Below are positions 1 through 64,000 of a stretch of 64,000 nt of DNA, piece after piece. Location: assembly GCA_964016885.1 (NCBI GenBank), contig OZ024766.1, forward strand, positions 11,160,001-11,224,000, written 5' to 3'. The stretch is from Eledone cirrhosa. Its lineage: Eukaryota. The stretch's first letter is position 1. The number at the start of each line of letters is the position of its first letter. The position numbers and the translations under genes were made by a program. The notes under the pieces are model-generated. The model ran no database searches. It saw only the letters and a list, made by a program, of their open reading frames with translations, and was not told the origin of the DNA.

Positions 1-783
1 TATAATTAATATCATCATCATCTATATATATATATATATATTCATCATCATCATCATCATCATCATTTTACGTCCCGCTTTCCCCTGCCTGCAAGGGTGG
101 GACGGGAACTGATTCTGGCTTGATTTCTACAGCTGGATGCCCTTCCTAACACCAACCTCATTTACAGTGAGTGCCGGGTGCTTTTTTGCCGTGGCACCTC
201 CACGTCCACTTTGCAGTGGAATGATAGGGACCCCAGTCCCTATCATCTCATTTCTACAGCTGAGTAAACTGGAGCAATGTGAAATAAAGTGTCTTGCTCA
301 AGGAAACAACACATCACCCGGTCTGAGAATTGAACTCACAACCTTTCGATTGCAAAGCCAATGCTCTAACCACTAAGCCATGTGTCTCCATATATATCAT
401 CATCATCATCATTTTACGTCCGCTTTTCCCTGCTTGCAAGGGTGGGACGGGAACTGATTCTGGCTTGATTTCTACAGCTGGATGCCCTTCCTAACACCAA
501 CCTCATTTACAGTGAGTGCTGGGTGTTTTTTTGCCGTGGTGCCTCCACGACCACTTTGCAGTGGAATGATATGGACCCCAGTCCCTATCATCTCATTTCT
601 ACAGCTGAGTAAACTGGAGCAATGTGAAATAAATTGTCTTGCTCAAGGAAACAACACATCACCTGGAAGGTAATATCCGTAGTGGTAGAGTTAGATAGAA
701 GTGGTTACCCAACAGTTAGTTCACCAGATTCCTGTTCCTATAACCATACACATCACGAGCTGAAGATCCGCGAAGGTGAAACA

Positions 784-873
<90 letters not shown>

Positions 874-1487
874 ATATATATATATATATATATGTGTGGA
901 GGCACATGGCTTAGTGAATTGCATTGGCCTTGCAATCAAAAGGTTGTGAGTTCAATTCTCAGACCAGGTGATGTGTTGTTTCCTTGAGCAAGACACTTTA
1001 TTTCACATTGCTCCAGTTTACTCAGCTGTAGAAATGAGATGATAGGGACTGGGGTCCCTATCATTCCACAGCAAAGTGGTCGTGGAGGTGCCACGGCAAA
1101 AAAGCACCCAGCACTCACTGTAAATGAGGTTGGTGTTAGGAAGGGCATCCAGCTGTAGAAATCAAGCCAGAATCAGTTCCCGTCCCACCCTTGCAAGCAG
1201 GGAAAAAGCGGACGTGAAATGAAATGATGATGATGATGATGATGATGATATATATATATAACCAAAGATTAATATGGTTCATTGATTACTCAATGAATAT
1301 AGTTTTACAATAGATTTAATAGCAGAAAAGTTTTCTGGGTCGATAAAATAAAGTACCAGTAATGCACTGGGTAATTGCTGGCCTTGTGCCTAAAGTAGAA
1401 ACAATTATTAGTCAGAATAATAATAAATGAAGACATTCACATTATCAAAATATATGTTTTATTATATATATTTTGAAGGTCAATTCT

Positions 1488-1541
1488 CTGCTATATATAT
1501 TTCAGTGACCTCATCATATTGGCTGTGACCTCATCAGGCAG
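1488..1541 (-). ncRNA. Type I hammerhead ribozyme motif
   Basis: CUGC-CUGAUGA-stem II (degraded)-GAAA-UAUAUA-UA-GCAG. Confidence 0.6.
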
Positions 1542-1729
1542 TAAGAATTTAGGCAGAAAAAACGGGAAAATATGATGTTATAATGGGTTCTACTCTGTTA
1601 ATTTATCGATATGTCCAGCTCCTGGATGTGTTGATAGTCCTCAAAGGAACTGGAATTCTTTGAGGGCTAACAACTGAGGGGCCTTTACGAACTAAGTTCA
1701 AATCCCACCCAGGATAACTTTGCCTGTCA

Positions 1730-2272
1730 TCCTTATGGGGTCGATAAAATAAAGTACCAGTAATACACTGGGGTAACTGCTGGCCTTGTGCCTAAAGTAG
1801 AAACAATTATTACAGGGTCGATAAAATAAAGTACCAGTAATACACTGGGGTAATTGCTGGCCTTGTGCCAAAAGTAGAAACAGTTATTACAGGGTTGATA
1901 AAATAAAGTACCAGTAATACACTGGGGTAATTGCTGGCCTTGTGCCAATAATAGAAACAATTATTACAGGGTTGATAAAATAAAGTACCAGTAATACACT
2001 GGGGTAATTGCTGGCCTTGTGCCAAAAGTAGAAACAATTATTACAGGGTTGATAAAATAAAGTACCAGTAATACACTGGGGTAATTGCTGGCCTTGTGCC
2101 AAAAGTAGAAACAATTATTACAGGGTTGATAAAATAAAGTACCAGTAATACACTGGGGTAATTGCTGGCCTTGTGCCTAAAGTAGAAACATTTATTACAG
2201 GGTTGATAAAATAAAGTACCAGTAATACACTGGGGTTATTGCTGGCCTTGTGCCTAAAGTAGAAACAATTGT
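1730..2272 (+). repeat. 77-bp tandem array (~7 units) derived from the SINE B 3' half
   Basis: GATAAAATAAAGTACCAGTAATACACTGGGGTAATTGCTGGCCTTGTGCC recurs at 77-bp spacing. Confidence 0.92.
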
Positions 2273-2291
2273 TACTATCTTACGGACTTAC

Positions 2292-2387
2292 CTGATTGAG
2301 ACCAACATGTACAATTTCAAACTTCTTCTTGTAGTTGACTTTCTTCAGGGTACTGTTGAAGAGCTCCACACCACCACACAGGGTACC
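2292..2387 (-). CDS. IFT172: IFT172 exon 9 (GTLCGGVELFNSTLKKVNYKKKFEIVHVGLNQ); gene continues beyond window start
   Basis: 96 nt; TAG acceptor and GTAAGT donor; conserved GTLCGGVE.F; exons 1-9 total 1005 nt with an open frame. Confidence 0.93.
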
Positions 2388-2420
2388 CTAGAGGGGAGTA
2401 GATATAGGGGTACATTACAG

Positions 2421-3040
2421 CGGTTTGTGTCAGGTAAAAGTACCACAGACGCTCTTTTCCTTGTACGACAACTACAGGAGAAGTACCTATCTAAAAGTAA
2501 ACCTCTATACTTAGCTTTTGTCGACTTGGAGAAAGCCTTTGACAGAGTCCCCCCGCTCCATTATCTGGTGGGCCCTTAGAAAACTAAGTGTTGATGAATG
2601 GCTTGTGAGAGATATACAAGCCATGTATAAAGAAACAGTCAGCAAGGTTAGAATTAACAACGAATATAGTGAAGAATTTAGCGTAAAAGTTGGCGTCCAT
2701 CAGGGCTCTGTTCTCAGCCCCCTACTATTTATTATTGCCCTTCAGGCTATAACAGAGGAGTTCAAGACAGGCTGCCCATGGGAACTCCTATACGCAGATG
2801 ACCTGACACTCATAGCGGAATCAATGGCCGAGCTAGAGAAGAAATTCCAAACATGGAAGCACGGCCTAGAGTCAAAAGGACTTAAAATTGCCCTTCAGGC
2901 TATAACAGGGGAGTTCAAGACCGGCTGCCCATAGGAACTTCTATATGCAGATGATCTAACTCTCATAGCTGAATCGATGGCTGAACTAGAGAAGAAATTC
3001 CAAACATGGAAGCATGGCCTAGAATCAAAAGGCCTTAAAG
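2421..3040 (+). mobile_element. RTE LINE internal RT fragment (frameshifted, with internal duplication of the YADD segment)
   Basis: FVSGKSTTD...FVDLEKAFD...QGSVLSP...YADD, nearly identical to the 12.8-15.9 kb element. Confidence 0.9.
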
Positions 3041-3042
3041 TT

Positions 3043-4221
3043 GTCTTGCTCGTATAGGACTGTCTGGCGGGTTTTCTACGGCTGAATGCCCTTCCTAACA
3101 CCAACCACGTTTACAGTGTGGACTGGGAGGTTTTTACTGTGTTACCTACACGGCCACATTACAGCGTGGACTGTGTGTTTTTTTGTGGTGACACCTACAC
3201 AACCTCATTTATTTAGGACTGGATGTTGTGGTACCAACAAACTTTACATCGAAAGGGGTGGTGTGGATGGGGTGGGAATAGTGGGATGGAGGTGTATTTT
3301 GGTTAAGAGGTGCCTACTGACTGTAGATTTCGCTTTGCACTTAGGCAAGGCGGGTCTTCTCTATTACTGCGTAGCGCCAAAGATCTCAGTCCAGTGACAT
3401 TGTCTTGGAGAGGTGTAAGTGTGTGAGGTCAGAATTTATCAAATCGTCCCATGTTTTTCTGGGTCTGCCTACTCTGTAGCTACCGTCTATTTTGTCGCCC
3501 TGCACTTTTTTATACAGCTGTCGTCTTTCATGCGCATCACGTGACCATACCAACGTAGTCTTCTCTCGAGTAAACAACATCTGATCCCTCTTATTTCTAA
3601 TTTCTCACTTAGTTCATTTATGCTTTGCCGTTCACGTATATTACTATTACACATCCAACGGAGCATGCAAGCTTCGTTCCTCTCTAGTCTGCGCAGATCC
3701 TCTGCACACAATGCCCAAGTCTCACTGCCATGTAACATCGCTGTTCGTATGCATGCATCATACAGTCTGCCTTTCATTTTTAGAGAGAAACCCTTAGCGT
3801 CCAATAGTGGTATAAGCTCTCTGAACTTTTTCCATTGTGTTCTGACTCTAGCTACTGTACTTTCAGAGCACCCTCCACCACTGCTGATTTTGTCACCCAG
3901 GTAACGGAAGGTGTCCATTATTTCTATAGAGCCATCTGGGCAATGGAAGGAGCTAGTATTCTGTGGGCACTTGCTGCTACTTATTGCACCTGAGCACCGG
4001 CCACATATAAAATCTATATTCTTAGTTAGCTTACCTGAGATCCCACTACATCTTTAATGCACCCATACTTTGCATTTGGGACATAAAATGGAGTTTCTGC
4101 CTACTCCTTTCTTACACACTGAGCATGGCCATTTCCCAGAGGGGACCAGTGCCCTATTTCCTTCCTACATACTAGAACTTTAGTCTTAGACAGGTTAATT
4201 TTAAGGCCTTTTGATTCTAGA
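3043..4221 (-). mobile_element. RTE LINE 3' fragment (C-terminal domain and 3' UTR), degenerate
   Basis: ESKGLKINL...FRYLGD...LHGSETW...[11 protein letters not shown], followed by 3' UTR matching 12.4-12.77 kb. Confidence 0.9.
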
Positions 4222-4396
4222 TACATATATATAATTAGAGTAATTAGAGAGACAGAGAGTGACTGTGTGTGAGACAGAGAAAAAGGAAAATAAAAAAGAG
4301 AGAAACCAAGAAGATGATGATGATAATGATGGTGGTGGTTACTATGATTATCATAGTGGAGGTCACACCATGGTGACAAAAGAATGCACTACTTAC

Positions 4397-4520
4397 CACA
4401 AGGACGCGGGAACCGTCAGGCTTCCAGCTGAGGGCAGTGACTGTGTAAAGGTTGGGTATGGTCTTGTTGATAGGGTCCTCCCACTGACCTTTACGAGGGC
4501 TCCAGTTAAGGATCTTCAGT
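4397..4520 (-). CDS. IFT172: IFT172 exon 8 (LKILNWSPRKGQWEDPINKTIPNLYTVTALSWKPDGSRVLV)
   Basis: 124 nt; CAG acceptor and GTAAGT donor; conserved NWSPR..W, NLYT.TAL.WK.DGSR. Confidence 0.95.
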
Positions 4521-4667
4521 CTGGAAATAACAAACAGGGGTCACATATACACACTGTGTTGATATATATATATATATATATATACATGCACATATATATA
4601 TATATAATTATTGAGTAAAATGACAGGAGACAGGACTGGTGAAATTCCTTCAAAGATTTATTTCAGC

Positions 4668-4729
4668 AAACACTATGTATATTTCAGTGGCCAGATTTAG
4701 TAAGATCCTGGTGACATCATCAGGTGTTT
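4668..4729 (-). ncRNA. Type I hammerhead ribozyme motif
   Basis: AAACAC-CUGAUGA-stem II (CCAG/CUGG)-GAAA-UAUACA-UA-GUGUUU. Confidence 0.72.
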
Positions 4730-5037
4730 ATTGCATAATAATTATATAATAAAGGAATAATGGTAAACACAATCCAAGAGGCTAAAAGGAGAGAAAGCAG
4801 ACAGAAACAAAGAGAGACATAGGACTACTGACGGCAGAGGTAAACTCATTTTCCTCATCAAATCAAACTGTTGGGAACAGCGGCCATCTTTGTTGTATGC
4901 CAGACAGAGAGAGAGAGAGAGAGAGCGAGTGAGAGAGAGGTAGAGGCAAACTGACAGAGACAGAGAGAGAGAGACAAACAGACGGATAGAGAGACAGACA
5001 GACAGACAGAGAGACAACAAACATACAAGATATTTAC

Positions 5038-5252
5038 CTGTTAAAACTCCCAAAGATGACAGAGAAGCCACTAGGACTACAGACGGCAGAAGTAAACTCA
5101 TTTTCCTCGTCATCTCGGCTGAAATCAAACTGTTGGGAACAGCGGCCATCTTTGTCGTACGCCACAATCTTTTTATCGCACCCTCCGATTATAACTCCAT
5201 GGCTAGTGTAGGCAATAGCGTATGGTGGTGAGGAATGGTGGCAGAGCAGACC
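5038..5252 (-). CDS. IFT172: IFT172 exon 7 (GLLCHHSSPPYAIAYTSHGVIIGGCDKKIVAY...GSFNR)
   Basis: 215 nt; CAG acceptor and GTAAA donor; conserved PPYA, GCDKKIVAY, Q.FD.SRD..E.EFT.A.CSPSG. Confidence 0.95.
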
Positions 5253-6123
5253 CTGTAACAAGTTTATATGTGTGTATATATATATATATATAGATAGATA
5301 GGTGTATATGTATGTATGTATGTATGTCAGGTCACCAGTTGGTGCTACTGGTAACATGTATCCCAGTACAACCTGTCTCATGGTCGGGTCGTTGGCGACT
5401 AAACTGGCAACCCCACCAAGGTTTCTTGGTGAGGAGGGTGACTTTGGACATCCTGCAGGACTAAAAACAAAACCTGTCAAAGGGCAAAGGAGCTCTTAAG
5501 AGTCAAAGGCCATCCAAAATCACCGGGAGAGATGACCCCTTAGCCTTTGTTAAGGCAGAATTCTAGGGGAAGGAAAACTCTGATATAACACCTGCAACCC
5601 TGATGGTATCCAATGAGGTTGACTTGTTCTTCTTTTTGGTAAATATCATCTTGGTTAAGAGAGTGGGACTGGCTTTGTGCAGTGCCTTTGCTCACTATAA
5701 AAGCTTCACGGCACAGGCATTGCTTTATATCTGGAGATCTCTCTGCACTTGTCGTCAGATGGTACCATGGGCCCAGCACTATGTGTCAATAATTGTCACA
5801 AGTGTAGTGTTTGTACCAGAGTTTTCAAGTCACTGGCTGGACTAAAAAGTCACACTCGTTCAGCGCATCGGTAGGGGTTCTCCTACATGGATATAAAGTA
5901 GTGGCCGTACTCGAAAACGAGTTGGCAGCCACCATATATGTATATATATACACATATAGTAATAATAATAAATTTGAAGATTAAAACCCAAAGAGGGCTT
6001 GATAAGGATAAATATATATCAAATATATAAGAAACCTAGAGCAAATATTTATTAAAATAACAGATTAAAGTTTAAGCAAAGAATCGCTGCTTTCACCCTT
6101 AATGGGATATATATATATATATA

Positions 6124-6320
6124 TAACGAAGGAAATGTGGTAAGGAACCAGGTGGACCATAACGCACCAAAGTACTCAATACTTGAGGTAGTAGAGTGGG
6201 TAATAGGAACCAGTAAGACCCCGACAGCTGAGCTCAAGCCGTTCCGACGGCTAATTCTGGACTCAGTCCAGAATTAGCCGTCGAAACGGCTTGAGCTCAG
6301 CTGTCGGGGTCTTACTGGTT

Positions 6321-6323
<3 letters not shown>
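6124..6323. mobile_element. (TA)n-inserted asymmetric palindromic element, family C; copies at 9733-9925, 57421-57621, 58158-58340, and fragments at 61.2-62.7 kb
   Basis: ~140-bp arm plus a ~60-bp inverted partial copy (TAGGAACC...TCTGGACT/AGTCCAGA...GGTTCCTA), TA-flanked in all copies seen. Confidence 0.75.
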
Positions 6324-6364
<41 letters not shown>

Positions 6365-6390
6365 GAGAGAGAGATCTTCACATTTATTAT

Positions 6391-6468
<78 letters not shown>

Positions 6469-6614
6469 TATACATACACACACACACACACACACATTTA
6501 TATATATACCATATTTTCCGGCGCCGAAGACGCTTCGTCCTCGAGGAGGCACCCTAATTTTGACAACCAAATATTATTAAAAAAAATAATAAATAACCTT
6601 CGGCCTCTAGGACA

Positions 6615-7062
6615 GTCCTTCAGCGATCTGAGGTCTGCTCTCACCACCTTCACCCATGTTTTTTGTGGTCTTCCTCTACTGTGTCTTCCTTCTACTGGCA
6701 TTTCTTGGCACTTCTTCCCCCAGCGGTCATCCTCCATGCACATCACATGTCCATACCATCGCAGTCTTCTCTCCCACACACCACAACTTATCCCTCTCAG
6801 ACCCAGTTTCTCTCTCAACTCGTCTATGCTTGATCGTTCACGCACATTAACACTGCACATCCATCGGAGCATGCTTGCTTCATTTCTCTCCAGCCGTCGC
6901 ATATCCTCTGCAGTTGCTGCCCCTGTCTCACTGCCATGCAGCATCGCACTCCTCACACAGGCATCATATAACCGGCCTTTCATACGCAGGGAGAAGCCCT
7001 TCTTTGTCAACAGAGGAAGCAGCTCCCTAAACTTCTTCCAACCCATCCATACTCTAGATACT
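6615..7062 (-). mobile_element. Divergent RTE subfamily C-terminal fragment
   Basis: [12 protein letters not shown]...LHGSET...RLRWYGHV...GRPQKTW. Confidence 0.85.
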
Positions 7063-7116
7063 ATGAAAGAAACATTTAAACATTTAAACATTTCAAGGAC
7101 ACAGATGTCTACATAC

Positions 7117-7204
7117 CCTCGTTTCTCCAGATCCATCGTCCTCAAATGTGTAACGAACCACAGAGCAATCAGCATGGCCAGACACAAACGCTTTTCCTGA
7201 TGGA
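7117..7204 (-). CDS. IFT172: IFT172 exon 6 ([29 protein letters not shown])
   Basis: 88 nt; AAG acceptor and GTATG donor; conserved SGHAD..VVRY.F.D.GSG; phases match both neighbours. Confidence 0.92.
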
Positions 7205-7829
7205 CTTTCATAGCAAACAATAGAAATGGTAAGACAATGATGATGATGATGATAATAATAATAATAATAATTGTTTCTACTTTAATAATAATAATGAAAT
7301 TATTGTGTACAGTGCTCAGGTGCACTACAACTCATCAAAGGTGCATGTATAGTACATAGAATAATGTACAAATGTCAGGAAAATGAACAGTGTATGAGTC
7401 ATGATATAATAATAATAACAATATAATGAAATATTGTGTACAGTGCCCAGGTGCACCACAACTCATCAAAAAAAAAAAAAAAAGTGCATGTACAGTACAT
7501 AGGGCAATGCACAAACATCAGTAAATTGAACAGTGCACGAGGCACAAGGCCAGCAATTACTGGTACTTTATTTTACCGACCCCGTAAGGATGAAAGGCAA
7601 AGTCAACCTCGGCGGGATTTGAACTCAGACTGTAAAGGGACGTAACTATGCTAGAACGCATGGCGTCCAACCCTCTACCGATACTGCCAATTCACCGCCG
7701 TTTATAATAATAATAATAATAATGATTTCTTTATTGGCCACAAGGGCTGACATCAAGAAAAACATTACAGATGGCACAGGACTGTACAATGTGGGTTTTG
7801 TGCGTGTAAAGATTTTTATTATTTATATA

Positions 7830-8175
7830 AGGCGGCACATGGCTTAGTGGTTAGAGCATTGGCCTTGCAATCGAAAGGTTGTGAGTTCAATTCTCAGACC
7901 GGGTGATGTGTTGTTTCCTTGAGCAAGACACTTTATTTCACATTGCTCCAGTTTACTCATCTGTAGAAATGAGATGATAGGGACTGGGGTCCCTATCATT
8001 CCACTGTAAAGTGGTCGTGGAGGTGCCACAGCAAAAAAGCACCCAGCACTCACTGTAAATGAGGTTGGTGTTAGGAAGGGCATCCAGCTGTAGAAATCAA
8101 GCCAGAATCAGTTCCCATCCCACCCTTGCAAGCAGGGACAAGCGGACATAAAATGATAATGATGATGATGATGAT
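7830..8175 (+). mobile_element. tRNA-derived SINE family A, full copy; others at ~64-390(-), 410-665(-), 900-1245(+), 11840-12368(-), 47295-47652(+), 48265-48480(+)
   Basis: A-box TGGCTTAGTGG; B-box-like GAGTTCAATTC; central TCCTTGAGCAAGACACTT domain; 3' part (GGTTGGTGTTAGGAAGGGCATCCAGC) shared with the RTE 3' UTR; (ATG)n tail. Confidence 0.88.
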
Positions 8176-8189
8176 GATGATAAGAAAAG

Positions 8190-8545
8190 AAAAAAAAAAG
8201 ACATAGAAACATATATATATAAACAATAAAAATGAAAATTGAAACAATGAAAAATTCCCCAGTACGGGGGGAAACCTCCGAGGGTTACTCGTGGCGAAAA
8301 CCACACAAAAGACCACGGCCACCCTGACCACCAGGGCAAGCGCCCCTCTCTCAATTTTTCCATTCCTCAAACTACAGGCGTATATTCAGAGCAGTCCCGT
8401 TCACTCGGACCATTCTCGCTACATTCACCCACCTTTCAACAAACTTGCTAGAGGGCAGCACTTGCCTCTCCACCCTGATTTTACTCTTCAAGTTAATCAG
8501 GAAAAAGTTAATTAGGGATTCGCCGAAGAGGAAAGTGTCTGTCTT
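8190..8545 (-). mobile_element. L1/Tx1-like LINE 3' end fragment
   Basis: PSSKFVERWVNVARMVRVNG matches the C-terminus of the 24-25 kb element. Confidence 0.8.
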
Positions 8546-8549
8546 AATA

Positions 8550-9040
8550 ACAATTGTTTCTACTTTTGGCACAAGGCCAGCAATTACCCCAGTGTATTAC
8601 TGGTACTTTATTTTATCAACCCTGTAATAATTGTTTCTACTTTTGGCACTAGGCCAGCAATTACCCCAGTGTATTACTGGTACTTTATTTTATCAACCCT
8701 GTAATAATTGTTTCTACTTTTGGCACAAGGCCAGCAATTATCCCAGTGTATTACTGGTACTTTATTTTATCAACCCTGTAATAATTGTTTCTACTTTTGG
8801 CACAAGGCCAGCAATTACCCCAGTATATTACTGGTACTTTATTTTATCAACCCTGTAATAATTGTTTCTACGTTTGGCACAAGGCCAGCAATTACCCCAG
8901 TGTATTACTGGTACTTTATTTTATCAAACCCCATAAGGATGAAAGGCAAAGTTAACCTCGGCATGATTTGAACTCAGAACGTAAAGGGACATAACTCTAT
9001 GCTGCAAAGCATGGTGTCTGCTGATTCTGCCAATCCACCA
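8550..9040 (-). repeat. 77-bp tandem array (~5 units) plus SINE B head, inverted relative to the 1.7-2.3 kb array
   Basis: Reverse complement of the same 77-bp unit. Confidence 0.92.
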
Positions 9041-9111
9041 TTAATAAAAATAGTAATAATGGTTTCTAATTTAGGCACAAGGCCAGCAATTGAGGGGGTG
9101 TGGGGCTTGTG

Positions 9112-9378
9112 CCATGTGACCTGGTCATAACATGTGACTCATGATGACCTGCGACCTGCAATATGTGTCATGTGACCTGTGACCTATGATATGTGTCATG
9201 TGACCTATGATATATGTCATGTGACCTATATGTGACATGTGACCTATGATATGACCTGTGACCTATGTTATGTGTCATGTGGCCTACGATATATCATGTG
9301 ACCTGCACCCGAGCCATGTGACCCATGACCTATGATATGTCATGCGACCTGCGACCTACGACATGTGTCATGTGACAT
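9112..9378. repeat. Degenerate short tandem repeat (ATGTGACCT-based) abutting the IFT172 exon 5 donor
   Basis: Repeated TGTGACCTATGATATGTGTCA variants. Confidence 0.8.
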
Positions 9379-9380
9379 AC

Positions 9381-9460
9381 CTGGAGGACAGCGACACCAC
9401 GTAGGAGTTGGTGGCATATATCGTAGACGACTTGTTGCTCTTCATGTTGGCTGCGCGGAC
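9381..9460 (-). CDS. IFT172: IFT172 exon 5 (VRAANMKSNKSSTIYATNSYVVSLSS)
   Basis: 80 nt; CAG acceptor and GTATG donor; conserved NKSSTIY...SYVVSL. Confidence 0.93.
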
Positions 9461-9922
9461 CTGGAAGGAGAAGAGATAGAAAAGATAGAGTAGATGGGGC
9501 CTGAAAGTTTAAGGGTCAGAAGTGATGGGGTGGAGGATAACATTAGATTTAAATCTAACACACACACACACACACACACATATATACACACACATATATA
9601 TATATACATATATATATACACACATGTATAAAGACAAACATACACACACATGTACAGAGGTAAACACACACACAAAGATGGATATATGTGTTTGTATATA
9701 TATATATATATATATATATATACAAACACATATAACGAAGGAAATGTGGTAAGGAACCAGATGGACCATAACGCACCAAAGTACTCAATACTTAGGGTAG
9801 TAGAGTGGGTAATAGGAACGAGTAGGACCCCGACGGCTGAGCTCAAGCCGTTTCGACGGCTAATTCTGGACTGAATTAGCCGTCGAAACAGCTTGAGCTC
9901 AGCCGTCGGGGTCCTACTCGTT

Positions 9923-9973
<51 letters not shown>

Positions 9974-10087
9974 GCACAACCATATATATATGTGTATGTA
10001 TATATATATAATATATATGTGTATGTATATATATATAATATATATATATATAAGAAGAAATTAAAAGATGGTTAAAAAAGTTCCATA

Positions 10088-10158
10088 TATTTTATTATGC
10101 GTATTTCAAAAACAAATATCATCCTGGGACGATTGTTGCGTTCTCATCAGATAAAATA
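10088..10158 (-). ncRNA. Type I hammerhead ribozyme motif
   Basis: UAUUUUAU-CUGAUGA-stem II-GAAA-UACGCA-UA-AUAAAAUA. Confidence 0.68.
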
Positions 10159-10262
10159 AGGTAACATGATATGATGCCTAAAAAACACTTGTGAACAAGA
10201 AAGTGTCCAGTCAACATATGATCTTAACCATCTACTATGTCAGGGTATGTCATGCATCATCT

Positions 10263-10329
10263 TATTTTATCTGATGAGGACGTACTGTTGAAGTTAACTC
10301 AGTACCTCTGAAATATGTATAATAAAATA
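10263..10329 (+). ncRNA. Type I hammerhead ribozyme motif
   Basis: UAUUUUAU-CUGAUGA-GGACGUACUG/CAGUACCUCU-GAAA-UAUGUA-UA-AUAAAAUA. Confidence 0.75.
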
Positions 10330-10466
10330 TACTTGATCACAGGAATATCTATTTTGTTAATATTTTGAATTAATATTAATAACTCCGGAAAACCATTTCT
10401 GTTGAGTGCTTCCAATCTATTGTAAAGCTCATTCTTTGATTTATTCATCGAACCTTGTTTAACCTT

Positions 10467-10505
<39 letters not shown>

Positions 10506-10619
10506 ACATACACACACATGAACAAAGAAAAACAGACACATTACCAAACATGCACATTCACACATACAGAGAAAGACCACACCGGCATAAACAGTTAGCA
10601 ACCAGAAAAGGGAGCTCAC

Positions 10620-10725
10620 CTTTCCATCAACCTGTCCAAAAATTAGGGGCTGGTTGTTCGGCCATACCATCGCAGTGACGGAACTTTGGAGTACAAACTT
10701 GTTACATATAACTTTCTTATCTCCC
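10620..10725 (-). CDS. IFT172: IFT172 exon 4 (GDKKVICNKFVLQSSVTAMVWPNNQPLIFGQVDGK)
   Basis: 106 nt; phase-compatible with exon 3; CAG acceptor and GTGAG donor; conserved GDKKVICNKF. Confidence 0.95.
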
Positions 10726-10949
10726 CTGGATAAAATAGAGGAAGAAAAAGACATTTAGCAACACACATATATATATACATATACATATATATATATATAT
10801 ATATTTTGAGTTTATGTTGGTTGTATACCAACACCTCAGTATGCAGGCTGGAGCACTCGACGAAGTGCGAAGGTTGGTTTGGTTACTCCGGAGTAGTGTA
10901 AAATAAAGTTAAATAAAAGTCAAATGATTAAAATTTAGCTTCGTTTATT

Positions 10950-11004
10950 ACTGCTATATATATTTCAGTGACAGCCATCTTTGGCTGTGACCTCTTCAGG
11001 CAGT
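10950..11004 (-). ncRNA. Type I hammerhead ribozyme motif (the inverted partner at 11279-11333 has a core C>A change)
   Basis: ACUGC-CUGAAGA-GGUCACAGCCA/UGGCUGUCACU-GAAA-UAUAUA-UA-GCAGU. Confidence 0.8.
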
Positions 11005-11129
11005 TTGAATTAGTGTGGTATAGACAAGTACATATGTTGTTGAGGTGTATAACTTTGTCAATACTCTGATATGCCCAGTTCCTGATTGGGTTGTTATTTC
11101 ACTGAGGAACTGGAATCAGTGAAATAATA

Positions 11130-11168
<39 letters not shown>

Positions 11169-11377
11169 ATATATTCCTCAGTGAATTAACAACCCAACAA
11201 GGAACTGGGCATATCAGAGTATTGACAATATTATACACCTCAACAACATATGTACTTGTCTATACCACACTAATTCAAACTGCATGAAGAGGTCACAGCC
11301 AAAGATGGCTGTCACTGAAATATATATAGCAGTAATAAACGAAGCTAAATTTTAATCATTTGACTTTTATTTAACTT

Positions 11378-11426
<49 letters not shown>

Positions 11427-11469
11427 ATAACAGGAGGCTGGACTGGTGTAAAGCCTTGAAAGGTTTATT

Positions 11470-11528
11470 ATACTATGATCATTTCAATGACCGGATTCCA
11501 TATGAATCCGGTGATATCATCAGGTGTT
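11470..11528 (-). ncRNA. Type I hammerhead ribozyme motif
   Basis: CUGAUGA, stem II ACCGGAUUC/GAAUCCGGU, GAAA-UGAUCA-UA; stem I is weak. Confidence 0.65.
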
Positions 11529-11718
11529 GGAATATAACAAAGGAAAATATAAAAAATCATGGGTCCGAAAAATCAGAGACAGAGACAAAGAGGACGACTA
11601 ACCAACTAGCTGCCTTTACCTCGGCCATATATATATATGCAGAGGTTATATTTAATTTGTTGGGATTCAACAAGCTTTTTTTCCGGGTATGTCAATATTT
11701 ATTTATAAAACAAATCTG

Positions 11719-11784
11719 TATTTTATCTGATGAAAGCGCACCATAATTTGCCTTGGTTGCACTTGAAATATGTATAATAAAATA
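11719..11784 (+). ncRNA. Type I hammerhead ribozyme motif
   Basis: UAUUUUAU-CUGAUGA-AAGCGCACCA/UGGUUGCACUU-GAAA-UAUGUA-UA-AUAAAAUA. Confidence 0.75.
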
Positions 11785-12380
11785 AATATGGTTTTATAAA
11801 TATAGTTTCCATTTATTAATATATTGTATATTCATTTCATTTTACGTCCATTTTTCCCTGCTTGCAAGGGTGGGACGGGAACTGATTCTGGCTTGATTTC
11901 TACAGCTGGATGCCCTTCCTAACACCAACCTCATTTACAGTGAGTGCTGGGTGCTTTTTTGCCGTGGCACCTCCACGACCACTTTACAGTGGAATAATAG
12001 GGACCCCAGTCCCTATCATCTCATTTCTACAGCTGGATGCCCTTCCTAACACCAACCTCATTACAGTGAGTGCTGGGTGCTTTTTTGCCGTGGCACCTCC
12101 ACGACCACTTTACAGTGGAATAATAGGGACCCCAGTCCCTATCATCTCATTTCTACAGCTGGATGCCCTTCCTAACACCAACCTCATTTACAGTGAGTGC
12201 TGGGTGTTTTTTTGCCGTGGCACCTCCATGACCACTTTGCAGTGGAATGATAGGGACCCCAGTCCCTATCATCTCATTTCTACAGCTGAGTAAACTGGAG
12301 CAATGTGAAATAAAGTGTCTTGCTCAAGGAAACAACACATCACCCGGTCTGAGAATTGAACTCACAATATATATATATAT

Positions 12381-15300
12381 CATCATCATCATCATCATCA
12401 TCAGCGTTTAACGTCCGTGTTCCACGCTTGCATGGGTTTGGACGGGGGTAGTCCCACTTGAGGCAAGAGTGATTGTCTTGCTCGCATAGGACTGTCTGGC
12501 AGGTTTTCTACAGTTGGATGCCCTTCCTAACACCAACCACATTTACAGTGTGGGTCTGGGAGGTTTTTACCGTGTTGCCTACACGGCCACATTACAGCGT
12601 GGACTGTGTGTTTTTTTGTCGTGACACCTACACGATCTCATTTGTTTCGGCCTCGATGGCGCGGCACCAACATAACTTTACATAGAACGGGGTGGTGTGG
12701 ATCGGGTGGGGGTGGTGGGACGGGGTGTATTTGTTAGAGATGCCTACTGGCTGGAGTAGGTTTTACTATATATTTAGGTAAGGCGGGTCTTCTCTGTTAC
12801 TGAGTACCGCCAAAGGTCTCGGTCCAGTGACATTGTCTTGGAGAGGTGTAAGTGTGTGATGTCGGAGTTTATCAGCTCGTCCCAGGTTTTTCTAGGTCTG
12901 CCTATTCCGTGACTACCAACTATCTTTATTGCCCTGCACTTTGTTATACAGCTATCGACTTTCATGCGCATCACGTGTCCATACCAACGTAGCCTTCTCT
13001 CGAGTAAACAACATCTGATCCCTCTTATCTCTAATTTATTCCTTAGTTCGTTTATGCTTTGCCGTTCACGTATATTACTGTTACACATCCAGCGGAGCAT
13101 GCAAGCTTCGTTCCTCTCTAGTCTGCGTATATCCTCTGCACACAATGCCCAGGTCTCACTGCCATGCAGCATTGCTGTTCGTATGCAGGCATCGTACAAC
13201 CTGCCTTTCATTTTTAGTGAGAACCCTTTAGCAGCTAATAGTGGTATAAGCTCTCTGAACTTTTTCCAACCAGTTCTGACTCTAGCTACAGTACTTTCAG
13301 AGCACCCTCCCCCACTGCTGATTTTATCGCCCAGGTAACGGAAGCTGTCCACTATTTCTATAGAACCCTCTGCGCAATTGAAAGAGCTAGTAGTTTGTGG
13401 GCACTTGCTGCTACTTATTGCACCAGAGCACCGGCCACATGTAAAATCTATGTTCTTAGTTAGCCTACCTGTGATCCCACTACATCTTTTATGCACCCAT
13501 ACTTTGCATTTAGGACATAAAATGGAGTTTCTACCTACGCCTTTCCTACACACCGAGCACGACCATTTCCCAGAAGGGACCGCCGCCTTGTTTTCTTTCC
13601 TACAAACTAGTACTTTGGTCTTAGCCAGGTTAATTTTAAGTCCTTTTGACTCTAGGCCGTGCTTCCATGTTTGGAATTTCTTCTCTAGCTCGGCCATTGA
13701 TTCCGCTATGAGTGTCAGGTCGTCTGCGTATAGGAGTTCCCATGGGCAGCCTGTCTTGAACTCCTCTGTTATGGCCTGAAGGGCAATAATAAATAGTAGT
13801 GGACTGAGAACAGAGCCCTGATGGACGCCGACTTTTACGCTAAACTCTTCACTATATTCGTTGTTAATTCTAACCTTGCTGACTGTTTCTTTATACATGG
13901 CTTGTATAGCCCTCACAAGCCATTCGTCAACGCCTAGTTTTCTAAGAGCCCACCAGATAATGGAGCGGGGGACTCTGTCGAAGGCTTTCTCCAAGTCGAC
14001 AAAAGCTAAGTAGAGGGGTTTACCTTTAGCTAGGTACTTCTCTTGTAGTTGTCGTACTATGAAAAGAGCGTCTGTGGTACTTTTGCCTGACACAAACCCG
14101 AACTGCATTTCATCTAGGTCAATTCTCTCTCTGATTAGTTGCGCTATTACTCTTTCCGTGACCTTCATGACCTGGTCGATTAATTTAATGCCTCTATAGT
14201 TACTCCTATCTAGGGCGTCTCCTTTACCCTTATAACAGTTAACGATGATGCTGCTATGCCAGTCCTTCGGAACAACCCCGTTTTGTACGACTTGGTTAAC
14301 TATGCGGGTGACCATGGTGTGTCCCACCGTGCCAGATGCCTTCAGCATCTCAGCAACTATTTCCGAAGGCCCAGCCGCCTTACCAGTCTTCATATCCTTG
14401 ATTGCCTTACTTATTATACTCCCCTCGACTAACACTGCTGGTCCCTCTATTGGGTCGATATGGGGGAGACTGCCTTTCTCCCAATTATTCTCCTCATTTA
14501 GAAGCCTTTCATAGTGACACTTCCAAGCTACCTTCTTATCAGCGTCGGTGATGGCAAGTGTGCCATCGTCGTTTAGTACACACTTCTCCCCGACAATATC
14601 ACGGTTTTCCTTGACGCATTGCCTAGCAATCCTGAACACCTCACGTTTTTGGTCATCGCGTTGTAGAACATGCTTGAACTTTCTTTCCTCAGCTTCCCTT
14701 CTTGCTAAGTACACTTGTCTCCTAGCTTCCCTCCTGGCCACTTGATAGTCCTCTCTACTTCCCCCATCCCGCCATACTTTCCAAGCCTGCTTTTTGGCCT
14801 TAATTGACCCCTCCACCTTACTGTTCCACCACCATGTTACTCTCCTCCTGCCTACAGGCCTGCTCCAGCCACAGACCTCGTCTGTCGCCAACAGCAGGTT
14901 TGCTTTCAGAAATTCCCACTCTCCCTCTATATTGTCCGACTCTAAATGTTCTTCCTTACTGTCGAAAGCATCAAGTAATATGCTTTGAAATTTATTCCTG
15001 GCTGTGGGGTCCTTTAACTTCCATATTTTCCTCCTGAGGATAGTCCTCTTCTGTTGTCGAGTACGTCTCGTCCTGACTATGAGGTCGCTAATTATCAGTC
15101 TATGTTGGGAGGTGCATTCTTCATGGGGGAGGGATTTAGTGTTAACAACAGACACTCTGTCACGTCTTCTGGTAAGGATATAATCTACCTGGCTTGTGTG
15201 TTCCCCGGATCTATAGGTGATCAGGTGATTGTCACGTTTTTTGAAGTTAGTGTTACAGATAGTTAGGTTATTTGCATCACAGAATTCCAGGATTCTGGAG

Positions 15301-15890
15301 CCTTCCTCATTTCTAGTACCAAACCCATAGCCTCCATGGATTTCGTCGTAGCCGTCACAATGTTGTCCAACGTGACCATTTAGGTCGCCTGCGATAATTA
15401 TATAGTCACTGTCGGATATTTGGGAGGTAGTTAGCATCAGTGTCTCATAGAATCTGTCTTTTATAGTGCCGGGCAGTCCGGATTGGGGTGCGTACGCAGA
15501 TATTACTGTCACCGTAGTTCTATTGAGGACAAGTCGTATTTTAATTATTCTGTCGTTCACTCTATTTACGTCTATTATCTTATCTGCCCACTTTTCTGCT
15601 ACCATGATTCCTACTCCACCCAGCCCATCGTCGTTTCCCACCCAGAAAAGCTTATAACAACGTTTTTTACCCTCAATGAACCTAGCAGACCCACCCCTCC
15701 ACCTGGTCTCTTGAATACAACAAACATCGACCTCCTTACGTTCAAGCATTTCTACAACCTCGTTAGCGCGACCCTTTAGGGTGCCTACATTTATGGTACC
15801 AACTCTGAAGTTTTGGATTGCGTTTGGGGGTTGGGGGCGGTGAGGGGCGGGGGGCGATGGGGTTATGTTAGCCGTCCGCGGTCGAAACAA
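12381..15890 (-). mobile_element. Near-full-length RTE-clade LINE in IFT172 intron 3
   Basis: Single long ORF, a ~390-bp 3' UTR and a (GAT)n tail at 12381-12402; flanked by (TA)n on both sides. Confidence 0.95.
12774..15890 (-). CDS. RTE LINE ORF: AP endonuclease, reverse transcriptase and Cys/His-rich zinc-finger-like domain (1038 codons, no upstream ATG)
   Basis: APE motifs (GTINV, IQET, SAYAP, GDLNG, SQVDYI, SQHRL), RT motifs (YRGI, QFGF, FVDLEKAFD, QGSVLSP, YADD), CxxC...CxxC...HxxC...CxxC, and GRPRKTW; no internal stops. Confidence 0.95.
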   Translation of the reverse strand: MFRPRTANITPSPPAPHRPQPPNAIQNFRVGTINVGTLKGRANEVVEMLERKEVDVCCIQETRWRGGSARFIEGKKRCYKLFWVGNDDGLGGVGIMVAEKWADKIIDVNRVNDRIIKIRLVLNRTTVTVISAYAPQSGLPGTIKDRFYETLMLTTSQISDSDYIIIAGDLNGHVGQHCDGYDEIHGGYGFGTRNEEGSRILEFCDANNLTICNTNFKKRDNHLITYRSGEHTSQVDYILTRRRDRVSVVNTKSLPHEECTSQHRLIISDLIVRTRRTRQQKRTILRRKIWKLKDPTARNKFQSILLDAFDSKEEHLESDNIEGEWEFLKANLLLATDEVCGWSRPVGRRRVTWWWNSKVEGSIKAKKQAWKVWRDGGSREDYQVARREARRQVYLARREAEERKFKHVLQRDDQKREVFRIARQCVKENRDIVGEKCVLNDDGTLAITDADKKVAWKCHYERLLNEENNWEKGSLPHIDPIEGPAVLVEGSIISKAIKDMKTGKAAGPSEIVAEMLKASGTVGHTMVTRIVNQVVQNGVVPKDWHSSIIVNCYKGKGDALDRSNYRGIKLIDQVMKVTERVIAQLIRERIDLDEMQFGFVSGKSTTDALFIVRQLQEKYLAKGKPLYLAFVDLEKAFDRVPRSIIWWALRKLGVDEWLVRAIQAMYKETVSKVRINNEYSEEFSVKVGVHQGSVLSPLLFIIALQAITEEFKTGCPWELLYADDLTLIAESMAELEKKFQTWKHGLESKGLKINLAKTKVLVCRKENKAAVPSGKWSCSVCRKGVGRNSILCPKCKVWVHKRCSGITGRLTKNIDFTCGRCSGAISSSKCPQTTSSFNCAEGSIEIVDSFRYLGDKISSGGGCSESTVARVRTGWKKFRELIPLLAAKGFSLKMKGRLYDACIRTAMLHGSETWALCAEDIRRLERNEACMLRWMCNSNIRERQSINELRNKLEIRGIRCCLLERRLRWYGHVMRMKVDSCITKCRAIKIVGSHGIGRPRKTWDELINSDITHLHLSKTMSLDRDLWRYSVTEKTRLT

Positions 15891-16327
15891 TATATATATA
15901 TGTGAAAAAATGGGGAGAAGAATACTGCAGGTTGCACATGGATAACATGTAATAAAATGAGTCCCTCATCAGTGATTTGCCAACGATCATAGATATTTCA
16001 TTGCATTAAAAATCATATACCTCACGTTGGTGCAATAATAACTAAATTAAGTTATTAGGACAATTAAAACGCGTAAAGCGAGTGAGACAAGTAAACAACA
16101 AAGAGGAAAGCTAACCGTAGATAGGAAGGGAACAAGCTACATAGTTATTCTGTTAGCATAAGCTAGGTGAATATATGAGCGCTTAGAAAAAAGATGTGTA
16201 TATATATATACACATCACCAACAATAACAACAACAACATTAATAACACCAACAACATCAACAAAAACAAAAACAACAACACCACAAACACCAGGATGAGT
16301 AGCTAGTGCCACAAAAGAGAAGCTTAC

Positions 16328-16440
16328 CACTGTGAACCAATCTTGTAGACATAGATAATGTTGTCCGTCTGACCGATGGCAATCTTGCTTGAGTCGGGAG
16401 AGAAACACAATCCCTTCACTGTATAGCTGGTCTTTCCATA
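16328..16440 (-). CDS. IFT172: IFT172 exon 3 ([38 protein letters not shown])
   Basis: 113 nt; CAG acceptor and GTAAG donor; WD40 motif [22 protein letters not shown]; this reading frame is not in the ORF track. Confidence 0.95.
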
Positions 16441-16529
16441 CTGTAAATAGGAGAGGTTGAGTGTGAGCAAGGGTAGCTTGAGTGCGAGTGAGGGCAGCTT
16501 GAGTGGAGCTTACATAGGGTACTAAGTAC

Positions 16530-18012
16530 CCAGGCACACATTGTAGGGTTAGCCTAGGATGCTAAATACCCCGACACACATTGTAGGGCTAGTCTAGAGT
16601 GTTAAATACCCAGGTACATATTGTAGAGCAAGTCTAGAGCATTGAATACCCAGCTACACAATATAGGGCTCACCTAGGGTGCTAAATACCCAGGTACACA
16701 TCATAGAGCTAACCTAGGGTGCTAAATACCCAGGTACACATCGTAGAGCTAACCTAGGGTGCTAAATACCCAGGTACACATCATAGAGCTAACCTAGGGT
16801 GCTAAATACCCAGGTACACATTGTAGAGCTAGTCTAGGGTGCTACATACCCAGGTACACATTGTAGAGCTAGTCTAGGGTGCTAAATACCCAGGTACACA
16901 TTGTAGAGCTAGTCTAGGGTATTAAATACCCAGGTACAGATTGTAGAGCTAGTCTAGGGTATTAAATACCCAGGTACAGATTGTAGAGCTAGTCTAGGGT
17001 ATTAAATACCCAGGTACACATTGTAGAGCTAGTCTAGGGTATTAAATACCCAGGTACACATTGTAAAGCTAATCTAGGGTACTAAATACCCAGGTACACA
17101 TCATAGAGCTAACCTAGGGTGTTAAATACCCAGGTACACATCATAGAGCTAATCTAGGGTGTTAAATACCCAGGTACACATTGTAGAGCTAGTCTAGGGT
17201 GCTAAATACCCAGGTACACATCATAGAGCTAACCTAGGGTACTAAATACCCAGGTACACATCGTAGAGCTAGCCTAGGGTGCTAAATACCCAGGTACACA
17301 TTGTAGAGCTAGTCTAGGGTGCTAAATACCCAGGGACACATTGTAGAGCTAGTCTAGGGTATTAAATACCCAGGTACACATCATAGAGCTAACCTAGGGT
17401 GCTAAATACCCAGGTACACATTGTAGAGCTAGTCTAGGGTGCTAAATACCCAGGTACACATCATAGAGCTAACCTAGGGTACTAAATACCCAGGTACACA
17501 TCGTAGAGCTAGCCTAGGATGCTAAATACCCAGGTACACATCATAGAGCTAATCTAGGGTACTAAATACCCAGGTACACATTGTAGGACCTAGTCTAGGG
17601 TGCTAAATACCCAGGTACACATTGTAAAGCTAATCTAGGGTACTAAATACCCAGGTACACATCATAGAGCTAACCTAGGGTGTTAAATACCCAGGTACAC
17701 ATCATAGAGCTAATCTAGGGTACTAAATACCCAGGTACACATCGTAGAGCTAACCTAGGGTGTTAAATACCCACGTACACATCATAGAGCTAATCTAGGG
17801 TACTAAATACCCAGGTACACATCGTAGAGCTAGCCTAGGGTGCTAAATACCCAGGTACACATTGTAGGACCTAGTCTAGGGTACTAAATACCCAGGGACA
17901 CATCATAGAGCTAACCTAGGGTGCTAAATACCCACGTACACATTGTAGAGCTAACCTAGGCAATAAATACCCAGGTACACATCGTAGAGCTAGTCCAAGT
18001 TGTTAAATACCC
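16530..18012. repeat. 40-bp minisatellite, ~37 copies, filling most of IFT172 intron 2
   Basis: Unit CTAGGGTGCTAAATACCCAGGTACACATTGTAGAGCTAGT with variants. Confidence 0.95.
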
Positions 18013-18115
18013 TTGAAGAAGGGTCGTCAACTTTGTAGATCTTGCCTAGGACACTAAACACCAAGAAACCAGTCCTAGGAGGGGTGAATAGGAGACAATA
18101 AAGGGTAACACAAAC

Positions 18116-18259
18116 CTTTGCATCTGCTGGTTTTAGGGAAAACTTGTCCCTTTTTTCACCTGCTTCGTCGTACAGTAGAACCACCCGGTCTGAGGTGCAG
18201 ACGGCACTTTTCACGTTGTTTAAGGACCAACAAACTGCACAGATTTTAGCAGCACCGTC
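18116..18259 (-). CDS. IFT172: IFT172 exon 2 (DGAAKICAVCWSLNNVKSAVCTSDRVVLLYDEAGEKRDKFSLKPADAK)
   Basis: 144 nt; CAG acceptor and GT donor; characteristic DGAAK...DRVVLLYDE.GEKRDKFS.KP motif of IFT172. Confidence 0.95.
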
Positions 18260-18501
18260 CTGCAAATGGTATGGTTAGTAGGTTAATGGTTGGTAGGGGT
18301 GGTCATGTTTGGTAGTGATGGTCATGTTTGGTAGTGGTGGTCATGGTTGGTAGTGGTGGTCATGTTTGGTAGTGGGGGTCATGGTTGGTAGTGGTGGTCA
18401 TGTTTGGTAGTGGTGGTAGTATTATAGTATGGATGTATGTATAAAATATGATGATAAATATAAAACAAGTATTATATAAGTTAAATAACTTATAAATAAA
18501 A

Positions 18502-18560
<59 letters not shown>

Positions 18561-18590
18561 ACACACACTCACATATACATATATGTATAT

Positions 18591-18637
<47 letters not shown>

Positions 18638-18985
18638 TATGTATACACGTACTCATATATAATATATATATAAATATACATATTATATATATATAAATAA
18701 ATATATAATATACATAATATACATAATATATATATAAATACATGACATATATATGTGTGTATATATATATATATACACACAATTTTAAAAAACTTATAAA
18801 ACTTTTTCATATAGATAGATGTGTATATATAATATAATATAATATAATATATATATATATATAAATACATGACATATATATGTGTGTATGTATATACACA
18901 CAATTTTAAAAAACTTATAAAACTTTTATATATAGATATATGTGTATATATAATATAATATAATATAATATAATATATATATCTA

Positions 18986-19068
<83 letters not shown>

Positions 19069-19153
19069 ATATAATAGCTTCTTCATGTCGGCTGTTAATA
19101 TAGTTTCTCTTTTTTGTTTGGTGATGGAGAAGAATATTTTCATATTTTCTTAC

Positions 19154-19192
19154 CTGAGGTGCCAAAATATTTTTATAATATTTCAACAACAT
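19154..19192 (-). CDS. IFT172: IFT172 exon 1 (MLLKYYKNILAPQ)
   Basis: ATG at 19192; 39 nt; GTAAG donor; resembles the IFT172 N-terminus and splices in frame to DGAAK. Confidence 0.9.
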
Positions 19193-19388
19193 TTCTTCAG
19201 GGTATCATAAATTTCAATCCCCAGTGAAAAATTTCGGTGAATTATTTAGGGGTCGCGCGTAATTTTTCACCCAAACATTTTCATTATAAGTAGAAGATAT
19301 ATTGATGTATGTTTATAATGAATGGCGGGCTTATAGAAACTTTTGATGGCGAATGTTTAACAGGCTGCTGTTGTTATTTATTTGGTTG

Positions 19389-19402
19389 GTTGTTATGGCA
19401 GC
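19389..19402. promoter_or_regulatory. Candidate RFX X-box in the IFT172/MARVEL bidirectional promoter
   Basis: GTTGTTATGGCAGC is one mismatch from GTHNYY-AT-RRNAAC and lies about 200 bp upstream of the IFT172 ATG; IFT genes are established RFX targets. Confidence 0.55.
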
Positions 19403-19720
19403 CTGGCTTTGTGAAAACAACTTGTTGGACACACAGACAGACGTACGGATACGTGTGTATATGTGTGTGTGTATGTGTATATATATATATGTATACACAT
19501 ATTTATGAGAATGCAGTTGACATGTGTATACATTTTTGGGGGACACCTTGTGTATATATATATATATATATTATAAATATATAATATTCATATATATGTA
19601 TATAATATACATATATATATATCTTTCTTTCTCTCTCTCTCTCTATATATATATAGAGAGAGAGAAAGAGAGTGTGTGTATGTGTATATATATATGTATG
19701 TGTGTGCGTATATATATATA

Positions 19721-19771
<51 letters not shown>

Positions 19772-19963
19772 TGGTAATAATATAAACGATAATTAACAAC
19801 AATATTAATAATTAACAAAATAATTAATAATAATGACAATTTTAATTATTATAGTAATAATTATTATGATATATTAAGGATAATAAATAATAGAGAAAGA
19901 TTCAGCAGAAGCCGTAGTTTCGTAGAAACTTTAATTGGAAGAAAGCAGACGAGACTTGCTAAG

Positions 19964-20026
19964 ATGGCGGGTCTGCATTTAGAAAAGCTTTCGTTGGCAC
20001 CGAATATTCTCCGTCTTTTCATCTTG
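19964..20026 (+). CDS. MARVEL-like tetraspan membrane protein exon 1 (MAGLHLEKLSLAPNILRLFIL)
   Basis: AAGATGG Kozak context; 63 nt; GTGAGT donor; phase 0; ILR motif precedes TM1 as in MARVEL proteins. Confidence 0.8.
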
Positions 20027-20089
20027 GTGAGTGTATATAAACATGGTATATATGTAGACAATTTATCCTAGAATCTATATACATATATA

Positions 20090-21230
20090 TTGTGCTCCGT
20101 GGTTAGCGCGATTGGTCGTAAGTTCGATTCTAGCGAGGAGGGTGGTATGTCTGTTGTCGTTGTCAACGATGTTGATGGCTGGCTATGGGTTAATTTTTCC
20201 TATATAAAAACATGTCTAAATCAGAATTTATTGTATATATATGAATATATATCTATATTTAAGATATCTACATGCGTATTGTGGTCTATGCTCCATTCTG
20301 GAGGTTGTAAATTCGATTCCGTGTCCGACCTCCATTCTTCGTCGTTGTCAACGATGTTCATAGCTAGCTAACGGTTATTTTTCCTCTCTATAAACATGTC
20401 TAAATCACGGTTTATTGTATATATATGAATATTTATCTATATTTAAGATGTCTGTGTGTATATTATGGTCTGTGCTCCGTTTGGGAGGTCGTAAATTCGA
20501 TTTAATATAGTGAAGGTGGTCTTCTCTCCCCATTCTCCGGTGTTGTCAACGATGTTGATGACCAGCTAAGGGTTGTTTTCCCTATACAAAAAGAAGTCTA
20601 AATCAGGATTTATTGTATATATGTCTATATATATGAATATATATCTATATCTAAGGTGCCTGTATATATATCATGGCCTGTGATCCGTTTGGCAGGTCGT
20701 AAGTTCGATGTTATGTGGAGAAGGTGGTCTTCAACTCCATTCTCCGTCGTTGTCAACAATGTTGATGGATGGCTAAGGGTTATTTACCCAATATAAAAAC
20801 ATGTCTAAATTATGATTTATCGTATATATGTCTATATATATATGAATATATATCTATATTTAAGGTGTCTGTGTGAGTATTGTGGCCTGTGCTCCGTTCT
20901 GGGGGGTCGCAAATTCGATTTATTATAGTGAAGGTGGTCTTCGATCACCATACTTCGCCGTTGTCAACGAAATTGGTTATTTGGGGGGGGGGGGGTTATT
21001 TAGTCATTTTCCTATATAAATATGTAAATTTGGGGGTTTATTTTCTGTATATATTTATTTAATGTGTTTATGTGTGTCTTGTCTACTTTTTTTTCTATGG
21101 GAAGGTCGTAAGTTCGATTCCAGGTCATTTAGTATAAATTCTAACTTCATCCGTCTGTCCGTTAATGTCTATCTGTCTCTGTTGTCAACGATGTCAGTGA
21201 TTGATTTTATTAGTTTTTCCTATATAAATT
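20090..21230 (+). repeat. Old degenerate ~190-210 bp tandem duplication (~5-6 units) with a tRNA-like head
   Basis: Recurring GCTCCGT...GGTCGTAAGTTCGATT...GTTGTCAACGATG...TTTCCTATATAAA. Confidence 0.7.
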
Positions 21231-21383
21231 AGAGATTTATTATCACTCTCTCGCTATACATATATATATATATAAAATATTTAAAAAATAATGAATAAAA
21301 CAAAGAAACAGTTCCTTATATTAAACAAAAAAAGTTCATTATTTTACGATCGTTTCTAGGACATATATGTGTTAGAATTGGCA

Positions 21384-21422
<39 letters not shown>

Positions 21423-21499
21423 ATGTATAAATAATTAAATAGCTCTGTACAATACATAGAGCACTCTTCTTTCCTTCACCTTTCCTACGGAAATACTTA

Positions 21500-21532
<33 letters not shown>

Positions 21533-21578
21533 CAGGATGTCCCCAAAAATATATACACACTTTGATTACCTATGTGTG

Positions 21579-21648
<70 letters not shown>

Positions 21649-22224
21649 ATTGTTTCTACTTTGGGCACAAGGCCAGCAATTACCCAGTGCATTACTGGTA
21701 CTTTATTTTATCGACCCCGTAAGGATAGAAGGCAAAGTTAACCTCGGCGGGATTTGAACTCAGATCGTAAAGGGACGTAACTATGCTGGAAAGCATGGCA
21801 TCCGACCCTCTACCGATACTGCCAATCCACCACCATCAATCTCATATATATATAATTGTTTCTACGTTAGGCACAAGGCCAGCAATTAACCAGTACATTA
21901 CTGGTACTTTATTTTATCGACCCCGTAAGGATGAAAGGCAAAGTCAACCTCGGCGGGATTTGAACTCAGATATAATGAATCAAAACATATCAAATATGTT
22001 TAGAATGTTGTGTTGGTCCATAAGCAAGCCCAACAGACTTTATCTAGAGCCATACTAACCAAATAAAGAGATATATGTATATATATAGAGAGAGAAAGAT
22101 ATTTGGTTCTCTCTCTTTCTGTATATATATATCTCTCTCTTCATTTGGTTATATATATATATATATATATATATGAATATATATGAATAAAGTTAGTCCT
22201 TCATCAGTGACCTTCCAACCATCA

Positions 22225-22888
22225 TTGGACCATAACTTAACAAAGGTTTTTGTATAAAATTATGATAGAATGTTCTTTAGATAAATAAAAACCTAACTTG
22301 GAACCTAACTTAACAAAGGTTCTGGGAGGTTTTTAGATAAATATTAACACCTTAAAATGGTTCTTGGACCATAACTTAACAAAGGTTTTTGTATAAAATT
22401 ATGATGGAATGTTCTTTTAGATAAATAAAAACACTTTATTTCTAATATATATTAATTAGATGTTTGGAACCTAACTTAACAAAGGTTCTGAGAGTTTTTT
22501 AGATATATATTAACACCTTAAAATGGTTCTTGGACCATAACTTAACAAAGGTTTTTGTATAAAATTATGATGGAATGTTCTTTTAGATAAATAAAAACAC
22601 TTTATTTTTAATATATATTAATTAGATGTTTGGAACCTAACTTAACAAAGGTTCTGAGAGTTTTTTTAGATATATATTAACACCTTAAAATGGTTCTTGG
22701 ACCATAACTTAACAAAGGTTTTTGTATAAAATTATGATGGAATGTTCTTTTAGATAAATAAAAACACTTTATTTCTAATATATACTAATTAGATGTTTGG
22801 AACCTAACTTAACAAAGGTTCTGAGAGGTTTTTAGATAAATATTAACACCTTAAAATGGTTCTTAGAACATAACTTAACAAAGGTTCT
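22225..22888. repeat. ~162-bp AT-rich tandem repeat (~4 units) ending just before MARVEL exon 2
   Basis: TTGGACCATAACTTAACAAAGGTT... recurs at ~162-bp spacing. Confidence 0.88.
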
Positions 22889-22916
22889 CCAATTTCTCCA
22901 TGTCTATCTGTTTCAG

Positions 22917-23114
22917 GTGTGTTCATTATTACCATTTGCGCTCGTTAGCAGTTGGACAAGTAACAACATCACATATTATGATTTCAATGCCAAGGATTTT
23001 AATTATGTTCATACCTTTGAGTTCTTCATTGTGGTATCCGTAGTAACGTTTGTGTCCGGTATTATCACCTGCATAATTGTGCTGCTTGACTTGAAAATTA
23101 TGCCCTGCATTGTG
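22917..23114 (+). CDS. MARVEL-like protein exon 2 (VCSLLPFALVSS...FEFFIVVSVVTFVSGIITCIIVLLDLKIMPCIV)
   Basis: TTTCAG acceptor; GTAAGT donor; 198 nt; end of TM1 plus TM2, with an EFF.V.V..F pattern typical of MARVEL TM2. Confidence 0.85.
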
Positions 23115-23164
23115 GTAAGTATTTTCCTGTCTGTCTGACTAAGATATAGTAAGGATCAAACCGC

Positions 23165-24031
23165 CACCTTCATTTAAAAACGAAAGAGATGTGGTTTTCC
23201 TCTGTACAGTGGCTATGGTGAAAGAGGTTATATGGTGGACGAGGTTGAGAGGACTGAGGACAGATGCCTTTCTCTCCGGACAACAACTCATTCCCTTCTT
23301 TAGGTACCACTTTAGAAGGAGAATCAGAGTGGAGAGAGAGGCACTGCACCCCAGTAAATTTACTGAAAAGTGTTATATGGTGGACAAGATTGAGAGGACT
23401 GAGGCCAGATGCCTTTCTCTCCGGACAACAACTCATTCCCTTCTTTAGGTACCACTTTAGAAGGAGAATCAGAGTGAAGATAGAGGCACTGCACCCCAGT
23501 AAATTTACTGAAAGGTGGGTGAATGTGGCAAAAATGGCCCGAGTGATTGGGCCTTCTCTGTTTATAAGCCTGTAGGTTGAGGAAGAGAGCAAAAGTAAGA
23601 AAGGAGCACGAGCACAACATGCTCCTGAAGTTGAGAGTTGTTCTATCAGATGCCTTTCTCTCCAGACAACTCATTCCCTTCTTTAGGTATCACTTTAGAA
23701 GGAGAATCAGAGTGGAGAGAGAGGCACTGCACTCCAGAAACGTGGGTGAATGTGGCAAAAATGGCCTGAGTGATTGGGCCTCCTCTGTATATAAACCTGT
23801 AGGTTGAAGAAGAGAGCAAAAGAAAGAAAGGAGCACTTGCACAACATGCTCCTGGAGTTGAGGGTTGTTCTATCTATGGGGTATTAAACAACCCATTTGT
23901 GGCGCCTCCCCCCTATTGGGGATTTCGATTGTTGTAATTGTTTGTTTTATATTTTTACACGACTGTATGTAAAATCCCCGGCATGTGTCCTTGTATTGTC
24001 CCCTTTTCTTGTGCGCCCTTGTGGCAAATAA

Positions 24032-24067
<36 letters not shown>
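23165..24067 (+). mobile_element. Stacked 3'-end fragments of the same L1/Tx1-like family
   Basis: Three partial repeats of the VIWWTRL..L..D.FLSGQQLIPFFRYHFRRRIRVERE segment, plus 3' UTR and (TATC)n. Confidence 0.85.
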
Positions 24068-25410
24068 CCGAGTGCAAACTATCCTTGAAAGGTCGAGCGG
24101 AGGTGGCGAACACTTTTATAGCGTCCGCCATCTACTACCGCTTGACCGTCGTGCCTTGTCCAGCCAAAACGCTCGCCAAAATGGAGCGCGCCCTCTTCCG
24201 ATTCCTTTGGAAGAGGCGGGCTCCTTTGGTAAGAAGATCCATCTGCTGCCAACACCCTTCTAACGGAGGGCTGGGGATGCCGTGGTTGACGATGCGCAAA
24301 CACGCGCTCAGGCTGCGGCATCTCTACGTATTCCTCACCGGACAACCGGTGTGGGCCCCGTTCGTGAGGCGAGCCTTCCCACGACTCGTCTCGCTGACCG
24401 AGCTGCAGTCCTGGGTCAAGCAGAGACCGAGGAAAATGGGCGACTGGCACATCGAATGTGCTCAGGCGCTCACAGCCCTCTGGCAGGCGGACCCGGCGAT
24501 CAGTGGAGACTCCACTTCGTCATTCTATAGAGGGTTGGTCCGCAGCAAGTGCGACGACGCGCTCGGTGAAACTCTAGGCGTGGAGGAAGATGAACTGGCC
24601 AGTCTGTTCGGTAGGACCTTCCGCCCGGGACCGATGGACAACTTCCAAAAGTCCCTGGCCTGGCAGTGCTACCGAGGAGCTCTACCAGTTCGAGACAAGC
24701 TCTACAGACATGGGCGCCCGGGCAGGGACCCTGCAAAAAAGATCTGTCCGAGGTGCGTGCGAGACGAAGAAACCGTCGCGCACGCATTCATACACTGCCC
24801 GGGCGTCACTGACCTGTGGGGCTATGTGGAACGACTATTGTCGCGGGTGGGACCAATCCAGTTGACCACCGAGTCCATTGTCATGATCAAACCGCCACCC
24901 TCCTTCAAAAACGAAGGAGAGGCGGTTTTCCTTTGTGTGATAGCTATGGCGAAAGAGGTTGTATGGTGGACAAGGTTGAAAGGGCTGAGGTCAGACACCT
25001 TTCTCTCCGGCCAACAACTGATTCTTTTTTTCAAATACCACTTTGGAAGAAGAATCAGGATGGAGAGAGAGGTGCTGTACCCCAGCAAGTTTTATGAAAG
25101 GTGGGTGAAAGTGGCGAGAATGGCCCGAGTGAATGGGCCTTCTCTCTATATCAGCCTGTAGGTTGAGGAAAAGGAGGAGGAGAGGAAAGGAGTACAAGCT
25201 CTTCGTACTCCTGGAGATGAGGGTTGCACATTTTTTTCGGGGGTCTGTGTTACCCATATAAACTGTCTCCCTCTATTGGGGAAAATCGACTAACTTTTAA
25301 ATTCCATCTGTGATAACATTTTACACGTTTTTATTGTATGTAAACTTCCCCCTTTGTATTTGTCCCCTTCTTTTGTGCCCCTGTGGCTAATAAAGAAATA
25401 TATCTATCTA
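24068..25410 (+). mobile_element. 5'-truncated L1/Tx1-like LINE: open C-terminal ORF2 (to 25161), 3' UTR and (TATC)n tail
   Basis: KLSLKGR, FLW, GGLG, and CPRC...ETVAHAFIHC zinc-binding motif; AATAAA followed by TATC repeats. Confidence 0.88.
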
Positions 25411-25924
25411 TAAAGGAGTACAAGCTCTTCGTACTCCTGGAGATGAGGGTTGCACATTTTTTTCGGGGGTCTGTGTTACCTATATAAACTGTCTCCCCCT
25501 ATTGGGGAAAATCGACTAACTTTTAAATTCCATCTGTGATAACATTTTACACGTTTTTATTGTATGTAAACTTCCCCCTTTGTATTTGTCCCCTTCTTTT
25601 GTGCCCCTGTGGCTAATAAAGAAATATATCTATCTATCTATCTATCTATCAGTCTATCTGTCTATCTATCCATTTATCTGCCTCTGTCCGTCTATTTATC
25701 TACCATTCTATCTATCTATATAAGCCTGTAGGTTGAGGAAAAAGAGGAAGAGAGGAAGGGAGTACTCACTGTTGGTGCTCCTGGAGATGAGGGTTGTACA
25801 TTTTTTCGGGGTGTGTACAACCCCTGTGTAACGCCTCCCCCCTATTGGGGATTTCAATTGTTATTTGTTGTTTTATTAATAGTTTTATTTTCATATACCT
25901 GTATGTAAACTCCCCATTTGTATT

Positions 25925-27503
25925 TGTCCCCTTCTTTTCTGCCCTTGTGGCTAATAAAGAATTGTATCTATCTATCTACCTCTCTACCTATCCACTTATC
26001 TACCTATCTATCCCCCAGGATATAACTGTTACTATAGTGTTGATGGTACTGTGGGTGGTGTCAGGCAGTCTATTGTCCCCTTCTTTTCTGCCCTTGTGGC
26101 TAATAAAGAATTTTATCTATCTATCTACCTCTCTACCTATCCACTTATCTACCTCTCTATCTATCCCCCAGGATATAACTGTTACTATAGTGTTGATGGT
26201 ACTGTGGGTGGTGTCAGGCAGTCTGTTGTCCCCTTCTTTTCTGCCCTTGTGGCTAATAAAGAAATTTATCTATCTATCTACCTCTCTATCTATCCCCCAG
26301 GATATAACTGTTACTATAGTGTTGATGGTACTGTGGGTGGTGACAGGCAGTCTATTGTCCCCTTCTTTTCTGCCCTTGTGGCTAATAAAGAATTGTATCT
26401 ATCTATCTACCTCTCTACTTATCCACTTATCTACCTCTCCCTCTATCCCCCAGGATATAACTGTTACTATAGTGTTGACGGTACTGTGGGTGGTGTCAGG
26501 CAGTCTGTTGTCCCCTTCTTTTCTGCCCTTGTGGCTAATAAAGAATTGTATCTATCTATCTACCTCTCTATCTATCCCCAGGATATAACTGTTACTATAG
26601 TGTTGATGGTACTGTGGGTGGTATCAGGCAGTCTATTGTCCCCTTCTTTTCTGCCCTTGTGGCTAATAAAGAATTGTATCTATCTATCTACCTCTCTACC
26701 TATCCCCCAGGATATAACTGTTACTATAGTGTTGATGGTACTGTGGGTGGTGTCAGGCAGTCTGTTGTCCCCTTCTTTTCTGCCCTTGTGGCTAATAAAG
26801 AATTGTATCTATCTATCTACCTCTCTACCTATCCCCCAGGATATAACTGTTACTATAGTGTTGATGGTACTGTGGGTGGTGTCAGGCAGTCTATTGTCCC
26901 CTTCTTTTCTGCCCTTGTGGCTAATAAAGAATTGTATCTATCTATCTACCTCTCTACCTATCCACTTATCTACCTCTCTATCTATCCCCCAAGATATAAC
27001 TGTTACTATAGTGTTGATGGTACTGTGGGTGGTGTCAGGCAGTCTATTGTCCCCTTCTTTTCTGCCCTTGTGGCTAATAAAGAATTGTATCTATCTATCT
27101 ACCTCTCTACCTATCCACTTATCTACCTCTCTATCTATCCCCCAGGATATAACTGTTACTATAGTGTTGATGGTACTGTGGGTGGTGTCAGGCAGTCTAT
27201 TGTCCCCTTCTTTTCTGCCCTTGTGGCTAATAAAGAATTGTATCTATCTATCTACCTCTCTACCTATCCACTTATCTACCTCTCCCTCTATCCCCCAGGA
27301 TATAACTGTTACTATAGTGTTGATGGTACTGTGGGTGGTGTCAGGCAGTCTATTGTCCCCTTCTTTTCTGCCCTTGTGGCTAATAAAGAATTGTATCTAT
27401 CTATCTACCTCTCTACCTATCCACTTATCTACCTCTCTATCTATCCCCCAGGATATAACTGTTACTATAGTGTTGATGGTACTGTGGGTGGTATCAGGCA
27501 GTT
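25925..27503 (+). repeat. 128-153 bp tandem array (11 units) of LINE tail, splice acceptor and first ~52 nt of MARVEL exon 3
   Basis: Exon-start copies at 26019, 26172, 26301, 26454, 26582, 26711, 26840, 26993, 27146, 27299 and 27452. Confidence 0.95.
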
Positions 27504-27589
27504 TGTTGGTGACCAGTCTCTCAGATCTCAGTCAGACCATTGCTGTGAAAGAAGCCGGACTGGACTTTGGTCAAATAGAAGGAGCTATA
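27452..27589 (+). CDS. MARVEL-like protein exon 3 (DITVTIVLMVLWVVSGSLLVTSLSDLSQTIAVKEAGLDFGQIEGAI)
   Basis: CAG acceptor; GTAAGT donor; 138 nt; D...T.....LW...S pattern of MARVEL TM3. Confidence 0.85.
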
Positions 27590-27605
27590 GTAAGTGCTAC
27601 CTTTA

Positions 27606-27615
27606 TTGTTGCTGC

Positions 27616-27648
<33 letters not shown>

Positions 27649-30600
27649 GGTGGTGGTGGTGGTGGTGGTGGTGGTGGTGGTGTTGTGGTGGTGGTGGTGT
27701 TGTTGTGGTGGTACTGGTGTTGTTGTTGTGGCGGTGGTGGCATTGGTGTTGCTGCTGTGGTTATGGTGGTGGTAGTAGTACTGATGTGATGGTGGTGGTG
27801 CTGGTTGTGATGTTGTTACTGTGATGGTGCTGGTGGTGGTGGTAGTGGTGGTGTGCTGCTGCTGTTGTTGTGGTGGTGGTGGTGGTCTGCTGTTGTTGTT
27901 GTGGTGGTGGTGGTGGTGGTCTGCTGTTGTTACTGTGGTGGTGGTGTTGTAGTGGTGTTGTTAATGTAGTGGTGGTGTTGTTAATGTGGTAGTGGTAGTG
28001 GTGGTGTTACTGCTGTTGGTATGGTGGTGGTGGTGGTAGTACTGATGTGATGGTGTTGGCTGTGTTACTGTGATGGTGGTGGTGGTGTTGTTAATGTGGT
28101 GGTGGTGTTACTGCTGTTGTTATGATGGTGATGTTGTTGTGGTGGTGGTGTTGTGGTGCTGTTGTTGTTGTGGTGGTGTTGTTGTGGCGGTGGTGGCATT
28201 GGTGTTGCTGCTGTGGTTATGGTGGTGGTAGTAGTACTGATGTGATGGTGGTGGTGCTGGTTGTGTTGTTGTTACTGTGGTGGTGGTGGTGGTGGTGGTG
28301 GTGTTGGTGGTGGTGTTGGTGGTGGTGGTGGTGTTGTGGTGGTGGTGGTGTTGTTGTGGTGGTGGTACTGGTGTTGTTGTGGTGGTGGTGGTGGCATTGG
28401 TGTTGCTGCTGTGGTTATGGTGGTGGTAGTAGTACTGATGTGATGGTGGTGGTGCTGGTTGTGATGTTGTTACTGTGATGGTGGTGGTGGTGGTGGTAGT
28501 GGTGGTGTGCTGTTGTTGTTGTGGTGGTGGTGGTGGTCTGCTGTTGTTGTGGTGGTGGTGGTGGTGTTGTGGTGGTGGTGTGGTGGTGGTGGTGTTGTGG
28601 TGGTGGTGGTGTTGTTGTGGTGGTACTGGTGTTGTTGTTGTGGTGGTGGTGGCATTGGTGTTGCTGCTGTGGTTATGGTGGTGGTAGTAGTACTGATGTG
28701 ATGGTGGTGGTGCTGGTTGTGTTGTTGTTACTGTGGTGGTGGTGGTGTTGTGGTGGTGATGGTGGTGGTGGTGGTGTTGTTGTGGTGGTACTGGTGTTGT
28801 TGTTGTTGTTGTGGTGGTGGTGGTGGTGGTGTTGTGGTGGTGGTGGTGTTGGTGTGGTGGTACTGGTGTTGTTGTTGTTGTGGTGGTGGTGGCATTGGTG
28901 TTGCTGCTGTGGTTATGGTGGTGGTAGTAGTACTGATGTGATGGTGGTGGTGCTGGTTGTGTTGTTGTTACTGTGGTGGTGGTGGTGTTGGTGGTGGTGT
29001 TGGTGGTGGTGGTGTTGTGGTGGTGGTGGTGTTGTTGTGATGGTACTGGTGTTGTTGTGGTGGTGGTAGTGGTGCTGGTTGTGATGTTGTTACTGTGATG
29101 GTGGTGGTGGTGGTGGTAGTGGTGGTGGTGTTGTTGTGGTGGTGGTGTTGTTGTGATGGTACTGGTGTTGTTGTTGTTGTGGTGGTGGTGGTGGTGGTGG
29201 TGGTGGTGGTGTTGTGGTGGTGTTGTTGGTGTGGTGGTACTGGTGTTGTTGTTGTGGCGGTGGTGGCATTGGTGTTGCTGCTGTGGTTATGGTGGTGGTA
29301 GTAGTACTGATGTGATGGTGGTGGTGCTGGTTGTGATGTTGTTACTGTGATGGTGCTGGTGGTGGTGGTAGTGGTGGTGTGCTGCTGCTGTTGTTGTGGT
29401 GGTGGTGGTGGTCTGCTGTTGTTGTGGTGGTGGTGGTGGTGGTGGTCTGCTGTTGTTACTGTGGTGGTGGTGTTGTAGTGGTGTTGTTAATGTAGTGGTG
29501 GTGTTGTTAATGTGGTAGTGGTAGTGGTGGTGTTACTGCTGTTGGTATGGTGGTGGTGGTGGTAGTACTGATGTGATGGTGTTGGGTGTGTTACTGTGAT
29601 GGTGGTGGTGGTGTTGTTAATGTGGTGGTGGTGTTACTGCTGTTGTTATGATGGTGATGTTGTTGTGGTGGTGGTGTTGTGGTGCTGTTGTTGTTGTGGT
29701 GGTGTTGTTGTGGCGGTGGTGGCATTGGTGTTGCTGCTGTGGTTATGGTGGTGGTAGTAGTACTGATGTGATGGTGGTGGTGCTGGTTGTGTTGTTGTTA
29801 CTGTGGTGGTGGTGGTGGTGGTGGTGGTGGTGGTGTTGTTGTGGTGGTGGTACTGGTGTTGTTGTGGTGGTGGTGGTGGCATTGGTGTTGCTGCTGTGGT
29901 TATGGTGGTGGTAGTAGTACTGATGTGATGGTGGTGGTGCTGGTTGTGTTGTTGTTACTGTGGTGGTGGTGGTGGTGGTGGTGTTGGTGGTGGTGGTGGT
30001 GTTGTGGTGGTGGTGGTGGTGGTGTTGTGGTGGTGGTGGTACTGGTGTTGTTGTGGTGGTGGTGGTGGCATTGGTGTTGCTGCTGTGGTTATGGTGGTGG
30101 TAGTAGTACTGATGTGATGGTGGTGGTGCTGGTTGTGTTGTTGTTACTGTGGTGGTGGTGGTGGTGGTGGTGTTGGTGGTGGTGGTGGTGTTGTGGTGGT
30201 GGTGGTGGTGGTGTTGTTGTGGTGGTGGTACTGGTGTTGTTGTGGTGGTGGTGGTGGCATTGGTGTTGCTGCTGTGGTTATGGTGGTGGTAGTAGTACTG
30301 ATGTGATGGTGGTGGTGCTGGTTGTGATGTTGTTACTGTGATGGTGGTGGTGGTGGTGGTAGTGGTGGTGTGCTGTTGTTGTTGTGGTGGTGGTGGTGGT
30401 CTGCTGTTGTTGTGGTGGTGGTGGTGGTGTTGTGGTGGTGGTGTGGTGGTGGTGGTGGTGGTGTTGTGGTGGTGGTGGTGTTGTTGTGGTGGTACTGGTG
30501 TTGTTGTTGTGGTGGTGGTGGCATTGGTGTTGCTGCTGTGGTTATGGTGGTGGTAGTAGTACTGATGTGATGGTGGTGGTGCTGGTTGTGTTGTTGTTAC

Positions 30601-31940
30601 TGTGGTGGTGGTGGTGGTGTTGTGGTGGTGGTGGTGGTGGTGTTGTTGTGGTGGTGGTGGTGTTGTTGTGGTGGTACTGGTGTTGTTGTTGTTGTTGTGG
30701 TGGTGGTGGTGGTGGTGTTGTTGTGGTGGTACTGGTGTTGTTGTTGTTGTTGTGGTGGTGGTGGTGGTGGTGTTGTGGTGGTGGTGGTGTTGCTGCTGTG
30801 GTTATGGTGGTGGTAGTAGTACTGATGTGATGGTGGTGGTGCTGGTTGTGTTGTTGTTACTGTGGTGGTGGTGGTGTTGGTGGTGGTGTTGGTGGTGGTG
30901 GTGTTGTGGTGGTGGTGGTGTTGTTGTGATGGTACTGGTGTTGTTGTGGTGGTGGTAGTGGTGCTGGTTGTGATGTTGTTACTGTGATGGTGGTGGTGGT
31001 GGTGGTAGTGGTGGTGGTGTTGTTGTGGTGGTGGTGGTGGTGTTGTTGTGGTGGTACTGGTGTTGTTGTTGTTGTGGTGGTGGTGGTGGTGGTGGTGGTG
31101 GTGGTGTTGTGGTGGTGTTGTTGTGGTGGTACTGGTGTTGTTGTTGTGGCGGTGGTGGCATTGGTGTTGCTGCTGTGGTTATGGTGGTGGTAGTAGTACT
31201 GATGTGATGGTGGTGGTGCTGGTTGTGATGTTGTTACTGTGATGGTGCTGGTGGTGGTGGTAGTGGTGGTGTGCTGCTGCTGTTGTTGTGGTGGTGGTGG
31301 TGGTCTGCTGTTGTTGTTGTGGTGGTGGTGGTGGTGGTCTGCTGTTGTTACTGTGGTGGTGGTGTTGTAGTGGTGTTGTTAATGTAGTGGTGGTGTTGTT
31401 AATGTGGTAGTGGTAGTGGTGGTGTTACTGCTGTTGGTATGGTGGTGGTGGTGGTAGTACTGATGTGATGGTGTTGGCTGTGTTACTGTGATGGTGGTGG
31501 TGGTGTTGTTAATGTGGTGGTGGTGTTACTGCTGTTGTTATGATGGTGATGTTGTTGTGGTGGTGGTGGTGGTGTTGGTGGTGGTGTTGTTGTGGTGGTG
31601 GTGGTGGTGGTGTTGTTGTGGTGGTGGTGGTGTTGGTGGCATTGGTGGTGGTGGTGGTGGTGGTGGTGGTGGTGGTGTGGTGGTGGTGGTGGTGTTGTTG
31701 TGGTGGTGGGGTGTTGTTGTTGTGGTGGTGGTGGTGGTTGTGGTGGTGGTGGTGGTGTTGTTGTGGTGGTGGTGGTGGTGGTGGTGGTGGTGTTGTTGTG
31801 GTGGTGGTGGTGGTGTTGTGGTGTTGTGGTGGTGGTGCTGTTGTTGTGGTGGTGTTGGTGGTGGTGGTGGTCTGCTGTTGTTGTTACTGTGGTGGTGGTG
31901 GTGTTGTTGTTGTGGTGGTGTTGGTGGTGGTGGTGTTTCT
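27606..31940. repeat. Complex (GGT)/(GTT) trinucleotide mosaic with higher-order duplications
   Basis: Marker GGCATTGGTGTTGCTGCTGTGGTTATGG...AGTACTGATGTGATGG recurs; blocks at 27728/29254 and 28184/29710 are offset by 1526 bp. Confidence 0.92.
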
Positions 31941-32014
31941 GTTGTTATTGTTGTTGTTATTACTGTTGTTGTTGTTGTTACTATTGTTGTTGTTGTTGTT
32001 ACTACTGTTGTTAC

Positions 32015-35000
32015 TATTAACACTTGTTGTTGTTACTACTGTTGTTGTTACTATTAACACTGTTGTTGTTACTACTGTTGTTGTTACTATTAACACTGTT
32101 GTTGTTACTACTGTTGTTGTTACTATTAACACTGTTGTTGTTACTACTGTTGTTGTTACTATTAACACTGTTGTTGTTACTACTGTTGTTGTTACTATTA
32201 ACACTGTTGTTGTTACTACTGTTGTTGTTACTATTAACACTGTTGTTGTTACTACTGTTGTTGTTACTATTAACACTGTTGTTGTTACTACTGTTGTTGT
32301 TACTATTAACACTGTTGTTGTTACTACTGTTGTTGTTACTATTAACACTGTTGTTGTTACTACTGTTGTTGTTACTATTAACACTGTTGTTGTTACTACT
32401 GTTGTTGTTACTATTAACACTGTTGTTGTTACTACTGTTGTTGTTACTATTAACACTGTTGTTGTTACTACTGTTGTTGTTACTATTAACACTGTTGTTG
32501 TTACTACTGTTGTTGTTACTATTAACACTGTTGTTGTTACTACTGTTGTTGTTACTATTAACACTGTTGTTGTTACTACTGTTGTTGTTACTATTAACAC
32601 TGTTGTTGTTACTACTGTTGTTGTTACTATTAACACTGTTGTTGTTACTACTGTTGTTGTTACTATTAACACTGTTGTTGTTACTACTGTTGTTGTTACT
32701 ATTAACACTGTTGTTGTTACTACTGTTGTTGTTACTATTAACACTGTTGTTGTTACTACTGTTGTTGTTACTATTAACACTGTTGTTGTTACTACTGTTG
32801 TTGTTACTATTAACACTGTTGTTGTTACTACTGTTGTTGTTACTATTAACACTGTTGTTGTTACTACTGTTGTTGTTACTATTAACACTGTTGTTGTTAC
32901 TACTGTTGTTGTTACTATTAACACTGTTGTTGTTACTACTGTTGTTGTTGTTACTACTGTTGTTGTTGTTACTTTTGTTGTTGTTACTATTAACCCTGTT
33001 GTTGTTGTTGTTACTCTTTTGTTGTTGTTACTATTAACACTTGTTGTTGTTGTTGTTACTATTAACACTTGTTGTTGTTGTTGTTACTACTGTTGTTGTT
33101 ACTACTAACACTTGTTGTTGTTGTTGTTACTGTTGTTGTTGTTGTTGTTACTATTAACACTGTTGTTGTTGTTGTTACTCTGTTGTTGTTGTTACTATTA
33201 ACACTTGTTGTTGTTGTTGTTACTACTGTTGTTGTTACTACTAACACTTGTTGTTGTTGTTGTTACTGTTGTTGTTGTTGTTGTTACTATTAACACTTGT
33301 TGTTGTTGTTGTTACTCTGTTGTTGTTGTTACTATTAACACTTGTTGTTGTTGTTGTTACTCTGTTGTTGTTGTTACTATTAACCCTTGTTGTTGTTGTT
33401 GTTACTATTAACCCTGTTGTTGTTGTTGTTACTCTGTTGTTGTTGTTACTATTAACCCTTGTTGTTGTTGTTGTTACTCTGTTGTTGTTGTTACTATTAA
33501 CCCTTGTTGTTGTTGTTGTTACTATTAACCCTGTTGTTGTTGTTGTTACTCTGTTGTTGTTGTTACTATTAACCCTTGTTGTTGTTGTTGTTACTCTTTT
33601 GTTGTTGTTACTATTAACACTTGTTGTTATTGTTGTTACTCTGTTGTTGTTGTTGTTACTATTAACACTGTTGTTGTTGTTGTTACTCTTTTGTTGTTGT
33701 TACTATTAACACTTGTTGTTGTTGTTGTTACTCTGTTGTTGTTGTTACTATTAACACTGTTGTTGTTGTTGTTACTCTTTTGTTGTTGTTACTATTAACA
33801 CTTGTTGTTGTTGTTGTTACTCTTTTGTTGTTGTTACTATTAACACTGTTGTTGTTGTTGTTACTCTTTTGTTGTTGTTACTATTAACCCTGTTGTTGTT
33901 GTTGTTACTCTTTTGTTGTTGTTACTATTAACACTTGTTGTTATTGTTGTTACTATTAACACTTGTTGTTGTTGTTGTTACTCTGTTGTTGTTGTTACTA
34001 TTAACACTTGTTGTTGTTGTTGTTACTCTGTTGTTGTTACTATTAACCCTGTTGTTGTTGTTGTTACTCTGTTGTTGTTGTTACTATTAACACTTGTTGT
34101 TGTTGTTGTTACTCTTTTGTTGTTGTTACTATTAACCCTTGTTGTTGTTGTTGTTACTCTTTTGTTGTTGTTACTCTTTTGTTGTTGTTGTTACTATTAA
34201 CCCTGTTGTTGTTGTTGTTACTCTTTTGTTGTTGTTACTATTAACACTTGTTGTTGTTGTTGTTACTCTTTTGTTGTTGTTACTATTAACACTTGTTGTT
34301 GTTGTTGTTACTCTGTTGTTGTTGTTACTATTAACACTTGTTGTTGTTGTTGTTACTCTTTTGTTGTTGTTACTCTTTTGTTGTTGTTGTTACTATTAAC
34401 CCTGTTGTTGTTGTTGTTACTCTTTTGTTGTTGTTACTCTTTTGTTGTTGTTGTTACTATTAACCCTTGTTGTTGTTGTTGTTACTATTAACCCTTGTTG
34501 TTGTTGTTGTTACTATTAACACTTGTTGTTGTTGTTGTTACTCTGTTGTTGTTGTTACTATTAACACTTGTTGTTGTTGTTGTTACTATTAACACTTGTT
34601 GTTGTTGTTGTTACTATTAACCCTGTTGTTGTTGTTGTTACTCTTTTGTTGTTGTTACTCTTTTGTTGTTGTTGTTACTATTAACCCTGTTGTTGTTGTT
34701 GTTACTCTGTTGTTGTTGTTACTATTAACCCTGTTGTTGTTGTTGTTACTCTTTTGTTGTTGTTACTATTAACACTGTTGTTGTTGTTGTTACTATTAAC
34801 ACTTGTTGTTGTTGTTGTTACTCTGTTGTTGTTGTTACTATTAACCCTTGTTGTTGTTGTTGTTACTCTTTTGTTGTTGTTACTATTAACACTGTTGTTG
34901 TTGTTGTTACTATTAACCCTTGTTGTTGTTGTTACTCTTTTGTTGTTGTTACTATTAACACTGTTGTTGTTGTTGTTACTATTAACACTGTTGTTGTTGT

Positions 35001-35035
35001 TGTTACTATTAACCCTGTTGTTGTTGTTGTTACTA
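32015..35035. repeat. 36-bp perfect minisatellite (~25 copies to ~32940), followed by degenerate (GTT)n/ACTATTAAC variants
   Basis: Unit ACTATTAACACTGTTGTTGTTACTACTGTTGTTGTT. Confidence 0.95.
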
Positions 35036-35044
35036 TATTTCCAG

Positions 35045-35191
35045 GCTGTTGGGTTCCTGTGTGCGGTGCTGCTGTTCGGCTTCATATGGTTTACGATCTG
35101 CTCCCACCGTAGGGAACAGGAGAGAGGCGAGCCCTCAATAACTGGTCGTAGTCCCCTAGTTACAGACATTCCCATAGATATTCTGTCCTGA
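35045..35191 (+). CDS. MARVEL-like protein exon 4 (AVGFLCAVLLFGFIWFTICSHRREQ...DILS*); total 181 aa
   Basis: TTCCAG acceptor; TM4 with a GFL motif, then a charged tail and TGA; all introns phase 0. Confidence 0.85.
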   Translation, partial: AVGFLCAVLLFGFIWFTICSHRREQERGEPSITGRSPLVTDIPIDILS

Positions 35192-35271
35192 TGCATTTAA
35201 TGTTGCAGCGGTGCTGGTGGAAATACTGCAGAAATGTCGCAGCAATAGAATGCAGTGCTCACCAACTGTCT

Positions 35272-35874
35272 GTCTATCTACCTCTCTCTCTATCTCTATC
35301 TATCTACCTCTCTCTCTATCTCTATCTATCTACCTCTCTCTCTATCTCTATCTATCTACCTCTCTCTCTATCTCTATCTATCTACCTCTCTCTCTATCTC
35401 TATCTATCTACCTCTCTCTCTCTATCTCTATCTATCTACCTCTCTCTCTATCTCTATCTATCTACCTCTCTCTCTCTATCTCTATCTATCTACCTCTCTA
35501 TCTCTATCTCTATCTATCTACCTCTCTCTCTATCTCTATCTATCTACCTCTCTCTATATCTCTATCTATCTACCTCTCTCTCTATCTCTATCTATCTACC
35601 TCTCTCTCTATCTCTATCTATCTACCTCTCTCTCTCTATCTCTATCTATCTACCTCTCTCTCTCTATCTCTATCTATCTACCTCTCTCTCTCTATCTCTA
35701 TCTATCTACCTCTCTCTCTCTCTATCTCTATCTATCTACCTCTCTCTCTATCTCTCTATCTATCTACCTCTCTCTCTCTATCTCTATCTATCTACCTCTC
35801 TCTCTATCTCTATCTATCTACCTCTCTCTCTCTCTCTTTCTGTGTATATATATATGTATATATATATATATATG

Positions 35875-35920
<46 letters not shown>

Positions 35921-35974
35921 ACTTTCTCTCTCTATCTACCTCTCTCTCTATCTCTCTGTATATATATATATATG

Positions 35975-36021
<47 letters not shown>

Positions 36022-36054
36022 ATATATAACTTTCTCTCTCTCACTCTCTCTCTC

Positions 36055-36101
<47 letters not shown>

Positions 36102-36156
36102 ATATATAACTTTCTCTCTCTCTCTATATATATATATATATGTATATATATAACTT

Positions 36157-36223
<67 letters not shown>

Positions 36224-36326
36224 ATATATATCACTTTCTCTCTCTATATATATATATGTGTGTGTGTGTGTATATATAACTTTCTCTCTCTCTCTCTATA
36301 TATATATGTATATAACTTTCTCTCTC

Positions 36327-36360
<34 letters not shown>
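35272..36360. repeat. (TCTA)/(TC) compound minisatellite followed by TA/TG microsatellite blocks
   Basis: Direct inspection. Confidence 0.9.
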
Positions 36361-36362
<2 letters not shown>

Positions 36363-36483
36363 GTCCTGTACGAGCGAGACACGGTGACCCAACCAATCTT
36401 GCCTCAAGTGGGACAACTCCCGTCTAACCCATGCTAGCGTGGAAGATAGACGTTAAACAATGTTGATGATGATGATGATAAAG

Positions 36484-36536
<53 letters not shown>

Positions 36537-36636
36537 TATCTCTTTCTTTCTCTATCTCTCTCTCTCTCTACATATATATATATATATATGTATGTGTGTC
36601 TCTGTGTATCTGTGTGTATCTGTGTGTCTGTGTATC

Positions 36637-36720
<84 letters not shown>

Positions 36721-36868
36721 TGTGTGTGTATGTCTGTGTGTGTGCCATTATCACCTGACCTGGCATTGCTCACTACAGAATAACTCATCTAACCCATGCC
36801 AGCATTGAAAAATGGACATTAAACGATGATGATGATGATATATATATATATATATATATATCTCTCCC

Positions 36869-36899
<31 letters not shown>

Positions 36900-37069
36900 G
36901 CACACACATACACATATATATATATATATATACATACATACAATGAAACTGAGGTTCCACTGTATATATCTCATCGTGAACATTTTTTCCAGACATAAGA
37001 TCTCTCAATTGATGAAAGGTTTCTCGAGAAGCAAACATCCAAGCTGGCAACAACAGTGGGCAAAAGACT

Positions 37070-37930
37070 GAGTATTGGTGGGAAAGCATCACTTGCTGTG
37101 TAGTTAGTTACCATGATGATATCTGTCTGTCATACACAGTCACTCTCTCTCTCTCACTGTGTTTTTCTCTCAATATTTCATATGGGAAGAAATAGTTTCC
37201 GCGTTTTACGAACATACATACCTACATACCATCACTATACTTGGAGTATTGGTGGGAAAGCATCACTTGCTGTGTAGTTAGTTACCATGATGATATCTGT
37301 CTGTCATACACAGTCACTCTCTCTCTCTCACTGTGTTTTTCTCTCAATATTTCATCTGGGGAGAAATAGTTTCTGCGTTTTACGAACATACATACCTACA
37401 TACCATCACTATACTTGGAGTATTGGTGGGGAAAGCATCACTTGCTGTGTAGTTAGTTACCATGATGATATCTGTCTGTCATACACAGTCACTCTCTCTC
37501 TCTCACTGTGTTTTTCTCTCAATATTTCATATGGGAAGAAATAGTTTCCGCGTTTTACGAACATACATACCTACATACCATCACTATACTTGGAGTATTG
37601 GTGGGAAAGCATCACTTGCTGTGTAGTTAGTTACCATGATGATATCTGTCTGTCATACACAGTCACTCTCTCTCTCTCACTGTGTTTTTCTCTCAATATT
37701 TCATATGGGGAGAAATAGTTTCTGCGTTTTACGAACATGCATACCTACATACCATCACTATACTTGGAGTATTGGTGGAAAAGCATCACTTGCTGTGTAG
37801 TTAGTTACCATGATGATATCTGTCTGTCATACACAGTCTCTCTCACTGTGTTTTTCTCTCAATATTTCATATGGGGAAAAATAGTTTCCACGGTTTACGA
37901 ACATACATACCTACATACCATCACTATACT
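37070..37930. repeat. 174-bp tandem repeat, ~5 copies
   Basis: GAGTATTGGTGG starts at 37070, 37244, 37418, 37593 and 37767. Confidence 0.92.
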
Positions 37931-38107
37931 ACAGACCAATAGACCATCCCCACACTCCCACCACACCCTCAACCACAATACATTCTACCACTACTACCAC
38001 CATACCATCAATACTACCTTTGCTTACCATTACTTCTCCGGAAATACCACTGTGATGGTATTTTACCCACCACAACACTGACTGCTTCTTCTCAGACACA
38101 TACATAC

Positions 38108-38144
<37 letters not shown>

Positions 38145-38146
38145 TA

Positions 38147-38760
38147 GTTTTAGTGTACAGCGTTGTTTGACTCCACAAGAGGTTTACGTAGGTGGTGAGT
38201 TTATGATTTCACTTGTATTCCTATGTAAGTTTATCTTGGAGTAATAATATTGAAAAAATGGAGAATAACATGGTCAACAGTACAAATAAGAGTTTTATTT
38301 ACAGTCTGACAATTGTTTCACCGATTAAGTTGTCTAAAAATTGCTGAACACTTGAAGCAGTGCCACTCAATTTTAAATACGTTGTTAGCTTAACCAGATC
38401 ATCAGAGATACGTTGTTAGCTTAACCATTTTACCTCCGATGATTTGGTTAAGCTAACAACGTATCTCTGATGATTTGGTTAAGCTAACAACGTATCTCTG
38501 ATGATTTGGTTAAGCTAACAACGTATTTAAAATTGAGTGGCACAGCTTCAAGTGTTCAGCAATTTTTAGACAACTTAATCAGTGAAACAATTGTCAGACT
38601 GTAAATAAATCTCCTTGTTTGTACTGTTGACCATGTTATTCTCCATTTTTTTCAATATTATTACTCCAAGATAAACTTACATAGGAATACAAGTGAAATC
38701 ATAAACTTGCCATCTACGTAAACCTCTTGTGGAGTCAAACAACGCCGTACACTAAAACTA
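38147..38760. mobile_element. Fold-back element (~280-bp arms) with a hammerhead motif in each arm (38305-38408 minus; 38495-38598 plus)
   Basis: Near-perfect inverted repeat beginning at (TA)n; UCU-CUGAUGA-long stem II-GAAA-CAAUUG-UC-AGA (canonical GUC site). Confidence 0.75.
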
Positions 38761-38966
38761 TCCATGATACAAAGTATTCACAACCTCTAACAACCGGATT
38801 ACCTACAATATTTTGTTATCCCTTATATATATATATATATAATAATAGGATATGTGTTCCTATACGCACAAAGCGCTAAGGGACACATGTATTGTTCAAC
38901 CATATGCTAATGTGGTTCAATGGCAGGTTAATAAATTAACGAGCCAGAACATATATAATCAACCTG

Positions 38967-38999
<33 letters not shown>

Positions 39000-39001
<2 letters not shown>

Positions 39002-39306
39002 GATATTAACAAATGGAAACTATATTTATAAAACCATATCTATTTTATTATACATATTTCAAGGATACCATGTTAAATTATGGTACGCTTTCATCAGACA
39101 AAATACAATATAATTTTTATAAATTATATATATTTTTATAAAATATATATAATTTTTGAAAGGGTATGTCAATATTTATTTATAAAACTGGTATATATTG
39201 TATTTTGTCTGATGAAAGCACACCATAATTTAACTTGGTATCCTTGAAATATGTATAATAAAATAGATATGGTTTTATAAATATAGTTTCCATTTGTTAA
39301 TATCGT
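39000..39306. mobile_element. Fold-back element with hammerhead motifs (39041-39105 minus; 39201-39265 plus)
   Basis: Inverted arms, each UAUUUUGU-CUGAUGA-AAGC..ACCA/UGGU.UCCUU-GAAA-UAUGUA-UA-AUAAAAUA; (TA)n flank. Confidence 0.78.
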
Positions 39307-39406
39307 ATGTTTACTCCAAATACTTGTTGAGTGCTTTATATCAGTTATAAAAATATTTGCTTGTTGTATCCCAACAATTTAAATAGAACTTTTGCATATA
39401 TATATA

Positions 39407-39446
<40 letters not shown>

Positions 39447-39547
39447 TATACATATATATACATATATATATATACATATATATACATATATATACATATA
39501 TATACATATATATACATATATATATATACATATATACATATATATAC

Positions 39548-39580
<33 letters not shown>

Positions 39581-39645
39581 CATATATATACATATATACA
39601 TATATATACATATATATACATATATACATATATATACATATATAC

Positions 39646-39686
<41 letters not shown>

Positions 39687-39846
39687 TATACATATATATA
39701 TACATATATATACATATATATACATATATATACATATATATACATATATATACATATATATACACATATATATACATATATATACATATATACACATATA
39801 TATACATATATATATACATATATATATATATATACATATATATACA

Positions 39847-39878
<32 letters not shown>

Positions 39879-40112
39879 CATGCACCACCCATCTGTAAGT
39901 ACACATACACACATGTATACAGACATACATATATACCTTGTTATTATGAGGTTGATGATAAAATAAAGTACCAGTCATGCCCTGGGGTTGATTACATCGA
40001 CTTTCCCCCCTCTCCACAAATTGCTGGCCCTGTGCCAAATTTAGAAACCAATTTTATTTGTTTAATTATTTTATAATTATTTTAATTAATTTTTTAATTT
40101 ATACTGCTGTAT

Positions 40113-40176
<64 letters not shown>

Positions 40177-40588
40177 GTGAAATAAAATATATATAAATCT
40201 ATATATAAATTTCTGCAATTCTGTCACAACATGTAAAGAGAGAGTAGTTTGATTACCTCATACCTCTCCTCTTTGTTTGCTGCCTGCGTCAATGTGTGTG
40301 TGTGTAAAAGGAAGGAAGGGAATTGTGAGTGTATGTTTGTGTAAATGTATGTGTTAATGTGAATGTATGTGTTAGTGTGAATGTATGTGTTAATGTGAAT
40401 GTATGTCTGTGAGTGTATTTTTTTGTGTGTGTTTGCGCGTTAATTATATACTCATATAAGTGTACGCATATGCTCACATACACACACGTCAGTATATGGA
40501 AAAAATTCTACTATATACTTGGCATGGTAATAAGGTCTTTAGATTAACCCTTTAAATGAAAATGCACAACATATTGAAACTAAAATTT

Positions 40589-40824
40589 ATTTATTCTGCA
40601 AAAAACAATCTCCATTGAATACAATAACATCTTTACAGTGTTTATGTAAAACATTTAACTCTTTCTGGAACCGTTCCTTTGGCAATAGTCGAAACCAACG
40701 CAACAATTCATCTACCATCACTTCGAATGAAGCGGAAACAAATTTTCAAAGATGTCACTTTAATAACTTGAACACCCAAAGGTCGCACAAATTTAAATCG
40801 GGGCTATAGGGTGATTGGTTGATC
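40589..40824 (-). pseudogene. Mariner/Tc1 transposase C-terminal relic
   Basis: NQSPYSPDLNLCDLWVFKLLK*HL*...CKDVIVFNGDCF; YSPDL motif; in-frame stops. Confidence 0.8.
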
Positions 40825-41375
40825 AATCCCGCTCTTCTCCTCTGGAAAAAAGTCTTTGTGGATTGAGCAGTTCGATGTGTGGATTATAAACTCAGAAGAA
40901 AGACAGCAAAATAATTATGTATAGGCCTGTGACAAAATACAGCATTCATACAGAATATAACACGTGTACAAAGTTCAAATTCAAACTAATATTAACTACA
41001 ATTATTGATCAATGCCACTCTTCTCCTCTGGAAAAAGTCTTTTGTGGATTGAGCAGTTCGATGTGTGGATTATAAACTCAGAAGAAAGACAGCAAAATAA
41101 TTATGTATAGGCCTGTGACAAAATACAGCATTCATACAGAATATAACACGTGTACAAAGTTCAAATTCAAACTAATATTAACTACAATTATTGATCAATG
41201 CCACTCTTCTCCTCTGGAAAAAGTCTTTTGTGGATTGAGCAGTTCGATGTGTGGATTATAAACTCAGAAGAAAGACAGCAAAATAATTATGTATAGGCCT
41301 GTGACAAAATATAGCATTCATACAGAATATAACACGTGTACAAAGTTCAAATTCAAACTAATATTAACTACATTT
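40820..41375. repeat. 186-bp tandem repeat, ~3 copies
   Basis: GATTGAGCAG at 40861, 41047 and 41233. Confidence 0.9.
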
Positions 41376-41559
41376 ATTGCTATATATGGCATGCAGCCTA
41401 CTATTGTAAAGACTTTATTGCCACACCAAGTATATACGTTTCTGGGTTTTGTCCTGTTGTGTGACCCCTTGGTAGAAATGTCTTTTACTATATACCGTAT
41501 TTCCCCGTGTCGAAGACGTTACTTCTTTCCTAAAATAATTCTAAAAAATATACCATGGT

Positions 41560-43628
41560 ACCACAACATCCAGTCCTAAACAAATGAGGTCGTGTAGGTG
41601 TCACGACAAAAAAACACACAGTCCACGCTGTAATGTGGCTGTGTAGGTAACACGGTAAAAACCTCCCACTTCCACACTGTAAACGTGGTTGGTGTTAGGA
41701 GGGGCATCCAGCGGTAGAAAACCCGCCAGACGTGTAGGTGTCACGACAAAAAAACACACAGTACACGCTGTAATGTGGCTGTGTAGGTAACACGGTAAAA
41801 ACCTCCCAGTTCCACACTGTAAACGTGGTTGGTGTTTGGAGGGGCATCCAGCCGTAGAAAACCCGCCAGACGTGTAGGTGTCACGACAAAAAAACACACA
41901 GTCCACGCTGTAATGTGGCTGTGTAGGTAACACGGTAAAAACCTCCCAGTTCCACACTGTAAACGTGGTTGGTGTTAGGAGGGGCATCCAGCCGTAGAAA
42001 ACCCGCCAGACGTGTAGGTGTCACGACAAAAAAAACACACAGTCTATGCTGTAATGTGGCTGTGTAGGTAACACGGTAAAAACCTCCCAGTTCCACACTG
42101 TAAACGTGGTTGGTGTTAGGAGGGGCATCCAGCCGTAGAAAACCCGCCAGACGTGTAGGTGTCACGACAAAAAAACACACAGTCCACGCTGTAATGTGGT
42201 TGTGTAGGTAACACGGTAAAAACCTCCCAGTTCCACACTGTAAACGTGGTTGGTGTTGGGAGGGGCATCCAGCCGTAGAAAACCCGCCAGACGTGTAGGT
42301 GTCACGACAAAAAAACACACAGTCCACGCTGTAATGTGGCTGTGTAGGTAACACGGTAAAAACCTCCCAGTTCCACACTGTAAACGTGGTTGGTGTTAGG
42401 AGGGGCATCCAGCCGTAGAAAACCCGCCAGACGTGTAGGTGTCACGACAAAAAAACACACAGTCCATGCTGTAATGTGGCTGTGTAGGTAACACGGTAAA
42501 AACCTCCCAGTTCCACACTGTAAACGTGGTTGGTGTTAGGAGGGGCATCCAGCCGTAGAAAACCCGCCAGACGTGTAGGTGTCACGACAAAAAAACACAC
42601 AGTACACGCTGTAATGTGGCTGTGTAGGTAACACGGTAAAAACCTCCCAGTTCCACACTGTAAACGTGGTTGGTGTTAGGAGGGGCATCCAGCCGTAGAA
42701 AACCCGCCAGACGTGTAGGTGTCACGACAAAAAAACACACAGTCCATGCTGTAATGTGGCTGTGTAGGTAACACGGTAAAAACCTCCCAGTTCCACACTG
42801 TAAACGTGGTTGGTGTTAGGAGGGGCATCCAGCCGTAGAAAACCCGCCAGACGTGTAGGTGTCACAGCAAAAAAACACACAGTCCATGCTGTAATGTGGC
42901 TGTGTAGGTAACACGGTAAAAACCTCCCAGTTCCACACTGTAAACGTGGTTGGTGTTAGGAGGGGCATCCAGCCGTAGAAAACCCGCCAGACGTGTAGGT
43001 GTCACAACAAAAAAACACACAGTCCACGCTGTAATGTGGCCGTGTAGGTAACACGGTAAAAACCTCCCAGTTCCACACTGTAAACGTGGTTGGTGTTAGG
43101 AGGGGCATCCAGCCGTAGAAAACCCGCCAGACGTGTAGGTGTCACGACAAAAAAACACACAGTCCATGCTGTAATGTGGCTGTGTAGGTAACACGGTAAA
43201 AACCTCCCAGTTCCACACTGTAAACGTGGTTGGTGTTAGGAGGGGCATCCAGCCGTAGAAAACCCGCCAGACGTGTAGGTGTCACAACAAAAAAAACACA
43301 CAGTCCACGCTGTAATGTGGCTGTGTAGGTAACACGGTAAAAACTTCCCAGTTCCACACTGTAAACGTGGTTGGTGTTAGGAAGGGCATCCAGCTGTAGA
43401 AAACCCGCCAGACAGTCCACGCTGTAATGTGGCCGTGTAGGCAACACGGTAAAAACCTCCCAGCCCCACACTGTAAACGTGGTTGGTGTTAGGAAGGGCA
43501 TCCAGCCATAGAAAACCCGCCAGACAGTCCTATGCGAGCAAGACAACCACTCTTGCCTCAAGTGGGAAAACTCCCGTCCGAACCCATGCTAGCGTGGAAG
43601 ATGGACATTAAACGATGATGATGATGAT
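41560..43628 (+). repeat. RTE 3' UTR insertion expanded into a 140-bp tandem array (~13 units) with terminal (ATG)n tail
   Basis: Unit matches the reverse complement of ~12495-12632; ends AACCCATGCTAGCGTGGAAGATGGACATTAAACGATGATG. Confidence 0.92.
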
Positions 43629-43776
43629 ACCACGCGTCCTGGAGGCTGAAAGCTGCATTTTTCATTATTTTTTTTTTCAAATTTTTTGTTGCCAAAATTA
43701 GGGTGCATCCTCTGGGACAAAGCGTCTTCAGCGCTGGGAAATACAGTAGTTTAGATTTGACCAATGTCCTGTAAAT

Positions 43777-43995
43777 CAGGCATTTCAAACTGAGGGTTCC
43801 CCGAGGGCCCCATGGGTCACATGTGTTGTCTGAGGGCCACACACGACACCTAATTGTGCACATTACAATTAATTTTTTTAAATTTTATATTATGAAGATA
43901 AAACATGCTTGCGCTGGAAAAACCGTTGTGAGGGCCGCAGGTGTGCTTGTAAAGGGTCGCATGGGGCCCCGCGGGCCGCATGTTTGATATGCCTG
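43777..43995. mobile_element. hAT (Charlie-like) MITE
   Basis: TIRs CAGGCATTTCAAAC / GTTTGATATGCCTG; 8-bp TSD CTGTAAAT/TTGTAAAT. Confidence 0.82.
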
Positions 43996-45539
43996 TTGTA
44001 AATAATTGTTTCTACTTTTGGCACAAGGCCAGCAATTATACCAGTGTATTACTGGTACTTTATTTTATTGACTCTGTAAGGATGAAAGGCAAAGTTAACC
44101 TCGGCGGGATTTGAACTCAGATCATAAAGGGACGTAACTCTTCGCTGCAAAGCATGGCGTCCGACCCTCTACCGATATTGCCAATAAATAAAGGGACGTA
44201 ACTCTTGTAAATAATTATTTCTACTTTTGGCACAAGGCCAGCAAAGACCCAGTACATTACTGGTACTTTATTTTATCGACCCCGTATGGATGAAAGGCAA
44301 AGTCAACCTCGGCGGGATTTGAACTCAGACCATAAAGGGACGTAACTCTTGTAAATAATTGTTTCTACTTTTGGCACAAGGCCAGCAATTATACCAGTGT
44401 ATTACTGGTACTTTATTTTATCGACCCCGTAAGGATGAAAGGCAAAGTTAACCTCGGCGGGATTTGAAATCAGATCATAAAGGGACGTAACTATGCTAGA
44501 AAGCATGGCTTCCGACCCTCTACCGATACTGCCAATCCACCTCCATAACTGCCAATCCCCCTTTCAATTCAGTCAAAACCAAGAAACTATTTTGAAAATA
44601 AATAAGAAAAAGGACCAGTTTATAGACAAGAACTAATTTTAATGCAGTTTACTTGTATTGTTTTAAATTTCAATTATGTTTTCGCTAGAAAATATATTTA
44701 ACTTGTGTAATCATTCTATGGGAGTAATTAATATACTAACAGAACGTTTAACTAGACATTTCTGCCAGTGTAAAGACTTCAAACTTACGCCAAATTTTAA
44801 GTTACCTGTCGGTAATCTGAAATCGCTTTTGAACCTGATTTCAAATTACCCCGCATCAGTAAATAATTGTTTCTACTTTAGGCACAAGGCCAGCAATTAC
44901 CCAGTGCATTACTGGTACTTTATTTTATCGACCCCCGTAAGGATGAAAGGCAAAGTCAACCTCGGCGGGATTTGAACTCAGATCGTAAAGGGACGTAACT
45001 ATGCTGGAAAGCATGGCGTCCAACCCTCTACTGATACTGCCAATCCACCACCGCATCAGTAAATAATTGTTTCTACTTTAGGCACAAGGCCATCAATTAA
45101 CCAGTACATTACTGGTACTTTATTTTATCGACCCCGTAAGGATGAAAGGCAAAGTCAACCTCGGCGGGATTTGAACTCAGATCGTAAAGGGACATAACTA
45201 TGCTGGAAAGCATGGCGTCCAACCCTCTCCTGATACTGCCAATCCACCACCGCATCAGTAAATAATTGTTTCTACTTTAGGCACAAGGCCAGCAATTACC
45301 CAGTTCATTACTGGTACTTTATTTTATCGACCCCGTAAGGATGAAAGGTAAAGTTAACCTCGGCGGGATTTGAACTCAGAATGGCAAGGGCCGTAACTCT
45401 ATGCGTCAAAGCATGGCGTCCGACCCTCTACCGATACTGCCAATCCACCGTAAATAATATTTGGTAGACAGACAAGCATCAGATTTGTCTTCGCCCCGCT
45501 TACCCGAAGGCCAAGCTTTGCTGATTCCTCTGGTACAGA

Positions 45540-45690
45540 CAGGTCCTCAGCTTTCTACCAGGGCCTTATTCTTGTTCGACGCAGCGGCTGAAGTAGGCCC
45601 CACACCAGATGGCTAGATATCATCAAGGAAGGTCTCCGGAGGCTCAACATCACTTTTGAGAATGCAAAGGAGCTGGTTGGTTCAGGAACG
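45540..45690 (+). mobile_element. Old non-LTR (RTE-like) C-terminal relic
   Basis: Translates to RRSG*SRPHTRWLDIIKEGLRRLNITFENAKELV, similar to the GRPxxRWxDxIxxD tail of RTE-like ORFs. Confidence 0.55.
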
Positions 45691-46206
45691 CAATAACATT
45701 CAAGGTGAGATAACTCATGTTATCAAAATGTACCAAAATAATTTTTTAAAATAGGTGTTTTATAAATATATTTTGGTGGTATTGTCTTAATGAGATCGAA
45801 ACCAATTAAACGTGGTTTGTTAATTAAACAGCAGTAAGAGGCGATTAATTATTTATAAAGAATTTATCACAAAGTTTGGCGCGTTTTGTAGTATTTTAGT
45901 GAAAAGCTGAGCTGAAGATGGTTTTGGTGGAGTGAGGTAAGGGAAATAACTCTAAATCGTGCAGCATAGAAACGTGTGTGTGTGTGTGTGCGAGTGTGTA
46001 TATGTAGGTGTATATATAAATATGTGTATATAGATATATCACACACACACATACACATATATATATTTATTTATATATACATTTTAACATATACATTCAT
46101 TTATACATATATATATACATATATATAGACTATCCAGGAAGCTCCAACCGTTAAGGTTGTCTTTTTTCAGGGTATGTCAATATTTATTTATAAAACAAAT
46201 GTATTG

Positions 46207-46272
46207 TATTTTATCTGATGAAAGCGCACCATAACTTGCTTTGGTGGCCCTTGAAATATGTATAACAGAATA
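46207..46272 (+). ncRNA. Type I hammerhead ribozyme motif (same family as 11719)
   Basis: CUGAUGA-AAGCGCACCA/UGGUGGCCCUU-GAAA-UAUGUA-UA; stem I partly mutated. Confidence 0.65.
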
Positions 46273-46525
46273 TATATGGTTTTATAAATATAGTTTCCAT
46301 TTGTTAATATATTGTATAATTATACATATATCTATACATAATCTATACACATATCTATATATACATATATATAATTTAATATAGCACAGTGAGTGCTATA
46401 TATATATAGCACTCACTGTAAATAAGGTTGGTGTTAGGAAGGGCATCCAGCTGTAGAAATCAAGCCAAATCAGTTCCTGTATGAGCAAGGCATGGTCAGC
46501 CGACCGGACACTGCCCACAACAGGA

Positions 46526-47294
46526 TTCTTCTTCTTCTTCTTCTTCTTCTTCTTCTTCTTCTTCTTCTTCTTCTTCTTCTTCTTCTTCTTCTTCTTCTTC
46601 TTCTTCTTCTTCTTCTTCTTCTTCTTCTTCTTCTTCTTCTTCTTCTTTCTTCTTCTTCTTCTTCTTCTTCTTCTTCTTCTTCTTCTTCTTTCTTCTTCTT
46701 CTTCTTCTTCTTCTTCTTCTTCTTCTTCTTCTTCTTCTTCTTCTTCTTCTTCTTCTTCTTCTTCTTCTTCTTCTTCTTCTTCTTCTTCTTCTTCTTCTTC
46801 TTCTTCTTCTTCTTCTTCTTCTTCTTCTTCTTCTTCTTCTTCTTCTTCTTCTTCTTCTTCTTCTTCTTCTTCTTCTTCTTCTTCTTCTTCTTCTTCTTCT
46901 TCTTCTTCTTCTTCTTCTTCTTCTTCTTCTTCTTCTTCTTCTTCTTCTTCTTCTTCTTCTTCTTCTTCTTCTTCTTCTTCTTCTTCTTCTTCTTCTTCTT
47001 CTTCTTCTTCTTCTTCTTCTTCTTCTTCTTCTTCTTCTTCTTCTTCTTCTTCTTCTTCTTCTTCTTCTTCTTCTTCTTCTTCTTCTTCTTCTTCTTCTTC
47101 TTCTTCTTCTTCTTCTTCTTCTTCTTCTTCTTCTTCTTCTTCTTCTTCTTCTTCTTCTTCTTCTTCTTCTTCTTCTTCTTCTTCTTCTTCTTCTTCTTCT
47201 TCTTCTTCTTCTTCTTCTTCTTCTTCTTCTTCTTCTTCTTCTTCTTCTTCTTCTTCTTCTTCTTCTTCTTCTTCTTCTTCTTCTTCTTCTTCTT
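46526..47294. repeat. (TTC)n tract, ~770 bp, nearly pure
   Basis: Direct inspection; only two phase slips, near 46645 and 46690. Confidence 0.98.
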
Positions 47295-47834
47295 GGGCAC
47301 ATGGCTTAGTGGTTAGAGCATTGGCCTTGCAATCGAAAGGTTGTGAGTTCAATTCTCAGACCGGGTGATGTGATGTGATGTGTTGTGTTGCGTCCTTGAG
47401 CAAGACACTTTATTTCACATTGCTCCAATTTACTCAGCTGTAGAAATGAGATGATAGGGACTGGGGTCCCTATCATTCCACTGTAAAGTGGTCGTGGAGG
47501 TGCCACGGCAAAAAAAGCACCCAGCACTCACTGTAAATGAGGTTGGTGTTAGGAAGGGCATCCAGCTGTAGAAATCAAGCCAGAATCAGTTCCCGTCCCA
47601 CCCTTGCAAGCAGGGAAAAGTGGACATAAAATGATGATGATGATGATGATGATGAGATATACACATATATATATATATAACTACATTTGCAGGCACACTG
47701 TTCAAAGTACTCAATGCTGTTACGGGGTCCTTCTTGTATTCCAGAGTTAAGTCAGATGTAGTGTATAGAGTGTAAATAGAATAGATTATAGAAGAATTGA
47801 AGTCAGTGATGCAGCATATATATAAACTTTATTG

Positions 47835-47923
47835 GCATATTACAATTGTTTCAATATCGATCAGGTCAGGGTACAATCAATGTGATGAGGCCTAGCTCTT
47901 CCTCGAAATCTCATCAGATATGC
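47835..47923 (-). ncRNA. Type I hammerhead ribozyme motif
   Basis: GCAUAU-CUGAUGA-GAUUUCGA...UCGAUAUU-GAAA-CAAUUG-UA-AUAUGC. Confidence 0.75.
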
Positions 47924-47936
47924 GAGTTTATATGTT

Positions 47937-47997
<61 letters not shown>

Positions 47998-48131
47998 AGA
48001 AGTTGTATTTAATTTGTTGGAAGTCCAACAAACATAAATGTTTATAACTGATTTACAATACTATCCAGTGAATTTCCAACCGATAAGGTATGATTTTCAT
48101 GGGTACATCTCTATTTATAAAACAAACTTTG

Positions 48132-48196
48132 TATTTTATCTGATGAAAGCGCACCAATGGTGTCTTGGTTGCCCTTGAAATATATATAATAAAATA
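48132..48196 (+). ncRNA. Type I hammerhead ribozyme motif
   Basis: UAUUUUAU-CUGAUGA-AAGCGCACCAA/UUGGUUGCCCUU-GAAA-UAUAUA-UA-AUAAAAUA. Confidence 0.77.
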
Positions 48197-48233
48197 AATA
48201 TGGTTTTATAAATATAGTTTCCATTTATTTAAT

Positions 48234-48268
<35 letters not shown>

Positions 48269-48479
48269 TACTCAGCTGTAGAAATGAGATAATAGGGACT
48301 GGGGTCCCTATCATTCCACTGCAAAGTGGTCGTGGAGGTGCCACGGCAAAAAAAGCACCCAGCACTCACTGTAAATGAGGTTGGTGTTAGGAAGGGCATC
48401 CAGCCGTAGAAATCAAGCCAGAATCAGTTCCCGTCCCACCCTTGCAAGCAGGGAAAAGCGGACGTAAAATGAAATGAAA

Positions 48480-48538
<59 letters not shown>

Positions 48539-48711
48539 AAAGGTCAACAGAAATAACAACACAATCAGTACAGTATATGGAAGGGATATATTAGGTTAAC
48601 ACAATATAGCAGGAAGAGGGTCTTAACGTTTCGGACGCTAGTCCTTCATTAGAAGAAAGAATGAGAAATTAGATAGATTGAAAGGACGGGCGGTGTAGAA
48701 TAGGAAAAAAT

Positions 48712-49235
48712 GATGTGGTGGTATGGTGTTGTGTAGTGGTGTGGTGTGGTAGTGGTGTGGTGTAGTGGTGTGGTAGTGGTGTGGTGTAGTGGTGTGGTAG
48801 TGGTGTGGTGTGGTGTAGTGGTGTGGTAGTGGTGAGGTAGTGGTGCAGTGGTGGTCCACTTTCGAAAGCAAGGGTGGTGATGTGTAGTGGTGTGGTGTGG
48901 TAGTGGTACTGCAGTGGTGTGGTGTAGTGGTGTGGTGTAGTAGTGTGGTGTGGTAGTGGTGCAGTGGTGGTCCACTTTCGAAAGGAAGGGTAGTGTAGTG
49001 TAGTGGTGTAGTGTAGTGGTGTGGTGTAGTGGTGTGGTGTGGTGTAGTGGTGTGGTGTGGTGTAGTGTAGTGGTGTGGTGTAGTGGTGTGGTGTGGTGTG
49101 GTGTAATGGTGTGGTAGTGGTCCACTTTCGAAAGAAAGGTGGTGGTCCATTATTGAAAGGAAGGTGGTGGTGGTCGTGTTGTAGAGGTCCACTTTCGAAA
49201 GAAAGCTGGTGATGGTGGTCCACTTTCGAAAGGTA
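48712..49235. repeat. (GTGGT/GTAGT)n pentamer mosaic punctuated by GGTCCACTTTCGAAAG
   Basis: The motif occurs five times (48853-49232). Confidence 0.85.
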
Positions 49236-49698
49236 GAGTGGTATGGTGGACCAGTTACGAAAGTGGAGGAGGAACGGACCCATCTTCAGCCTTGGGTGGT
49301 TGTTGTTCTAGATGTTGTGGTTGTTGTTGGTGGTGGTGGAGTAGTGTGCCACTGGAGTGATGGCGAAGGGCAGCAGGGGTTCGCTGAAGTCGTGGTGGCG
49401 GCAAATTGGGTGTGTGTCGCTGGAGTTGTGGCAGTAGCTGGGTGTGTTGCTTCATAACTGAAACTTAACACTGGATTTCTGGCGCCTGTCCTTGATGGAT
49501 CTTTGAAATAACTTATCGCTAGATCTGGAGTCTGTGTTCCGACAGATCAAACCTTGAGCTTACATTACAAGGAGATCTGGAAGTAGATTTAGAAAGATGA
49601 GCTGGAAGATAAGACGTCGATTAGGATATACAGGTCGTATCACCAAATGATCTGAAGTTTGAGTCAGCAGATTAACTGAGCTACAGATAAGTTGAGAT

Positions 49699-50939
49699 CT
49701 AAGATGGTTTGGAGAATGAGTCACCAGACGTTTTGGGCTTCAATCTACAAGATGTTCTGGGCTTCGAACCACAAGACGTTCTGGGCTCCGAACCACAAGA
49801 CGTTCTAGGCTTCGATCTACAAAGTGTTCTGGGCTTCAATCTACAACAGGTTTTGGGCTTCGATCCGCAAGATGTTCTGGAGGTTGTGTCGTCATACGAT
49901 TTGGGCTCTGAGTCACCAGGTCTGAAGATTGAGTCAGCTGTCGAACTGAACGTCGAATCACCAGAGGATTTGGGCTTCGAACCACCAGATGAGCTGGGCT
50001 TCGAACCACCAGTCAACTTGGGCTTCTTGACACCAGATCTGAAGGTTGAGTCAGCAGTCGAAATGAACATCGAATCACCAGCGGGTTTGGGCATTGCTCT
50101 ACCAGATGAGCTGGGCTTCGAGTTACCAATCAAATTGGGCTTCTTGACACCAGATCTGGAGGTCGAGTCTGAGATATCAGGCGATTTGAGCTTTAATCGA
50201 CGAGATCTGGGCTTTGAGTCTCCAAATGATAGGAAGATTGAACTACAAGATATGGTCGTCGAATCAACCGAAATTCTGATCGTCTCGTCGCCTTGCTTCT
50301 GGTCGTCGTCGCGTCGCCTTGGCATCTGGTGGTCGTCGCGTCGCCATGGCATCTGGTGGTCGTCGCGTCGCCATGGCATCTGGTGGTCGTCGCGTCGCCA
50401 TGGCATTTGGTGGTCGCCGCGTCGCCATGGCATTTGGTGGTCGCCGCGTCGCCATGGCATCTGGTCGTCGCGTCGCCATGGCATCTCGACGTCGCGTCGC
50501 CATGGCATCTGGTCGTCGGCTCACTTGGACATCTGGTCGCTGAATTAAACAAACTGGAGCTTGCCCTAAAAGATGGGCAGTTTGAGCGAGGATGAGGAGT
50601 TGAGAAGCTGATCGATCTGCCAGAGGCTGGAGGACACCGCTGGCAACAATGGCAGTGACAACAGCTGGTACCACGGGTAGAGGGCACTGCTGTTCGAGGC
50701 GGTGGTGGTGGTGGTTGTGATGGTGGAGGCATTATCGCTGTTCTCATGTTGTGGCGGTCGTCGTCGTCATAATAGTTGCTGAAACTGCTGTTGTGGGTAT
50801 CGTTGTCGGCGTCAAAGTCGCAGTCGTCGCGATAGGTGAGTTGTGGCACTCGGGGTGCCTTGGATTTTAAAAGGGCGTCGAAAGACCAATATAAGACACT
50901 TAGGATGCCGACAATGCCGAGAAAACAAAACATCATCAT
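49699..50939 (-). pseudogene. Intronless orphan gene, frameshifted: N-terminal hydrophobic segment, Pro/Cys-rich region, RCHGDATT repeats, Ser/Lys/Pro-rich repeats (~413 aa if repaired)
   Basis: GC-rich island; ATG at 50939; ORFs 50193-50939 and 49699-50508 join if one base is restored at ~50295 by alignment to the neighbouring repeat units. Confidence 0.55.
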
Positions 50940-51023
50940 GACACCCTCTACAATTTATTAACTAAAAATGCGTATTGTGTGATTAAGCTTCCCTACTCGA
51001 AATTGTTATGCCGGCTACGATTG

Positions 51024-51127
<104 letters not shown>

Positions 51128-51469
51128 GTGTGCGTGTGCGCGTGTGGTGTGTGTTCGTGCGTGTGCGTGTGACGAGTAAAAGTCAGTTTGAAGAAAGTTT
51201 GCAAACAAATTTTTTAAGTAACCAATATATGTTGTGGTGTATAAAGTTATATGTATTGTGTGTTGCGCGTGTATGTATTGTATGTATGTATATGTATTAT
51301 GTATATGTGTATATATATTATATATATATATTTATATATTATGTATTTATATATATAGTATTTATATGCAGTCATATATATATAGAAGATAGCGAATCCA
51401 ATTATTGAAATAACTACAAGAAAAATCACCCTAGTTAACTGCAGTTGAAGTTACACACATACTATTCTA

Positions 51470-52580
51470 GTATATTGATATTATACGCAAGTATATCCAT
51501 GTAAGATATGATACATCAAATAAAATCGTAATTGATAATATATAATACACAGAAATTGAACGAAGACTGTGTTACACTGTCTTATGTAATCAGTAACGTA
51601 ATCCATGATACATTAAAAACAGACGATATTATATATCTGCTAGCATGTGTAGTGTGTATATTGATATTATACGCAAGTATATATACATGTAGATATGATA
51701 CATCAAATAAAATCGTAATTGATAATATATAATACATAGAAATTGAACGAAGACTGTGTTACACTGTCTTATGTAATCAGTAACGTAATCCATGATACAT
51801 TAAAAACAGACGATATTATATATCTGCTAGCATGTGTAGTGTGTATATTGATATTATACGCAAGTATATATACATGTAGATATGATACATCAAATAAAAT
51901 CGTAATTGATAATATATAATATATAATATACATAGAAATTGAACGAAGACTGTGTTACACTGTCTTATGTAATCAGTAACGTAATCCATGATACATTAAA
52001 AACAGACGATATTATATATCTGCTAGCATGTGTAGTGTGTATATTGATATTATACGCAAGTATATATACATGTAGATATGATACATCAAATAAAATCGTA
52101 ATTGATAATATATAATACATAGAAATTGAACGAAGACTGTGTTACACTGTCTTATGTAATCAGTAACGTAATCCATGATACATTAAAAACAGACGATATT
52201 ATATATCTGCTAGCATGTGTAGTGTGTATATTGATATTATACGCAAGTATATATACATGTAGATATGATACATCAAATAAAATCGTAATTGATAATATAT
52301 AATACATAGAAATTGAACGAAGACTGTGTTACACTGTCTTATGTAATCAGTAACGTAATCCATGATACATTAAAAACAGACGATATTATATATCTGCTAG
52401 CATGTGTAGTGTGTATATTGATATTATACGCAAGTATATATACATGTAGATATGATACATCAAATAAAATCGTAATTGACAATATATAATACATAGAAAT
52501 TGAACGAAGACTGTGTTACACTGTCTTATGTAATCAGTAACCTAATCCATGATACATTAAAAAAGATGATATTATATATA
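51470..52580. repeat. 187-bp AT-rich tandem repeat, ~6 copies
   Basis: AGAAATTGAACGAAGAC at 51551, 51738, 51934, 52121, 52308 and 52495. Confidence 0.93.
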
Positions 52581-53502
52581 AACTGCATTAGGAGAAAATT
52601 AGTGACAGAAAATTAATGATTATTTAAGTGATCGCCACCGGAAGTGTTGACATTTGAAAATTTTAAAGTGGTGAATCTTTAAATATGTAATAAAATATAT
52701 TTAATCAACAGCCACGAAATTTAGTAGATAAATTATGTAATATTCATTCATTATTTATTCAAAACGGCCCTTGCCATTCTGAGTTCAAATCCTGCCGAGG
52801 TTAACTTTGCCTTTCATCCTTATGGGGTCGATAAAATAAAGTACCAGTAATGCACTGGGTAATTGCTGGCCTTGTGCCTAAAGTAGAAACAATTATTTAT
52901 TCAAAGTAATCCAACTTATTTTACTAGTGGGATAAAAAAATATATTCTGGACGCAGTCCCGCACTCCTTTCTTGTAGTTTAGATTATGACGTGTGTGCGT
53001 CTGTGTGTGTTCCTGTGTGTGTGTGTTCTTGTGTGTTCTAAAGTCATGGAGTCTAGGATTGATATGTCATATATATATATATAGACGCTAGGATTACCGG
53101 TTTACATAAGAGAAACCCTATAGTTTATGTGAGGTACTGACAAGTGGTAAGCCATATAGACACCAGGATTACTGGTTTACATAAGGCAAATGTAGGGTTA
53201 GAACCCAGGACCTTGTGATTGGAAAGTGAACTTATTGTAGCAACATGACTTATATGGAGTGTATAGCGCGCGCGTGTGTGTGTGTGTGTGTGTGTGTAAT
53301 TCATATTATATAAAATAATTGTTTCTACTTTTGGCACAAGGCCAGCAATTATCCCAGTGTATTACTGGTACTTTATTTTATCGACCCCATAAGGATGAAA
53401 GGCAAAGTTAACCTCGGCGGGATTTGAACTCAGAATGGCAATGGTTTCGGATTTAGACACAAGGCCAACAATTTTTGGGGAAGGGAGAGTCAATTAAATC
53501 GT

Positions 53503-55040
53503 TTGAAATACATGGTTCCTATTTAAATTAAAACCTTCCAACATAATTTTATATAAGAACCTTACATTAAGTTCCTATCTTAGTAATGGAATAATTTTAG
53601 TAAATCCCTCAAAAGTCTTCGTTAATTGAAATACATGGTTCCAGTTTAAACTTAAAACCTTCCAACAATTTTATATAAGAACCTTACATTAAGTTACTGT
53701 CTTAGTAATGGAATAATTTTAGTAAATCCCTCAAAATTCTTCGTTAATTAATTGAAATACATGGTTCCAGTTTAAATTAAAATCTTCCAACATAATTTTA
53801 TATAAGAACCTTACATTAAGTTAGTCTTAGTAATGGAATAATTTTAGTAAATCCCTCAAAATTCTTCGTTAATTAATTGAAATACATGGTTCCAGTTTAA
53901 ATTAAAATCTTCCAACATAATTTTATATAAGAACCTTACATTAAGTTACTGTCTTAGTAATGGAATAATTTTAGTAAATCCCTCAAAATTCTTCGTTAAT
54001 TAATTGAAATACATGGTTCCAGTTTAAATTAAAATCTTCCAACATAATTTTATATAAGAACCTTACATTAAGTTACTGTCTTAGTAATGGAATAATTTTA
54101 GTAAATCCCTCAAAATTCTTCGTTAATTAATTGAAATACATGGTTCCAGTTTAAATTAAAATCTTCCAACATAATTTTATATAAGAACCTTACATTAAGT
54201 TCCTATCTTAGTAATTGTTTCTACGTTTGGCACAAGGCCAGCAAATACCCAGTGCATTACTGGTACTTTATTTTATCGACCCCGTAAGGATGAAAGGCAA
54301 AGTTAACCTCGACGGGATTTGAACTCAGATCGTAAAGGGACGTAACTATGCTGGAAAATAGTAATGAAATAATTTTAGTAAATCCCTCAAAATTCTTCGT
54401 TAATTGAAATACATGGTTCCAGTTTAAATTAAAATCTTCCAACATAATTTTATATAAGAACCTTACATTAAGTTCCTATCTTAGTAATGAAATAATTTTA
54501 GTAAATCCCTCAAAATTCTTCGTTAATTGAAATACATGGTTCCAGTTTAAACTTAAAATCTTCCAACAATTTTATATAAGAACCTTATATTAAGTTACTA
54601 TCTTAGTAATGAAATAATTTTAGTAAATCCCTCAAAATTCTTCGTTAATTAATTGAAATACATGGTTCCAGTTTAAACTTAAAACCTTCCAACATAATTT
54701 TATATAAGAACCTTACATTAAGTTAGTCTTAGTAATGGAATAATTTTAGTAAATACATCAAAAGTCTTCGTTAATTGAAATACATGGTTCCAGTTTAAAC
54801 TTAAAACCTTCCAACATAATTTTATATAAGAACCTTACATTAAGTTAGTCTTAGTAATGGAATAATTTTAGTAAATACCTCAAAAGTCTTCGTTAATTGA
54901 AATACATGGTTCCAGTTTAAACTTAAAACCTTCCAACATAATTTTATATAAGAACCTTACATTAAGTTACTGTCTTAGTAATGAAATAATTTTAGTAAAT
55001 ACCTCAAAATTCTTCGTTAATTAATTGAAATACATGGTTC
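53503..55040. repeat. ~120-124 bp AT-rich tandem repeat (~11 units) interrupted by a SINE B copy at 54213-54358
   Basis: TTGAAATACATGGTTCC recurs throughout. Confidence 0.92.
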
Positions 55041-55069
55041 CTCTCCCAACATAAATTCTTCATTATATA

Positions 55070-55242
55070 CCGTATTTCCCGGCGCCAAAGACGCTACTTT
55101 CCCCCTAAAATAAGTCTCAAAAATCTACCATACATCCAGGAGGCCAAAGGCTGCATTTTTCATTAGTTTTTTTCAAATTTTTTGTTGTCAAATTTAGGGT
55201 GCACCTTAGAGGACGTAGGGTCTTCGGCGCCGGGAAATACGG
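55070..55242. mobile_element. pogo/Tc1-mariner-type MITE, intact; split copy at 41494-41551 + 43628-43746; half copy at ~6509-6613
   Basis: TIRs CCGTATTTCCCGGCGCC.AAGAC / GTCTT.GGCGCCGGGAAATACGG; TA on the left flank. Confidence 0.8.
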
Positions 55243-55381
55243 TCACAAATGGATATTTAAAAAAAAAAATATATATATACAAGCTATAAAAATTGTAGAG
55301 AGGACCCGTTCCGATACTTACCGAAAGTCGGTCTAAACGAAAGTGAAAAGCCGTAACCACTTAGCGACTACACATATATAC

Positions 55382-55421
<40 letters not shown>

Positions 55422-55456
55422 GAGTGGGAGAAAGTAAGTGAGAGGGGGGAGTGAGA

Positions 55457-55533
<77 letters not shown>

Positions 55534-55596
55534 TTCCTGCTACTATACACACGTTTACTTTGTAAGTGGGAACAAGAGGTAAGTTTTGCAATAGTC

Positions 55597-55654
<58 letters not shown>

Positions 55655-55679
55655 TAGATAGATAGATAGATATACACAC

Positions 55680-56023
55680 ACGATATATTAACAAATGGGA
55701 ACTATATTTATAAAACCATATTTATTTCATTATACATATTTCAAGGACACCAAGTTAAAATTATGGTGTGCTTTCATCAGATAAAATATAATATAGAGCA
55801 GTTTTATAAATAAATATTGACATACCCTTAAAGAATGCGACCATGTTGGTTGGAAGCTCCCGGATAGTCTTTTAAGGGTATGTCAATATTTATTTATAAA
55901 ACTGCTCTATATTATATTTTATCTGATGAAAGCACACCATAATTTTAACTTGGTGTCCTTGAAATGTGTATAATGAAATAAATATGGTTTTATAAATATA
56001 GTTTCCATTTGTTAATATATCGT
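55680..56023. mobile_element. Fold-back element with hammerhead motifs (55723-55788 minus; 55915-55980 plus)
   Basis: ~150-bp inverted arms around a ~40-bp spacer; same family as the 39.0-39.3 kb element. Confidence 0.78.
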
Positions 56024-56103
56024 ATTTTTACTCAAATATTTTGTTGAGTGCTTTATATCAGTTATAATATTTGCTTGTTGTATCCCAACAATTTAAATCG
56101 AAC

Positions 56104-56152
<49 letters not shown>

Positions 56153-56720
56153 ATTCATTTTATATATATATATATGTATGGAATTGTGTATAATTTTGAA
56201 ACTATATATATATATATATATATATATATTTCGAGATATCTCTTCTTCAGAGGGAAGTAAAGGGGTTAATCCAGTGTTCTAATTAGCTTGCCAAGTCATA
56301 TATATATATATATATATAGTAATTGTTTCTACTTTAGGCACAAGGCCAGCAATTACCCAGTGCATTACTGGTACTTTATTTTATCGACCCCGTAAGGATG
56401 AAATGCAAAGTCAACCTCGGTGGGATTTGAACAATATATATAGTAATAATAATAAATGTGAAGACTAAAATCCAAAGGGGGCTCGATAAGGATAAATATA
56501 TATCATATAAGAACCGTAGAGCAAATATTTATTAAAATAACAGATTAAAGTTTAAGCAAAGAATCGCTGCTTTCACCCTTAACGGGATCTTCTGATTCTT
56601 TGCTTAAAATTTAATCTGTTATTTTAATAAATATTTGCTCTACGGTTCTTATATATTTGATATATATTTATCCTCATCGAGCCCTCTTTGGATTTTAGTC
56701 TTCAAATTTATTATTATTGT

Positions 56721-56774
<54 letters not shown>

Positions 56775-57060
56775 TTTTATTCATTTCATATGTATATATA
56801 ATTGTTTAATTGTTTCTACTTTTGGCACAAGGCCAGCAATTACCCAGTGCATTACTGGTACTTTATTTTATCGACCTCGTAAGGATGAAAGGCAAAGTTA
56901 ACCTATATAATATATATCAAAATAAATTAACTGAGTCATAAACTCGCGTTGGTTTTCCCTGTACATTGATAAACATTCTCTCTCTCTCTAAGGAAGTCGA
57001 GTAAATTTTGAGATCGTGTGTGTGTGTGTATATATATTATATATATATTATATATATATA

Positions 57061-57266
57061 TATAAGATCAAAAGATGGTTAAATGAGTTCCATGTATTTT
57101 ATTATGCGCATTTCAAAAACAAATATCATCATGCAATAACATTTGTGTTTTCATCAGATAAAATAGGACATGATGAAAACACAAATGTTATTGCATGATG
57201 ATATTTGTTTTTGAAATGCGCATAATAAAATAAATGGAACTCATTTAACCATCTTTTGATCTTATA
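57061..57266. mobile_element. Fold-back element with a hammerhead motif (57095-57165 minus) and a truncated partner arm
   Basis: UAUUUUAU-CUGAUGA-AAACACAAAUG...UAUUUGUUUUU-GAAA-UGCGCA-UA-AUAAAAUA; related to the 10088 copy. Confidence 0.75.
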
Positions 57267-57355
57267 TATTATATATACTCCAGTCCTACAAGCTGTAGAG
57301 TGCTTCTTTTCCGATATCTGCATTGCTTTATTGTACTACAATAAAACTCACCTCC

Positions 57356-57425
<70 letters not shown>

Positions 57426-57956
57426 AACCAGTAAGACCCCGACAGCTGAGCTCAAGCCGTTTCGACGGCTAATTCTGGACTAGTCCAGAATTAGCCGTCG
57501 AAACGGCTTGAGCTCAGCTGTCGGGGTCTTACTGGTTCCTATTACCCACTCTACTACCTCAAGTATTGAGTACTTTGGTGCGTTATGGTCCACCTGGTTC
57601 CTTACCACATTTCCTTCGTTATATATATATATATATATATATAGTTAAAAGAATAGAGGTGTAACACAAGTTATTATATATTGGTAAACGGAATAGAAAA
57701 TGCTGACAAATTGTTCACAGTTGAAAAATGGTTTAATTAGGAATAAAAGAGTATTAGTGATTGTATGGGTTAGTATTCAGTTGTGGTTTTAAGTTTTTAC
57801 CGGTTGCGCATTTCTAAATGCTTTTCAAAAATAATTTTGAGATAGTGTCCGTGCTGTTTGAGCATACAATCACTAATACTCTTTTATTCCTAATTAAACC
57901 ATTTTTCAACTGTGAACAATTTGTCAGCATTTTCTATTCCGTTTACCAATATATAT

Positions 57957-58143
57957 TGGCGGTGATTTGGCAGTATCGGTAGAGGGTCGGACGCCATGCT
58001 TTCCAGCATAGTTACGTCCCTTTACGATCTGAGTTCAAATCCCGTCGAGGTTAACTTTGCCTTTCATCCTTACGGGGTCGATAAAATAAAGTACCAGTAA
58101 TGCACTGGGTAATTGCTGGCCTTGTGCCAAACGTAGAAACAAA
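57957..58143 (+). mobile_element. tRNA-derived SINE family B, full copy; many others (7540-7700, 21648-21970, 44003-45450, 52775-52895, 53317-53440, 54213-54358, 56320-56430)
   Basis: tRNA-like head ending GAGTTCAAATCCC; central GCCTTTCATCCTTACGGGGTCGATAAAATAAAGTACCAG resembles the Meta/Nin-type SINE core (from memory, unverified). Confidence 0.8.
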
Positions 58144-59111
58144 TATATATATATATGTAGGACCCCGACGGCCGAGCTCAAGCCGTTTCGACGGCTAATT
58201 CAGTCCAGAATTAACCGACAAACGGCTTGAGCTCAGCCGTTGGGGTCCTACTCGTTCCTATTACCCACTCTACTTCCTTAAGTATTGAGTACTTTGGTGC
58301 GTTATGGTCCACCTGGTTCCTTACCACATTTCCTTCGTTATATATATACAGGAAAATAGTCAAATAGTCAGGACCCCGACGGCTGGGCTCCAGCCGTTTC
58401 GACAACCACTGGTGGGTTAGATCGGATCTAGTTGTCTAAACGTTGATCGGGTCAACTGGAACACATCGTCGTAACCGACGGAGTACCAGTTAATTATAGT
58501 TACTGTTTACTTAAGTAAATAACTAGTGCGTGTGTTTTTATTGGCAACATGACTCTTCCAGAGTATAACAATGTTTTTCTCTTTTCTGTTTCAGATAACC
58601 AACTTTCACTTCAACATTATATATATCTATCTATCTATATATATTTATACCTCCATGTATATATATTTATATATACACTCGTATATTTACACAACTATAT
58701 AGTTATATATTTCTGTGTATAACATCTATATATATTTATATATACACTCGTATATTTACACAACTATATAGTTATATATTTCTGCGTATAACATCTATAT
58801 ATATATATATAGTAATATATATATATATATATATATATATAATGTAAATAGCTGTATACGCACATAAACCTATATACTCACAAATATAACTATATCTATA
58901 CAAAGACCTATATACGTAAATATAATATATATATATATATATATGTATCTATATATATACGCACACATAATATATATACATCACAATTTATAATTATATG
59001 CAAATATAACTTATATATCTAAATATATATATTATATCGATCTTATTTCGGGATAAATCGTGAGATTTGAACCCTAAACCTTTACCTCTGGACAGAGAAA
59101 TCCCTGTAAAA

Positions 59112-59696
59112 ATGTCGGTGTCCGAAATTTTTAAGGGGTTTTCTGATGTGGCAATTGCTTTATACAACCCCTTATCTGTGGTTTTCCCGGAGTTGGAAGT
59201 GATAGAACCCGTAGTGAAGTCTGTGCTGCCTACCGTGGCCGAGGCAATAGAGCTGTTAGAAAACGCACAGACGCAGAGAAGCGGTCGAGCGCCGTCTGGA
59301 CGCCGCCGGCCGCACAACCCGCCGAGTCGTCACGACGCCCGCCGCAGCCACAATCGCAATCACCAACACAATCGGCGGCAGCACAACGAGCACCGGTCTC
59401 CAGAACGCCACCAGCGAGTCTCCTCACAGCGGCACCACTGCGCCTCGTCGTGCCAGAGTCGTAACCAAAGCCAGAACCCTCCACTCTACTTAACCTACAC
59501 GCAGCCAGTCGTTTCACGTTCTTCCTCCAATTGTTTCCGTGGCGATGAACGTGTCCAAGACGTGCAGTATTTCGACAACGAGCGCTACTACTACGACGAC
59601 GACGATGATGATGATGATGATGATTATTATTATAGCAACGATTATTATTATTTGGAAATCCCCGGACACCGTCATCACCTCCACCACTTCCACTAA
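59112..59696 (+). CDS. Intronless orphan ORF, 194 aa: hydrophobic N-terminus, Arg/His-rich middle, Tyr/Asp-rich and His-rich tail
   Basis: AAAATG start; GC/CpG-rich island in AT-rich DNA; non-repetitive N-terminal half; no family recognised. Confidence 0.55.
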   Translation: MSVSEIFKGFSDVAIALYNPLSVVFPELEVIEPVVKSVLPTVAEAIELLENAQTQRSGRAPSGRRRPHNPPSRHDARRSHNRNHQHNRRQHNEHRSPERHQRVSSQRHHCASSCQSRNQSQNPPLYLTYTQPVVSRSSSNCFRGDERVQDVQYFDNERYYYDDDDDDDDDDYYYSNDYYYLEIPGHRHHLHHFH

Positions 59697-59860
59697 ACCC
59701 CTCCTCATTCACTCTTCTTCTTCTTCTTCTTCTTCTTCTTCTTGAAGTAGGGGGGAGGAGGGGGACTCTACAACTACTGTTGTAGACACAAATCACCACC
59801 ACCACCATCATCGTTTCTTCATGTATATATAATCTCTCTCCCTCTCTCTCTCTTTCTTTC

Positions 59861-59910
<50 letters not shown>

Positions 59911-60144
59911 ATGCATATGTGTATATATATATGTGTGTATATATATATGTGTATGTAATGCATATATGTGTATCTATATGTGTATGTAATGCATATATGT
60001 ATGTGTATATATGTATATATGTAATGCAAATATGTATATATGTAATGCAAATATGTATATATGTAATGCAAATATGTATGTGTGTATATAAGTATATGTA
60101 TTTTTTTATATTTTTTAAAATAATAATTTATATATATTTATATA

Positions 60145-60213
60145 ATTTTGTTTCGTGCAATGGCCATACTCGATAACGAGAGGGGAAGCCATTGTGTGTA
60201 TGTTTTAAATAAT

Positions 60214-60245
<32 letters not shown>

Positions 60246-60517
60246 ATTTTGTTTCGTGCAATGGCCATACTCGATAACGAGGGGGGAAGCCATCGTGTGT
60301 GTGTCCAACCCATCAGTCACCGCCCAGTGGTCTTACATTTTGGTGGCAGTTTTGCTTTCGTAATTCCACCATTTTCGTCCCTGACACCAAAGTGGAGACA
60401 CTCGTTTGCGAAGACAAACTCCCTCTTGTATAAATACTTTTTAGGGGAGGGAGTTTACAGTGGGTTAATTTCATGACAGAATTTATGTAATCTTGGTGTA
60501 AATTGTACTACATCACT

Positions 60518-60596
<79 letters not shown>

Positions 60597-61120
60597 TTAT
60601 TTATTAAAATAAGATTAAAGTTTAAGCAAAGAATCGCTGCTTTCACCCTCTTTGGATTTTAGTCTTCAAGTTTATTATTAGTTTGTGTGTGATATTTTTT
60701 TAAATAATTATATATATATATATATATATTTATATAATTTTGTTTCGTGCAATGGCCATACTCGATAACGAGGGGGGAAGCCATTGTGTGTGTGTGTTTT
60801 AAATAATTATTTATATATATATATATATATATTTATATAATTTTGTTTCGTGCAATGGCCATACTCGATAACGAGGGGGGCAGCCATCGTGTGTGTGTGT
60901 GTGTGTGTCCAAACCATCGGTCACCGCCCAGTGGTCCTACATTTTGGTGGCAGTTTTTCTTTCGTAATTCCACCATTTTCGTCCCTGACACCAAAGTGGA
61001 GACACTCGTTTGCGAAGACAAACTCCCTCTTGTATAAATACTTTTTAGGGGTGGGATTTTACACTGGGTTAATTTCATGACAGAATTTGTGTAATCTTGG
61101 TGTAAATTGTACTACATCAC

Positions 61121-61185
<65 letters not shown>

Positions 61186-61842
61186 CAAGTAAGTCTTACT
61201 TGTTCCTATTACCCACTCTACTACCCTAAGTATTGAGTACTTTGATGCGTTATGGTCCACCTGGTTCCTTTCCACATTTCCTTCGTTATATATATATATA
61301 TATATTTATTTATTTATATATATATTTATTTATTAAAATAACAGATTAAAGTTTAAGCAAAGAATCGCTGCTTTCACCCTCTTTGGATTTTAGTCTTCAA
61401 GTTTATTATTATTATTAGGTTAACTTTGCCTTTCATCCTTACGGGGTCGATAAAATAAAGTACCAGTAATACACTGGGTAATTGCTGGCCTTGTGCCTAA
61501 TGTAGAAATAATTATTATTATTAGTGTGTGATATTTTTTTAAATAATTATATATATATATATATTTATATAATTTTGTTTCGTGCACGGGCCATACTCGA
61601 TAACGAGGGGGGAAGCCATCGTGTGTGTCCTCAACCGATCAGTCACCGCCCAGTCGTCATACATTTTGGTGGCAGTTTTTCTTTCGTAATTCCACCATTT
61701 TCGTCCCTGACACCAAAGTGGAGACACTCGTTTGCGAAGACAAACTCCCTCTTGTATAAATACTTTTTAGGGGTGGGATTTTACACTGGGTTAATTTCAT
61801 GACAGAATTTATGTAATCTTGGTGTAAATTGTACTACATCAC

Positions 61843-61877
<35 letters not shown>

Positions 61878-61900
61878 GGAACAAATAAGACTTACTTGTT

Positions 61901-61934
<34 letters not shown>

Positions 61935-62539
61935 AACAAGACTTACTTGTTCCTATATATATATATATAGGAACAAGTAAGTCTTACTTGTTCCTATTAC
62001 CCACTCTACTACCCTAAGTATTGAGTACTTTGATGTGTTATGGTCCACCTGGTTCCTTTCCACATTTCCTTCGTTATATATATATATATATATTTATTTA
62101 TATATATATTTATTTATATATATATTTATTTATTAAAATAACAGATTAAAGTTTAAGCAAAGAATCGCTGCTTTCACCCTCTTTGGATTTTAGTCTTCAA
62201 GTTTATTATTATTATTAGTGTGTGTGTGTGATATTTTTTTAAATAATGATATATATTTATATAATTTTGTTTCGTGCAATGGCCATACTCGATAACGAGG
62301 GGGGCAGCCATCGTGTGTGTGTGTGTGTGTGTCCAAACCATCGGTCACCGCCCAGTGGTCTTACATTTTGGTGGCAGTTTTTCTTTCGTAATTCCACCAT
62401 TTTCGTCCCTGACACCAAAGTGGAGACACTCGTTTGCGAAGACAAACTCCCTCTTGTATAAATACTTTTTAGGGGTGGGATTTTACACTGGGTTAATTTC
62501 ATGACAGAATTTGTAATCTTGGTGTAAATTGTACTACAT

Positions 62540-62599
<60 letters not shown>

Positions 62600-62845
62600 G
62601 GAACAAGACTTACTTGTTCCTATTACCCACTCTACTACCCTAAGTATTGAGTACTTTGATGCGTTATGGTCCACCTGGTTCCTTACCACATTTCCTTCGT
62701 TATATATATATATATTTATATATATATTTATATATATATATTTATTTATATATATTATTTATTAAAATAACAGATTAAAGTTTAAGCAAAGAATCGCTGC
62801 TTTCACCCTCTTTGGATTTTAGTCTTAAAGTTTATTATTACTATT
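60145..62845. repeat. Local segmental tandem duplication (4 full copies of a ~270-bp core plus flanking TA-inserted element fragments)
   Basis: TTTGTTTCGTGCAATGGCCATACTCGATAACGAGGGGG...GTACTACATCAC cores near 60248, 60842, 61574 and 62266. Confidence 0.85.
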
Positions 62846-62877
62846 ATTATTATTTGTGTGTGTACTTATCTATTTAC

Positions 62878-64000
62878 ATGTGTGTGTGTGTATTTGTGTA
62901 TATACATGTATTTGTATATATACATGTGTGTATTTGTATATATACATGTGTGTATTTGTATATATACATGTGTGTATTTGTATATATACATGTGTGTATT
63001 TGTATATATACATGTGTGTATTTGTATATATACATGTGTGTATTTGTATATATACATGTGTGTATTTGTATATATACATGTGTGTATTTGTATACATGTG
63101 TGTGTATTTGTATACATGTGTGTGTATTTGTATACATGTGTGTGTATTTGTATACATGTGTGTGTGTGTATTTGTATACATGTGTGTGTGTGTATACATG
63201 TGTGTATTTGTATACATGTGTGTGTATTTGTATACATGTGTGTGTATTTGTATACATGTGTGTGTATTTGTATACATGTGTGTGTATTTGTATACATGTG
63301 TGTGTATTTGTATACATGTGTGTGTATTTGTATACATGTGTGTGTATTTGTATACATGTGTGTGTATTTGTATACATGTGTGTGTATTTGTATACATGTG
63401 TGTGTATTTGTATACATGTGTGTGTATTTGTATACATGTGTGTGTATTTGTATACATGTGTGTGTATTTGTATACATGTGTGTGTATTTGTATACATGTG
63501 TGTGTGTATTTGTATACATGTGTGTGTGTATTTGTATACATGTGTGTGTGTATTTGTATACATGTGTGTGTGTATTTGTATACATGTGTGTGTGTATTTG
63601 TATACATGTGTGTGTGTATTTGTATACATGTGTGTGTGTATTTGTATACATGTGTGTGTGTATTTGTATACATGTGTGTGTGTATTTGTATACATGTGTG
63701 TGTGTATTTGTATACATGTGTGTGTGTATTTGTATACATGTGTGTGTGTATTTGTATACATGTGTGTGTGTATTTGTATACATGTGTGTGTGTATTTGTA
63801 TACATGTGTGTGTGTATTTGTATACATGTGTGTGTGTATTTGTATACATACATGTGTGTGTGTATTTGTATACATACATGTGTGTGTGTATTTGTATACA
63901 TACATGTGTGTGTGTATTTGTATACATACATGTGTGTGTGTATTTGTATACATACATGTGTGTGTGTATTTGTATACATACATGTGTGTGTGTATTTGTA
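62878..64000. repeat. 18-26 bp TG/TA-derived minisatellite (TATTTGTATACATGTGTG...) running to the window end
   Basis: Direct inspection; unit length changes in blocks. Confidence 0.95.

Follow-up and report, generated by a model that had tools for sequence, protein, structure and literature searches.

The host gene and the LINE fragments of its second intron

The stretch of DNA analysed here, a 64-kb window (64,000 bases) of the octopod Eledone cirrhosa, carries on its plus strand a gene of four phase-0 exons. The coding part of exon 1 (19964-20026; 21 amino acids) runs from an ATG to a GTGAGT donor, exon 2 (22917-23114; 66 amino acids) ends at a GTAAGT donor at 23115, exon 3 (27452-27589; 138 nt, 46 amino acids) encodes the third hydrophobic helix and ends at a GTAAGT donor at 27590, and the coding part of exon 4 (35045-35191) contributes 48 amino acids and the stop codon. 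Exon by exon, 20 of 21, 58 of 66, 38 of 46 and 46 of 48 residues are identical to the Octopus bimaculoides orthologue, LOC106873884. Joined with exon 3 starting at the last of the eleven copies described below, and at none of the others, the exons give a product of 181 amino acids that is identical to the orthologue at 162 of 181 positions without a gap. This colinearity upholds the gene model that had been predicted around exon 3. The product also aligns without gaps to a protein of Argonauta hians (145 of 181 residues identical). A protein search with exon 2 placed three cephalopod proteins among its 13 candidates; the full-length relatives that turned up, three in all, have 180-181 amino acids and carry no insertion at the start of exon 3, the 180-residue protein being colinear too.

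The labels "MARVEL-like" for the gene and "TM3" for the helix of exon 3 appear reasonable. Exon 2 matches the Pfam MARVEL family weakly (E=0.019), and the O. bimaculoides orthologue matches PF01284 over profile positions 3-135 with E=2.7e-6, at 27.9 bits, which is below the cutoff of 32.8; the protein database lists PF01284 for this orthologue. The AlphaFold model of the orthologue, of low confidence (mean pLDDT 47), has four helices, in agreement with the hydropathy profile. Helix 84-116 of this low-confidence model corresponds to the third helix, and exon 3 starts within it. An annotated 143-residue form of O. bimaculoides follows the 181-residue sequence precisely up to the junction of exons 3 and 4 and then takes a different end of 10 residues; it may be an annotation variant.

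Nearly all of intron 2 derives from LINEs, with three related plus-strand 3' fragments (69-81% identity), each ending in AATAAA and TATC repeats. Fragment A (23146-24032), 69-81% identical to fragment B, is rearranged. Fragment B (24067-25636) retains the open end of an ORF, 364 amino acids long, with a zf-RVT domain (Pfam 30.6 bits, cutoff 27.5), and is followed by a 226-bp tandem duplicate of its tail (TRF 226 x 2), with TATC microsatellite on both sides of the fragment. Fragment C (25711-25965) is 77% identical to fragment B, and its last ~40 nt, which hold AATAAA and a CTAAT branch-like motif, open the repeat unit of the array. Pfam found no reverse transcriptase domain in the fragments, which are 3' ends; the zf-RVT domain of the ORF2 C-terminus presumably points to the L1/Tx1 group of LINEs.

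The stacking of the fragments at TATC tracts suggests that LINEs inserted more than once at a TATC microsatellite, and that a TATC-targeting LINE family may exist in octopods. The pyrimidine tract of the acceptor may stem from a LINE tail or from the older target site. Some Tx1-clade LINEs are known to insert at microsatellites, among them Kibi and Koshi, whose targets in fish are (TC)n and (TTC)n (PMC4494074). The likeness lies in non-LTR elements that sit in simple repeats, here three zf-RVT LINE fragments at TATC tracts; the targets differ.

Other LINE material lies further away. A more distant fragment with a different end is found on the reverse strand at 8363-8541. By eye, a near full-length element with endonuclease and reverse transcriptase-like coding, which we take to be LINE-like, occupies 12450-15870 on the minus strand, with a partial copy near 3060-4220. 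A search of positions 19000-36000 against Rfam gave no matches.

The array at the intron 2/exon 3 boundary

A motif search of the window located eleven head-to-tail copies of the exon 3 acceptor and exon start, all on the plus strand, with the exon 3-start motif at 26019, 26172, 26301, 26454, 26582, 26711, 26840, 26993, 27146, 27299 and 27452. These positions reproduce the spacings given in the original prediction, namely 153, 129, 153, 128, 129, 129, 153, 153, 153 and 153 bp. TRF reports the array at 25924-27508 with a period of 153 and 11 copies, the units being 153 or 129 bp long and one 128 bp. The ten extra exon 3 starts (decoy copies 1-10, 26019-27351) keep CAG in nine cases, and none has a consensus donor of its own; the last copy alone runs on to a donor, as had been claimed. 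By a crude count over nine positions, the best donor-like site within the units agrees with the consensus at 6 of 9, compared to 7 of 9 for the three true donors.

Each unit opens with ~40 nt of AATAAA-bearing LINE tail, passes through a TATC-derived tract, 80-90% pyrimidine in every unit, and closes with the acceptor followed by 54-57 nt from exon 3. The LINE tail with AATAAA, the TATC-derived tract and the CAG had been recognised correctly from the start, while the exon part, put at ~52 nt, is 54 nt with a 3-nt junction overlap. The last 38-42 nt of fragment C match the ten downstream units at 100%, and this identity bears out the LINE-tail origin proposed for the intronic part. The 129-bp units are 153-bp units minus a 24-nt block of the tract. 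They lack a CTTAT branch candidate at -25 that is present in the 153-bp units and at the true acceptor, and they keep CTAAT at about -45.

Copies 1, 2 and 9 each differ from the true acceptor at one of 62 positions around the AG, and over the first ~40 exon bases the copies read alike. In copy 8 the CAG is changed to CAA (26990-26993), as first noted, but the acceptor AG is not lost with it: an AAG remains one base downstream (AG at 26992-26993), shifted by +1 and out of frame. In copy 5 a homopolymer of five C is reduced to four (26576-26579), possibly by a genuine slip and possibly through an error in the consensus; this is the sole frame break within the array. The exon frame is open in copies 1-4 up to this point, and the frame predicted to be stop-free from 26582 into the true exon 3 is indeed open for 336 codons.

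Among the ten inter-acceptor segments nine are distinct, with a mean pairwise substitution difference of ~2%. Four of the eleven substitutions are common to at least two segments, three of them in non-adjacent ones (segments 2, 4 and 6 once, segments 3 and 9 twice), and the 24-nt block is absent from four segments. Distinct segments and shared variants therefore fit real unequal exchange and argue against an assembly artefact. Copy 11 carries a private variant at codon 18, and its exon part differs from the array majority at synonymous codons only.

We propose that the array arose in several steps. The first is seen in the sequence: intron 2 has collected related LINE copies that end in (TATC)n, so that the 100 nt before the acceptor consist of LINE tail and degenerate TATC repeat. 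A duplication of ~153 bp may then have taken place between the TTG of the LINE tail and the TTG located 55-57 nt into exon 3; TTG is present at both parental breakpoints, and its presence at the junction fits a founding duplication seeded by microhomology. Unequal exchange or slippage could subsequently have raised the number to 11 copies, and a slip of 24 nt in the tract would have given rise to the 129-bp variant, a course of events to which the shared variants point.

Predicted splicing and alternative readings

Measured to the donor at 27590, exons that start at copies 1-11 would be 1571, 1418, 1289, 1136, 1008, 879, 750, 597, 444, 291 and 138 nt long. Copies 1-4 shift the frame, in keeping with the original prediction, and since the resulting stop lies 1001 nt before the last junction, their transcripts would likely be targets of nonsense-mediated decay. 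The in-frame repeats expected from copies 5-7, 9 and 10 are likewise borne out, with predicted products of 471, 428, 385, 283 and 232 amino acids, and copy 8, used through its shifted AAG, is predicted to give a product of 88 amino acids. Masking of the decoy acceptors by RNA structure was not supported (z=+1.26). As structure does not conceal the decoys, and as several of them match the true acceptor almost letter for letter, the choice among acceptors must depend on position and not on sequence.

Human internal exons are mostly shorter than 300 nt (PMC3467050). With multi-kb introns on its flanks, exon 3 would be recognised across its length, the acceptor nearest to the sole donor (138 nt) would win, and the ten upstream copies would be removed with the intron, to judge from other animals. 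This fits the earlier proposal, in which the last copy is selected by exon definition. A point against it is that artificial tandem duplications of an acceptor in gamma-globin have given conflicting results between laboratories (PMC1557585). The array would be silent because the last acceptor alone lies at exon distance from a donor, and it would be tolerated because, at the 3' end of a tandem duplication that spans an acceptor, one intron-exon-donor unit always stays intact. We consider it likely that the array represents a "mirage" of the acceptor type, that this minisatellite over the intron 2/exon 3 boundary is young, that its last copy alone is spliced, leaving the protein unchanged, and that it has no function of its own.

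The original description of such a mirage, in Adh3 of amphioxus, is reportedly that of Canestro et al. in 2002. Amphioxus mirages are minisatellites across intron-exon boundaries that leave splicing undisturbed (PMC3087553). In the globin gene BflGb6 the units are 150-160 bp long and consist of the 3' end of an intron together with an exon's 5' part, with six copies on one haplotype and three on the other, and RT-PCR suggests normal splicing (PMC3087553); the same account, with normal splicing, is given for mirages in Adh, troponin C and PGBD5 (PMC3902484). The octopod array resembles these repeats in its tandem units of intron 3' end and exon 5' part (129-153 bp here compared to 150-160 bp), in their high identity, in a splice signal kept by many but not all copies, and in a boundary copy that is the authentic exon. 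It differs in that it lies in a mollusc, has 11 copies where amphioxus has 3-6, takes its intronic part from a LINE tail with AATAAA, and has units that are in frame and stop-free. Furthermore, normal splicing and copy-number variation are reports from amphioxus, whereas the octopod array is known from the sequence of a single haplotype.

All five structural features of mirages that we assessed are found in the array. Its units of 128-153 bp lie within the range of 10-160 bp, its differences of ~2% compare with identities of 81-100% in BflGb6, and the splice signal is retained, as CAG, in nine of the ten extra copies. Copy 11, at the boundary, restores the orthologous 181-residue protein (162 of 181), and turnover is evident from the four of eleven substitutions that are shared, with copy 11 set apart by its private codon 18.

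Two human cases are comparable. In CBS 844ins68 an intron/exon junction is duplicated, splicing strongly prefers the distal site and a normal mRNA results (PMC2630376). The likeness is the duplicated junction; the difference is a single 68-bp duplication there against a ten-fold expansion here, and the part of the CBS report available to us mentions no poly(A) signal. The 37-bp VNTR of F7 intron 7 presents 5-9 identical sites, of which the one at the normal exon alone is used although the others are functional (PMC1557585). It too spans an exon-intron boundary, with a shorter unit (37 bp) and on the donor side, in contrast to the acceptor side here. The surprise that the original prediction attached to the array is therefore not sustained, as acceptor-spanning minisatellites had already been described and, where tested in these reports, were spliced normally (PMC3087553, PMC3902484, PMC2630376). 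A literature search of open-access text found no report of a cephalopod mirage. Our analysis thus points to a known kind of boundary repeat, now in an octopod, that is probably silent.

As it stands, the array is of little importance. It carries a warning for annotation, as automatic gene prediction may come up with false multi-helix isoforms there. It also offers a natural substrate in which nine intact, near-identical acceptors at 291-1571 nt from one donor could serve as an exon-size ruler for cephalopod splicing.

The in-frame pattern was part of the original prediction. The count of nine in-frame spacings is right, but the spacings are not independent, as each belongs to one of just two length classes (153 or 129). 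Enumeration of 16,331 hypothetical duplications across the exon 3 acceptor gave 33% in frame and 19% in frame and stop-free; among the 273 with microhomology, 84 are in frame and 48 of these also stop-free. Of 13 possible slippage deletions in the tract, 4 remove a multiple of 3. The joint chance of the in-frame pattern is ~0.06, a value computed after the fact for a case picked from a genome scan; the pattern lies within chance, yet the value is not large, and it is low enough to keep in view. The unit is open in two of its three plus-strand frames regardless, and of the 23 complex arrays of the window, 9 have a consensus whose length is a multiple of 3. In a test of low power, the array substitutions (4 synonymous, 7 non-synonymous, neutral share 0.29) gave no sign of coding selection (p=0.41); one non-synonymous event, in segment 4, is probably a by-product of gap placement, and the resulting 4 of 10 leads to the same outcome. 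Given this joint chance, we do not regard the pattern as special.

Leaky or regulated use of copy 10, and less so of copy 9, would produce isoforms of 232 or 283 amino acids with extra third helices, in a ratio tuned by copy number, and we consider it unlikely. Copies 5-7, 9 and 10 keep the frame without a stop, the acceptors, the branch-like motifs and the tracts have stayed intact, and each unit has a hydropathy peak of ~2.2. The 291-nt in-frame exon of copy 10 lies inside the usual size range, making copy 10 the one plausible leak, and one extra helix spliced in from it would yield a five-helix isoform with flipped C-terminal topology. If decoys were used, a transposon tail and a tandem duplication would together have created membrane-topology isoforms. 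Against leaky use, no repeat-bearing protein appeared among the seven phmmer matches of the 336-residue frame to 1.84 billion representatives, none of which came from the host species. One match was a true relative, over exon 3 only, and the other six were long proteins at 17-29% identity; the test is weak because the host species' own proteins are not among the matches. Querying a word index with copy 10 joined to exon 3 produced no match in 2488 candidates, but as the known orthologue was missed as well, this result carries no information. The array shows no synonymous excess, and the known mirages and CBS are reported to splice normally, which also speaks against leaky use.

A working switch of splicing and 3'-end formation that varies with copy number, in which each unit is both an alternative acceptor and a mini terminal exon and frame preservation is selected, seems to us distinctly unlikely. 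If it were true, the LINE tail would supply the branch point, the pyrimidine tract and the poly(A) signal.

It is quite improbable that decoy acceptor and AATAAA define a last exon that truncates the transcript, with the array as a copy-number-dependent attenuator. The distance from acceptor to AATAAA is a constant 83 nt in all ten decoys, and the array adds ten AATAAA to intron 2. In all nine AG-bearing copies the 30 nt that follow the signal are free of in-frame stops, so the products would be substrates of non-stop decay. AATAAA is nevertheless common elsewhere in the window (1.07 per kb), with seven in intron 1 and at least four in intron 2 before the expansion, and the LINE copies end in TATC repeats rather than poly(A), AATAAA being a putative signal. 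We also count against such terminal exons that intronic poly(A) signals are normally suppressed by U1 snRNP.

Mis-assembly of the array from one or two copies is highly improbable. The sole frame break is a change in homopolymer length, a typical long-read error, and similar run-length variation occurs in other arrays (2 of 13 A-runs in a 140-mer); however, the distinct segments, their mean difference and the substitutions shared by non-adjacent segments all speak against an artefact, and lancelet mirages were confirmed by re-sequencing (PMC3902484). Scarcely credible is an array that is coding throughout, with the first acceptor used, the C4 of copy 5 an error and exon 3 a 1.57-kb exon of 11 hydrophobic repeats: one base apart, every copy can be read in the exon frame without a stop, and the CAA of copy 8 is synonymous, but two of three unit frames are open in any case, synonymous excess is absent, the relatives have 180-181 amino acids and two-thirds of the unit is LINE tail and microsatellite. 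Pfam matches on the repeat translation (QLQ, MMgT, DUF7765) were rejected as summed repeat noise, as no stretch passes on its own.

Tandem repeats elsewhere in the window

Tandem repeats make up 31,669 of the 64,000 bases of the window according to TRF, and the 23 complex arrays with units of at least 60 bp account for 14,030 bases. Their share of introns 1, 2 and 3 is 55%, 55% and 99%. As the window is full of similar arrays, an array across one splice site is unsurprising here.

Other splice sites of the gene also have repeats close by. An array of 3.5 copies of a 166-bp unit (22298-22886), with TTAAC branch-like motifs in it, comes to an end 30 bp upstream of exon 2. Simple repeat fills 99% of the 7455-bp intron 3 (27606-35035). 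Positions 31946-35044 hold 73 copies of the branch-like motif CTATTAAC and one AG only, that of the exon 4 acceptor; the AG before this acceptor is at 31456, leaving an AG-free zone of ~3.6 kb.

Further downstream, a SINE-like fragment (54210-54360) is, by eye, apparently inserted in a 122-bp array at 53503-55041. GC-richer open frames of 200-270 codons at 49701-50954 on the minus strand and at 59001-59700 on the plus strand encode low-complexity or repeated peptides and are possibly remnants of mobile elements. A (TTC)n microsatellite of 769 bp (46526-47294) is nearly perfect, with two interruptions of 1 base.
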